The notes: generated by a model from the sequence alone, not told the origin. Positions 1 through 64,000 are shown, numbered from the stretch's first letter. The stretch: 64,000 nucleotides of DNA from Octopus bimaculoides (GCF_001194135.2 NC_068981.1:134749906-134813905); one strand, 5' to 3'. Numbers and translations are program-made.

Positions 1-323
1 ATACAGAGAGGTGAATGTATAAATGGAGTGGTACAGAGGATTGAACAGAGTGAGTGAGCAGGGAGCTCACAAGAGTGCAAAGGGGGAGAGGGGAGGAGAA
101 GGAGAATGCGAGTAGTGAAGCAGTAGTGTATAAGGGAGTGGCAGGGTAGCAGTGATACAGAGGGCAGGAGATAAAGATGACAAAGCATCACTGAGCCTCA
201 AGAGTTGAGTGAGAGACTAGCATAGTGAATGAAGAAATGTATTTTGGTTCAATGAGGAGGTGGGGGGGTGAATTAATAGCCAGCATGGAAGGCAGACATT
301 AAGCACTGACGGTGATAATGTGA

Positions 324-585
324 GTGGCATACACAGCACTTCCAGAACTCTGTTTCACTCAGGTGGATGAGTCTGCTCAAGAATCCTCCCTATCACCAGA
401 CATTTCAATCCATTGTCATTTCCTCTGTGAGGCTCAACATCTTGAGATCAGTCCTCACTGCTTCATCTCAAGTCTTCTTGGGTTTCCTTCATCCACAGGA
501 TCCATCCAATTTTAGAAATGTACATGTCATTATACAACTGTCTTCATTCATATGCATCTCATGTCCAAACCATTGTATCGTTATG
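324..585 (-). mobile_element. Decayed RTE-clade LINE, ORF C-terminal fragment
   Basis: Minus strand reads [53 protein letters not shown], homologous to RWYGHVVRMEEDSCVKKCHTLTVEGTRGRGRPRKTWAEVVRQDLRTLGLTEAMT at 31.5 kb; contains stops. Confidence 0.85.
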
Positions 586-619
586 TTTAGCATATGTACA
601 GTTATATATATATATATGT

Positions 620-676
<57 letters not shown>

Positions 677-724
677 TGTACACACATACATATATATATT
701 CATATCCACACATATATTTATATG

Positions 725-778
<54 letters not shown>

Positions 779-944
779 CTCAGCATGACCACAGGTGCAT
801 ATTGAAGCATGTAAAAATTATGTGTATATCTACATATACATACAACATTTGCTAAGAAGTGTCAAAGCAGACGGTTTAGTTTAGCTCAAACATGCACAAA
901 CATACACACACATACTGAACAACATTTTATTACTAATTTAGTTT

Positions 945-1835
945 TCCTTTATTTATCTGCTGAATCTGCCACAAATTTAGAGTAGAAATTCCAGACATGG
1001 AAGCAAAACCTAGAAACAAGAGGTCTTAAAATAAACCTTGTAAAGACAAACATTTTAGTTAGCAGCAGAGAAGGCAGGACTCTAATTTGATCTGGGAAGT
1101 GGAATTATGCAGAAAAATTTTTTAACAAGACCTCCATATGGTGTGCCTAAATGTAAATTATAGGTGCACAAGAGATGTAGTGGAATTACCAGCAGGCTGA
1201 CAGAGAAAGAAGACCTCATGCAGCTGATGCACAGGAATAGTCAGCAGTATGAGCACTCATGAAATAAATTCATTCAAATGTTTGAAAAGTTTGCTTAAAG
1301 TAGTTGATAGCTTCTGTAAATGAGATGATCTAATAGTGCGAAGTGGGGGTGTTCTGAAAGTATGGTAGTCAAAGTAAGAATGGGGTGGAAAAAGTTCTTG
1401 GTTCAGAGGGATTTTTTATCTCTGGGTGAAGAGCAGATTGATTATTGTGTGAGGAATGCAACAGTAGTAAAACATGTGCACTGAATGCAGAAAATGTGCA
1501 AAAGGTGAAAAGAAATGAGGCAAGCATGCTTTACTGGATGTGTTATGTTACTGTGTAAGAATAATGGAACACAAATGAGCTGAGAGAAAAACTAAATATA
1601 AGACAAAGTAGATGTAGCATGCAAAAGTGGTATGGCCATATATGTATGAAGGATGGCATTTGAATAATGGGGTACCAAACAATTCGAGTAGAAGGAACCT
1701 GTAGAAGAGGAAAACACAGGTAGTAATGAAAGCTGGTCTCAGGAGAGGACAAGTAATTACAAGTGGCATAATATCATGCTACCTATACAAGCATAGAAAA
1801 CAGATGCAAAATGAGAATGATGATGATGATGATTA
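945..1835 (+). mobile_element. Decayed RTE-clade LINE, reverse transcriptase to C-terminus, with (GAT)n tail
   Basis: Interrupted frames give KFQTWKQNLETRGLKINLVKTNILVS, VHKRCSGITSRLTE, VVDSFC, GCSESMVVKVRMGWKKF, RNEASML.WMC, LREKLNIR; gatgatgatgat tail at ~1817-1833. Confidence 0.8.
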
Positions 1836-2429
1836 TTATTTACTTGATTCATAAAACCAAAGCATTACATTGTCTTCACTTTTTATTAGTTTCTGTAGAG
1901 TAAAAGATAACTAGTTAATTCACAACATAATCCTCTGTTGAGGAAATCTTAGTTTATATGAGATTTTAAAATGAAATAGCATTTCCAGTACTTCTCTGCA
2001 TTTCCACATATCCATATATATATATATATATATATAGATATATTATTTTTTATTCTTTTATTTCTATGTTCTTAAGTTTCATACTGCATGCTAATTCTGT
2101 CTCCTTTATATTTTTCTTTTCCCCTCGTGTCTCATAAATTTGTTTCATGTCTCTTTTTTTAATCACTATATGTTCCTCTCCCACCACTTTTACCTTCCAG
2201 TTGGTACTGCACTGTGTTCTAATTCCCAAAATCTGTTTTGTGTTAAAGAAATAAAAGACAATCCTATTTTAGTCTGAGAGAAGCAGAATTATTTTTCGCT
2301 CTTCAATGACCAGCTTATGATAAAATGAATTTCCATTGTCTAAAGCCTCACCTTAAAACACTTCACTAAAAAAAAAAGTTTGTACAGTTAACCCTTCTTC
2401 TAAAATACCTGATTTTTTCATTTCCACAG

Positions 2430-2507
2430 ATGGTGACTTCTTACCCTTCAATAACTCCTCAGTCATGCATGCAGCTGATAGATTATTGATCAGTTATTTG
2501 GCATGAT
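2430..2507 (+). CDS. Candidate exon of unidentified host gene (DGDFLPFNNSSVMHAADRLLISYLA*)
   Basis: Strong acceptor ttttttcatttccacag at 2413-2429, then an open phase-1 frame to a stop. No homology recognised. Confidence 0.25.
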
Positions 2508-2899
2508 ATTTCCAATATTTTATAAAAATTCTTCATCCTTATATCTGATGGAGAAGCCTCTGAACTCGAAGAATATAAAAATATGATTTTGAGTCTGCAA
2601 TGCTGCTTCATGAGTGTGAGTTGAAGTATGCTCAGTAAGCACACAGCAATGTTGCTCTTAGGCAGGAAGTTTCTTAATGTATAACCGAGATATGGCTGTA
2701 GAATAAGTGGTGGGCATGGTGGGTCACATGCAGAAGATGAAAGATAAATTAATGTGCATGTATATGTGTGTGTATGTATACACACACATACACATATATA
2801 TATATACACACACACACACATATATATATGTATGTTTATATGCACATTTATATGGGTGTATACCTGTGTATTTATGTGCATATTCCTCTTTCAAAAATT

Positions 2900-3275
2900 T
2901 CAGGCTTTTTGACAGAATACTGAGGTGTTGGGAAAATGCTTTGTGGTGTTTAGTCAACTCCTTTACATTCTCAGTTGAAATCCTACCAAGAGCAACTTTG
3001 CCTTTCATCCTTATGGGCTGGATAAAATAAGTACCAGTCAATTTCTGGGGTTAGGGATATTGACTACTCTCCCTTCCTTCAAAAACACTGGTCTTGTACC
3101 TAAATTAGAAACAAAATATTATTATTATTATTATTCCAGCAAGGTCAACTTTGCCTTTCATCCTTTCGGGGTTGATAAAATAAGTACCAGCTGAGTACTG
3201 AGGTCGATGTAATTGACTCATCCCCTCTCCTGAAATTTCAGGCCCTGTGCCTATAGTAGAAAGGATTATTATTAT
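2900..3275 (+). mobile_element. Two tandem family-A SINE copies (tRNA-like head, gcctttcatcctttcggggtcgataaa central domain, (ATT)n tail)
   Basis: caactttgcctttcatcc...gataaaataagtaccag twice (~2992 and ~3146), each ending in attattatt; same family recurs more than 20 times in the window. Confidence 0.85.
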
Positions 3276-3360
3276 TATTATATTTTAAAAAGGATTGACA
3301 TAACTCTTCACAAAGGTAAACAGTCAAGACGAAAAGCGCAATTCGATTGTAAGATATTTT

Positions 3361-3413
3361 ATTAGTTGGACGATATTTCAACAGTACGCCTGTCTTTGTC
3401 AAGTTCAAAATAA
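3361..3413 (-). ncRNA. Second copy of the same hammerhead, in the left arm
   Basis: Reverse complement ttgaac-ttgacaa-a-gacaggcgtactgtt-gaaa-tatc-gtccaa; one mismatch in stem I. Confidence 0.6.
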
Positions 3414-3615
3414 GAAGTGATAAAAATTCAAAATTATAGAAATTTAAACGTAAAGTATGAACGAGAGCAACCAGTGTCCACATGCTGATGGAATGACGTC
3501 ATCAGTTTTTAAGTTACAATTTTTTAACAGGCAAAAAGAAAATGGCAGAAAAAAAAAACAGAAAAAAAGAAGACGACAGAAAAAAAAGGAAAGAAAAAGA
3601 GAGAAAGAAGAATGT

Positions 3616-4221
3616 TTAATTAAACAGTTTTGTATAAATTTGATGATATTCTCCTGTCATCTTATTCTTTCCTCCAGGGCGTGATGTTAATAACCCGCAA
3701 ACATATTTCTCCTCATACATTCTAAGAAATGAAAGTGAAGCAGATTCAGAATATTTTCTGAGAATATGCACTTTCAAGTCTTCTTCAAAATTGCAGACAC
3801 TTGAAACGAAATGTTCAGCAAGTTCTGTCAAACTACTGTTATTGTGCCTGACGTCGAATCTGTGCCCATTAAACCTTTTGTTTAATTGTTCTGTTGTACA
3901 ACCAACATAAATTAAGCTGTGTTTCATGCATTCTGCAGCGTACACCAAATGGGAATCTTTACATGTTCCACCTTCTGTATAAATCATAACATTTCTGTTA
4001 TGATTTCTGATGGAATTCACTTCACTAATGTTGTTGCATAATGAACAGGGCTTACCTCTCTTGCAGCTGTTCTTTAAGGTACAGCGTGCAGATACTACAA
4101 TGTTTGTTTTCTTGGAGTCAGATATAGAGGTCAATAATTCTCTTATATTCTTATTCCATCTAAAGGCTTCAATAGACAGCTGAGGAAATATCTGTTTGAA
4201 GTGAGGATATTTGAAATGCAT
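3616..4221 (-). CDS. Penelope-type GIY-YIG endonuclease domain (201 codons open; LPY linker upstream is frameshifted)
   Basis: IFPQLSIEAFRWNKNIRELL, CKRGKPCSLC, TCKDSHLVYAAECMKHSLIYVGCTTEQLNKRFNGHR, LAEHF, RMYEEKYVCGLLTSRPGGKN: the usual PLE linker, Cys motif and GIY-YIG layout. Confidence 0.9.
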   Translation of the reverse strand: MHFKYPHFKQIFPQLSIEAFRWNKNIRELLTSISDSKKTNIVVSARCTLKNSCKRGKPCSLCNNISEVNSIRNHNRNVMIYTEGGTCKDSHLVYAAECMKHSLIYVGCTTEQLNKRFNGHRFDVRHNNSSLTELAEHFVSSVCNFEEDLKVHILRKYSESASLSFLRMYEEKYVCGLLTSRPGGKNKMTGEYHQIYTKLFN

Positions 4222-4491
4222 TTCAAAAGTGCTGCATGAAAGTTACCAGCATATGGCAAAAAAATATCATCAAATTTATACAAAACTGTTTGATTAGACA
4301 TTATTCTTTCTCTCTTTTTCTTTCCTTTTTTCTCTGTTGTCTTCTTTTTTTCTGTTTTGTCTTTTTCTTTTTGCCTGTTATAAAATTGTAACTTAAAAAC
4401 TGATGATGTCATTCTATCAACGTGTGGATGCTGGTTGCTCTCATTCATACTTTACATTCAAATTTCTATAATTTTGAATTTTTATCACTTC

Positions 4492-4546
4492 TTATTTTGA
4501 ACTTGACAAAGACAGACGTACTGTTGAAATATCGTTCAACAAATAA
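4492..4546 (+). ncRNA. Minimal type I hammerhead ribozyme, U3-A8 core variant
   Basis: Stem I TTGAAC(4497-4502)/GTTCAA(4534-4539); core TTGACAA plus extra A; stem II GACAG/CTGTT with 5-nt loop; GAAA (4526-4529); palindromic ATAT helix III; predicted cut after C4533. Confidence 0.7.
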
Positions 4547-4583
4547 AATATCTTACAATTGAATTGTGCTCTTCATCTTGACT

Positions 4584-5722
4584 ATTATTATTATTATTAT
4601 TTTATGTTTGACTTTTGTTTTGCATTTGTACAAGTTGGATCCAAGTCTCACCCAGAGACCTCAAGAGACAACAAGTTAGAAGTTCATGTAGGTGTTATGC
4701 CTAGGGTACCATATATTTGGATTTGTACAGTTTTGTTCAAGTGAATGTTTAAGAAACCATAAGAAAATTATGTTTGCTTTAAAATTTGAGATCACATAGA
4801 CAGTATTTTACGTAGGATATGGGCAGTTCCCATGAGCACTATCTTTTGGACTTCAGCCATTTTGGGGTTTCCTGGTATCTGAGCTAGGTAGTAATCAGCC
4901 NNNNNNNNNNNNNNNNNNNNNNNNNNNNNNNNNNNNNNNNNNNNNNNNNNNNNNNNNNNNNNNNNNNNNNNNNNNNNNNNNNNNNNNNNNNNNNNNNNNN
5001 NNNNNNNNNNNNNNNNNNNNNNNNNNNNNNNNNNNNNNNNNNNNNNNNNNNNNNNNNNNNNNNNNNNNNNNNNNNNNNNNNNNNNNNNNNNNNNNNNNNN
5101 NNNNNNNNNNNNNNNNNNNNNNNNNNNNNNNNNNNNNNNNNNNNNNNNNNNNNNNNNNNNNNNNNNNNNNNNNNNNNNNNNNNNNNNNNNNNNNNNNNNN
5201 NNNNNNNNNNNNNNNNNNNNNNNNNNNNNNNNNNNNNNNNNNNNNNNNNNNNNNNNNNNNNNNNNNNNNNNNNNNNNNNNNNNNNNNNNNNNNNNNNNNN
5301 NNNNNNNNNNNNNNNNNNNNNNNNNNNNNNNNNNNNNNNNNNNNNNNNNNNNNNNNNNNNNNNNNNNNNNNNNNNNNNNNNNNNNNNNNTGTTGTTGGCA
5401 TATACGACATAATGGGGAGCTGCCGTTCTTTAATATGTTGGCCTGGTAGTTCTTTGTAGGTAGGCATTGATCTTGGGCTGCTATGATAAACCCCTCTGTT
5501 TCTGATTTCAATCCAGAGGCCATTAACCATTGGTGGGTAAGGGCTTTGTCAATATCTGCATTATTCGCTCTCTTTGGGTATTTGCCATTGAGAGGTTTTC
5601 CATGCCATTTTTCAGTCATAATAGCTAAGGCAGCAATTTTAGCACGGGTTTTCAAGCGCTTAGCTTTTTCTGTAGGTGTTTCTAGTTCGTCTAATTCTTG
5701 AATTTGTTGCAATTGGAATTCA
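4584..5722 (-). mobile_element. 5'-truncated R4/Dong-like (restriction-like endonuclease) non-LTR retrotransposon with (AAT)n tail
   Basis: KWHGKPLNGKY, WLMASGLKSETEGFIIAAQDQCLPTKNY, CRIC zinc knuckle, VQKIVLMGTAHILRKILSM* (stop 4792); 3' UTR ends in taataataat at 4584-4601; interior hidden by gap 4901-5389. Confidence 0.85.
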
Positions 5723-6045
5723 CTATTATTATTATTATTGGTGGTGGTGGTGTTGTTATTATAAGTTATATTAGCACAGATGTTGTCTTGAGGTTTGGTA
5801 ACAACAAGTTTCCTCAAGTCTCAAGAATCATTCTTAGGATTCTTGCAGAATACTGGATTGTACTTTTCTGCAAGTCAACAATCTGAGTGTTAATTTCAAT
5901 ATCCTTCAGCTTCTGAGGTAGCACTTTGGGTGTTTGTGCTAATTGCACCGATTATCACAGGAATAATTGTCATCTTAGTCTTCTGCAGTCTTTTCATCAT
6001 TCTGGTTAGGTTCTGATATTTCTCAATTTTATCATTTTTTTTTTT
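5723..6045 (-). mobile_element. Second, decayed R4/Dong-like 3' end
   Basis: KIEKYQNLTRMMKRLQKTKMTIIPVIIGAIST then, after a frameshift, LQKSTIQYSARILRMILET*; 3' UTR hairpin cttgagg...cctcaag (5787-5818); AAT tail. Confidence 0.75.
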
Positions 6046-6773
6046 TTGTATCAATTCTATTATCATATGGTATTGCAAAATCTATGATATTATTACATTT
6101 TATTATCTACATTATTATTATTATTGTGGATTGGCAGAATTGTTTTTATTCCAGCTCCTTACATTCTGCATCCAAGTTCTGGCAAGATCAACTTTGTTTT
6201 TCAGCAGTTCAGTTCAATAAAATGTAGTACCATCCAAGAAATGTGGTCTGTTTAATTAACTAATCCCTTCAGCAAAAACGTTCTGGCCTTGTGCTTGTGT
6301 TGAAAATTGTTGTTCTTGCTGTTGTTGTTATAAGCCAAAGCTTCCTTAAATTAACTCTGAATCTCATGTTGCTAGTTATTCATATGACTGAAATAGTGAA
6401 ACCCCCATAACAATATATAAGCAAAACTATTCACAAATACATTGAAGTATAAGTCATTGAGATTTGTTCAGGTTCTGAAAAACCTTTTGAATATTCATCA
6501 CACATTTGTCTATTCAATTTTCATACACAGAACATGTGATACATTCATCTATTTACATGCAAAGATACATGAGGTTTTCATGTCTCCAGTATCATATGTA
6601 TAGAACACACATAAGCAGAGAAGGCAGCTATTGTTTATGATGTTTTAGTATTGATGACTATATGAATTTTTTTTTTCTTTTTAATATTATATGACATCTT
6701 TCAGAGTGTGATAATTGAATTATGTAGATAAATTATTTTAATCACTTGATAGTTAAAAATTTCTTAGTAAATA

Positions 6774-7155
6774 GGTGCAGGCATGGCTGTGTGGTTCAGA
6801 AGCTTGCTTTGCAACCACATGGTTTCAGGTTCAGTCCCACTACACAGCACCTTGGACAAGTGTCTTCTGCTATAGCCCCAGGTGAACCAATGCCTTCTGA
6901 GTGAATTTGGTAGATGGAAACTATGGAATCCCGTCATGTACATATATGTGTGTGTGTATGTGTGCTCATGTTTGTCCCCCAACACTGCTTGACAACCAGT
7001 GTTGGTTTGTTTACATCCCTGTAACTTACTGGTTTCATAAAAGAGACCAGTAGAATAAGTAGTTGAGTTGATTTGTTTGACTAAACCCATCAAGGCAACA
7101 CAATACCCCTTGCATGGCTGCAGTCTAATGACTGAAACAAGTAAAAAATAAAAGA
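6774..7155 (+). mobile_element. Family-B SINE (tRNA-like head, CORE-like accttggacaagt, CR1/L2-type tail)
   Basis: ggtgcaggcatggctgtgtgg head through gcatggctgcagtctaatgactgaaacaagtaaaa; matches copies at 20239 and 58178. Confidence 0.85.
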
Positions 7156-7681
7156 TGTATACCTATTGAAGTGTCTACAAGGTTTCATCAATTAGGATTT
7201 TTTGTTTAAATTTTAAAAGGTTGCAATGGAATGTCATACTTCAAAGAGAGACATAAGTCACACATTGAACAATTAAAGTAGGAAGGTGTATGTCATATTA
7301 AGATCTTTATTAGAAATAGTGTTAATGTAACCTACAGTTACATCAAAACCTTTGCTGGTCCCATGGCCAAGAAGAAACGGAAGAAATCTGTATAAACTAC
7401 ACCACACTCACCTCTAATTTCAACAACTTCAATATCTACCCACCAAAAGGTGTGTTTTATAAGGCTCACTGAAAATCCTTTTTAAAATGTGTGGCACAGC
7501 TTCTGCCAGTGTTTTGGGCAACCAGTTAAATCTCTGTATGATTAATTATATTTCCATATGTTTATGAAGATATTTGTTTATATATTGTCAAACTACTTCC
7601 CTTCATCAATTGGTTAAATAATCAGTCATGTGAAACCCAGATTTATGAGTCAAAAAGCTTTGTCTTATGTATGTATGTATG

Positions 7682-7725
<44 letters not shown>

Positions 7726-7732
7726 TACATAC

Positions 7733-7780
<48 letters not shown>

Positions 7781-7898
7781 GCACCTCCACTCATATATAT
7801 CTACTACATATATACACAAATATCTATATGAATATACACAACTAACCAGACATGGTATCAAAATGTATTGTTTTTTATATATATATGTATGTATATGT

Positions 7899-8148
7899 AG
7901 TGGAGGCTCATGGCTTAGTGCCTGGAGTATTGGACTCATGATCATAAGATTGTGATTCCAATTCCTGGATCAGGCAATGCATTGTGTTGTTGAACAAAAC
8001 ACTTCCTTTCACATTGCTCCAGTCCACTCAGCTGGCAAAAATGAGTAATCCTGCGACGGACTGGCATTCCGTCCAGGTGGGGAGTATATACGTCATTGAA
8101 ACTGGGAAACCGGCCCTCATGAGCCTGGCATGGCTTGAGAAGGAAACT
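7899..8148 (+). mobile_element. Family-C tRNA-derived SINE
   Basis: gtggaggctcatggcttagtg head, ttgaacaaaacactt, gctccagtccactcagctg...aatgagt; antisense relatives at ~17740-17880 and ~61310-61530. Confidence 0.75.
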
Positions 8149-8171
8149 TTATTTTTTGATTTATGTATGTG

Positions 8172-8235
<64 letters not shown>

Positions 8236-8769
8236 TGTGAATATGTATGTATATATATATATATAAATATATAAAAACAAAAAGATAAAGAGAGNNNNNN
8301 NNNNNNNNNNNNNNNNNNNNNNNNNNNNNNNNNNNNNNNNNNNNNNNNNNNNNNNNACTACTTTTTAGTATGTTTTTTTCTTTGTTTTGTTTATTAATCA
8401 CAATTCATCTTATTTGGTTATTTGATTGTACTTGAGATGCAATCATTCTTTTCAAAATTATTAATTCTCCATTTCAGCCAAAATGGTTTCTGCTATTTTT
8501 CACTTTTACTTAACAATTAATACCTGATTCTATTGAAAGTCTTCATTGCTGCTTTACTTGACCAGTTTTTATTTCTTCTTTTGATGAAATCAGTGTGTCA
8601 CTTTGCTAATGTTTCCTTTTTTTTTTTTTGTCATTCTCAGTTTTATTTTTTATTCATTCATATATCCTTACTTAATGGAAGTCATCCAATGTCTTTGTGT
8701 GTATGTGTAACACTCATTGAGACTGCCCTTGTCTGAAATATAAAAATAACAATGTGCTCTTTACTCTTT

Positions 8770-9122
8770 TATTAGTTTCACTCATTTGACCATCACCATG
8801 CTGGTACACCATCTTGTAGGATTAGTTGGACAAAATCTTAACTCCCCGCAATACTTAAAATAAGTACTGTGAGAGGGGAGATTCTATCAGCGTCTTTGGC
8901 TGAACTGTTAAGTTATGGAGATGTAAACAAACCAACATTGATTGTCAAGTGGTGGACACACACACACACACATATATTGTTTCCATCTAACAAATTTACT
9001 CACAGAGCATTGGTATGTCCAGGGCTATAGTAGAGAACACGTACCCAAAGTGTCATGCAGTGAAACGGAACCTGAGGCCATATAGCTGCAAAGTGAACTC
9101 CTTAAGCACACAGCCATGCCTT
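8770..9122 (-). mobile_element. Family-B SINE, antisense, decayed
   Basis: Ends in cacacagccatgcc (reverse of head); internal ctatagtagagaacac and caagtggtggacacacac. Confidence 0.75.
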
Positions 9123-9619
9123 TGTCTGTATAATTATGTAATTATTTTATAAAAATGTGTGAATTATTTTAAAAAAATATCTGCCATGAATTGCAACCTT
9201 TTACATTCCGATTTCAAATTACGTCACAAGAAATTTTACCTTTCATCCTTCTAGAGTTGATGAAATAAAGTACCAGTCAGATACTGTTTCATTGCGGTTG
9301 ACTATACTCCTCCCTAAATGTGTATGACCTAAGGTTGGGAGGATCTTAATCAGCAAAGCATTCAGACATTTTTAGTTATGTCCTTTTACATACTGAGTTC
9401 TCTAGAACAAATTGTTTCCAACAAAGGAACAGAGAGTAAAATGTGGGGGAAGGAATTAGTCAATTAAACTGACTCCAGATCTTCACTAGAACTTTGACTT
9501 TTTTGACCCTTGATGGAGGAAATGTCAGAGTTGGCCTCAACAGGATGTGAGCTCAGAATGTAAAGAGCTGGAAGAAATATCACAAAAGCCCTTCTTTGGG
9601 TTAACTAAAAAATAATCCT

Positions 9620-9830
9620 TTATAATTTTGGCTCAAGGCCAGCAATTTTAGTGGGAGGGTGTTTGTTGATTATATCAATCTCAGTGCTCAACTGGTACTT
9701 ATTTTTATCCACCCCTAAAAGGGTGGAAGGCAAAGTCAACCTTGACAGGATTTGCATTCAGAATGCAAAGAGCCAGAAATACCACTAGATATTTTGCCTG
9801 ACTCACCAATGATTCTGCCAGCTCACTACT
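9620..9830 (-). mobile_element. Family-A SINE, antisense
   Basis: caactggtacttattttt...ggaaggcaaagtcaacc...gattctgccagctcact. Confidence 0.8.
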
Positions 9831-11787
9831 TTAAACTAAAAGATTATGATATCACACTTGAACTGCAATTAATTCATTTGGCAAAACACTTTACTATTAG
9901 CATGTGTCTTTGTGTTAATACAAGAAGTCAATATTTAACTTGTAGGAAATATCACCCTATTCTATTTTCTCTCTTTTTCCAAACTTGACTTCAATCCTTT
10001 GTACAGAATTGATATCTATTAATACCTTTGGCTCAGTAATTAATTCTCAGCAGTGGCATCTACTTCCTGCTTTTGATTGTCAGTCAGACTACCTTCACTT
10101 ATTCTGTTAATGAAATTAGTAAATATGTGAACACCACAACTTCTCATTTTCTGTCTTTTGTAATTTTGAGGCTTCACCCCAAGAATATTGTTTAGTACCA
10201 ATTTCTGCTACTAGTTACCTTCAAGTGACTTTGTAAAAATTTCCAATACTTGTTTCCCATCTTTTCTGTCATATATTTCTATACCAATGCTTAGATAATG
10301 CAATACCTTCTACAATAATAAGCCACAGGTAGTCAGTCCTATCTGGTAGACACAGCACTATCTACCGTACTTTTTGTTTTGTTAATGTCTGCAATTATCT
10401 TAAACATTTGGGGTCAAGATAAGATATTTATTTTATTTAGTTTAACCCCAAATCCTTAGCCAGAGATAGTTTATTTATATCATTCATTCATTTGTTCATT
10501 TAATAGGTTTTTTCGTGCTAGCATAGGTTAGTGAGAAGCTATTTAAGACAGAATGATTTTACAACTGGATGCTCTTCCCATTGCCAACCCTAAACCTGTT
10601 TTTCAGTTAAGGAATTATAATATTTCATAGCTCTTCAAAAGCACAGAGTGACAGGTCATAATGTCAGCAGGAATGTCAACACTGACACCACTGTCTTCTC
10701 ATGGTGACAAGAGAAATACACACATGCAAATTCACACATACATTTATATCTACACAAGGGGCTTAGTACAGAGTCTGTCCATCAAATTCACTCATAGAGT
10801 ATTGCTCTGCTCCAGGTAATAGAAAGCACTTGCTCAAAGTGCTGTTCACCAGAAGTGAATCAGAAATCATGTGACTGTGAAGCGTTTTCAGATTCTTAAC
10901 CATTTTTTGTATGTTTGATTTTTGTGGTTGTAGGAAAATCTAAGAGAAATGAACATGTTCATCTTCTGTTACATATTGACTAACCCTAACCCATAGCTGT
11001 TTTAGGGAGTCAACAATTAATCAGAACTGAAATCGAGGAGAATAACTTAATGTTAATATTGTTAGTTGGCTTTGGTTAGTTCTGTCAAAGTTGTAACCAA
11101 TTAAATATTTTGAGGTGATCCATAAATCTTAGACTTCAAATATAGCAATCTCTTATCTGAGAAATGCAGGGGAGTTTCTTCATAGTCGCTTGACTCACTG
11201 AAAATGCTGCAAAAATCCCCCTCAAGTCACACCCTTCAATCTTCAAAATAAAGACACATCTGGTGTAGTTGTAGATACATTATGTCATGTTTTTTTATAA
11301 AAGATAGGATGGTTATTACTAGAATGCTTTTGATCGTAGGTCTCCTGGATCATATCACACCAAGGGTTAAACACTAGCAAACCACAACAATCTTCTATGT
11401 GATCTGAAATCACTAAGCTCATATTTCATTGTGTTTGATTTGACAGGGTGCAATGTAGCTAGGATCACTTTGCAATCAGTTTGCTCCTTTATGTTGCATA
11501 TTTCCAATGTCTTAGAACAGTGTTTACAATGGAAATTAGCAAGATAGATGAGATTTGAATCTACAGGAATTTGGTATTGCTGGTAATTTGGCATGTTTCA
11601 TGCTTATTTCGCCATTTTTTAGATACAGAGTGATCTTAGTGATTTATGTTGATTTGTTGTTAACTGGTACATAATTTTTTTTTTTCCTTTTACTTTGGAG
11701 ATTGTGGATGAGAACTGTTCTTAAATAGAATTATGCTATATTAGTGGGGAGTTTTTTGTGTGTGGGAGGGTCCTTTTTGCATTTGCT

Positions 11788-12210
11788 GTCATCATCATTT
11801 GATATCTACTTTTTCATGCTTGCAAGAGTCAGATGGAATTTGTTGAAGCAGATTTTTTAGAGCCAGATGCCTTTTCTGTAACCAGCCCTCACCTGTTTCT
11901 GATCAAGCTAATATTTCCCTATGGCTAGATAGGTTTTTTCATGGGGGACTAGAAACAAACAACCTCACTAGTATGATGGTGATACTCATTTACAGCCATC
12001 ATATGATTCTAGCTGAGGGTACACATATACATGCACTCAAATACACATATGACATATACAATATATACAACAGGCTTTCTTTAGTTCCTGTCCAATCAAA
12101 TCTACTCAGAAGGCTTTCATTGGCCCAGAACTATAGCAGAAGACACTTGTCAACATGCCACACAGTGGAACTGAACCTTAGACTACATGGTTTCGAAGTA
12201 AACTTCTTAA
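11788..12210 (-). mobile_element. Family-B' SINE (family-B head, RTE-type tail)
   Basis: Right part reverse-matches the family-B head; left part gtcatcatcatttgatatctactttttcatgct and gatgccttttctgtaaccagcc matches the RTE 3' UTR at 31990-32120. Confidence 0.75.
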
Positions 12211-13435
12211 CCACACAAGGATAAATTAATCCTTAGTTATGTTAGAAGAAACATTCTTAGAACATAGCATTAATTTACTGTATTTTCCTGATTTATACAA
12301 AACTTAGTGTGAACATGAACAAATATGTAAGTGTCTATGTGTTGTGTTTGATTGCATATGTGCATGTATGTGTACAAGAGCATTTGTATGACAGCATATA
12401 TGCATACGTGTATATCTGTATGACTGAATGCATGTATGTACATGTAACATCTGTATGATTGAATGTCTGTGTTGAAAATTTGTCTTAACATTTTATGATT
12501 GTTATTGACTCTTCAATTTTCCTAAAATTTCTTTTCTTTGTTTCATGACCTCAAATCTTAACCACTGTATCAAAAGCATATCCAATTTCTCTTATCCTCT
12601 TTTGTTTCAGACAACCATTTTATAAAGTATCATTGAAGTTTTTCTTTCTTTTATTATACTGACATGTCAATGGCATTTGTTCTTTTATCCAGGAAATATA
12701 AGTTGCTTCTGTTGTTGTTTCAGACTTCATGAAAAATAAGTGGGAAACTGGAAATATTTTACATAAAACACAAAAAATTTCATTTCCATTTTAACACTCA
12801 AGGGGATGCATTTATAAATATAATTTGCATTCCAGTGTTTGCATCTACTTCCACTCAGTCAGATATGTTGCTAGGTGGGGTGCATAAATATAAAAGAAAA
12901 AATCATAGATTAGTAGGTTGGAGTGTAAATAGATAGAAAAGTATGTAGGTAGATAGGTGGATAATAGGTTTGGTGGTCGGGGAGATATGTAGATAGATTA
13001 GGTACCTTGGTAGACAGATGGATTTATATTTAGATATTCAATATTTGTTTTGTAAATATGCCAATTTAAAATAAAATTATATATAACAATAAAAGTATAA
13101 TTCAAAAAATACGTTTTTCTTTCTGCAAGAAGACAAAAGCATTTGTGTGTAATGCACACTTCCTGTAAATAACATGATCAATACATTTATCATCAAACTC
13201 TTTTTTTTTCTTCTCCCTTTTATTTATTTATTTATTTACTTTTTCAAAGAATCAAATGATCAAAAACCAAGGAATATACAACTTATTGAATGTCTGTGTG
13301 AATTTAAAACAATTCTGCTAAATTCTTTAAGCCTGAAGAAGTTGAAATAATATTTTAATTTTTTTTTCTTCCTCATCAAATTTATTTTTTTAGATTTTGT
13401 TTCTATAACCAAAAGGAAGAAAATTTCAAGAAATC

Positions 13436-13469
<34 letters not shown>

Positions 13470-13533
13470 TCCCCCATGTGTGTTTTTAAGTGAATATGTT
13501 ATTCATACTTTGTACATTATTGTTATTTCATAG

Positions 13534-13584
13534 CCATGTCCAACAGAGAAGTGAGCTTTCCACACCAATCCTAGGTGGAAACAG
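13534..13584 (+). CDS. Candidate 51-nt phase 2-2 cassette exon (HVQQRSELSTPILGGN)
   Basis: ttatttcatag acceptor, CAG|gtatag donor, length divisible by 3, only one frame stop-free across the exon; lies in repeat-free pyrimidine-rich sequence. Confidence 0.55.
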
Positions 13585-14639
13585 GTATAGGCTTGGTGCA
13601 TGCATTTCTTCTTTAATCAAATTTTTCTTTTTAAATATCGTTGTTGTTGCTGGTATTGTTGTTGTTGTGGTTGTTGTTATTGTTGTTGCTATCACTTGTG
13701 ATAAATATATATATATATATAAATATATATATGTATATATATATTATAATTTGCTGCTGCTAATTCCAGTTTCCAATCTGTTCTCTCACACTTTTTCTTT
13801 TCATCTAAAAAGAAGGCACATTTGGAAAGCAATCATCAACAGTTTATGCCATTTCCTTCCCAACAACCACCAACAAATTGATTTGAGAAGCCATTAGATG
13901 TGAAAAAAATAGTAAATTAAATAAATAAACTGAGAAATGAAATACAGATTGGATTTTAAAGTCATGTTTATATTTCTTTTCATAATGATTTTATTTTAAT
14001 TTTCATTGTTTTTTATATTTTATATTTATTTTTAGTTTTTAAAAGAAATCAAAACCAAATCACAATCTTTGATTAAAAATTCTTTTTCACTATTTATATT
14101 TTGTTTCTTTCTAATGTATTTTTTTGCTTTATTGTACTTTCTTTTCAAATTTTTTTTTTAAATCTCATCTTTCACACTTGCATAAAATCTTTTTTTATTT
14201 TGTGTTTTTATTTCCTTGTTTTATTTTTATCTTTTCTTTCTATTTAAACTGTTGACAGAAAAGATTTCAGCTTGCTCTCCTGCAGGACTGCAAACATCAC
14301 ATAAAACAAAAACAAACAAAAAAGATCCATAAAAATTTACATTAAAAAAAAGACCAAAAACAAATAAGATGTCCAACTTTTCTTAAAAACATCACTGTTG
14401 CTTCATAAATAACATGTTGACTTTTGACATTCTTGACCTTCTGTTGTTGTTTGGTCAATAACTTCTTGACCTTTGACATGACTAACCCTTTAAGAAAGCC
14501 TGATAAATATCATGTTGACCCTTTTCTTTACATTAGTATTTAAGGATAAGTAATTTATGAAATGCCATAGTAACTTTTGACATTAGCTACTGTTGATCAT
14601 AAATGTTTTATTCATCTGTTTTGTCATTTTCCTTCTCAG

Positions 14640-14723
14640 TCTTTCCAGTATTTATCATCAGTACTATTATGTTAATCATTTCTGTTATTTTGAGAAGATC
14701 CAAACAAATCTGCAGAAACATAG
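14640..14723 (+). CDS. Candidate 84-nt symmetric exon (phase 2 LSSIYHQYYYVNHFCYFEKIQTNLQKH, or phase 1 FPVFIISTIMLIISVILRRSKQICRNI)
   Basis: ttttccttctcag acceptor, TAG|gtgaat donor, 84 nt, two frames open. Confidence 0.45.
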
Positions 14724-15436
14724 GTGAATATTCTAACTGCATTAACAGCCAGACTTTTTTTGTTTTGCTGATAAAGTGTAATAATACCAAAACATGTGCA
14801 GAGTTTTCACAGCACTACTAAAGGTCAGACTCACTCCTTACTGCATTCTATATTTAATTAGTTAAAATATTTTCCATATTTAATTAAAATTTCAGGGCTC
14901 TCTCCTTTGCTTTTTTTTTTTTTTACCAGAATTAATAATTTAGGTAATAATTATTCTCATCAGTAAGGATATCATTTAATCAAAATTTCTTGGTTTATTA
15001 TATAAACTATGCTAGCCCTCACTTAATTCATTATGTTATCTATCAACTTCTTGTCCTGCTTTATTTACAACTGTCAAGCTGTTTACATTGTTCTGATCTA
15101 ATTTTTTAAATGGTATTTTTTTCTGGTCAACTCTTGCACTTTACAATATTCATCCATATCAGGGTTTTGTTCTCTTTCTTGTATACAAGAATATAATAAA
15201 ATCTGTTTGTTATTTGTGTCACATTAACACCATCGTCTGTACCCTCCATACTAATCCATGTCTTCTACATACCCACCTAAAAATTTTACCTCTTTTTCTC
15301 CAAGACATGAGTCTCCTGCCCATTATTCTCAACCCTTCAAATTACCCAGGATTTAATTACCCTTTAAATTCACTTCCTCTCTAAAGAGTGAAATCTTTAC
15401 TTAGATGAATTCTGTCCAACACTTCTCACTTTTAAC

Positions 15437-15848
15437 ATCCATCATCAATTATTGTCCACTTTTCCATGCTTTTATGAGTTATACAGAATTTGTTGAGGCA
15501 GATTTTCATCAGTTGGATGCCCTTCCTGTTGTCAACCCTCATCTGTTTCCAAGCAAGGTAATATTTTCCTATAGCTAGACATGTTTTTCACAGAAGACTG
15601 CAAACAAACAACACTGCTTGTATGATGGAGGTGCTCATTTACAGCCATCATGTAATGTCTAGACAAAGGTACATGCATTTACATATGTGATGGGCTTCTT
15701 TCAGTTTCCATCTACCAAATCCACTCCCAAAGCTTTGGTCAGCCTGGAACTATAGTAGAAGACACTTACCCAAAGTGTCATGTGCTGGAACTGAACCTGA
15801 AATCATGTAGTTGAAAGCAAGCTTCTTAACCTCATAGCCATGCCTGCA
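15437..15848 (-). mobile_element. Family-B' SINE (RTE-type tail)
   Basis: catagccatgcctgca head end; ttggatgcccttcctgttgtcaacc and catcatcaattattgtccactttccatgct are reverse matches to the RTE 3' UTR. Confidence 0.8.
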
Positions 15849-17187
15849 TTTGTGATTTAATAGAATTTATCAATTTGCTTTTGTTGTTAATTAGCCTTGT
15901 TCAACCTTAATTCAGTAGACCAATGATCACAAACATTCTAACCGTGACTGTCCTGTCTTTTTTCCCAATATAGTGTAGTACCCATGAACTACATTATCCC
16001 ATATATCCTCTCTTTAAAACAATAGGGTATAAATTGAAGTGAATTTAGTTGCTATTTCTAGCTGTTCAACTGAATATGAAGGCTCCATTCTTATTTGTGT
16101 GGCTAACTCCGCTGTTGTTTCCTTAATTATATGTCTTCAATTATAGATTTTTTTAACCACTTTGTCATTATATTTTCTTTTATATCAAAATATTGTACCC
16201 CATATATGGCCCGGTCCACACTTTAGAAGTTTGTCTATCTCTAAATTCACACCTATTATTGTAAACATATTTCAGTCTTGACCCTGTTTATGTGGTAGAT
16301 GAGTACTTTCTTTCAGTGTGACACTCCCCACACTCCACTAACCACTAAACCCTAAAAGGAAAAAATAACCCCTTCCTGTCTTGCTATGAAGCTTCATGCA
16401 AGCAAAGGGCACATCCTATAAAATTTAGAAGCAATTCAAAGCCACTGAATTTACCATCTTCTAAACATACATAACTGGTGACATCCTACCTGTAGGAATG
16501 ACTGTTGCTTTTTTTTTTATGTCAAGAGGCTTTCAAATATGACTGAACTGAGGGCTGTCATTCTTTCATCATGGTAGTTGTTGTTTATCCCTAGGACTGC
16601 CCTGATCAAGTAGACTATAATCAAAAGTATTCCACCCATGACCATATCGTGTATTTTAGTTCTTTGACAAATGAATTGCACCCAGTTATAGTAAGTCTTC
16701 ATTTCTGCTACTCTTCAACTTACATAGTTGTTAGTATTAATCAGCAGTCAAACACTACCTTTCCTGTCCTTTTTGTATCAAATTTCACTCTACATATATA
16801 CAACAGATGCTATTTGAGCTATTGGGACTCTAAAGTCTTTTTGCTACCTCATTCTTCCCAATATTTATGTTATCAGTATTCTCCTTCATTACCAAACATT
16901 TTCCAATCCCTTAATGCCACTTACATTATGCTGTTTATAAAAAAAACTTAGATTTAAATGTCAAGATCTGTTTCAGAATGCCTAACTCAGTTATCTTCTT
17001 TAGAAACCAAGATAGTATATCAATATGTAAGTATTATTACTCAAGCTTTACATTTAATTCTTTAAAAATGTCTTGGAAATATCCTCTAGTATTATTGTGA
17101 ACAAATTTAGATTGACTAAATTTATACAGTTTATACTTCTCCAGGATGTTTAACATTCTGCTCAGGAGTGTGTAATAGCATTATTTT

Positions 17188-17230
<43 letters not shown>

Positions 17231-19184
17231 ATAATTAAGGGATCAGCAACAGTTGCTTCACCACATACCGGAGTTCAGAAATAGCAGCTAAAGTGCTAAA
17301 ATTCCAACAGATAGCAATACTTGTAACTCACAAAGGCAATGGTGTTTACATACCGAAGTGCTTGGTAAAAATTATTAATTATTAATTTATTAATAAATTA
17401 ATAATCCTTTACCTTTTTATTTGTTATATATATATATATATATATATATAATTCTATTTTGGAGCAGTAAACTTTCCCACAGCTTTGCTGTTTATTTCTT
17501 GGTTACTTGATTTTCCTTACAGTACATTAACTTGCCACCCAGCTATTCTGACCAATCACAGTGTGCTGACAGTTGGCAATATTTAAGTGTACAAAAATAC
17601 AGCCAGCTGTCACTTGCAACTGAATATGGCTTGGTTATGTGTACTGCATTGAAGGCAATTGTTTTAAGTGCCTATGTAGTCACAAGCAGACATAGATACT
17701 CTCTCATTTCTACACCCTTGATCCAGTAGTACACCCAGGATGTGACAGCTAGAGGAAGAGCGCAACACCAGCAACCAGCTGGTACTCATTTACAGCTAAA
17801 TAAACTGAAGCAATAAGAAAATTATTTTGCTCAAGGACACAATACATCACTTGGTCCAGAAACTGAATTTACAACCTTTAAAGTATAAACCACTTTTATT
17901 TCACAAAGAATAGAACAATCAACAATCCTTACCTTTATCAATATAGACATGCCAATGCAAGAGTCTCCTTAAAGTGTATTGTTAAAAAAAAATAGAAGAA
18001 TTAAAGAATAAAAGAATCTCTCAGACTTAACTTTGCAAGGATATTGTTAGAAAACAATAAACTGCTATACAAGATTCTGACATACCATGCAATAGCCAGA
18101 ATCCCAAATCATTTTAGGTGAACTTTGACAAACCTAGCTGATTGAGTGATTGAACAATTAATCAAACAATTGAGAAGTTAATTGGTTAAATGTTAATGAA
18201 AAGAAGTAAAACTAGACCAGTGCATGTGCTTATTATTAGCATAATGACCCTCCTGTGGTACAATAAAATTTGCTTCAACGTAAGTTCACATCAAGAATCT
18301 TACAAACCAAATAGAAAAATGAAATAAAATTAGTATTTTACTTTTAATATCTTTCAAACATTCCTTTAGTTTGCTTGGATCAGTTTGAATGATTTTCTTA
18401 TTTTGTTTGTTTCTGTCTAATTCAACAACAAAAGAAATAAACTGAAAATGTTTTATAGCAACTATGATGGAAATATCTCATTTTAAGCTCACCAACAAAT
18501 GAATCCGGCATAAGAAATTTCAATTTGTTGAAGAAAGTTAATGAGGGAAAGCAATAAGGGAATACAAAACATATTGTCCAAAATTTTGAATACCACCTGT
18601 ATTAACTGGACTATTAAATGTTATACACTGCTGTTATACACTTCCAATTTTTCTTTGATTGCATGCTTCTTTTCCAGCTTGGCTAAAATTGTTTAACTAA
18701 ACCATCTTCGTATCATCATTAAGGTCTTCTGAGTGGTCTATTTTGATTTCTTGGATGCTGTTTGGCAACTGTCATCTATGAATCTTAATTTTGAATATAA
18801 TTCCTACTAATTCTAGACCTTTGAACCTTTATTGTGAAATAGTATTTATTTTCTGAAAGAAACTTCATACATTCAAGACTGTCAGCAACTATTATATTAC
18901 AAATCCTTTTTAAAAGTCTTATTTTCATTTGGACAATAGAGCAATGACAATAAGACAATAGCCTTAGTACCATTGAATATCTGAGCTATTTAATCTTTCT
19001 TCTTATATGTGACAGTTGAAATACTGACCCTGAAAAAGTTAATGTATATATTCATTTACTTATTGATTTGTAGCATATATGATACTAAATAAGAAATGTA
19101 GTTCCAAAAGAACAAAAAGCTTAGTCTCTAGCAAACCTGCTATTTCTTTGATATAGTGCAAATTTGTGTGTCTAACGCACACGC

Positions 19185-19251
<67 letters not shown>

Positions 19252-19391
19252 CACACAAAGTATGGAGGTTTATTTCACAGGTGATCTAAATGATTAGGTA
19301 CACTAGGTTAGTGCTGTAACGGATTACTAGGGCTCCAAGGTTACAGCCAAGATGGTAGTTATGGAGCCATTGCAGATTTCCAATGCAGCGG

Positions 19392-20009
19392 ATATATAAT
19401 TGTTAAAGAGGACAACAAATGTTAAGGCAAGGTAGACATCTCAAGTCGTATACGTTATTATTATTGGACAAAAGTTCAAAGTCTTACAACTGTTTCTAGG
19501 ATATCTCAGAGTATGGGATATTCCGTCATTGGAAACAAATAAGGAAAATGAGAAGGGTATAGATTAATGAAATGATGACATAGAGGACAGGAGTAAAGGA
19601 ATTAGGAAATGAAGAGAGGGAAGAAAAAGAAAGCGTAAAAGTTCACAGTTCAATTTTCCAATGTTGTAGAAGTGCAATCCTGTGTAGATCCATGTGGGTT
19701 AAAGTCCTGATATTGTAAACATCCAGAAAAAAAGACACGAACATATCAATGTTCAATAACAGAATGTGAACTTTTATGCTTCCTTTTCTTCTCTCTCTTC
19801 ATCTCTTAATTCCTTTACTCCTGTCCTCTATGTAATCATTTCATTAATCTATACCCTTCTCATTTTCCCTTTTTGTCTCTGAAGATGGAATATCACATAC
19901 TCTGGGATATCTCAGAAACAGCTGTAAGACTTAGAATTTTTTTCCAATTATGATAATGTATATGACTTGAGATGTTTACCTTGCCTTAACATTTGTTGTC
20001 CTCTTTAAC

Positions 20010-20018
<9 letters not shown>
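19392..20018. repeat. Inverted repeat of PLE pseudo-LTR type, arms 19392-19647 and 19765-20018, 117-bp spacer
   Basis: Aligned by hand, about 90% identical; both outer ends run into TA repeats; each arm carries a hammerhead motif. Confidence 0.95.
19875..19930 (+). ncRNA. Type I hammerhead ribozyme with canonical core
   Basis: GTCT(19875-78) CTGAAGA(19879-85); stem II TGGAATATC/GATATCTCA; GAAA(19915-18); palindromic ACAGCTGT helix III; GTA cleavage triplet (cut after A19926); AGAC(19927-30). Confidence 0.85.
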
Positions 20019-20044
<26 letters not shown>

Positions 20045-20238
20045 TATATCAGTTTGTCACACTCCGGTAAAGTGCATTAATTCACAAAATGTTTATATAT
20101 TTATCCTAGTGTAACTGGCATTTTCTTTCATACATCTACCTGTATATACAAATGTTCTTTGAACTATTACATTTATTAAATAGTTTTTTCTTATTTATGC
20201 TCTCAAACAGATACATTTATGTTATATGTATGTATATA

Positions 20239-20610
20239 GGTGCAAGAGTGGCTGGATGGTAAGAAGCTTTCTTCCCAACCACACGGTTCTGGGTTCAGTC
20301 CCACTGTGCTTACACAAGTGTCTTCTACTATAGCCTCAAGCCAACCAAAGCCTTGTGAGTGGATTTAGTAGACAGAAACTGAAAGAAGCCCATCATGTAT
20401 TTGTGTGTCTGTGTCCCCCCCCCCACCATCGCTTGACAACCAATGTTGATGTACTTACGTCCCTGTAACTTAGCAGTTCAGCAAAATAGACTGATAGAAT
20501 AAGGACTAAGCTTACAAAGAATAAGTCCTGGGGTCGATTTGTTCAACTAAAGGCGGTGCTCCAGCATGGCTGCAGTCAAATGGCTGAAACAAGTAAAAGA
20601 AAAAAAGAAA
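20239..20610 (+). mobile_element. Family-B SINE, near full length
   Basis: ggtgcaagagtggctggatggtaagaagc head through ggcggtgctccagcatggctgcagtcaaatggctgaaacaagtaaaag tail. Confidence 0.9.
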
Positions 20611-21624
20611 TATATATATATACATATATAATCATTTTAGAATATTAATATCGCTATCTACACTACATTTTGATCAGTTTGCTCTCCAAACATCATCATA
20701 TGTCTTAGTCCTAAATATATTCCTTCTACCTGATTGAATTCACTGGAATGTTTATTTCTAATCTCGGGATAATAACACTCTGATTCACTAATCTGCAGAT
20801 GCATGCATATATCCTGGTATAAGTTACCTGATGATGGTTGGAGATCAAGCCTATCAAAATATTGTATTTATATAAATATTACAAAAATTGTTTCATTTCA
20901 GTGGATGAAGTTAATAGTCCAAAACATTATTTCTTATATTGGAAGCATTACTCAAGTTTGCTATTTTTATTAAGACATTTCCTTAATTGTCCTTTATATT
21001 ATATTTGTAAAAAATTAGGTTCCTAAATAATATGTTAAGTTTCTAGATCTTTTGTATCTTGTGGAAGGAATGATTATTAGTGCCATTTGTTTATTGCCAT
21101 TCTTTTATGGTTAAAATTCCTGAGAATCATATATTATATGGATGATATCATTATTTATGGATTTAAAATATTGTTATTTTTGTTACTTTCAGTACCAACA
21201 AATGACTTTGTTTATAATTTGTTATTTATAACAATTCCATGGCTAATTTTTTCTTTCTTTTGTACAATTCTGCCAAGCTTGGTCTTGTATTCTGCAGTGC
21301 AATATGCTACAATGGCTTAGTATTGTAAATGTATGGTCACTTAGTGACAAAGTTTTGCATTTATATGTCCCTTGCAACAGTTTTAGTCATGGAGTTTACT
21401 ACTTTCGTATTTACATTAGAATGGGTTTATCATCACTGGTTATTTAAAGTATGCTCTGTGACTTGCAGGCTTATGGTTTTATGTTGAAGAGGATGTTTTC
21501 TTTTCATTCTGGTAAATCTGTAATATATTGTTACTTTACAATTAGGTATGAATAATGCAGTTTTATGGGAGCATTTTATAATGTATCTTTTCTATAAATA
21601 AGTACATTTTGGTTCATGTAGTAA

Positions 21625-21663
<39 letters not shown>

Positions 21664-22854
21664 CTTATTTTATTCTACTGGATATTGTATTTTTTATATA
21701 TGTGAAAATGAATTTGTTTCTATAATATTCTATGGCTTAGTCTACTAACATGTTTAAGTATCTGTTTCTAACTAATGTTTGTTTAATTATTTTGATTTCA
21801 TTATGTAAAATGTCTTTTGTGGATGAGAACCTAAAAGCTCTTATCAAGAGGGATTTTGCTCCAGACATTTCACAAATAGACATAAAGTTCCTCTAGTATT
21901 ACACTTACTTTTTCAAACTTAGGACTATTTGCTATGAAATGAAATAATATGAAGAGAAATAATATAAGATCATCTTTACCTTCTTTCTCTTATTTGCTCA
22001 TTTCATTGATGCTCATTGTCTTAGTAAATATTACCTGTATTTGAAGAAATAAGCTTAAAACAAGCTTTGCATCAAAATTATATTCAATCTCAATTTCTGT
22101 AGCTTCATAAATTAGAGAATTACAGTTGCAAAGAATCAAGGATTTGGATTTTCAGATTCTCTCATCTTTATCTAAAATAATCTGTTCATCTCTGTGTTCT
22201 TAACACTGCTGTAGGACATTCCCTATTCACAAAGGTTCTAGTAAAAGTTCTCTAACTATTTAAAATACCTATAAACTGTTCTTAACTAATTTGACTTCTT
22301 TCTTGAACATTCCATTACATTAAAACCTCTTATTAATGTAGGTTTTGTTTTTGTGTTGTTAAATATGTGTCTGAAGGGTAGTGTTCAATGTGGCTTAAAT
22401 TATACTCTAGTTTTCATGCAGATAACTGTTGATATCTGGTGATGGTGAGGAAGGTGATATATATCATTATCATCTTTTTATTGCCAATTTCCCTGTGCTT
22501 GCATTACATAGATTCTCAATGGCCAGATGCCTTTCTTGCTGCCAACTCTCACCTGTTTCCGACTAAGGTGTTATTTCAAATGACCAAATATGTTTTCTTG
22601 GAAGATTGGAAGTGGATACTGCTTGTGTGACAGTAACACTTATTTTGCAACTATCATGCAATATGAAGGTAATGAGTCACACACACACTCACAATGGGCT
22701 TCTTTCAGTTTCTGTCTACCAAATCCACACATTGTTGCAATCAGCTACTAGGCGAAATTCAAGTAGACTGTTATTTTTTGATATGATGAATAAATGTATG
22801 TGTACATAAAACTCTCCAAGAACAATATAATTTAGCAAGATATGTCATTGTTAA

Positions 22855-23121
22855 CCCATTACCTCCCATAATTCTATTAACTGGAATTTTTTTATGAAAC
22901 TTTGATTTCTAGCATAAAACAGCCTTAGAATGATCAAAATAACATTTTAAATAGAAATAAGCGAGATATTAAGGTGAAAAATTAGCAAACCTCATTTGAA
23001 TATCAGAGAAATATACCTAGTAGATATAGCAAAAAGGTTAGATATGTGTAAATATTGGCAGATAATTATGAAATTTGTAATTTTTAAGTGATCTCATATG
23101 AGATCACTGGTAGATAATGGG
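22855..23121. mobile_element. piggyBac-type MITE
   Basis: TTAA on both sides (22851-54, 23122-25); terminal inverted repeats CCCATTACCTCCC / CCCATTATCTACC. Confidence 0.7.
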
Positions 23122-23959
23122 TTAATTTAATAAGGTCAAGGTGTATATATATTACCCAAATATCAAACACATTTCAATTTTTTAAAAAAACTACCTTCCA
23201 GATGAATTAATGAAATATTTATGCTAAATATATTTTGTACACTTATTTAAATACTATTCGTACTTGATAAATACTTTTCTTTCTTAATTACTTTGTTACC
23301 AAAAGGTTTTATGAGAAACTGGCTTTAAATGTTTGAGAAATTAACTCTAGATTTAGTTCTATATTAAAAAGACAATACAAAGTTATTACGTCTTTTCCTT
23401 TTTTATTAGGAAACATAACCTAGATATTTTTTAATGACTTTAGCACATAACTATAATTATGGGAGGTTAACTAAGTACTATCTGCCAAATGGTGTCAATA
23501 TTGTTTTGCAAGACTGTATAATGGGTCAGATCAGATGTTTTTGGCAATGTGATAGCATGATGTACTTGAAGCAGTCGGTGAGAAATAGTAGTTTGTTTGC
23601 CATCAAACCTACTCTATTTTAAAATTTACTAGTTATTTACATATCAACTCATTTAATACACATGTGTTTTACTTCTACTGACATAATAAAATGTAAATCA
23701 TGCACTTAAAGCTGCTGATGTATAGATATTTTTTTTTTTTTTATCATTGCATTTTAAAGAAATTATAAAATTTCTGTAGCCTACAGGAGAAAAAAAAATT
23801 AACTTCTTTTATTCTAGATTTTATCAAATAAAAACAGGAAGCTGAAGATCACTTCACTAAATTTAATTATGCTACCCAATGCGAATGTTTACAAATATTG
23901 GTTCATTCACAGTTTCAATGGAAATTACTGATTACATAATAATAATGATAATCAGACAA

Positions 23960-24330
23960 AATACTTGGCAGCATTTCTTTTGGCTTTTAATGCTCTGAGT
24001 TCAAATTTCACTGAGGTTAACTTTGTCTTTCATCCCTCCATGGCTGGTGTAATCAACTACCTTCTCTCCCTAAAATTGCTGGCCTCGGGTTGAAATTTGT
24101 AAGAATTATTCTTTAGGCAGTGAACTGGCAAAATTATTAACACATGAGACAAAATGCTTAGCTGCATTTCTTCTGGTGGTTTGCATTTTGAGTTCAAATA
24201 CTGCTGAGCTCAACTTTGCCTTTTTGGAATTGATAAAATATAGTACCAGTCTAGTACTGAGGCCAGTGTAATCAATCCTCTTGTTCCTTCCCCTCAAAAT
24301 TACTGGACTTGTGACAAAATCAGAAAGAAC

Positions 24331-24384
<54 letters not shown>

Positions 24385-25407
24385 GGTGGCGAGCTGGCAG
24401 AATCATTAGCACACTGGACGAAATGCTTAGCCACATTTCACCTGTTGCTATGTTCTGAGTTCAAATCCGCCACGGTCAACTTTGCCTTTCACCCTTTCAG
24501 GGTCAATAAATTAAGTACCAGTTGAGTACTGGGGTCGATGTAATAATAATAATAATAATTATTATTATTATTATTTTAAGGTGGCAAGCTGGCAAAATCG
24601 TTAGCATGCTGGACAAAATGCTTAGCAGTATTTCACTCGTCACTACATTCCAAGTTCAAATTCCGCTGAGGTTAACTTTGCCTTTCATCCTTTTGGGGTT
24701 GATAAATTAAACACCAGTTGATTACTGGGGTCAATGTAATCAAGTTATCCCCTCCCCTGAAATTGCTGGCCTTGTGCCAAAATTTGAAATCATTATTATT
24801 ATTACTGAGTGAAAGAGCAGTGCATGCCATGAAAGTGACACTGGGGTAAAATATACGAAGCCCAGTATATCCATCATGTAATTGACTGTCCCCCTCCCCA
24901 CAAAATCCAGGCCATGTGCCTATAGTAGAAAGGATTATTATTATTTTAAGGTGGTGGGCTGACAGAATCAGCATTCTGGACAAAATGCTCAGTGGTATTT
25001 TCCCCATCGCTACATTCTGAGTTCAAATTCCACTGAGGTCAATTTTGCTTTTCATCCTTTCGGGGGCGATAAATTAAGTACCAGTGAAACACTGGGGTTG
25101 ATGTAACCAACTAGTCCCCTTCCAGAAAATTTCATGCCTTGTGCCTTTAGTAGAAAGGATTATTATTATTATTACTGTTATGACTACTACTACTACTACT
25201 ACAAGGCGGCAAGCTGGTAGAATCATTAGTTTGCTGGACAAAATATTTAACAGCATTTCTGCCAGTTTTATGGTTTGAGTTCAAATTTCACTGAGGTTGA
25301 CTTTGCTGTTCATCTTTTTGAGGTTGATAAAACAAATCCCATTTGAACACTAATAACCCTCTCCCTCAACATCTCTGGTCTTATTGCTATTGTAATTATT
25401 ATTTTAC

Positions 25408-25438
<31 letters not shown>

Positions 25439-26250
25439 GTTATTATTGAGTGAGAGAGCATTGCATGCCATCAAATTGACACTGGGGTAAAATATATGAA
25501 GCCCGGTATACTCACAATGACTGCCTGTCTGATAAGGGTACACTAAGCACATGCATCACAACCATATGTGCGCGACATGGTGATTTCATATCAAGACAAA
25601 CAGCACATGACCTCGCAGGTGGGGCCCAGTTAGAATTTCTTCAGGCCAAGTAGCCCATCTCACTTAAAAGGTCCCTGATTAAGGGTTGTTTAAGGATGTT
25701 TCCAGAGCTGAATTATCCAAACCCCAAAGAATTCCTCTCAACACATGGCTATGATGCTCCCCCACTACTCTGCTCATGATCAGAGATGCACATATCGTCA
25801 GCCACTAAGGGACATGCTCAACTAGTTAAGGTCAAACAACTGACAAGCAGATCTGTGGTATTGAGCAGAATATTTGCTGTAGCCCATCTTTTATACCAAG
25901 ACAAAACAATGTACATGATGACACTTCCAATCAGTTAAGATAAGAAGCCATGAGAGTCACTACCTGGTACTACATTATTATTATGATTATTATTATTATT
26001 ATTGGGTGTTGGTATTGTTCTTTACATTCTGAGTTCAAATTCTGTTGGGATCAACTTTTCTTTTTATCCTTTCAAAGTGAATAAAATTAAATGTTATGTA
26101 CTGACTCTCTCCTCCCAAAATTTCTGGCCATTTGCGTAAATTAGAAAAAGATTATTATTCTTAGGGTCATGGATTGGTAGAATCATTAGATCATCAGAAA
26201 GAAATACCTTGTGGTATTTGTTCCAACTCTTTACACTCTGAGTTTAAATC
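23960..26250 (+). mobile_element. Array of about seven head-to-tail family-A SINEs separated by (ATT)n, with family-D insertions
   Basis: Repeated ggtggcgagctggcagaatc heads (24113, 24384, 24577, 24946, 25203) and gcctttcatcc...gataaa domains. Confidence 0.9.
25448..25973 (-). mobile_element. Family-D ~530-bp non-autonomous element inserted in (ATT)n
   Basis: Near-identical copy at 35161-35694; a short copy at 24807-24879 keeps only the gagtgagagagc end, so that end is probably the 3' end with an (AAT)n tail on minus. Confidence 0.85.
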
Positions 26251-29200
26251 CTGTTTCAAACCCTAATCTCAACATGATGTCATGTGGGTAAGTCTTAGAG
26301 TTTTTGGTTATAAATTTGTCTGTCTTTTTTTATCATTCCCACAGCACTTATTATTATGGGTAATGTTTCTGTTTACACATCTAGTTTTCTACATTTCCAG
26401 ATCCTTATATTTGGATAATTTCTACATTTCACTTAGAAATATCTTGTCATCTGTTGGAATTGGTATATCAATTTAGAGATATATTTTTTATTATGGTCTT
26501 TGACAATAATATCCAGATGGTTTGTTCTAATCTATTTGTATAAATTGGAACATCTCAAAGTATAATCTCTGTCTGTCATTCTCTGAGACCATTTTCTGTG
26601 GATATTTCATAATCATGGAATAGTTTATGCTCTATGAAAGCTCCATCTTTGCCAGGTCTCTTTATATATTCCATTGTGATTAAGACTGGACTGTGAGACA
26701 TATGTCATTGACTCCGTTTTTACAGCCTCTACATTTTCTGCAATTCCCTGTTGCCTTAATGTATGATTTTGGTATCCAGAGTATGCATTTAAGGCAATAT
26801 TAAATTAGAATTATGTATCATGCTTAATGTATATACACTGTTGTTAGGCCAGTTACTGTGGTAGCTATCCTGAGATAACATCTCTTATGGATTTGATGTG
26901 TTAAAAACACTGTCTATCATACATACAGATGCACATATACAACATACATGGGATGAATTTTCATCTTTTTTATATATACTGTGCTTTTAACACAGCTAGT
27001 CCATAAGAGAGTTACCTCAGGACAAATACCACAATAACAAGCCTGTTGACAGCACATACATTACATATGATACATACATGGCTAATACAATTTTGATCAT
27101 TTCTGGTGGGAAGGCTTTTTCTTGTGCTGTTATCAAAACACCTTTGACCTCAGCTTTGTTTCCTGTGCTTCTCATCTAATGTTAATTTTTTCCTAAATTT
27201 TACATCTTTTCCTCAGACTTGGTAGTATTGGCCATGTAGGAACTTTTCCTTGCTACCATGATATTTTGTAGTCCCATTTTTAATAAAGTTTCAAATTTTC
27301 TTTATACTTTCTCTTGCAGTTTCTTCTTATAGCCTCCACCATTTGTTTTAATTTTTAGATCTCCTTGAAGATGTAAAACTAGTTTTTCATTTTGTTCATA
27401 TTTTGAAGTTATTTGTATTTAGTTCCTCTTTATTCTTTATTAGATATTTATAGTCCTACAGGTGATATTTCAAAATAATTTTCTAGTTTCTGAAAACCTC
27501 TGCATCCTTGTAAATACTACATAGAATGTTGCTCGTCAAAAAAAAAAAAAAAATACATACACATTATAAATAGTTTATTTAATCAAAAAAATACTTCATT
27601 CAATCCTTTTAATGGGTCTCCATTTATGACTTTGATTTCCTTCATGGCTCACTCTGGAAGCTCCCATCTCCAGAATGAAGTTTCTGAAACCCACCACTGC
27701 ACTATATACAAATTGATATAATTCCCAATAAGTATTTGCATTACATCTGGGTTTTTTTTTTCTGTGCTTATTTGAGGTAGTATTTTTAATGTTGGATACT
27801 CTTCATATCACCAACTTTTTCCTGTTTTAGAAGTAAGTACATGCACAGCACACACACAGACAGATAGAGAGAGACAGACAGATAGAGAGAGACAGACAGA
27901 TAGAGAGAGACAGACAGACAGACAGACTATTGGTTTTCGTGTAGTTTCACTCTACCAGTTTCATTGACAAAGCATATGCCATCCCAAAGTAATAATAAAA
28001 GAAACTTTTCCAAGTTGCTGTACAGTGGAACTCAACTGAAGGCCAGAAGGTTGTGAAGTGAACTTCTAAACCACACAGTTATACATGTTCCTAAACATAT
28101 CTCCACTTCAGTATATAATCATATACTTTTCAATTCTATCAGCTTATACTTGAGGCAGGAAACTAAAAATTAGTTTGGAAATATTAAAGTAATTGTTCAT
28201 CTCTTTTTGAAATTTTCCTTTTAATTGGTTCATTATCTAAATCATTCCAAGAACTAACTGGCTCTATTCTGATGATGTCATGATGTGTATGCCCACTTGA
28301 TGGTTATCAAATATAAATTTATTGACAAGCTCCTAAAAATAAATGTTTGGCTGTTTGCCCATTATTGTCCTAATCATAGCCATGTTTTTGTTTTGCTTTG
28401 TTTTTTTTTTTAAATTTGAACCTTTGAATTCATGAATAAATCATAATATCATTTTGATTAAATTGATTGTCATAACACATTCTTTGTAGAATCAATTTAA
28501 ATATCATTAACTATTAAAATTTAATTAGTTTGCATTTATAGTAATTTACAACCAATCCTTGAGAATTAACAGCTATCCTTTGCCAAACATTTATTTAGCT
28601 CATTAATTTATGTTAGCAATGTTCAGGTGTTCATATTCTAAGAATATGAACTGAAGAATTTAGTCCATATTTGAGAATTTAGATAAATATATTTTACTTT
28701 GATGTATTATATTTTTTCATCAACTTTATTTTTAATCTCTACATTTGGGAAAGCTGCAATTTATCATATAACAACACTCTTATCGTTTCTGCTAATTTAT
28801 TTCACATTATTAATTACTCTCACCTTAAATGAGTTAGTAATTAAATTGGAACTTATTTATTAGTATAGGCCGTTGCATGATAAACAGGTGTCATGATACC
28901 TGTGAAACATGATTTGCATATTGATTTAGCAATTATTGGTATAATGTAAATCAAATTAAGAACTTAAATAAAGTATATAAATTAAGAAATGAATCTTAAT
29001 CATTGTGATTGTTGGATGGTGTAATAATTATTGTTGGCTATGAAAGTTGAATAAATTTAAAATGGAAACACTGAGGCTCTAAGTAAAACAAAATCAAAAT
29101 ACCAAATATATTAAACTCTATAAATTTAATTACATATTTAAAATAGCATAGAAGATTTAGTAAAATAAATAATTATATAAAGTCTTATGCTGAAGCTTTA

Positions 29201-29934
29201 GAATCCTGCTGTATTCACATATTCCTTTGTTGGCATGATTATTGCATGTAACAACTTTAATTACAAAATCTTACATTGGAATCTATCATAATTCAATCAT
29301 GAACTACATTGACTAATTTATAGGACAATGTCAAGAGTTTCTTTTAAAATCACAGATGAAATGTCTGTAACCTTGGTGTTCAACAATTAACACCAAACAA
29401 ATGACAGGTATAATTCTATATCAGCATTACAAATTGCTATATAATACTAACTCCAGATAATACCATTTATAGCATTTTACCACTGCTGTTATCAGTGACC
29501 ATTCCAAAAACAAACAGTACAAAATGCCAACTGAACAAAAGGTTAACAACAGTGAAGTTCACTTGAAATGTCAAGATTACCTCAGTATTTAATTTTGTTA
29601 TTTAAACACTAAAAAGCAAAGATAACTTTTCAAAAAATAATGATAAAGCATATAGAGATGAAAAAACAATAATATTTTCTCTGATATAAAAGTATAAGCA
29701 TGTACATACATGTATGGTAGTGAAATGGCAGGGTCATTAGATAGGCTGCCTCACTGACTTTACCTTGACTGTATGCGCTCTGGGTTCACTTCCTACTGTA
29801 ATCAACTTTACCTTTCATCCTTTCAGGGTTGATAAAAAAAAATGTGGCCATCCAGAGTGGTGGATTGGCACAACTGTTAAAGGGCTGGGCAAGATGCTTT
29901 GTGATACCTGTTTGAGTTCTTTGTGTTCTGACAA

Positions 29935-30070
29935 CAATCATCATCAACAGCAGCATTTAATGTCCATGTTCCATGCTGGCATTGGTTAGCCAAGGACAGC
30001 GCTGTAAGCCAGTGTCTCTTTTGGCATTGTTTCTACAGCTAGATTCCCTTTCTAATACCAACCACTTCAT
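29935..30070 (-). mobile_element. Decayed RTE-type 3' end
   Basis: catcatcaacagcagcatttaatgtccatgttccatgctggcatt and tttctacagctagattccctttctaataccaaccac reverse-match 31990-32120. Confidence 0.65.
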
Positions 30071-31390
30071 GCTACTGGTATTAGTAAGGTTGCCATGCAG
30101 CTCACAAGACTATGAATCCAGAGGGAGAGTGGCTTTATGCTAGGAAATAAGGAGTTAAAGTGTAAGGACAGGGCAGATGCTTGCTGTAGAGGAGCTACAT
30201 GGCTATTCGTATTTCGAAGACAGAGTGAGACTAGTCGGCAGGAGCCAAGCTATATTGAGTGCCAGCCTTGCTCAAAATAAAATCTTTCTCAGGTTTGTGC
30301 ATATATGAGAAGATATATGCCCAATCTTGACCAACAGAGGCCTGGAATTATAATAATTTTTCCTATTCGTTAACTACATACACTGAGTAGTAAGCTTGAT
30401 CTGTTGCTCAGCTTAATGTTACAACCTGCTTCTTATCAAAGTCCCTTTTGCTATGAATATTCAGGCCAGTGGTTTGGGAATAATCTTATCTTGTCTTCTG
30501 ACCAGTCATAAAGGACCTGGAAAGGATTATGGGGCACTGATTAATTCATTGTAAGAGAAAGCAGGAAAAGATTGAATGTGGTAATAAATTCTCAGTGAGA
30601 CAACATTAACTGTGAATGTTTATAGCAATTGGAACTAGTTTGAGTATAAGGAGTAAATCAACTAAAGATTAAAAAAATGATTTATTACATGCATTGTGCT
30701 AATACTCTACATAGACTAAGTTTACTTGAATGGAAGAGCTTAAGTTACACAAACACACACATACTCTTTCACTCACATTATATATTTTATATTTTTATGT
30801 AGAATACAGCATTAATCAGAAGTATTGAAACAATAAATTTAAATATTACAAAGCCTGGCTATGGAGGAAATAAGAATGTGAATGCATCCATTCTATGCAG
30901 AACGTTTTATACTGAATTGTTAATAAAAATAAGGATATTTCTGATTAAAAAATAGGTTAGAGAAGTAAAGTTACAGTGGTGTTAATAATTTGGTTCAGTT
31001 CCTCCTATACCCTCAACCACATTGTGTAGCAAGTTGATGCCACTGGTTTCTGTTGCCTGTGGTTTTCTTTGCATCCGGACATATAGTATTGGCTTCTCAC
31101 ATGTCAATTGCTATGCCACATAGCTCTTCAGACTTTCTCTCTTTCTATTTCTCTCTGTTGGTGTCCATTTAAAAGCTGTTTTAGTCTGACACTGTTCTGT
31201 TAGCCTGAATATGTGAGCTGCTGGTTTTAATCTTCATTCTCTGATTATTTTACTTAGTGGTCTGGTGTCAACTCTCTTTAGAATGTCTTCATTGGTCATG
31301 TGGTCTTACCAGTATGTTCCCAGAATCCTTTGGGACACATTTAGCTTTCTGTCAGTTTTCACAACATTCTTCCGTTTTCTCACTGGCATA

Positions 31391-32123
31391 TGCCAGTATG
31401 CTCCGTTGGATGTGTAATGTCAATGTGAATACCCGTCAGAGTGTAAGTATCTTGAGAGAAAAGCTGAACATTAGAAGCATCAGTTGTGGCGTGCAAGAGA
31501 GACGATTGCGCTGGTATGGACATGTGGTGAGAATGGAGGAGGATAGCTGCGTGAAAAAGTGCCACACCCTAACAGTTGAGGGAACCCGTGGAAGAGGTAG
31601 GCCCAGGAAGACCTGGGCTGAGGTGGTGAGGCAAGACCTTCGTACATTGGGCCTCACCGAGGCGATGACTACGGACCGAGNNNNNNNNNNNNNNNNNNNN
31701 NNNNNNNNNNNNNNNNNNNNNNNNNNNNNNNNNNNNNNNNNNNNNNNNNNNNNNNNNNNNNNNNNNNNNNNNNNNNNNNNNNNNNNNNNNNNNNNNNNNN
31801 NNNNNNNNNNNNNNNNNNNNNNNNNNNNNNNNNNNNNNNNNNNNNNNNNNNNNNNNNNNNNNNNNNNNNNNNNNNNNNNNNNNNNNNNNNNNNNNNNNNN
31901 NNNTGCGGGTGGCACATAAAAGACACCATTTCGAGCGTGGCCGTTTTCGTGCGGGTGACACGTAAAAGCACCCACTACACTCTCTGAGTGGTTGGCGTTA
32001 GGAAGGGCATCCAGCTGTAGAAACTCTGCCAAATCAGACTGGAGCCTGGTGTTGCCATCCGGTTTCACCAGTCCTCAGTCAAATCGTCCAACCCATGCTA
32101 GCATGGAAAGCGGACGTTAAACG
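31391..32123 (+). mobile_element. Young 5'-truncated RTE-clade LINE with (GAT)n tail
   Basis: Open frame ASMLRWMCNV...RRLRWYGHVVRM...GRGRPRKTWAEVVRQDL; gap 31681-31903; CpG-rich 3' UTR ending gttaaacgatgatgatgat. Confidence 0.92.
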
Positions 32124-32936
32124 ATGATGATGATGATGATGATAGTTAATAATAACTCAATTCAGCTATTGGTTAAGTAATAAGTGAATGAAGCTGTTAT
32201 AGAGCATAATTTCTTAGACAGTATCAAGAAAACTAAGCAACAAGCTTATATCAGCATAAATTAAATCAATAGAACCTCTTTTAGGCATTATATTTCTAAT
32301 TCTTATACATTTCTTTCAATTTTCATTGAATCTTTTTTTTTTTAATTAAGTTTAGATCTTTATAAGTCATTTCAAGTGAATAAAAAAAATAAGACTTTTT
32401 TCCTCTTTTTTTGTTGATCTTTACTATAACTTAGTTTGAAATTTGTATTTTTTTTCATTTTTTCCCCTCCTTTCTTATTCATGTGCAGTGATTCTTTTTT
32501 TAAATTCCATCAACAATCTTCATTCAGTTTTTGTTTGTTTATTTTTTAAATAACAGCAGTATATGAATTAGCTTCTTTTTTTTTTTTTATCTAGTCCATT
32601 CTTTCATTTTATATCTGCATTGATATTTATGAACATCTCTTGTTCTCTTAATGCAACCATAGCCATCATCTCAATCAACATCTGTTTCTCTTGTATAGAT
32701 TGAAAGCCAGTCTTACATCATACTAGATGTACTCTCCTGCTAACATCAGATTATGTGTACTATACTACCAACATCATGCTGAATGTACTATACTGATGAA
32801 CAGACAAGAGTTATTAAAACGATCTAGAAATAAACTTTTTTTTTTCTTTAACTATTCATCTTCATTTACAAATCCTTCAAGTTAGAATTTAATACAAATA
32901 TTTATCAAGCCTTTATTACCTATTGACATCTTTCAC

Positions 32937-33000
32937 CAGTCCTCAGTTAAATCGTCCAACCCATACTAGCATGGAAAGTGGACGTTAAACGATGATGATG
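32937..33000 (+). mobile_element. 64-bp RTE 3' tail insertion
   Basis: ccagtcctcagttaaatcgtccaacccatactagcatggaaagtggacgttaaacgatgatgatg matches 32068-32123. Confidence 0.85.
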
Positions 33001-33077
33001 ATATATATATATGTGTGTGTGTGTGTAGAAATATGTATATACACATATATGTATATATATGCATATATATGGATATG

Positions 33078-33119
<42 letters not shown>

Positions 33120-33131
33120 TATGTATATAGG

Positions 33132-33188
<57 letters not shown>

Positions 33189-34174
33189 TATTTTATTTAA
33201 AAGAGTTCCAACTCTGTCTGTTTTTTATGTTTTATTTATATTCTTGTAAAATTAATGTGGGATATAGAATATGGAATATACAATATATAATATAAAAATG
33301 GATGGTACAATGAAATGAAGTATTGAATGTCTTATTGAATATATGGAATATGTCTTATTGAATATATGAAATATTGAGTGTTCAATATAAAGGATTAAAT
33401 ATANNNNNNNNNNNNNNNNNNNNNNNNNNNNNNNNNNNNNNNNNNNNNNNNNNNNNNNNNNNNNNNNNNNNNNNNNNNNNNNNNNNNNNNNNNNNNNNNN
33501 NNNNNNNNNNNNNNNNNNNNNNNNNNNNNNNNNNNNNNNNNNNNNNNNNNNNNNNNNNNNNNNNNNNNNNNNNNNNNNNNNNNNNNNNNNNNNNNNNNNN
33601 NNNNNNNNNNNNNNNNNNNNNNNNNNNNNNNNNNNNNNNNNNNNNNNNNNNNNNNNNNNNNNNNNNNNNNNNNNNNNNNNNNNNNNNNNNNNNNNNNNNN
33701 NNNNNNNNNNNNNNNNNNNNNNNNNNNNNNNNNNNNNNNNNNNNNNNNNNNNNNNNNNNNNNNNNNNNNNNNNNNNNNNNNNNNNNNNNNNNNNNNNNNN
33801 NNNNNNNNNNNNNNNNNNNNNNNNNNNNNNNNNNNNNNNNNNNNNNNNNNNNNNNNNNNNNNNNNNNNNNNNNNNNNNNNNNNNNNNNNNNNNNNNNNNN
33901 NNNNNNNNNNNNNNNNNNNNNNNNNNNNNNNNNNNNNNNNNNNNNNNNNNNNNNNNNNNNNNNNNNNNNNNNNNNNNNNNNNNNNNNNNNNNNNNNNNNN
34001 NNNNNNNNNNNNNNNNNNNNNNNNNNNNNNNNNNNNNNNNNNNNNNNNNNNNNNNNNNNNNNNNNNNNNNNNNNNNNNNNNNNNNNNNNNNNNNNNNNNN
34101 NNNNNNNNNNNNNNNNNNNNNNNNNNNNNNNNNNNNNNNNNNNNNNNNNNNNNNNNNNNNNNNNNNNNNNNNNN

Positions 34175-34213
<39 letters not shown>

Positions 34214-34627
34214 TATATAATGTACATACAAATATGGTAACTATTTAAAAATTATTTGTTACATTTTATTAGATTGTTCTCTTTACCCTTTCTTCTCTCC
34301 TTTGTTTATAACCAAAGATATTTTATCACATAAGGAATAGCAACACTAGAACCAACTCTGATCAATGTATTCTTATGTCTTTTTTTATCAACTTCTATTT
34401 ATTTATCATTATCCTTATCACCTTGCTAATATCATTGCCATTATTAGCACTGCATGATGGCACTCTGGTATAATTCCAGATATTTTTATGCACTTCTGTA
34501 TGTAAGTGGTTTGCTGTTCTCTAAGTGTGTGTGGGTATGTAAAATATGCATACACACACACTCACACACTATTTTCTATACTTATACACTTTTTTTGTTT
34601 CTTGCAATGATGATGATGATGATGATG

Positions 34628-34666
<39 letters not shown>

Positions 34667-34723
34667 GCTACTACTATTATTATAATCATCATCATCATCA
34701 TCATTATTATTATTATTATTATT

Positions 34724-36470
<1,747 letters not shown>

Positions 36471-39400
36471 ATTGATAATAAATACAAACAACAATGAGAT
36501 ATTGTTTCAGGTATAATCAATACATATATCACTTGATACAAAATGTGTAAGAAATTAGATTAGAGTAGTTTAAATGTATAAGCTGACAAATTTACTTGAG
36601 AATTTTTATCTAAAGCCAGCAGCTATTTTCTTTGTATATGATGTTGAATTAATCAGTTTTCAAGCAGTTACTAAAGTTGTATTTATTTTCCTCTGTTAAT
36701 CAACACTCAGCTAGAAAAAAGGATGTTGTTCCTTCTAGCCGCAACAAATGTGTTGCAAATTGTCTTTCATGGAAACAATGTATCTATGGTTTTTTTCCTT
36801 ATGAACTTTTGTATTTAAACTTACTTCAACTACATTGGCTTGTGTGTGTGTGTGTGTGTGGGTGTGTTTTCCTCAGCTTGTTCCAATGATCTAGAAGAAT
36901 GCTTGCAACCATCTATCAAAATAGGCAGCTTTAGAAGGCTTAAAAAATTCTATCAATTTTTAAAGGTCAATAATATACTAAAACAGATATTTAGCTATAC
37001 ATTTGCTCATTTAGAACAATGTATTGATCATTGACTTAAACTTTTGCAGTTTTTCTTTATTTTTGGGGGGGTGTTTTTTTCTTTTTTTTTCTCCATTTTC
37101 TTCAATCATAAGCTGCGACTATAATTTCAAATAAAACCCTATAAATCTCTAAATATGTATATATATATATACATATAATCAAAATGTATATATATTTCAT
37201 CCTTTCTCTTTGCTTTGTCTCTTTGTAAGATAAACAAAAATATAAAACATCTATTAAAAGTGTGTGTATGTGTATGAGAGAATGAGAAATGAGATTGTAT
37301 ACATATTGCTTGTCAACACTTGGAAGGATTGTTATCTATCATATATCTTTCAGTTTATATTATCGGTACATATTTATAACTAGGTGCAGTATGGCCAAAT
37401 AGTTAAGAAGTTCACTTTACAAAATGACCCTGAGTTCATAGCATCTTGAGCAAATGTTATTTTTTATAGCCTTCATTCAACCCATACATTGTGAATGAAA
37501 CTGGGGGCATACATAAAATGTATTGAAACCCATCGGTTGAATATTGCCTATAATTCACAAACAAGTACAGCTTTGTCACATTGTTTCATGCTGATTCTGT
37601 CTGATAGTTATGTTAATGGTAGACATATCTGTAGAATGCTCAACCACTTACATATTAATTCAGGAATATTTCAGTTTGATCAAACAACTGAATCCTCATA
37701 CATGTTTATATATTTCATAATTTGGCCAAAGTTGTTGCAGGACTGCTTCAAGGTTAGGTTCTTTATTTCATTAAAATGGAAATTTTGGAGTTGTCTTCTC
37801 CTGTCTTTACTACTGCTACTACTATCATTATTATTATTATTGTTGTTGTTGTGTGTATCTGTTTTTGTATATGTGTATGCATAATAACCCACAAATAAAG
37901 AATATTCATTCACCGAATGCAGTGTTGAACACTCATTCTTACTGTTCAGTACTATCGTGTGTGTGTGCTTGCAGGGGAACCAGAATTAGTAATTTAGAAA
38001 ATTATTATTTTCATCATTAAGGGTGGTGTTATGTTAATTGAAAAATGCTTTTTAGCACCAACATCATGTACCCACTTTATGTATTATTAGTAGACTTGAG
38101 TATAATTCAAGAAACTTATAATAAAATTAACTGAATATTGTATTCACAAAAAAGGCTGCTATTGTTTGAAATAAAATGAAATCACTACTCTGTAGCAACT
38201 ACAATAAAATAGGTATTGTTCCTTAAATAATATCTAAGTTTATTTCCATAATAATAAATTTATCTCCATAATTTCAATGATTATAACAAAAATAATTTTT
38301 TCTTTTAATATCTTGTAAATACAGAATTTTTATAGTTCTAAATCAGGAAATTTTATATGAATTTAAGTTTAGGTGAAATTGACTAAAGGAAGGTCCTAGA
38401 ATACAATTAAATCATAGATTTGTGTTTAATTGTTTCTTTCCAGTAACTACTTTGCCATTTCATTTCCTTTTTACATCATCAATTCTAGAAAGCTCCTTAT
38501 TATACTTTTCTATATAAAGTATCTTCACTTGCCTTTTTTCTTAAATTGATTTTTTTTTTTCATCTGGACTAATTTTGCCAATTTATTAGCACTCAGTGAG
38601 CATGCAGATTTCTTTCTTAGAATCCACCACATATTATAATCTTTGCATGCAAGCAAGTCACTCAATGCATGCTTTCTGCAAACTATTTGTAACATCTAAA
38701 ATATAAAAAAATATCTATTGTTGTATGAAATGGCATTGGCGGGAGAGTAATCAGCTAAATTGAAGAATCATCAACTTGTTTTAATGTGAAACTATTGTCT
38801 ATTATTTGAAATGTGTGATATGAAATGTTGATGATGATGATGGTGTATTGTTTATGATGCTGATATTGCTCTTGTCTTTGTCTGAAGTTCTTTAATGTTA
38901 GATATTTTTCAAACTTTATTATTATTATTATTATTATTATTATTTTCTTAATTATTAATATTCAAATGATTTCAATGCATAATTTATGTAAAAAAATATA
39001 TATTTCCTGCATGTGACTATGTAACAATTTGATGCAAGTATTACATTATATAAGGTAATATATTTCTATTTCAAAACTTGATGATAATAATTAAATAGTT
39101 TTGCTCGCATTCTAGAATGTTGAGTGAATCTTTAAAACTAATTCAACATAATCCTCTTAAAACATCCAACTAATATGTTCTTTACATGCCATTCGCTAAT
39201 AATTCCTTGTTTCTCATGATCATTCTCTCTTATCTTTACCTAAATACTCTCATCAGTTTTAGCTGTTTCAGTGTCTGCATTTATTTATATATTTATCTTT
39301 TCACATTTTGATCTATTACTACTGTCCCTTGAAATGATTCTTCATGCTACATCACTTTATCACCATGAATTAGGATACACTACTCTACAATGTACACTAC

Positions 39401-39822
39401 TGTCAATAGAATATAGTCTGCAGTAAACTACACTGCAATATTATATCGCTATATTGTATCCATTCTTAATGGCTGAGGTTTCATTCTCTCCTGTACTTTA
39501 ACAGTTTTTAGCAATGTTCAGCAAAGCTTAAATAGGTATTCTTCTATTTAGATTTTAATAAAACTAGATCCATCTCAAAGCATCAAGGAGAATGAATTAG
39601 CTGAATTTGTTCTTTTAGCAGAAATAATTAAATGAAAATGTCCATGGACTTTGAAATTAGTTATTAATAAGTATTACAAGGTTTATTGTTTATACCAAAA
39701 TTATTAATGTATGTCATAAAAATTCAGAAACTTTGAGAGATTTGAAATAATTTGTAGATAAACCTATGAATAATAGTGTTTGAATATTGGGCTAAAAATC
39801 CCTTTGGACAGAAAAAGTCAAA

Positions 39823-40040
39823 AGCAGTGAGCTGGCAGTAACATTAGTGTTGGGAAAATACTTTGCAGTATTTCTACTAGCTCTTTACATTCTTTGTCAA
39901 ATTCTACTCAAGGTCAATTTTGCCTTTCATCTTTTCGGGCTTGATAAAATAAGTACCAGTTAAGCATTGAGGTCGTTGTAATTAACAAACCACCTCACCC
40001 TAAAATAACTGGCTTTGTGCCAAAATTTTAAACCATTATA
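39823..40040 (+). mobile_element. Family-A SINE
   Basis: gcagtgagctggcag head; caattttgcctttcatcttttcgggcttgataaaataagtaccag. Confidence 0.8.
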
Positions 40041-40043
40041 TTT

Positions 40044-40345
40044 AACACCATTCAAGCGTGGTCAATGCCAGTGCCGCCAGACTGGCTCCCATGCTGATAG
40101 CACATGAAAAGTGCCATACGAGTGTGGTCGATGCTAGCGACATGTAAAAAGCACCATTCAAGCATGGCTGATGCCAGTGCTGCCTGACTGGCCCACATGC
40201 CAGTGGCAAGCGAAAAGCACCTACTGCACTCTTGGGGTGGTTCGTATTAGGAAGGGCATCCAGCTGTAGAAACCTTGCCAGATCAGATTGGAGCCTGGTG
40301 CAGCCTCCTGGCTTGCCAATCCTCAAACTGTCCAACCCATGCCAA
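40044..40345 (+). mobile_element. RTE 3' UTR fragment with internal repeated units
   Basis: Repeated caccattcaagc(g/a)tgg..gatgccagtgc units followed by ttaggaagggcatccagctgtagaaac, as at 31904-32100. Confidence 0.8.
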
Positions 40346-41419
40346 TGGCAGTTTTGGCATGGTTGTGAAATTAATAAAAGAAATTAGAGTTTGTTATGTT
40401 AATGATTTTTATAAGGCACTAGTAAAGTAAGTGAAGTATTTCTAAATTTGAAGCAAAGCCAAGACACAGTCATGGCTTGCAGTAAGCTGTGATAAGTAAT
40501 TGTAATTAAGATTATCTTTTTAATGAAGTCTTCATTATAAGAAACTTCCATTCTACCAACAAGGTAACAACAGAATAGGTTTTCTCTTTAATTTAATGAT
40601 ACTAATCACATCTTTGGACAAAAATGTGTTTTTGCTACGCTTAAGTATATATTCTCATAGTAGTGAAAATAAAAGAGGTGATTTTATTTACTATATCAGA
40701 TGAAATAAAACTCTTGTTTCCATAGTTCTGTAGCCAATAAATGTCTAAAACTATTGTAAAATAATTCATGAATTACTAACTCAACTCATATTAACATGCT
40801 ACTAAGACTAATTGATTCCATACTACACATATCTGAAAATAGTGATTTTAAACACAAAATTAATTGTGATGGCAAGAGAATAATTAATTTTGATAATGTT
40901 TAATCAACGAAGAATTGAAACCAATTGTCATTGTAGATTCTAACTGAAAGACATCAGTAATATGTCTCATTAATATTTTTCACTCATTTATATATCATCA
41001 TGAATTTAGATTGCAATGAAAAATTCAGACATCTTTAATACTCTTTTGATATTAGCTGCTCACTTACTATATACTGGAATTGGTATGCAGGGCAAATAGA
41101 GTAATGTGTCTTGTTCAACATGTAAGCTGTATGATTTTAGTTTAGTGTGTCAATTTTTCCACTACAATATATCTAACAGCTAAATGGTATGTTATTTGCC
41201 TTATATAAGATGTTTTATTCCAACTTAGTCAGTCATGTTCAACTACACTTACAGTTGGTAGTTTTCAGCTTGCTGTGTTGTTAGCACACCAGGCAAAATG
41301 CTTAGTTTAAATTCTGAGTTCAAACTCTGCTGAGGTCAACATTAAGTTTCACATATTCCACTCTAACTAAACCAAACACATTACAAAACATAATGTTAGA
41401 TTGCATTATAATTATTTCA

Positions 41420-41630
41420 AATTTTTGCTACAAGGGCAGCTTGGGGGAGGGGGAGATGAATCGATTACATTGACCCCTGTGTTCAACTGGTACTTATTTT
41501 ATCAACCCCAAAAGATGAAAGGCAAAGTCAACCCTGGCAGAATTTGAACTCAGAACATAACAACAGGTGAAATACCGCTAAGCATTTCATCCAGTGTGCT
41601 AACAATTCTGTCAGCTCACTACCTTACTAG
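41420..41630 (-). mobile_element. Family-A SINE, antisense
   Basis: caactggtacttattttatcaaccccaaaagatgaaaggcaaagtc...ctgtcagctcactacc. Confidence 0.85.
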
Positions 41631-42005
41631 ATTATATAAAAATGTTCAACAAAACATGTCATTTGTACTAATACTAACTACTACTACTGCTGCTATTGTT
41701 ACTGCTACTAATACTACTACAGCTCTTATATGCTTTTGGTATTTTTCTTTCTAAATGTTAACAGTATCATGCACTAATTTGTAAAATGCACAGGAATGGG
41801 AATTTTATAAAACATGCTATTTAAGCAAGAGTAAATTACTTGTGAGTTTAGAGATTTATTATATGAGAGCTTGTGTTACTATGTTAACATAGTTTTTTCT
41901 TTTAATTATTAAAAATGTGAGATAATGCATATCTTTATAGTTATTACTTAAATCTGTTATAAGTGTGTGTAATTTGTACAATATATGTGTGTTTATGTGC
42001 ATGTG

Positions 42006-42041
<36 letters not shown>

Positions 42042-44411
42042 CATGTGCACTATATATATATATATACNNNNNNNNNNNNNNNNNNNNNNNNNNNNNNNNN
42101 NNNNNNNNNNNNNNNNNNNNNNNNNNNNNNNNNNNNNNNNNNNNNNNNNNNNNNNNNNNNNNNNNNNNNNNNNNNNNNNNNNNNNNNNNNNNNNNNNNNN
42201 NNNNNNNNNNNNNNNNNNNNNNNNNNNNNNNNNNNNNNNNNNNNNNNNNNNNNNNNNNNNNNNNNNNNNNNNNNNNNNNNNNNNNNNNNNNNNNNNNNNA
42301 CAATATACAGAACAAATCATACTTTTTCTTTTATATATATAGAATATACATACATATACATGAGATACAATGTCTTCTATTTTATGCACATATAGATTTT
42401 AAGAAATAACTTCAGAGCAGTTTCACATTGGTTTGATAATATTTCCTATCAGTTTCTCAGCTTCAAAGTAGGGGCAGAAGATGCATCAGAACTTCTTTTT
42501 CTTAATGAAGTAGTAAGAGAGTTTATCAGAACTTTTGGACTCTTCAATAAAAATCATCAGGGCTGGTTATAGGGGCTTTATTATGTTAATATATCATTTT
42601 TTTTTTTTTTTGGTTGTTCTGGAGATTCACTATTTACACAAGAGTTTCAATCTCAAGTGTGAAGTGAAAGAACATTAGTGTGTTACCCTCATCATTGACT
42701 ATATGCTTTAGTTTATGAAGATTTTATGATAAGATCAGGGCCATCATAACAGCATTACAGACTGCTGAGCAAAGCAATTCAATATGCTCCCTCTACACAC
42801 AACCTTGGTGTGCATAGATTAGCATGAGTTCCCTAGATCTGTGATCTCCTGAGCAATGGCTCAATTTGCCCTTACCTTGAGATACCAGTGAGATGAGAAG
42901 AAAGAGGACTTTCAGGACACCTAAGCAACCCACCCACCAAGATGGGTATGAGATGTTTTGGCACAACTATTTTGGTGCCACCTATTTGGCATTATTGATT
43001 CAATGCCTACATATTTGGCATCAGGCATTTAATGTTTCCCTTGTTTTAATATTCTTCTCCTTTTCTTTCTTACAATATATTTTTCTTTGTGCATGGAGAG
43101 AGGGAAAGAATTACCAGAATGTGAATGTTTGAATGTATTTACGACCTTTTGCATTCAATTAATAAATTGTAATCTTTCTCTCCCTCTCTCTCTCACACTC
43201 TTTCAAACTGTATGTGTATATTTCTGCGCATGTTTACCTCCAGCACCAATAAAGTACTGTCACCAAAATAAGCCAAATGTTCAGTCAACCATGCCAAATG
43301 ATAAGTGTCCGAACAGCTGCACCCACCCAATCACTTCATTCCATACTAAGATATACATACATATCAACCCTCACATAGAACTAGTTCACATCTATATCTC
43401 TCTAAAGAGAGTGACAAAAAAATAAGTATTTTTTAATGGTGTCAAATTTAATAATAATAATAATAATAATAATATAATGAGCTTGTTATAAGCCATACTC
43501 AGGTGAAAGGGGTAAGAGAGGGAACAGAAAGCAGCAATTAGTCGAGTAAAGAAAGACAGCAGTGAAAGATAAAAGTGCATTCACAGTACATAGATTAAAA
43601 CATGAAAAGACAGGAAAGTGAATGATGTAATTTTTTAGTAACATTCTTGCTTTTGATAAAGATATAGTGTTCGAAATTAACATATGCTCTACCACTTTCT
43701 TTTATGTACACTTTCTATGTTAAGGATACACACATTTATAGCTTATTACATATTTCACTTGATGTTACACATCAAAAATAAGCTACAACTTCTACATAAC
43801 CAATATTTTACAAAGGAATTAGGTCACTAATTAAGAACTGTGATTCATTTTAGAATTACCAGAATGTGGATGTTTGAATGTATTTACGACCTGTTGCAGG
43901 CCTAATCCATCAAACAAGATGGTATTATTATGCTAGACTTTTTCTGCAGTTCATCTGCCTCAGTGAGATGTTTGAATTCCAATAAAAAAAACTGAAAAAA
44001 GTTAATGAAACATTAACTCTTTTATACTTAGGCAAATCACACAAAAACTTATGTAATTATCTACATTACTATTTTACCTCACTTTTTAAGTAACAACAGT
44101 TTAGATAGATAGTTTTCGAAAGAAATGTGTTGAATGGGAACCATCATCCTTTCTTATTTCTCTAAAAAACATTTTACATGTTGTGGTCAATAATCGTTAA
44201 TTTTCTATCACCTCAACAACACATTAATCATATATCATCATGATAGATGATTGGTTTCCATTCCTTTATCAGACTTCTTGTTTCATTTTTTTTGTTTTTT
44301 CTAATCACTTTCCAAACAGAAGTTGATAATTCTTTTTAAATTTCAGTCAGTTAATTCACTTCACTTTCTTATTTTCTGTCCTTCACTACCTCCATTATTT
44401 CTGGATATAAG

Positions 44412-44447
44412 GCGCAAATCCAGCATAGCCAGCATTGGTGCCTCCTT
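44412..44447 (+). CDS. 36-nt phase 2-2 microexon, (R)RKSSIASIGAS
   Basis: AG-free pyrimidine tract from 44351, aag acceptor, gtaagt donor; paralog at 54896 with synonymous differences. Confidence 0.8.
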
Positions 44448-44659
44448 GTAAGTACCATCTCTATCACTTGTCTTTCCAAACCCTTCATCCACCCAACTCT
44501 TTTCTCTTTTTTTTTTCTGTTTTCTAAGTCATGTATCCTATGAAAATATATCCCTTGATGTCTTATATCTGTTTGTTTGGAATTTTGCAAGTTTCATTCT
44601 CTGTGTTTTAGAGTATATTTTAAGTAATTTTGGCATCTAAGTGTGTGTGTGTGCGTGTG

Positions 44660-44700
<41 letters not shown>

Positions 44701-45238
44701 GTGTGTTTGCATGTGTGTGTGTACTGGTACATACACACACTCAGAAATCAAAATTAATAGTGGTTAGTCAAGTAAACATGTGTATGTCTTTGCTTGTATA
44801 TAAAATTAGATCTAGCTTCTTTTTCTTTCTTTTTTTTTGTGTGTGTGTGTGTGTGTGCATATATACTACAATTTACTCTAGTAATTGTTCAATATTCTTG
44901 TTTTAATTCTATAGAGTTCATAAACTGCCCAACTCCCATCCATGTCTTCCTAACATCGTTTGTACATCATGGTTTCTCTTCCTTATTACATATCAAGGTC
45001 AATTTGATTGATTGTTTCCTTACTATTTCTCTCGAAGTCCAATTATTGCCTGTGAAGTTCAAAACTAATCAAGCATCTTTCCTCTTGTTCCTTATTTTAT
45101 ATCAACCTGAATCCTGTTGACATCATGAATTCCCATTTTTTTTTTTTCTTTTCGCAAACATCTTGCTCCACAGTTCCATTTATTCATACTATTAAGTTTG
45201 TACCTACTAATTTCAATTTATTCAATGTTGGTTATTTC

Positions 45239-45295
45239 TGTAAAGACACTTTTTGTAAAGACATTTTTGTAAAGACACTTTTTGTAAAGACACTT
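45239..45295 (+). repeat. Four ~15-bp tandem units tgtaaagacactttt
   Basis: Seen directly. Confidence 0.9.
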
Positions 45296-46305
45296 CATAG
45301 TCATAAATAGGATGTTGAGTTTGATCTCAAACTAAAGCCTTAATATTTTGGGGCAATTGGTTTCTCTTTCAACTGATAAATATAAATTACCTGGTGAGAT
45401 GAGGGGACAATTTTATCACAAACTATTCTATTCTATTCATTTCTTATTTAACAGACCCTTCCTTTCATGCTTGATTTAACCCTTTAGCATTTAAACCAGC
45501 CAGAAGTGGCCCAAATATGCAACCAGTTTTATGTTAAAATCAGCTAGACCTGGCTTCTCACACCTACCCTACAATGTCACTCTAAAAATATATAATTACA
45601 TCACTGAAATTTCAAAGTTGCAAGGTAATGCATGGCTGATTCAAAACAATGATTTTGCATTGCTTCATGCTCTTGCTTAATGAGGCTGGGGTCATCCCAG
45701 GTTAGTGGTCCCAGAAATGTCATCATACATAGAGCCAACCAGGATTACCAGTGCTCTCCATCACTGGCAGTCCTGTGCCAGCCCCTCTGCATCTTAATAC
45801 ATGTTAAATCTGGACACTGTTCTTCAAGCATCTGACAGATTGCTTCAGTGTCCTCAATCATATCTAACTGTATTTGTCCTACAGATATGTTCCACTGTCA
45901 TTTCACTATATGGGATGGTGTTATAATGAACTTGTAGGTGCAGGATGGCCAAATGGATACTCAGTTCACTTCACAATCGCTATAAACTTGGTTTGACTCA
46001 TATCTTGTGAATGAAATTGGGTAGATGGAAACTACAGAAACCTATCAGATAGATTCAGTCATATCACACTGTGTTATGCTGATTCTATCTGTAAATTACA
46101 TTAAGGGTACATGTGTCTGTAGGAATTTTAACCGCATACGTGTTGATGCAATGAGCCTGGTGGTTCACTTGATCTAACAACTGAAAATTCCTGGTTGGAA
46201 ATCCTGATGTGAGACCCATTACAATGAGACATTATAATGATAATTCAAGTAACCCTTTTAATACACCTGAGACCCAAGACGATCTTTAGTAATATGATAT
46301 ATATA

Positions 46306-46346
<41 letters not shown>

Positions 46347-47092
46347 TAAATTAAAATTTATTTTGATAATTAGTGTAAGAGCTCTTTGGTAAGATAATGT
46401 TCTGAACACCAGTTTGATATAAAAAGAAATATAATAGCTAATTGTAGTGTGGAAAATTCCTGTTAGCCATATTACAACCAATAAACGTTTAAGTTAATAG
46501 CTATTGTGTGTCTCTGAATGACTAACATGTGCCTCCCATGCTTTGATCATTTTAGTTTCAACACACTGTTTCAGACCAAAACACTTTCCATGCAAGGACA
46601 TCTCTGTAACAGTTAATTATTTGACTAAATCTCTCCATTATTTTTATTGTTTTCAAAACAAATTGAAGCATTTTTATTAAGAATATGACCATGAAAGTGT
46701 TATAACACTTTCTGCAATAGCAAAAGTTACTTCTCCAGAGTTGTTTATAGCTGAATATTATTGGTCAAAAATAAAGTTACAATAATGTCTAGTATCATCT
46801 CATCTCCATCCCCTTGCCCAAGGCATTCCAGCTTTAGCCACACAAGTTAAATAGGAATGGTTTTTCAGATCTTTTATGTAAACAATAACCTCCTTGCTTC
46901 TAATGAACATGAGTGATAACATCTAAGCCTTTTTAAGCCTAATTTTCTATATTTATAATTTCACTGAAACTTCTTTGTAGATGGATTGATGTGTGTGCCC
47001 TAGCATGGCCACAATCTAATGACTGAAGCAAGTAAAAGATAAAAGATATTTGTATATATATATATATACACACACACATACACACGTGTGTA

Positions 47093-47163
<71 letters not shown>

Positions 47164-48099
47164 TATGTATGTTATATGAACACTAAATTTAGATATGATA
47201 CATTGAAATGGATTTGCACTAAATGATCTTTGCATAACATTTACTTTATTTACCATGGGAAAATGGTAAATGTTTCTTTAGTGAAAACAAAACTAATTTA
47301 TGATCACTTATTTTTAGTCGAGTATTATGAGATCTGTAGGATATTTTTACACTTTGATCTTGATTCGAAGCTACTGTTCACAGCATTAAAGAATATATTA
47401 TTCTCCTAATCTTATTATCTTCATTATTTCATCATTGTTTGAGAAAACATGTTTGTTTGTTTGTTGTTTTTATGTCTATAATTTATTTTTCATAAAACAA
47501 TACATCAATACTCCCATGACATTAGTGTAAGAATAATTTTCATCTCCAACTTGTTCCTACTAGTTTCACTGGTGTGTGTATTTTCTTTTTATTTCATTTC
47601 CATTTGATTTATGAAATAGTTATTTTAATTGTCACTAAATTAGCATAGCCCATTCAAATTACCAAAACTTTCTTATCACAGAGACTTCATCCTTTGGATA
47701 CTCTGTTAAAGTATTAAGTCAAATTCGACCCTTTTCTTTCTATCTTCTTATGTTCTTTTAATATCTGAATATCTCAAATTTGATATAAACAACTACTTCC
47801 TGAAGTATTGTAGAACATTTATCGAACACTAAAATAAAGGGAAAGCAATTTGTAGAAACTATATATCTTAGATTTACAGTCTGATTTGTATATCCTTAAC
47901 AAAGCATTTTCGAAACCTCAAGCATGATATATTGGATTATTTGTGTGCGCAAGTTCATTTATCCAGATTACAGCACATACTAGACTAAAGTTTGGAGTTT
48001 GAAAATCATTAGGACACAAACAAAATTGTTAAATTCAAGATTTATGAGGTCTAATCAAAAAAATATCAGGACTGTTACTATGGTAACAGAGCTAAAATA

Positions 48100-48500
48100 T
48101 GCAGAGTGAAGCCACTTGGCACAGATTGACCTTGAACTCTGTCATGCATGCACACTAAGTTATAACATTCTTGCTCTTGCTTGGCAGTAAAGTGTGTAGA
48201 GCATAATCATCTCAAAAAGATGATCGGGTTTCAGCTGTGCAGGATCTCATTGATTGTATCAAGAAAGACAAAAACTTATTGAAAATAGTCATAATGGGTG
48301 ATGAATCATGGGTCTATGACTAATGACCCTGAAACCAAGGCAAGAATCAAATCCCACTTGAAACGAACAAGATTTCAAGACATCAAGGAAATCTAAGAGA
48401 ATGGAATGAAGTAACTACTCATTATCCCAAAAAAAAGGAGTTCCAGTAATATTTCCAATCCATGTAAATATTACTGGAACATTACCAAGACCTTTGACAA
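48100..48500 (+). mobile_element. Internally deleted mariner transposase remnant
   Basis: QKDDRVSAVQDLIDCIKKDKNLLKIVIMGDESWVY..DPETK joined to LKRTRFQDIKEI..IPKKEFQ. Confidence 0.8.
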
Positions 48501-48516
48501 TATACCATGCTTGAAA

Positions 48517-48875
48517 GGCAGTGAGGTGGCAGAAACACTAACATGCCGGGTGAAATGCTTAGTGGTATTTTGTCTGTCTTTACGTTCTGAGATCAAATTC
48601 CGCTGAGGTCGACTTTGCCTTTCATCCTTTCAGAGGTTGATAAATTAAGTACCAGTTGCATACTGGGGTCAATCTAATCGACCCCCCCCCACTCCCCAAA
48701 AATTTCAGGCCTTGTGCCTAGAGTAGAAAAGAATATTATATTAGGCAGTGAATTGGCAGATTTATTAGAGCATTTGATTGAATGTGTTGTATTAATTCTG
48801 ACCTGCTGTGCTCTCAGTTCAAATCCTACCAGGTTCAACTTTGCCTGTCTTCCTTTCAAGCTTGATAATAAAGTA
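48517..48875 (+). mobile_element. Two tandem family-A SINEs
   Basis: ggcagtgaggtggcagaaac head with gtcgactttgcctttcatcctttc, then a second ggcagtgaattggcag head at ~48743. Confidence 0.85.
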
Positions 48876-48884
48876 GGCTCTGCA

Positions 48885-49053
48885 GTGGCTGTGTGGTAAG
48901 AAGCTTGCTTCCCACCACACAGTTCAGTTTCTGTCTACCTAATTCATTCAAGTCTTTGGTCATCTCAGGGCTATAGCAGAAGAATAACTAAGGTGCCACA
49001 TAATGAGATGGAATCTGGTTGAGAAACAAACTTCTTACCACACAGCCACACCT
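48885..49053. mobile_element. Fold-back family-B SINE structure
   Basis: 30-nt head fragment on + (48885-48914) facing an antisense copy whose head ends at 49049-49053. Confidence 0.75.
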
Positions 49054-50709
49054 AATATGTTAACAAATATAGAAACAAAAATTTAATAAGCAGCAATGTA
49101 AAATTTCATTGTTTTTATAACAATTAGGAGGAATTCATTCCTATGTAGAAGATGTTGACTTAAAATACATTTATTTACAATAGAACTAAAGGAACAGAAT
49201 TGTAAGTTGGACACTCATTCTATGAATAAATTATATTAAATTTAATAAATTCTAAAAGATCAACAGCATGGAAATTGTCTATTGTCAGTTTGTGTAATCC
49301 ATTATGACTACAACACCTGGGATAGCTCTTCTAGATTTTTCCCTTCAATTCTTCTTAAATGCATAAAGAATATTGATTAGTGTATTTATTTACAAGCCAC
49401 TAACATACTGATTGATGAATCTTATTCAGTATAATGTGAGACTCATTCTCACGTCTGAGAATCTTAGTTTTCTCCTGATTCAGTGGTTCCTCCATGTTGA
49501 TATTCTCATACGAAACAAGCAGGAACAAAGATGGCAACAAAATACTGGCTGTAGGTATGATTGTTGTTGCATCTTGTATTCTTTATGCTTTTCTTCAACT
49601 TCCTTTTGTCAGAAAAGGTCGGTTTCAGTAGTGATAGAGTTGGAACAGATCTGGCCTTAGTTTCTCACAATTTTGTCTAAATTTTAGCCATTTTGAGGGT
49701 CTTTTTAATGGCAAAGAAGACATCATAGAGATCTTTTACTGGTAATTAATTCACTAGAAAGAATTTAATGAGGAAATCTCTAGTCTTCATTCTAACTACA
49801 TCCTGACCACCACCACCACCTCTTCTATAGCCCAGGTTTCATGGTGGTGGATTCTATGCTTTGGCTGTTGGTTTTTCATTGACAGCATTGTTGGTTATGT
49901 AACCCTCCCATTTTGATGTTTAAAATGACACGGCTTTTCTTGATTGAAATGCTCTAGCTTTTTTCTTTTTTTTTTTTTTTGATACTCCAACAATTAAACA
50001 ATTAATTACCCAGTATGAGATTATATGGAAAAAAATTTTTTATGCTAACTATCAACTTATAATTAAAAGTTTACTCAGAAGAGAGATTAATCAATATCTA
50101 TCCTACAGATTAGTCCCTAATTCAGATAGAGCCCTCATCTTGGATTGTCTTCCATCTCATAGGTTTAAAATAATTTTAGAAATATAATTGTACATTAAAA
50201 AAACAATGTCAAAATAGTCCTAAGTTTTGCTTTAAGCTACCTGCTATGGTTGTAACGGCAATAAAAGAATTTATCTATGTTCTATTATGATCTCAGTTCT
50301 TATTTGTTACAAAACAATCGGTAGTCACACTTGGTTTTCTTTTATATTTTGGAGTGTTTGACTCTGCTGCTACATTGTACCATATACAGTGATTTTCTTT
50401 TTAAATTCATTCAAAATTCTTATATTATCATATTAAGTAAGCATAAAGAACCATCATTAATTACCAAAATGCAGATTATAAAACAAGTAGGAGAAAAAAG
50501 AAAAGTGTTGTTGGGAAATTATACATTGCCCTTTCTAGTTGAATAACAATAAGGAATCAATTTGATTCAATAGAAGTTGCCAGGTGAAATTCAAGCAAGT
50601 GTAACATGTCTTAACTAGCATGAGCACACATTAAAATTATTGTAAATGTGGAGAAAATATTAAATTTTTAGGTGGTTGTATGTAACAGTGTTGTTCACCA
50701 CAATCTCAG

Positions 50710-50817
50710 GTTATCTAGAAGAAGATTTAAATTTGTATAAGCAGTTGAAACAGGAAGAAGCTGAGGAAAATGCTCAAATATACATTGCTTCTTATGGATT
50801 AAAATCAAAGAGGACCA
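50710..50817 (+). CDS. Candidate 108-nt phase 1-1 exon (GYLEEDLNLYKQLKQEEAEENAQIYIASYGLKSKRT)
   Basis: ctcag acceptor, purine-rich open frame, weak CCA|gtaatg donor, symmetric length. Confidence 0.3.
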
Positions 50818-50867
50818 GTAATGCAATATTTATTTTCTATGTTTCATATTTTTATTTGTTGTACAGT

Positions 50868-51253
50868 TGTTGTTGCTGGCACTCCGTCGCTTACGACGTC
50901 GAGGGTTCCAGTTGATCCAATCAACGGAACAGCCTGCTCATGAAATTAACGTGCAAGTGGCTGAGCACTCCACAGACACGTGTACCCTTAACGTAGTTCT
51001 CGTGGAGATTCAGCGTTTCACAGTGTGACAAGGCTGATCCTTTGAATTACAGGCACAACAGAAACAGGAATAAGAGTGAGAGAAAGTTGTGGTGGAAGAA
51101 TACAGCAGGGTTCGCCACCATCCCCTGCCGGAGCATCGTGGAGCTTTAGGTGTTTTCGCTCAATAAACACTCACAACGCCCGGTCTGGGAATCGAAACCA
51201 CGATCCTGTGACCGCGAGTCTGCTGCCCTAACCACTGGGCCATTGCGCCTCCA
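50868..51253 (-). mobile_element. Young family-E tRNA-derived SINE with (CAA)n tail
   Basis: Minus strand gtggaggcgcaatggcccagtggttagggcagc...ggtttcgattccc (A and B boxes); CpG-rich; 3' hairpin cgtcg-taag-cgacg. Confidence 0.88.
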
Positions 51254-51262
51254 CTCATTGTA

Positions 51263-51731
51263 CAGTAACCATTTGCCATATCGCGGTTCACCTATCACAC
51301 CCTCAGTACATCACGGATTTTTCTGGCTAACATATGTAAATCTATATCGTGGACTCCTCAGTGTATCACGAGTTTCTGCGGCCAATAGATATTTATATTT
51401 TTTTATATTTTAATTATTTCTGTGGTAAAATAAGCATTTTCATAACTAAAAATTAATAAATTAATAAATAAAAATACAGTACAGTACTGCACTGTATAAC
51501 ACATTAATTAAAATATATTGAAAGAAAATATGTAGTGTACCATAGATGAGCAAACAAAGAATCTCACATACTGTAAGGAAAACGAAACTTGCATTTATAA
51601 TAAAATTAATATATACAAATTAGAAAAACAATAGAAAAGATACACAGTGCAGTACTGTTTCTACTTCGCAGATTTTCACCTATCACAGGGAGTTTTGGAA
51701 TGTAACACCCATGATATTCGAGGGATTACTG
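51263..51731. mobile_element. Tigger/pogo-like non-autonomous DNA transposon
   Basis: TA flanks at 51261-62 and 51732-33; ends CAGTAACC / CAGTAATCCCTCG; internal ttcacctatcac repeated. Confidence 0.7.
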
Positions 51732-51985
51732 TATAAACTAAAGAAAGTTTATATATATTTTTGACTGAATTACATATAATTTTGTTGAAAAGACGTTTTT
51801 TTTTTCTTTTTATAAGTAAATGCATTGTAAGTCTATTCAGTTTTAAATAAACATGTATTTCTTTCAATGATTAAAATAGCTTATCTGCAAAATACTATTT
51901 TACCCTGATTATAAAATAGTGAAAGAAGTGAAACATTAATTAATCTTGGTATTCATGTGTGTGTGTGTGTGTGTGTACCTAGATG

Positions 51986-53408
51986 TACTGAGTCCACCAA
52001 AAAGTGTATACCTCCTTCGAGTAAAGAAGATATGTAGAAATATTTTAATACTGAATTTATTCAGACATTACACGATTAATATAAATAACCTTAAACCTCT
52101 ACAATTACAAGAGGTGCTCAAAGTGGTGGCCATTAGCTTTTAGACACTTATTAGCATGGTGAACTGCTGTTTAGGCAATGTTAACCAAAGTGTCCAGTGA
52201 GATTACTACAAATATTGTTTCAATTTTCTCCTGGAGAGCAATCAGTGTAGCCAGTTTTCTGTGATATATGACATCCTTTAGTGTGACTCATAAGTAAAAG
52301 TCTGCAGATGCTAAGTCAGGAGAATTCAACCATACTTCTTTGTCCCATCCAGGTTAATTCATATATCTTGGTAGTAGTCTAGAAGTACACCATATTGAAA
52401 GAAAAGTTCATCATTTCCATAAAATGTGAATGGACATGCATAGCATGTCTAGGTACACTTGACCAGTGACAGTACCTTCAAAGCAAAATGGTCCCATTAA
52501 ACTTGATGACACTTTACACAATGACTGCTTTGTCCACATGCAAACAAGGATTTTCTGGTGCTCAGTAAACACAAATATATCAGTTCACTGTTCCATTTAG
52601 CTTAAATTGTGCTTCATCAGATCACACAACTGTCCTCACAAACTCTTTTTCCTCACCTACCATGTGTTGAAATCACACACAAAACTTGATTCTTTGATTA
52701 AGTTCATCGTTATTAATTGCATGTAATAATCTTGAGGTGTAAGCTTCTCACTTAGCTCTTTTAAGAAAGCACCGTATTCTTGTACTGCTTATTCCTGTCT
52801 CATGTGCACATAGTATGGTAGACTTCTTTGGTAAATGTTTGAAATATTCCAACCCCATAACCAAAGAAGCAGCACTTACTACTCTACGAAGTCTGATAGA
52901 TTTTTCCCTTTCACACATCTTACACAGTGTCATGTGTTTCAAACTGACCACAAATTTATGAAATCAACAGGTGTGTTGGAGGTTCTCTTCCAAACTCATG
53001 CCTCCATTGTTGTTGAATATCAACATCTTTCTCAAATTTGAAATACCACTTCAAAATGGTCTTACATTCCTTAAACAACAGCCATACCTCTATTACTTTG
53101 TCACAGTTGCTCACAATAACATCAAGAAGTCATAAGAAAGTTTCTAGCTTTTTTAATCTCAAAATAATGCCCATTGGCTATTTCATACATTAACAATTGA
53201 TCAAGTGCAACCTAACTTTCTCAATATCACACCTTAACAGCAGTAAAAATAATATTTTTAAAATGAAAAATTTTTTCATTAAAATTTAGAAACAATTTTT
53301 TTTTTAATGCCAACCATATTCAAATAGGCTAGAAAAGGCATAAAAGGTTAAAGGTAACCTTTTTTAATTCCATGAAGTGTGTATAAACATTTTCTGGCAT
53401 ATTCTGCA
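51986..53408 (-). mobile_element. Decayed Tc1/mariner-superfamily transposon with transposase pseudogene (~52117-53110)
   Basis: PKKST..CAHETGISSTRIRCFLK, SDEAQFKLNGTVN, MGPFCFEGTVTGQVYLDML, WMGQR..SPDLASADFY, KANGHHFEHLL*; degenerate terminal inverted repeats at 51986 and 53408. Confidence 0.82.
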
Positions 53409-53421
53409 CATATATACAAAA

Positions 53422-53473
<52 letters not shown>

Positions 53474-54895
53474 TTACATAATGCTACTTGATCAACACCT
53501 AATACTGTTGTTCTTTCTATTGTTGTTCGATCTCATATTGAACACCATTTTAATTCCTACCTTGTGTGGGGAGGTGGGGTTGTGTGTCTGTCTCTGTGGG
53601 TATTTTTTTTTTTTTCAATATTCATCACTGTTGAACAAAAACATTAACCACCCACAAAATTCATAAACTTCCAGGCTTAATGTCAGTCATTGGTTCATTT
53701 CAGTATCATTTATCAATCTAATATAAATTGTGGAAGCAAGATAAAGTAAACTAGGTTTGAAAAGAAAAAAAATTCTTCATACATTGTCCTTAGATTCATG
53801 GATGAATCCCAGAGGAACAAGTGTTAGTTTAGTTAGATTTCAATTTGCTGCATTTTGCATGATTGGTTCAAAATTGTGTCTGTTAGAAAGTATCTGCTCG
53901 GACTTAGGAAATTTTCTGTTTATTTTTGTTTTCCTACCTTTAATGTTCACAACATTGTTCATATATTACTCTGTGTCTGTTATCCCCTGTTTCTCTGATA
54001 TATTTAAACCTCTGTGTGTCTGTATCCCAAAACGTATTATTTCTTTTAATTCTTTTAAAAAGTCTTCTCTTCATTTTCCCCCTACACTATGAGCATTCCT
54101 CATTATAAATCATGCAGGTATATTCCCTGCACTTTGGAGCATGCTTTATATTTTGTATTTGTACAGCTGTAACGAATCACTATTCTCTTGAACAGATGCT
54201 GTATAAAATAACACATTTATGAACAGTTTTTCAATTGTTTTGTATGCTTGACTTGAGAGCCAGTATCCAATAATTGCCACAATCAGACAAAGATGGTTTC
54301 TTTAATTAGAGCTCTAACATTTCAGTTTGTTTTAAATAATGAATGTGACTCCTAATATATGTTCTTTTATCTATTCATTTATTTGTTCATTTAATCAATG
54401 TAAATCTATTTGTTTATGAATTACATAAATTATTTATACTACATATATACACATACATATGTGAATCTTCTTATACATTATTGACATTATTGTAAATCAT
54501 CCTGAGGCTATGACATATATATTAGAAAAGATATTGGCAAAATATTGGCAAGATGCAACTATATATATTACTGTTATGGATTAAATATCAGCATTTCAAT
54601 AAATACTAGTTAACCTTCTAATTTTAATAAATATTAATAACCCACAATAAATATTAATACACTTAATGCTAAATCTTACTACTGCCATCCCTAACAGCCA
54701 ACTTACTTTCCATTAAAAGCCCATAAGTCATAACACACTAACTCTATTTACTTCATTAATCATTCTTTCTAAATCAAAATTGTACACTTTTTTTTTTGTT
54801 CTCATTGTTGCTATTTCATTTCTTCTCAATTTTCATGCTTTTTGTCATTCATTTATACATTCAACCATTGCTTCATTACATTAATCTGTATTTAG

Positions 54896-54931
54896 GCGCA
54901 AGTCCAGCATATCCAGCCTGGGTGCATCTTT
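54896..54931 (+). CDS. 36-nt phase 2-2 microexon, (R)RKSSISSLGAS
   Basis: 166-nt AG-free zone (54728-54893) with ACTAAC at 54737-54742, tttag acceptor, gtaagt donor; paralog of 44412-44447. Confidence 0.8.
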
Positions 54932-57294
54932 GTAAGTATCTCATGTCTCCTCTCCCTCAATCATTAGCTGAGAACCCACCTCTTTTTTTGCCTTTTATCA
55001 ATATATAATGTTAGTATCTTTATCTTTTTAATGTCCTAGTATTGTACAAGTTATGTTAATTATCTTTTAATTTATGCATTACTGAATGCATTTAGTATAC
55101 CACATTTTACTTACATAAATATAAGTAATTATATGTGTATGTGTATATAGATAGCTAGATAGATATTCAGGTATAGATGTACAACATACACACACACATA
55201 CATAATCTGTTTTACAATTTCTCACCAAATAGTCAAACAGAATAATCGGTGGATATTTGGTTAAGTGGCTGCTTGAATAACTAACAGATGGGGAAAAGCA
55301 TGCTAATATGTGGGGAAAAGCATGCTAATATGTGGGCCAATCTTCCAGGATTGCAATAATGATGTCCAATACCACACAAGAGAATGATAATGTCAGATGA
55401 TGCCAAAATCACCTTGCATATTCAAATTGTTTGGATAAGTCATATCTCTGCTGAAACTATGAAATCAGTGTCAATGATGTTATTAAAAAATATCAGATTC
55501 TAGTCTTTCATTCAGTTAAGTTCACGTGCTTTTTGTGGGATTTTTCATCTATTTTGGTATGTATGGGGGAAGAGAGAGGGAGAGCAAAAGAGAGCTTTAT
55601 GTACACACACACATATATATATATATATATATGGTATTTTTATGTGAGCTTAAAGCTTATGTCGATCACCATGCAATGACTAAGCTCTCGACAGAAAAAA
55701 GAAGGCTTAGTGTTGACTAGCAGAAGAAAGAGTACTTGATGCCATTGTTTCGTTTAATAATATTATTTTGGTCAAGTCAGTCTCTTGCTACTCTGAGTTT
55801 TGCTGTGGATACACTGGGTCTTCAGGCAAAGTACAATTTATCAATATATATATATATATATAGTTTTAGGGAAAATAACCAATTTTCAAGAACTCATCAA
55901 TGAAAATCCACTATCACATATAGAAAAATTAATAATTAAAAGCACAATAAATGAGTATAATATAAAGTAAAGTAAATATCATAAGATAAATATAATAAAA
56001 AGATTACCCGTGTTTCATAACCAATTTTCAAATAGAAAAGAAATTTAAATCGATTAAAATCAATTGAAATTATCGAAAATAAGTTCTATTCAAAAATATA
56101 GCTACTCGTCAGATCGTAAGTAGAACAATAATTAGATATATATCTCAACCAACAATAAGTACCAAATGAATTAATATGAAATACTTATTATNNNNNNNNN
56201 NNNNNNNNNNNNNNNNNNNNNNNNNNNNNNNNNNNNNNNNNNNNNNNNNNNNNNNNNNNNNNNNNNNNNNNNNNNNNNNNNNNNNNNNNNNNNNNNNNNN
56301 NNNNNNNNNNNNNNNNNNNNNNNNNNNNNNNNNNNNNNNNNNNNNNNNNNNNNNNNNNNNNNNNNNNNNNNNNNNNNNNNNNNNNNNNNNNNNNNNNNNN
56401 NNNNNNNNNNNNNNNNNNNNNNNNNNNNNNNNNNNNNNNNNNNNNNNNNNNNNNNNNNNNNNNNNNNNNNNNNNNNNNNNNNNNNNNNNNNNNNNNNNNN
56501 NNNNNNNNNNNNNNNNNNNNNNNNNNNNNNNNNNNNNNNNNNNNNNNNNNNNNNNNNNNNNNNNNNNNNNNNNNNNNNNNNNNNNNNNNNNNNNNNNNNN
56601 NNNNNNNNNNNNNNNNNNNNNNNNNNNNNNNNNNNNNNNNNNNNNNNNNNNNNNNNNNNNNNNNNNNNNNNNNNNNNNNNNNNNNNNNNNNNNNNNNNNN
56701 NNNNNNNNNNNNNNNNNNNNNNNNNNNNNNNNNNNNNNNNNNNNNNNNNNNNNNNNNNNNNNNNNNNNNNNNNNNNNNNNNNNNNNNNNNNNNNNNNNNN
56801 NNNNNNNNNNNNNNNNNNNNNNNNNNNNNNNNNNNNNNNNNNNNNNNNNNNNNNNNNNNNNNNNNNNNNNNNNNNNNNNNNNNNNNNNNNNNNNNNNNNN
56901 NNNNNNNNNNNNNNNNNNNNNNNNNNNNNNNNNNNNNNNNNNNNNNNNNNNNNNNNNNNNNNNNNNNNNNNNNNNNNNNNNNNNNNNNNNNNNNNNNNNN
57001 NNNNNNNNNNNNNNNNNNNNNNNNNNNNNNNNNNNNNNNNNNNNNNNNNNNNNNNNNNNNNNNNNNNNNNNNNNNNNNNNNNNNNNNNNNNNNNNNNNNN
57101 NNNNNNNNNNNNNNNNNNNNNNNNNNNNNNNNNNNNNNNNNNNNNNNNNNNNNNNNNNNNTACAGACATATATATATATATACATATATATATGTATGTG
57201 TATGTATATATATATATATATAAATAATATATTCCTCTATACATGATCATACAAAACCCCCTTTTTTGTATTTATTTTTACTCACACACACACG

Positions 57295-57328
<34 letters not shown>

Positions 57329-57342
57329 CAGACATATATATG

Positions 57343-57378
<36 letters not shown>

Positions 57379-57487
57379 CATATATATGTATGTATATATA
57401 TATATATATGTATATTAAAATTATTCATATATACATATTTACAGACATTCACACATATATACACACCCATACATATATATACATATT

Positions 57488-57664
57488 TACAGACATTGAG
57501 CAGAACTTACTTGCAGGTATTGGTAGTGCAAATCAGAGGTGCAATCTGTGTGGGTGTTTTTTCAAAACACTGTCTGGTTTAAAAAGCCACATCAGACGCC
57601 ATGAAAGGGCTAAGGTGTAGGTGCAGGAGGTGGTCAAACTCTGTTTAAGGAGTAGACAACCACC
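57488..57664 (+). mobile_element. 3' end of a (TA)n-associated element encoding a C2H2 finger
   Basis: CNLCGCFFKTLSGLKSHIRRH...*, then caggaggtggtcaaactctg..taaggagtagacaaccaccatatat; homologous to 63543-63890. Confidence 0.75.
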
Positions 57665-57736
57665 ATATATGTATATATATATACATGTATATATATACAT
57701 ATATATATACATAGATATATATACATTTAAAAAAAA

Positions 57737-57998
57737 TTTTTTTTTTTATTATAGTTTCAGCTTAGAGCTGCGGCCATGCTGATGCACCGCCGTGTTGCTA
57801 CACTGTTATTACAGGGAGCCTCTTACAATTTGTGGCACTTGGTGAAGAATGGAGTTTGATTTAGCAACCCTCTTTTGCACCTCCTGCCGCGAGGTAGGTT
57901 CATCTGGGACTCTCGACAGGAAGAGGTCCAGCTTTGATTTAAAAAGCCCTACATCTACTTTGTGCAGGTTCCTCAGGCTCTTTGGGAGAATATTATGT
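57737..57998 (-). mobile_element. CR1/L2-type LINE 3' end
   Basis: Open HNILPKSLRNLHKVDVGLFKSKLDLFLSRVPDEPTSRQEVQKRVAKSNSILHQVPQIVRGSL* (stop 57810), short 3' UTR, A-rich tail. Confidence 0.85.
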
Positions 57999-58011
57999 AT
58001 GNNNNNNNNNN

Positions 58012-58053
<42 letters not shown>

Positions 58054-58177
58054 TATATGTGTGTGTGTGTGTATGTATGTATATATTATATATAATAATA
58101 TATTATATATATATAATTGAGTTTTTACATGTAATTTTGGATTTTGTCCCTAATATTATTATATATATATATATATA

Positions 58178-58332
58178 TGGTAGTAAACTTGCTTCCCAAT
58201 GATATGATTCCAGGTTCAGTCCTGCTGCGGGGCACCTTGGACAAGTGTCTTTTTACTATTGCTTCAGGCTGACCAAAACCTTGTGAGTGAATTTGGCAGA
58301 TGGAAGCTTAAAAGAAGCTTGTTGTATACATG

Positions 58333-58363
<31 letters not shown>

Positions 58364-58612
58364 ATGTATATATATGTGGAGGGGGGGGGTCTGTGTGTGT
58401 CTTCATGTCTGTGTTTGTCCCCCACCACTGCTTGACAGTGGTGCTTGGTGTGTTTACATTCCCGTAACTTAATGGTTTGGCAAAGAGACCGATAGAATAA
58501 GTAGCAGGCTTTAAAAAAAAGTACTGGAGTTGATATGTTTGACTTAAAATTCTTCAAGGCAATGCCCCAGCATGGCCACGGTCTAATGACTGACACAAGT
58601 AAAACTAAAAGA
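58178..58612 (+). mobile_element. Family-B SINE
   Basis: gcaccttggacaagtgtc through gccccagcatggccacggtctaatgactgacacaagtaaaa. Confidence 0.88.
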
Positions 58613-60195
58613 GATAGATAGATAGATCAATAGATAGGTAGACAGGCAGACAGATGTGATCCTATTTATTTAAATCTCTTGCGACATATCCCTTAGTAGG
58701 TGCATATGTCATCACTCATGCACATATTCAGCTATTACAATATATTGAAGCATACACAGCTATTCGGATATACATTCCAACAAACATAGAGTAAAATTTA
58801 TTAATATTACTATATTTTCTCCTTGTTATGTAAACAAAATTTTTACAAGTATATTTAATCACTTATATCATGCAAACCCTGTTAATCAAAAGTATCAAAT
58901 ATTGTCTTAATCTACTTCTGTGTGTATGATATCTACACATTACAATTATTATACTGAAATTAGAAAGCTATCTTCATTTAAGTCAGACATTTACATTGTA
59001 CAGTGGAAAATATTTTAAAGCAGATAAGTTTTTTTCTCTCTCTCTCTCACTCTCATTCTCTCTCTCTTCCTCTCTTAGTTTATTTCATCTTCCCTCCTGT
59101 CTTTCTAAAGTTTGGAAATATAACATGGAATTTACAAGCATATATTTATTAATTTTTATGGATTACAACACTATAATGTACCATGTCTGAGATGTATCTT
59201 TTGTTCTAGACGTTTTGCTCAGGTCAAACTATCTAAGGGAATTACTATTTTATACATTAATATATATTTTTTGTAGATCTTTGGAACATTGTTCCAAAAT
59301 ATTATTGTAGCATCAGGTCACAAACAATAGTTTCCATCAAGTTTGAACTTGCACCTATAACATTGAGTAATATGGCTTTAAGTTTCTTGTTTTCTAACAG
59401 TTGTCTTATAATAAAAATTTAGTTATATACATTTAGAAGTCATATAAATACTGATATCTTCTTTTGTGTTTTTTCCTTCTGTATTTCACATATTTTGACC
59501 TTACATATTCTGTCTTTTAATGACAAATATAATAACAGTCCTGTTATAAAGAACCTTTGCATAGTATGATGAAAATCTTTCAAAATAATAATTCATAACA
59601 TATTTTTACTTTAATTTGATTGGTTATTTCAAGGAATTGGTAATTTCCATTACATAATTTGTTTTAGTTGACTTTTCAAAGACAGTGAATGCTATTTTTG
59701 AAAAGAAAATTTAGAGAATTTAATGTATATTTGAAGAATGTTTTATAAAATATTAATACATATTGTGGCTAAAGGACTTCTGGCTCACAGGAGTAATAAA
59801 GTTAAATTATTAGGGTTTATTTCGGTTTTTTTAAACATTAATTCTGCATACACATTTAGATTTGTTAACATTTGTAATTTATGAAAATTGAATTCTCTTT
59901 GAAAATATACATGTTATAATTTCCAACAATAAAATACTTTGCTTTACTATCAAGCTATTTGAAATATTTTTGAAAGAGGTCTGCTGATAACATTCTAGAG
60001 AGTTTGTTTTAAAAAAATCATATCTAAAGTTTGGAACAATATCAAGTAATGTATAAATCTTGATTAATGGTCATAGTAATTAAATTGGTACTGTTTTATA
60101 TGTTCTATAGATATATACCTTTATATAGAACAAAATGGGATGTTATTCCATTTCTTGTATATTACTGGTCATCTGTTAATATAATTTGCTGGGTT

Positions 60196-60232
<37 letters not shown>

Positions 60233-61654
60233 TTTTTTTTTTCATTTCTTAGAAGTATTCAATTATTCCTTTTGCTCCAGTATTCATTCTTTCCTCATCT
60301 TTGTTTTGAATATGGATCATTTAATTAGATATCAGTTGACTTTCTTTGGTTTCTGCTACAGCATACAATCATAAGATATTTACAATATAATTGTTTATAA
60401 TTGTTTTCCAAAATGCCTTATACAGCTAAACATAGAAAGGCTTAGCAAGTTTGGTTTTAATTTCATATGTATTATTTGCTATTGCTTCAAGAATTATTCC
60501 TTGAACAAATCTAATCACTGTTTCTCCTGACATAGCTGAAATGCATTTACTTTTTACCAGTTCCCAAATTAGATTTTTGTTTTGTTTTGCTGATTCTTTG
60601 AATTGTAATGTTCTATTGTTGTTGACGCTCAGGTCAGTCCTACAGTACAAACGTATAATCAAAGGCATTGCAGCCATCTTTCAGGATCATTGAAACAGGA
60701 CCACGTTATCAATATGTCCTTTTTTATTTTTATATAGGACACCAGAGTATGTGTTGAGAAGAATTTGGTTGCTACTTTTAGCAGGCAAAGCAACCATGTA
60801 GAGATACCCTAACTACCCCTTAAAAAGATATTTGTGAGATTTTTTAAAATACTCTCTCCTCTTTGCTAAAAAGGACTAAATAGAGTTTACACCCATAAAA
60901 TTCTTCTTTCTTTACCATAGTGTTGGACAGGTTTAAAAAGTATAAAACCATCATTGGATTGCCTTTGTTCAGTCTACTGCAGGACAAAAGCCTCACCATG
61001 TTCCCTCCACCAACCAGTTTCATGTAGAGGCTATAAATTTGAGCTTGAGATCATACTGGTTTGATGAGCCTACTCTACCACAGAGGCTCAACATAGCCTG
61101 GCAGAGGGATGCAGTTTTTTATATTCATGCCCAGGATTAGTTAAGTTGATTACATCATAATGTTATTAGACATGTCAATATATCTACCCTGTTTTAATCC
61201 TCACAGCCCTTACTACCAGAAGATCTGTCCTTCCTATGACAAACACTTAGATCTGTCATGAGCCCTAGAACTCAAAAGGCCAGAGCTCAACACAGTTCCC
61301 ATAGCATATAAGTCACTGAGATTACAGTACTCCCCCACTGAATGAGACACTAATCCATTGATGGATCAACTTCTCAACTGGAACTCATTTACAGTTGAGT
61401 GGACTGGAGCAACATGAAATGAAGTGCTTTTGCTTATGAACACAATGCACCATTCTGGTCTGTGAATAGAAATCAGGATCTTATGATCATCAATGCAACA
61501 CCCTAACCACTAGGCTATATACCTTCACATGACACATTAACAATTAAAAGGAAGCCTAATAATAAATTAATAGATAACACGACTAGGAATAGACCGTGAG
61601 CAAATTCAAAGAAATGGCATTTGGCAGTCTCACAATGTATACTGGTGTTCTTTT

Positions 61655-62100
61655 CTACTCCAGGCACAAGGCCTGAAATTTTGGAGGAGGGGGCCAGTCG
61701 ATTAGATCAACCCCAGTATGCAACTGGTACTTAATTTATCGACCCCAAAAGGATGAAAGGCAAAGTCAACCTCAGCAGAATTTGTACTCAGGACAGACTA
61801 AATACCGCTAAGCATTTCGCTTGGCATGCTAACGTTTCTGCCAGCTCACCACCTTAATATATATTAGTATTACCAATAATGTTGATACGAATCGTTTATA
61901 TTATTACAGTTTTAAGGGCGGTAGGTTGGTAGAAGGTATTTCTTAAGTCATTTACATTCTGAGTTCAAATCCTGCCATGGTCATCTTTGTCCTTCATTCC
62001 TCTTGGCTCAATAAAATACAGTACCTGTCATGAACTGGGGTTAATGCTTTTGACTAACCCCTCCACTTTACTCCGAAATTTCAGACCTTGCTGGTCTAGT
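61655..62100. mobile_element. Head-to-head pair of family-A SINEs (61655-61857 minus, 61915-62100 plus)
   Basis: ggatgaaaggcaaagtc...gccagctcaccacc followed by agggcggtaggttggtag...gtccttcattcc. Confidence 0.8.
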
Positions 62101-62301
62101 TGTGACTGCATCAAAACAACTATCACAACTGTAGAAATTATTTGTTTCAAGTCTGTCTGTGTGTGTGTGTATGCATATATATATAACTGCAACTACAATA
62201 TCTTTATATATCTTATTTCTACTTACATTCTCTTATTTCCCTCTATATTCCCTGTCTCCTCCTTTTCCACAATAATTTGAACTCAAATATTTTCTCACAC
62301 C

Positions 62302-62349
62302 GTCTTTGATGAAGAGATATCCATAATATCCCAGAAAAAGCTGTAAGAC
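62302..62349 (+). ncRNA. Hammerhead remnant related to the 19875 ribozyme
   Basis: GTCT-TTGATGA-AGAGATATCCATAATATCCCA-GAAA-AAGCTG-TA-AGAC; C3U and helix III changes. Confidence 0.55.
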
Positions 62350-62887
62350 TATTTCATTATAAATGTCCTGAAAACTCCTCACAGCCTTGGCTTTGTTATC
62401 TTATTCTGTCTAATATATANNNNNNNNNNNNNNNNNNNNNNNNNNNNNNNNNNNNNNNNNNNNNNNNNNNNNNNNNNNNNNNNNNNNNNNNNNNNNNNNN
62501 NNNNNNNNNNNNNNNNNNNNNNNNNNNNNNNNNNNNNNNNNNNNNNNNNNNNNNNNNNNNNNNNNNNNNNNNNNNNNNNNNNNNNNNNNNNNNNNNNNNN
62601 NNNNNNNNNNNNNNNNNNNNNNNNNNNNNNNNNNNNNNNNNNNNNNNNNNNNNNNNNNNNNNNNNNNNNNNNNNNNNNNNNNNNNNNNNNNNNNNNNNNN
62701 NNNNNNNNNNNNNNNNNNNNNNNNNNNNNNNNNNNNNNNNNNNNNNNNNNNNNNNNNNNNNNNNNNNNNNNNNNNNNNNNNNNNNNNNNNNNNNNNNNNN
62801 NNNNNNNNNNNNNNNNNNNNNNNNNNNNNNNNNNNNNNNNNNNNNNNNNNNNNNNNNNNNNNNNNTATATGAATGTACATATATATG

Positions 62888-62920
<33 letters not shown>

Positions 62921-62997
62921 ATGTATATATGCATATGTATGTAAATACATATATATGCATATGTATATATATATTTGCATGTATATGTATGTATATA

Positions 62998-63053
<56 letters not shown>

Positions 63054-63542
63054 GGGTTTCAGCAAGAGGCTGTGGCCATGCTGATGCACTGCCTTAACTA
63101 CATCTGGGGATTTCTATATTTCTATAGTCAAATCAATATTTTATGCTTCCAAAATATGCCTATCAATTATTGCATACACATAATATTTCAACCAGGCTAA
63201 ACAGTTTAGAATTCCATACTAAAATATCTCGTAAATCAGTAGCAGTTCCTTCCCAATTCATCTTGTCTAAATGTCTTTACTGCTTGCTGCAAGATGTAAC
63301 ATATTTATCACCTGCTACATTTTTATATATATATGTATATATATAAAATTATTTAGTAACAGTTTGACTGAACTCCATGCAACTTAGTTTCGTGGGCTTG
63401 TTGAATGAACTTAGCTTGTCAGGAATTTTGAGATGTCCTAATGTCTGACAAGCCAAGCTCCTACTGACTGTATTGAGTGTCACTTTCTTTCACATGTCCA
63501 CTTGTATACTCACATATACACACATATATATAGATATATATA

Positions 63543-63890
63543 TGGTGGTTGTGTACTCCTTATGCAGAGTTTGACCACCTCCTGTATCCACACCTTAGAA
63601 CCATCATGGCATCTGATGTGGCTTTTCAAACCAGACAATGTTTTGAAAAACACCCACATAGATTGCATATCCGATTTGGGCCACCAAGAGCTGCAGTTAA
63701 GTTCTGATCTTTGTGGATCTTAAAATGTCTTTTGAGGCCATCATTAGATTTGCAGACCATCTGGCATATGTTGCATTGAAAGGTGTGCACTGACATTGGT
63801 GCAGGTTCGTTTTCCATGGGTTCGCAGATGAGATTTGAGCCCAGCAAAAGAAAGGCATGATTTGTCACAAACTGTACACACAAAAAGGTT
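63543..63890 (-). mobile_element. Longer copy of the C2H2-ending element, three fingers with frameshifts
   Basis: CTVCDKSCLSFAGLKSHLRTH, CNICQMVCKSNDGLKRHFKIH, CNLCGCF/KTLSGLKSHIRCH; flanked by (TA)n/(CA)n. Confidence 0.78.
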
Positions 63891-64000
63891 ATATATATAT
63901 ATATACACACACACAGACATACATACATACATACATACACACACACATACAAATATATGCACACATATATATATGCATACATATATATATATACTTATAT

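What the first reader, a model, noticed from the sequence alone, without database searches (positions are those of the whole stretch)
44412..54931. Duplicated 36-nt microexons encoding a basophilic kinase motif
Seen: GCGCAAATCCAGCATAGCCAGCATTGGTGCCTCCTT and GCGCAAGTCCAGCATATCCAGCCTGGGTGCATCTTT, 10.5 kb apart, both AG/GTAAGT bounded. Three differences are synonymous (K, A, S) and the others give A/S and I/L, while the introns have largely diverged, which is the pattern of coding selection. Established: R-R/K-x-S is the PKA-type consensus. Inference: mutually exclusive or module-specific exons that change the phosphorylation sites of an unidentified protein.
Basis: partly seen in the sequence, partly recalled or inferred. 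Interest (0 to 1): 0.72.

Follow-up and report, generated by a model that had tools for sequence, protein, structure and literature searches.

The report
Tandem 36-base repeat exons, spliced together
The two 36-base sequences are real exons of one large gene. They are joined one after the other in the same mRNA, followed by a third similar exon, so they form a protein repeat of 12-residue units that each carry a kinase-type serine motif and are not either/or alternatives.

Summary
There are no other copies in the window. RNA-run contigs from three studies and two organism labels join exon A directly to exon B. B is then joined to a third homologous unit (…RRPSIASIGV…) that is not in the assembled window. 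One run also joins a 51-nt exon (13534-13584) to exon A across a 30.8-kb intron. All three introns split a codon after its second base, so units can be added or skipped without a frameshift. The peptide reads …HVQQRSELSTPILGGN-R-RKSSIASIGAS-L-RKSSISSLGAS-L-RRPSIASIGV…. This is an array of tandemly duplicated repeat exons that are included together, so mutual exclusivity is refuted. Contig depths in one run suggest that only about a third of transcripts carrying the 51-nt exon continue into exon A, so the array may be optional. Each unit fits R-[RK]-x-S-Φ, like Kemptide (LRRASLG), with a second serine at +3. Phosphorylation is inferred only. The gene could not be named: protein libraries, Pfam, PDB sequences and literature gave no match. 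It is a new member of a known kind, of moderate interest.

The parts
13534..13584 (+). 51-nt upstream exon (E51). It encodes (x)HVQQRSELSTPILGGN plus the first two bases (AG) of an Arg codon that exon A completes. The acceptor is tttcatag| and the donor is |gtatag.
   Evidence: a 1287-nt contig of run X31 (depth 20.3) ends with its last 51 nt matching exactly 13534-13584; a 58-nt X31 contig (depth 6.3) joins …GCTTTCCACACCAATCCTAGGTGGAAAC+AG to exon A. Sequence read; frame. Its 31-mers are held by RNA runs of many organism labels.
13585..44411 (+). Intron of 30,827 nt in phase 2 (it splits AG|G), rich in transposable elements. No other exon is used between E51 and exon A in the joined form.
   Evidence: E51->A junction. 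Low, even pre-mRNA-like depth of 3-6 across 38460-44411 in four runs, with no spliced piece. Length.
44412..44447 (+). Repeat exon A, 36 nt. It encodes RKSSIASIGAS plus TT of the Leu codon that the next unit completes.
   Evidence: Use of the 3' splice site is shown (X31). Use of the 5' splice site is shown. The X29 contig ends exactly at 44447.
44448..54895 (+). Intron of 10,448 nt in phase 2 (it splits TT|G = Leu), starting gtaagt and ending atttag.
   Evidence: Direct A->B junction in contigs of X15, X32 and X31.
54896..54931 (+). Repeat exon B, 36 nt. It encodes RKSSISSLGAS plus TT of a Leu codon that the first base (A) of unit C completes.
   Evidence: Both splice sites are used: contigs run A|B|C with B matching 54896-54931. 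The exon with its 12-nt flanks is held by runs of seven further organism labels.
54932..64000 (+). Start of the next phase-2 intron. The third unit (ACGTCGGCCCAGTATTGCCAGCATTGGTGT… = RRPSIASIGV…) is not in the assembled window. It lies beyond position 64000 or in an N gap (56192-57160, 58002-58011 or 62420-62865).
   Evidence: Loose ends behind 54931. No match in the window with up to 3 mismatches. N gaps listed.

Best explanation
The two 36-mers are consecutive exons of a large + strand gene with very long introns. They belong to an array made by tandem exon duplication. Each 36-nt exon encodes one 12-residue unit, L-R-[KR]-x-S-I-[AS]-S-[IL]-G-[AV]-S. The splicing order shown is E51 (13534-13584) -> A -> B -> C, plus at least 48-51 further nt. 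All introns split a codon after its second base. The split codon reads Leu (TT|G or TT|A) between units and Arg (AG|G) after E51. Any number of units can therefore be included without a frameshift. The next steps are inferred, not shown. The array probably forms a serine-rich, likely disordered linker. Each unit offers one strong site for a basophilic kinase (R-[RK]-x-S-Φ, as in Kemptide; fits PKA, PKG and Aurora, and loosely CaMKII). Each unit also has a serine at +3 that a primed kinase such as CK1 could use. The number of sites would be set by how many units are spliced in. Contig depths in one run suggest that only about 30% of E51-containing transcripts go on to exon A. That would make the array, or part of it, an optional cassette.
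For: The following is shown.
- Exact coordinates and splice motifs.
- A->B->C in single contigs of X15 (organism A), X32 (organism C) and X31 (organism C), from three different studies.
- E51->A junction. E51 boundaries.
- Frame: A and B differ by 3 synonymous and 3 replacement bases. A and C differ by 3 synonymous changes plus AAA(K)->CGG(R) and S->P. The chance of so few amino-acid changes is 0.055 (A-B) and 0.017 (A-C).
- Similarity between the loci stops about 20 nt outside the exons.
- Not a repeat family: only two copies in the window even at up to 11 mismatches, one contig per run at the exons, and depth of about 3-10 against thousands on SINEs.
- Conservation: 31-mers of E51 and of exon B with its flanks are held identically in runs of many organism labels.

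Optional use is inferred from X31 depths. E51 has depth 20.3. Its last 30 nt have depth 41.5, so the branch contigs sum to about 21, but the E51->A contig has only 6.3, and there is no depth just past the E51 donor.

The kinase motif rests on established knowledge of the PKA consensus R-R-x-S/T-Φ and of Kemptide (LRRASLG).
Against: - The gene is unnamed, and no protein in any library matches the peptide. There is no independent evidence that the peptide is made.
- All spliced evidence comes from low-depth assembled contigs (depth 3-6), not from raw reads.
- Three deep raw RNA runs of organism A, each sampled at about 6%, gave no read on exon A.
- In X15 and X32 the contigs that carry A-B-C still carry about 82-85 nt of unspliced upstream intron. 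That intron has an in-frame stop. Some of these molecules are therefore incompletely processed pre-mRNA.
- The estimate of optional use rests on unitig depths. The alternative partner of E51 was not seen, because microsatellite matches swamped the loose-end table.
- Nothing here tests phosphorylation, and the motif is short and common.
Confidence: 0.62

Rival explanations
1. A and B are mutually exclusive tandem-duplicated exons. Each mRNA carries one or the other, giving isoforms with slightly different phosphorylation sites.
For: The two exons are homologous and have the same length and phase, which is the usual signature of mutually exclusive pairs (background in PMC9741552 and PMC5740500). 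Contig depths hint that exon A is not in every transcript.
Against: A is joined directly to B in single contigs from three runs, three studies and two organism labels. Including both keeps the frame (36+36 nt), so nothing enforces exclusivity. A third homologous unit follows B in the same contigs.
Confidence: 0.04
2. The exons are real and spliced in tandem, but the repeat does not act mainly as a kinase substrate. The small-residue unit with hydrophobic positions 1, 6 and 9 could instead be a spacer or elastic linker, a docking repeat for a partner protein such as 14-3-3, or a weak membrane-binding repeat. The basic pair would then be incidental or electrostatic.
For: The same splicing evidence applies. 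The most conserved part of the three units is S-I-[AS]-S-[IL]-G rather than the basic pair alone. No family or structure matches, so nothing constrains the function.
Against: The basic residue at position 3 is kept through a three-base codon change, AAA->CGG. The serine four residues after the Leu is invariant, and the residue after it is always Ile. That is the exact geometry of a basophilic kinase site. With a 12-residue period the hydrophobic positions rotate 120 degrees per unit on an ideal helix, so they form no single amphipathic face (own calculation from the sequence).
Confidence: 0.2
3. The junctions are splicing noise. On this view, cryptic exons are used occasionally in nuclear pre-mRNA of a long intron, the products are non-productive, and there is no protein-level role.
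For: Depths are low (3-6). Contigs in X15 and X32 retain the upstream intron, which has an in-frame stop. There were no reads in three sampled raw RNA runs and no matching protein in the libraries.
Against: Three homologous units keep the same length, phase, open frame and motif with synonymous differences, while their introns have diverged beyond alignment. The same junctions recur across studies and organism labels. Exon B with its splice sites is kept base for base in many organism labels. In X31 the fully spliced E51->A form (depth 6.3) exceeds the unspliced form (4.7).
Confidence: 0.1
4. The 36-mer is a fragment of an interspersed repeat or transposable element that happens to carry splice sites.
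For: The window is full of SINE, LINE and Penelope-like sequences.
Against: There are only two copies in 64 kb even at up to 11 mismatches. The similarity is limited to 62 nt. One contig per run lies on the exons, with depth 3-10, whereas SINE segments reach thousands.
Confidence: 0.02

Closest known systems
Arrays of symmetric repeat exons made by tandem exon duplication, such as the titin PEVK exons, nebulin repeat exons and the 54-nt collagen exons (from general knowledge, not tested here)
   Same: One exon encodes one protein repeat unit. All exons have the same length class and the same intron phase. They are spliced consecutively, and the number of units can in principle vary by exon skipping without a frameshift. 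The introns have diverged while the exons are kept.
   Different: The units here are much shorter (36 nt, 12 residues). The motif is a basophilic kinase site rather than an elastic or structural repeat. Only three units were seen, plus about 50 nt more. The introns are very long (10-31 kb). The host gene is unknown.
Mutually exclusive tandem-duplicated exons (tandem duplicated exon substitution; PMC9741552, PMC5740500)
   Same: The origin is tandem exon duplication. The copies are adjacent and homologous, with equal length and phase.
   Different: The defining behaviour, one copy per mRNA, is contradicted here because A and B occur together in single contigs. Mutually exclusive pairs replace a structured segment. 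These exons add repeat units.
Regulatory regions with several PKA sites, such as the CFTR R domain and the MyBP-C M motif, and the model substrate Kemptide LRRASLG (from general knowledge)
   Same: Several R-R/K-x-S-Φ sites lie in a serine-rich, probably disordered segment. The unit L-R-[RK]-x-S-[I] matches Kemptide position for position from Leu to the hydrophobic residue after the serine.
   Different: Those sites are irregularly spaced inside ordinary exons. Here the sites have a strict 12-residue period, one per exon, each with a conserved second serine at +3. No phosphorylation data exist for this protein.
Alternative cassette exons and neuronal microexons that insert kinase sites or short interaction motifs (PMC1904267; PMC8797185)
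   Same: These are short in-frame exons flanked by long introns that encode a short linear motif. There are signs of partial inclusion and of slow splicing of the flanking introns.
   Different: Known microexons are usually single and not tandemly repeated. Tissue specificity could not be assessed because samples are coded. A UGC motif upstream of the 3' splice site is present only for exon B, at -27.

Membership tests
Mutually exclusive tandem-duplicated exons | Adjacent homologous exons of the same length and intron phase | tested here: met
   Both exons are 36 nt, 30 of 36 bases are identical, and both are flanked by phase-2 introns.
Mutually exclusive tandem-duplicated exons | Exactly one of the copies is present in any mature mRNA; they are never joined to each other | tested here: not met
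   A is joined directly to B in contigs of X15, X32 and X31.
Mutually exclusive tandem-duplicated exons | A mechanism that enforces exclusivity, such as a frameshift on double inclusion, incompatible splice sites or too short an intron | tested here: not met
   Double inclusion adds 72 nt and keeps the frame. The intron between the exons is 10,448 nt with standard GT-AG ends.
Tandem arrays of symmetric repeat exons (one exon per protein repeat) | At least three homologous exons of equal length and phase, each encoding one repeat unit | tested here: met
   Units A, B and C encode RKSSIASIGAS, RKSSISSLGAS and RRPSIASIGV. Only the first 30 nt of C were seen.
Tandem arrays of symmetric repeat exons (one exon per protein repeat) | The units are spliced consecutively into one open reading frame | tested here: met
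   E51-A-B-C reads through as …HVQQRSELSTPILGGNRRKSSIASIGASLRKSSISSLGASLRRPSIASIG… without a stop.
Tandem arrays of symmetric repeat exons (one exon per protein repeat) | A variable number of units through exon skipping | tested here: inconclusive
   In X31, E51 has depth 20.3 and the E51->A contig has depth 6.3, with no unspliced depth after E51. The other partner of E51 was not seen.
PKA-type (basophilic) kinase substrate site | Sequence consensus R-R/K-x-S/T followed by a hydrophobic residue | tested here: met
   RKSS-I, RKSS-I and RRPS-I in the three units. After E51 the junction codon AG|G adds a further Arg, giving RRKSS. The consensus itself comes from general knowledge.
PKA-type (basophilic) kinase substrate site | The serine is phosphorylated by the kinase in vitro or in vivo | not testable with these tools
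   No phosphoproteome or assay is available, and the protein matched nothing in the libraries searched.
Neuronal microexon programme (Srrm4/eMIC type) | Very short in-frame exon (27 nt or less by the strict definition, 51 nt or less by the loose one) | tested here: inconclusive
   The 36-nt and 51-nt exons are in frame. They meet the loose limit but not the strict one.
Neuronal microexon programme (Srrm4/eMIC type) | UGC-containing enhancer close upstream of the 3' splice site | tested here: inconclusive
   TGC is present at -27 for exon B only. There is none within 60 nt of exon A or E51.
Neuronal microexon programme (Srrm4/eMIC type) | Neural-specific inclusion | not testable with these tools
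   Run, sample and study names are coded, and no tissue information is given.

The most novel reading that the evidence does not exclude
The array is a lineage-specific set of microexons that is missing from the protein libraries searched here. Each microexon adds one Kemptide-like PKA site with a primed serine at +3. Regulated splicing would then set how many cAMP-responsive phosphorylation sites a (probably neuronal) protein carries, which would make the region a phospho-rheostat tuned by splicing.
Probability: 0.2. Interest if true: 0.6.

Novelty: new member of a known kind. Interest (0 to 1): 0.4.

Why it matters
Tandem exon duplication is usually discussed as a source of mutually exclusive isoforms. 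Here the duplicated exons are stacked, building a periodic string of kinase-site modules, one per exon, separated by introns of 10-31 kb. If inclusion is regulated, the cell could set the number of phosphorylation sites by splicing. That is a simple and testable way to tune a signalling response. In practice, these 36-nt exons match nothing in very large protein libraries. They are therefore probably missing from current gene models of this genome, and they show how small repeat exons in giant introns escape annotation. The case is still modest. The architecture is of a known kind, the gene is unnamed and the function is inferred.

Tried and rejected
- Raw RNA reads. Three 2026 runs of organism A (about 6% of each read) gave no read on exon A or its flanks. 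On a 2-kb stretch, (TG)n matches swamped the output.
- More units in the window. A fuzzy DNA search (up to 11 mismatches), a six-frame motif search for S[ILVM][ASTG]S[ILVM]G, and a scan for AG|N36|GTRAG open exons each found only A and B. Unit C is absent from the window.
- Other exons. GC islands, stop-to-stop ORFs and a phase-aware splice scan gave only transposable-element fragments and unconvincing candidates. Four nuclear-RNA-like runs over 38460-44450 showed flat intronic depth and no exon.
- Naming the gene. Every search came back empty:
  - an exhaustive HMMER search of 1.84 billion representatives with E51-A-B;
  - Pfam and PDB sequences;
  - literature string searches and topic searches.
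  These negatives are soft. Isoforms cluster at 90% or 50% identity, so the representative may lack the exons.
- Exact-protein look-up of a transposon ORF to identify the assembly: not on record.
- The last read-laying run on E51 confirmed the exon, but flanking microsatellites filled the loose-end table. The next upstream exon and the alternative downstream partner were therefore not seen.
- Colinear duplication of the introns was rejected: only SINE matches were found.
- An alternative first coding exon starting upstream of exon A was rejected. The in-frame upstream sequence has a stop and no ATG (sequence).
Full report
**Observation**

GCGCAAATCCAGCATAGCCAGCATTGGTGCCTCCTT is at 44412-44447 and GCGCAAGTCCAGCATATCCAGCCTGGGTGCATCTTT is at 54896-54931. 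Each follows an AG (…ggatataag| and …ctgtatttag|) and is followed by gtaagt. They differ at 6 of 36 bases. Only the frame starting at the second base gives similar open peptides, RKSSIASIGAS and RKSSISSLGAS. Of the other two frames, one has a stop in A and the other changes 6 of 12 residues. From the window's base composition, a second 36-mer within 6 mismatches is expected about 1e-8 times. A search allowing up to 11 mismatches on both strands finds only these two copies. Similarity between the loci covers the exon, about 18 nt of the acceptor region and 7 nt of the donor (62 nt at 82%). The remaining ±1.5 kb share only microsatellites, and the introns as a whole share only SINE copies.

The codon argument alone is weak. 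Six random substitutions would give two or fewer amino-acid changes and no stop 5.5% of the time.

**Are they exons?**

Yes. Contigs assembled from public RNA runs show the junctions.

- In run X15 (organism A) a 201-nt contig covers 44330-44447. It continues directly with exon B (54896-54931) and then with 47 nt beginning ACGTCGGCCCAGTATTGCCAGCATTGGTGT.
- Run X32 (organism C, another study) has a 241-nt contig with the same order. It holds 121 nt ending in exon A, then exon B, then 84 nt beginning with the same third sequence.
- Run X31 (organism C, a third study) resolves the assembly graph around exon A. A 58-nt contig (depth 6.3) joins …GCTTTCCACACCAATCCTAGGTGGAAAC+AG to the first base of exon A. 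An unspliced contig (depth 4.7) covers the upstream intron. A 153-nt contig (depth 5.3) joins exon A to exon B and runs on for 123 nt in all. An unspliced contig (depth 5.2) covers the downstream intron.
- The X29 contig stops exactly at 44447, as expected at a used donor.

The upstream sequence is in the window. …GAAGTGAGCTTTCCACACCAATCCTAGGTGGAAACAG|gtatag ends at 13584 and is preceded by tttcatag| at 13533. A 1287-nt X31 contig (depth 20.3) ends with its last 51 nt matching 13534-13584 exactly. That fixes both boundaries of this 51-nt exon, here called E51.

The introns are 30,827 and 10,448 nt long. The third unit is not in the assembled window. It lies beyond position 64000 or in one of the N gaps.

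**What the exons encode**

Joined, the exons read …HVQQRSELSTPILGGN-R-RKSSIASIGAS-L-RKSSISSLGAS-L-RRPSIASIG(V)… with no stop.

All three introns split a codon after its second base. The split codon is AG|G (Arg) after E51 and TT|G or TT|A (Leu) between units. The different first base of unit C (A, not G) is therefore silent. It would also stay Arg if C followed E51 directly.

Unit C differs from A by three synonymous changes (CGC>CGT, AGC>AGT, ATA>ATT), by AAA(K)>CGG(R) and by S>P. The chance of so few amino-acid changes from that many substitutions is 0.017. Keeping a basic residue through a three-base codon change is a clear sign of selection on the peptide.

The repeat unit is L-R-[KR]-x-S-I-[AS]-S-[IL]-G-[AV]-S, 12 residues, one unit per 36-nt exon.

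A and B are not mutually exclusive. They are adjacent units of one tandem repeat and are included together, with a third unit, in the same molecules in three runs. Nothing would enforce exclusivity: including both keeps the frame and the intron is long and canonical. The architecture is that of an array of symmetric repeat exons made by tandem exon duplication.

**Is the array optional?**

Possibly. In X31, E51 has depth 20.3. The last 30 nt of E51 have depth 41.5, so the contigs branching off its end sum to about 21. The E51->A contig has only 6.3, and there is no depth just past the E51 donor. About two thirds of E51-containing transcripts in that run therefore appear to join something other than exon A. 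The partner could be a later unit or an exon beyond the array. I could not see it, because microsatellite matches filled the output of my last read-laying run. This is an inference from unitig depths, not a demonstrated skipping event.

In X15 and X32 the A-B-C contigs still carry 82-85 nt of the upstream intron, which has an in-frame stop. The 30.8-kb intron is thus removed later than the downstream introns, or those libraries are rich in nuclear RNA. The even depth of 3-6 across 38460-44411 in four runs of the study that includes X15 supports the second reading. Three deep raw RNA runs of organism A, sampled at about 6%, had no read at exon A. Expression is low or restricted.

**Not a repeat family**

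Only one contig per run lies on each exon, at depth 3-10. The SINE segments nearby reach depths in the thousands. The 31-mers of E51, and of exon B with 12 nt of flank on each side, are held unchanged in runs of many different coded organism labels. That agrees with conserved exons. Because the labels are coded, I cannot say how distant these organisms are.

**Mechanism (inferred)**

Each unit matches the basophilic kinase consensus R-R/K-x-S/T followed by a hydrophobic residue. It parallels Kemptide (LRRASLG) from the Leu to the residue after the serine. This consensus is established knowledge of PKA specificity, and the same motif fits PKG and Aurora kinases and, loosely, CaMKII. A conserved serine three residues further on would suit a primed kinase such as CK1.

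With a 12-residue period the hydrophobic positions (1, 6, 9) rotate 120 degrees per unit on an ideal helix, so a single amphipathic face is unlikely. Together with the high Ser/Gly/Ala content, this suggests a disordered linker.

The most likely role is a periodic multi-site phospho-acceptor segment whose number of sites depends on how many units are spliced in. I put about 0.9 on the structural part (real, consecutive, in-frame repeat exons) and about 0.4 on the phosphorylation part.

**Gene identity**

The gene is not established. The following searches all returned nothing:

- two searches of 5.8 billion proteins;
- an exhaustive search of 1.84 billion cluster representatives;
- Pfam;
- PDB sequences;
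- literature string searches.

These negatives are soft, because isoforms that differ by small exons are collapsed into one cluster representative. Even so, they suggest that the exons are absent from the gene models in those libraries. The rest of the window looks like intron filled with transposable elements. No Rfam family reaches threshold.

**Comparison with known systems**

- It works like the repeat-exon arrays of titin PEVK, nebulin or collagen: one exon per unit, uniform phase and consecutive splicing. It differs in unit size and motif.
- It shares its origin with mutually exclusive tandem-duplicated exons (PMC9741552, PMC5740500) but fails their defining test.
- It resembles multi-PKA-site regulatory regions such as the CFTR R domain in content, but not in its strict periodicity of one site per exon.
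- It resembles signalling cassette exons and microexons (PMC1904267, PMC8797185) in size and context, but it is tandemly repeated.

**Verdict**

Mutual exclusivity is refuted and replaced by a co-spliced tandem array of repeat exons. The kinase-site function is plausible but untested, and the gene is unnamed. This is a new member of a known kind, of moderate interest.

Noticed in passing
Its 31-mers are held unchanged by RNA runs of at least eight other organism labels and by an 'invertebrate metagenome' metatranscriptome.
   Followed up: yes
window 44324-44411: The contigs that carry the A-B-C junctions in X15 and X32 both begin at 44327-44330, inside the upstream intron. The unspliced X31 contig begins at 44324. 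This could be chance at low depth, delayed removal of the 30.8-kb intron, or a transcript start. It is not resolved.
   Followed up: partly
window 3616-4221 (-): A 201-aa ORF has a GIY-YIG nuclease domain (Pfam PF01541, E 8e-5). It is probably a remnant of a Penelope-like retroelement and lies next to an inverted repeat (3322-3650 against 4263-4583, 90.6%).
   Followed up: partly
window 57501-57694 (+) and 63514-63706 (-): An inverted pair of segments, 84.5% identical, each encodes a single C2H2 zinc-finger fragment below Pfam's cut-off. It is probably a dispersed repeat rather than a gene.
   Followed up: partly
window 31257-31680 (+): An ORF with the motif …RLRWYGHVVRM…GRGRPRKTW… resembles the C-terminal tail of a LINE reverse-transcriptase ORF. 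It has no Pfam hit and is interrupted by an N gap.
   Followed up: partly
window 24329-25174, 35689-36266, 41405-41643, 48514-48744, 61648-61880: There are many copies of a SINE-like element of about 200 nt (74-84% identical to each other). RNA-run contig depths on such segments reach the thousands, so these elements are abundantly represented in RNA libraries.
   Followed up: no
window 4901-5389, 8295-8356, 31681-31903, 33404-34174, 42068-42299, 56192-57160, 58002-58011, 62420-62865: Eight N gaps total 3,202 nt. The gaps downstream of exon B could hide the third repeat exon.
   Followed up: no
window 44639-44705: A (TG)n microsatellite 200 nt downstream of exon A attracts thousands of unrelated RNA reads. 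It produces spurious 'joints' and apparent base changes in read-laying output.
   Followed up: no
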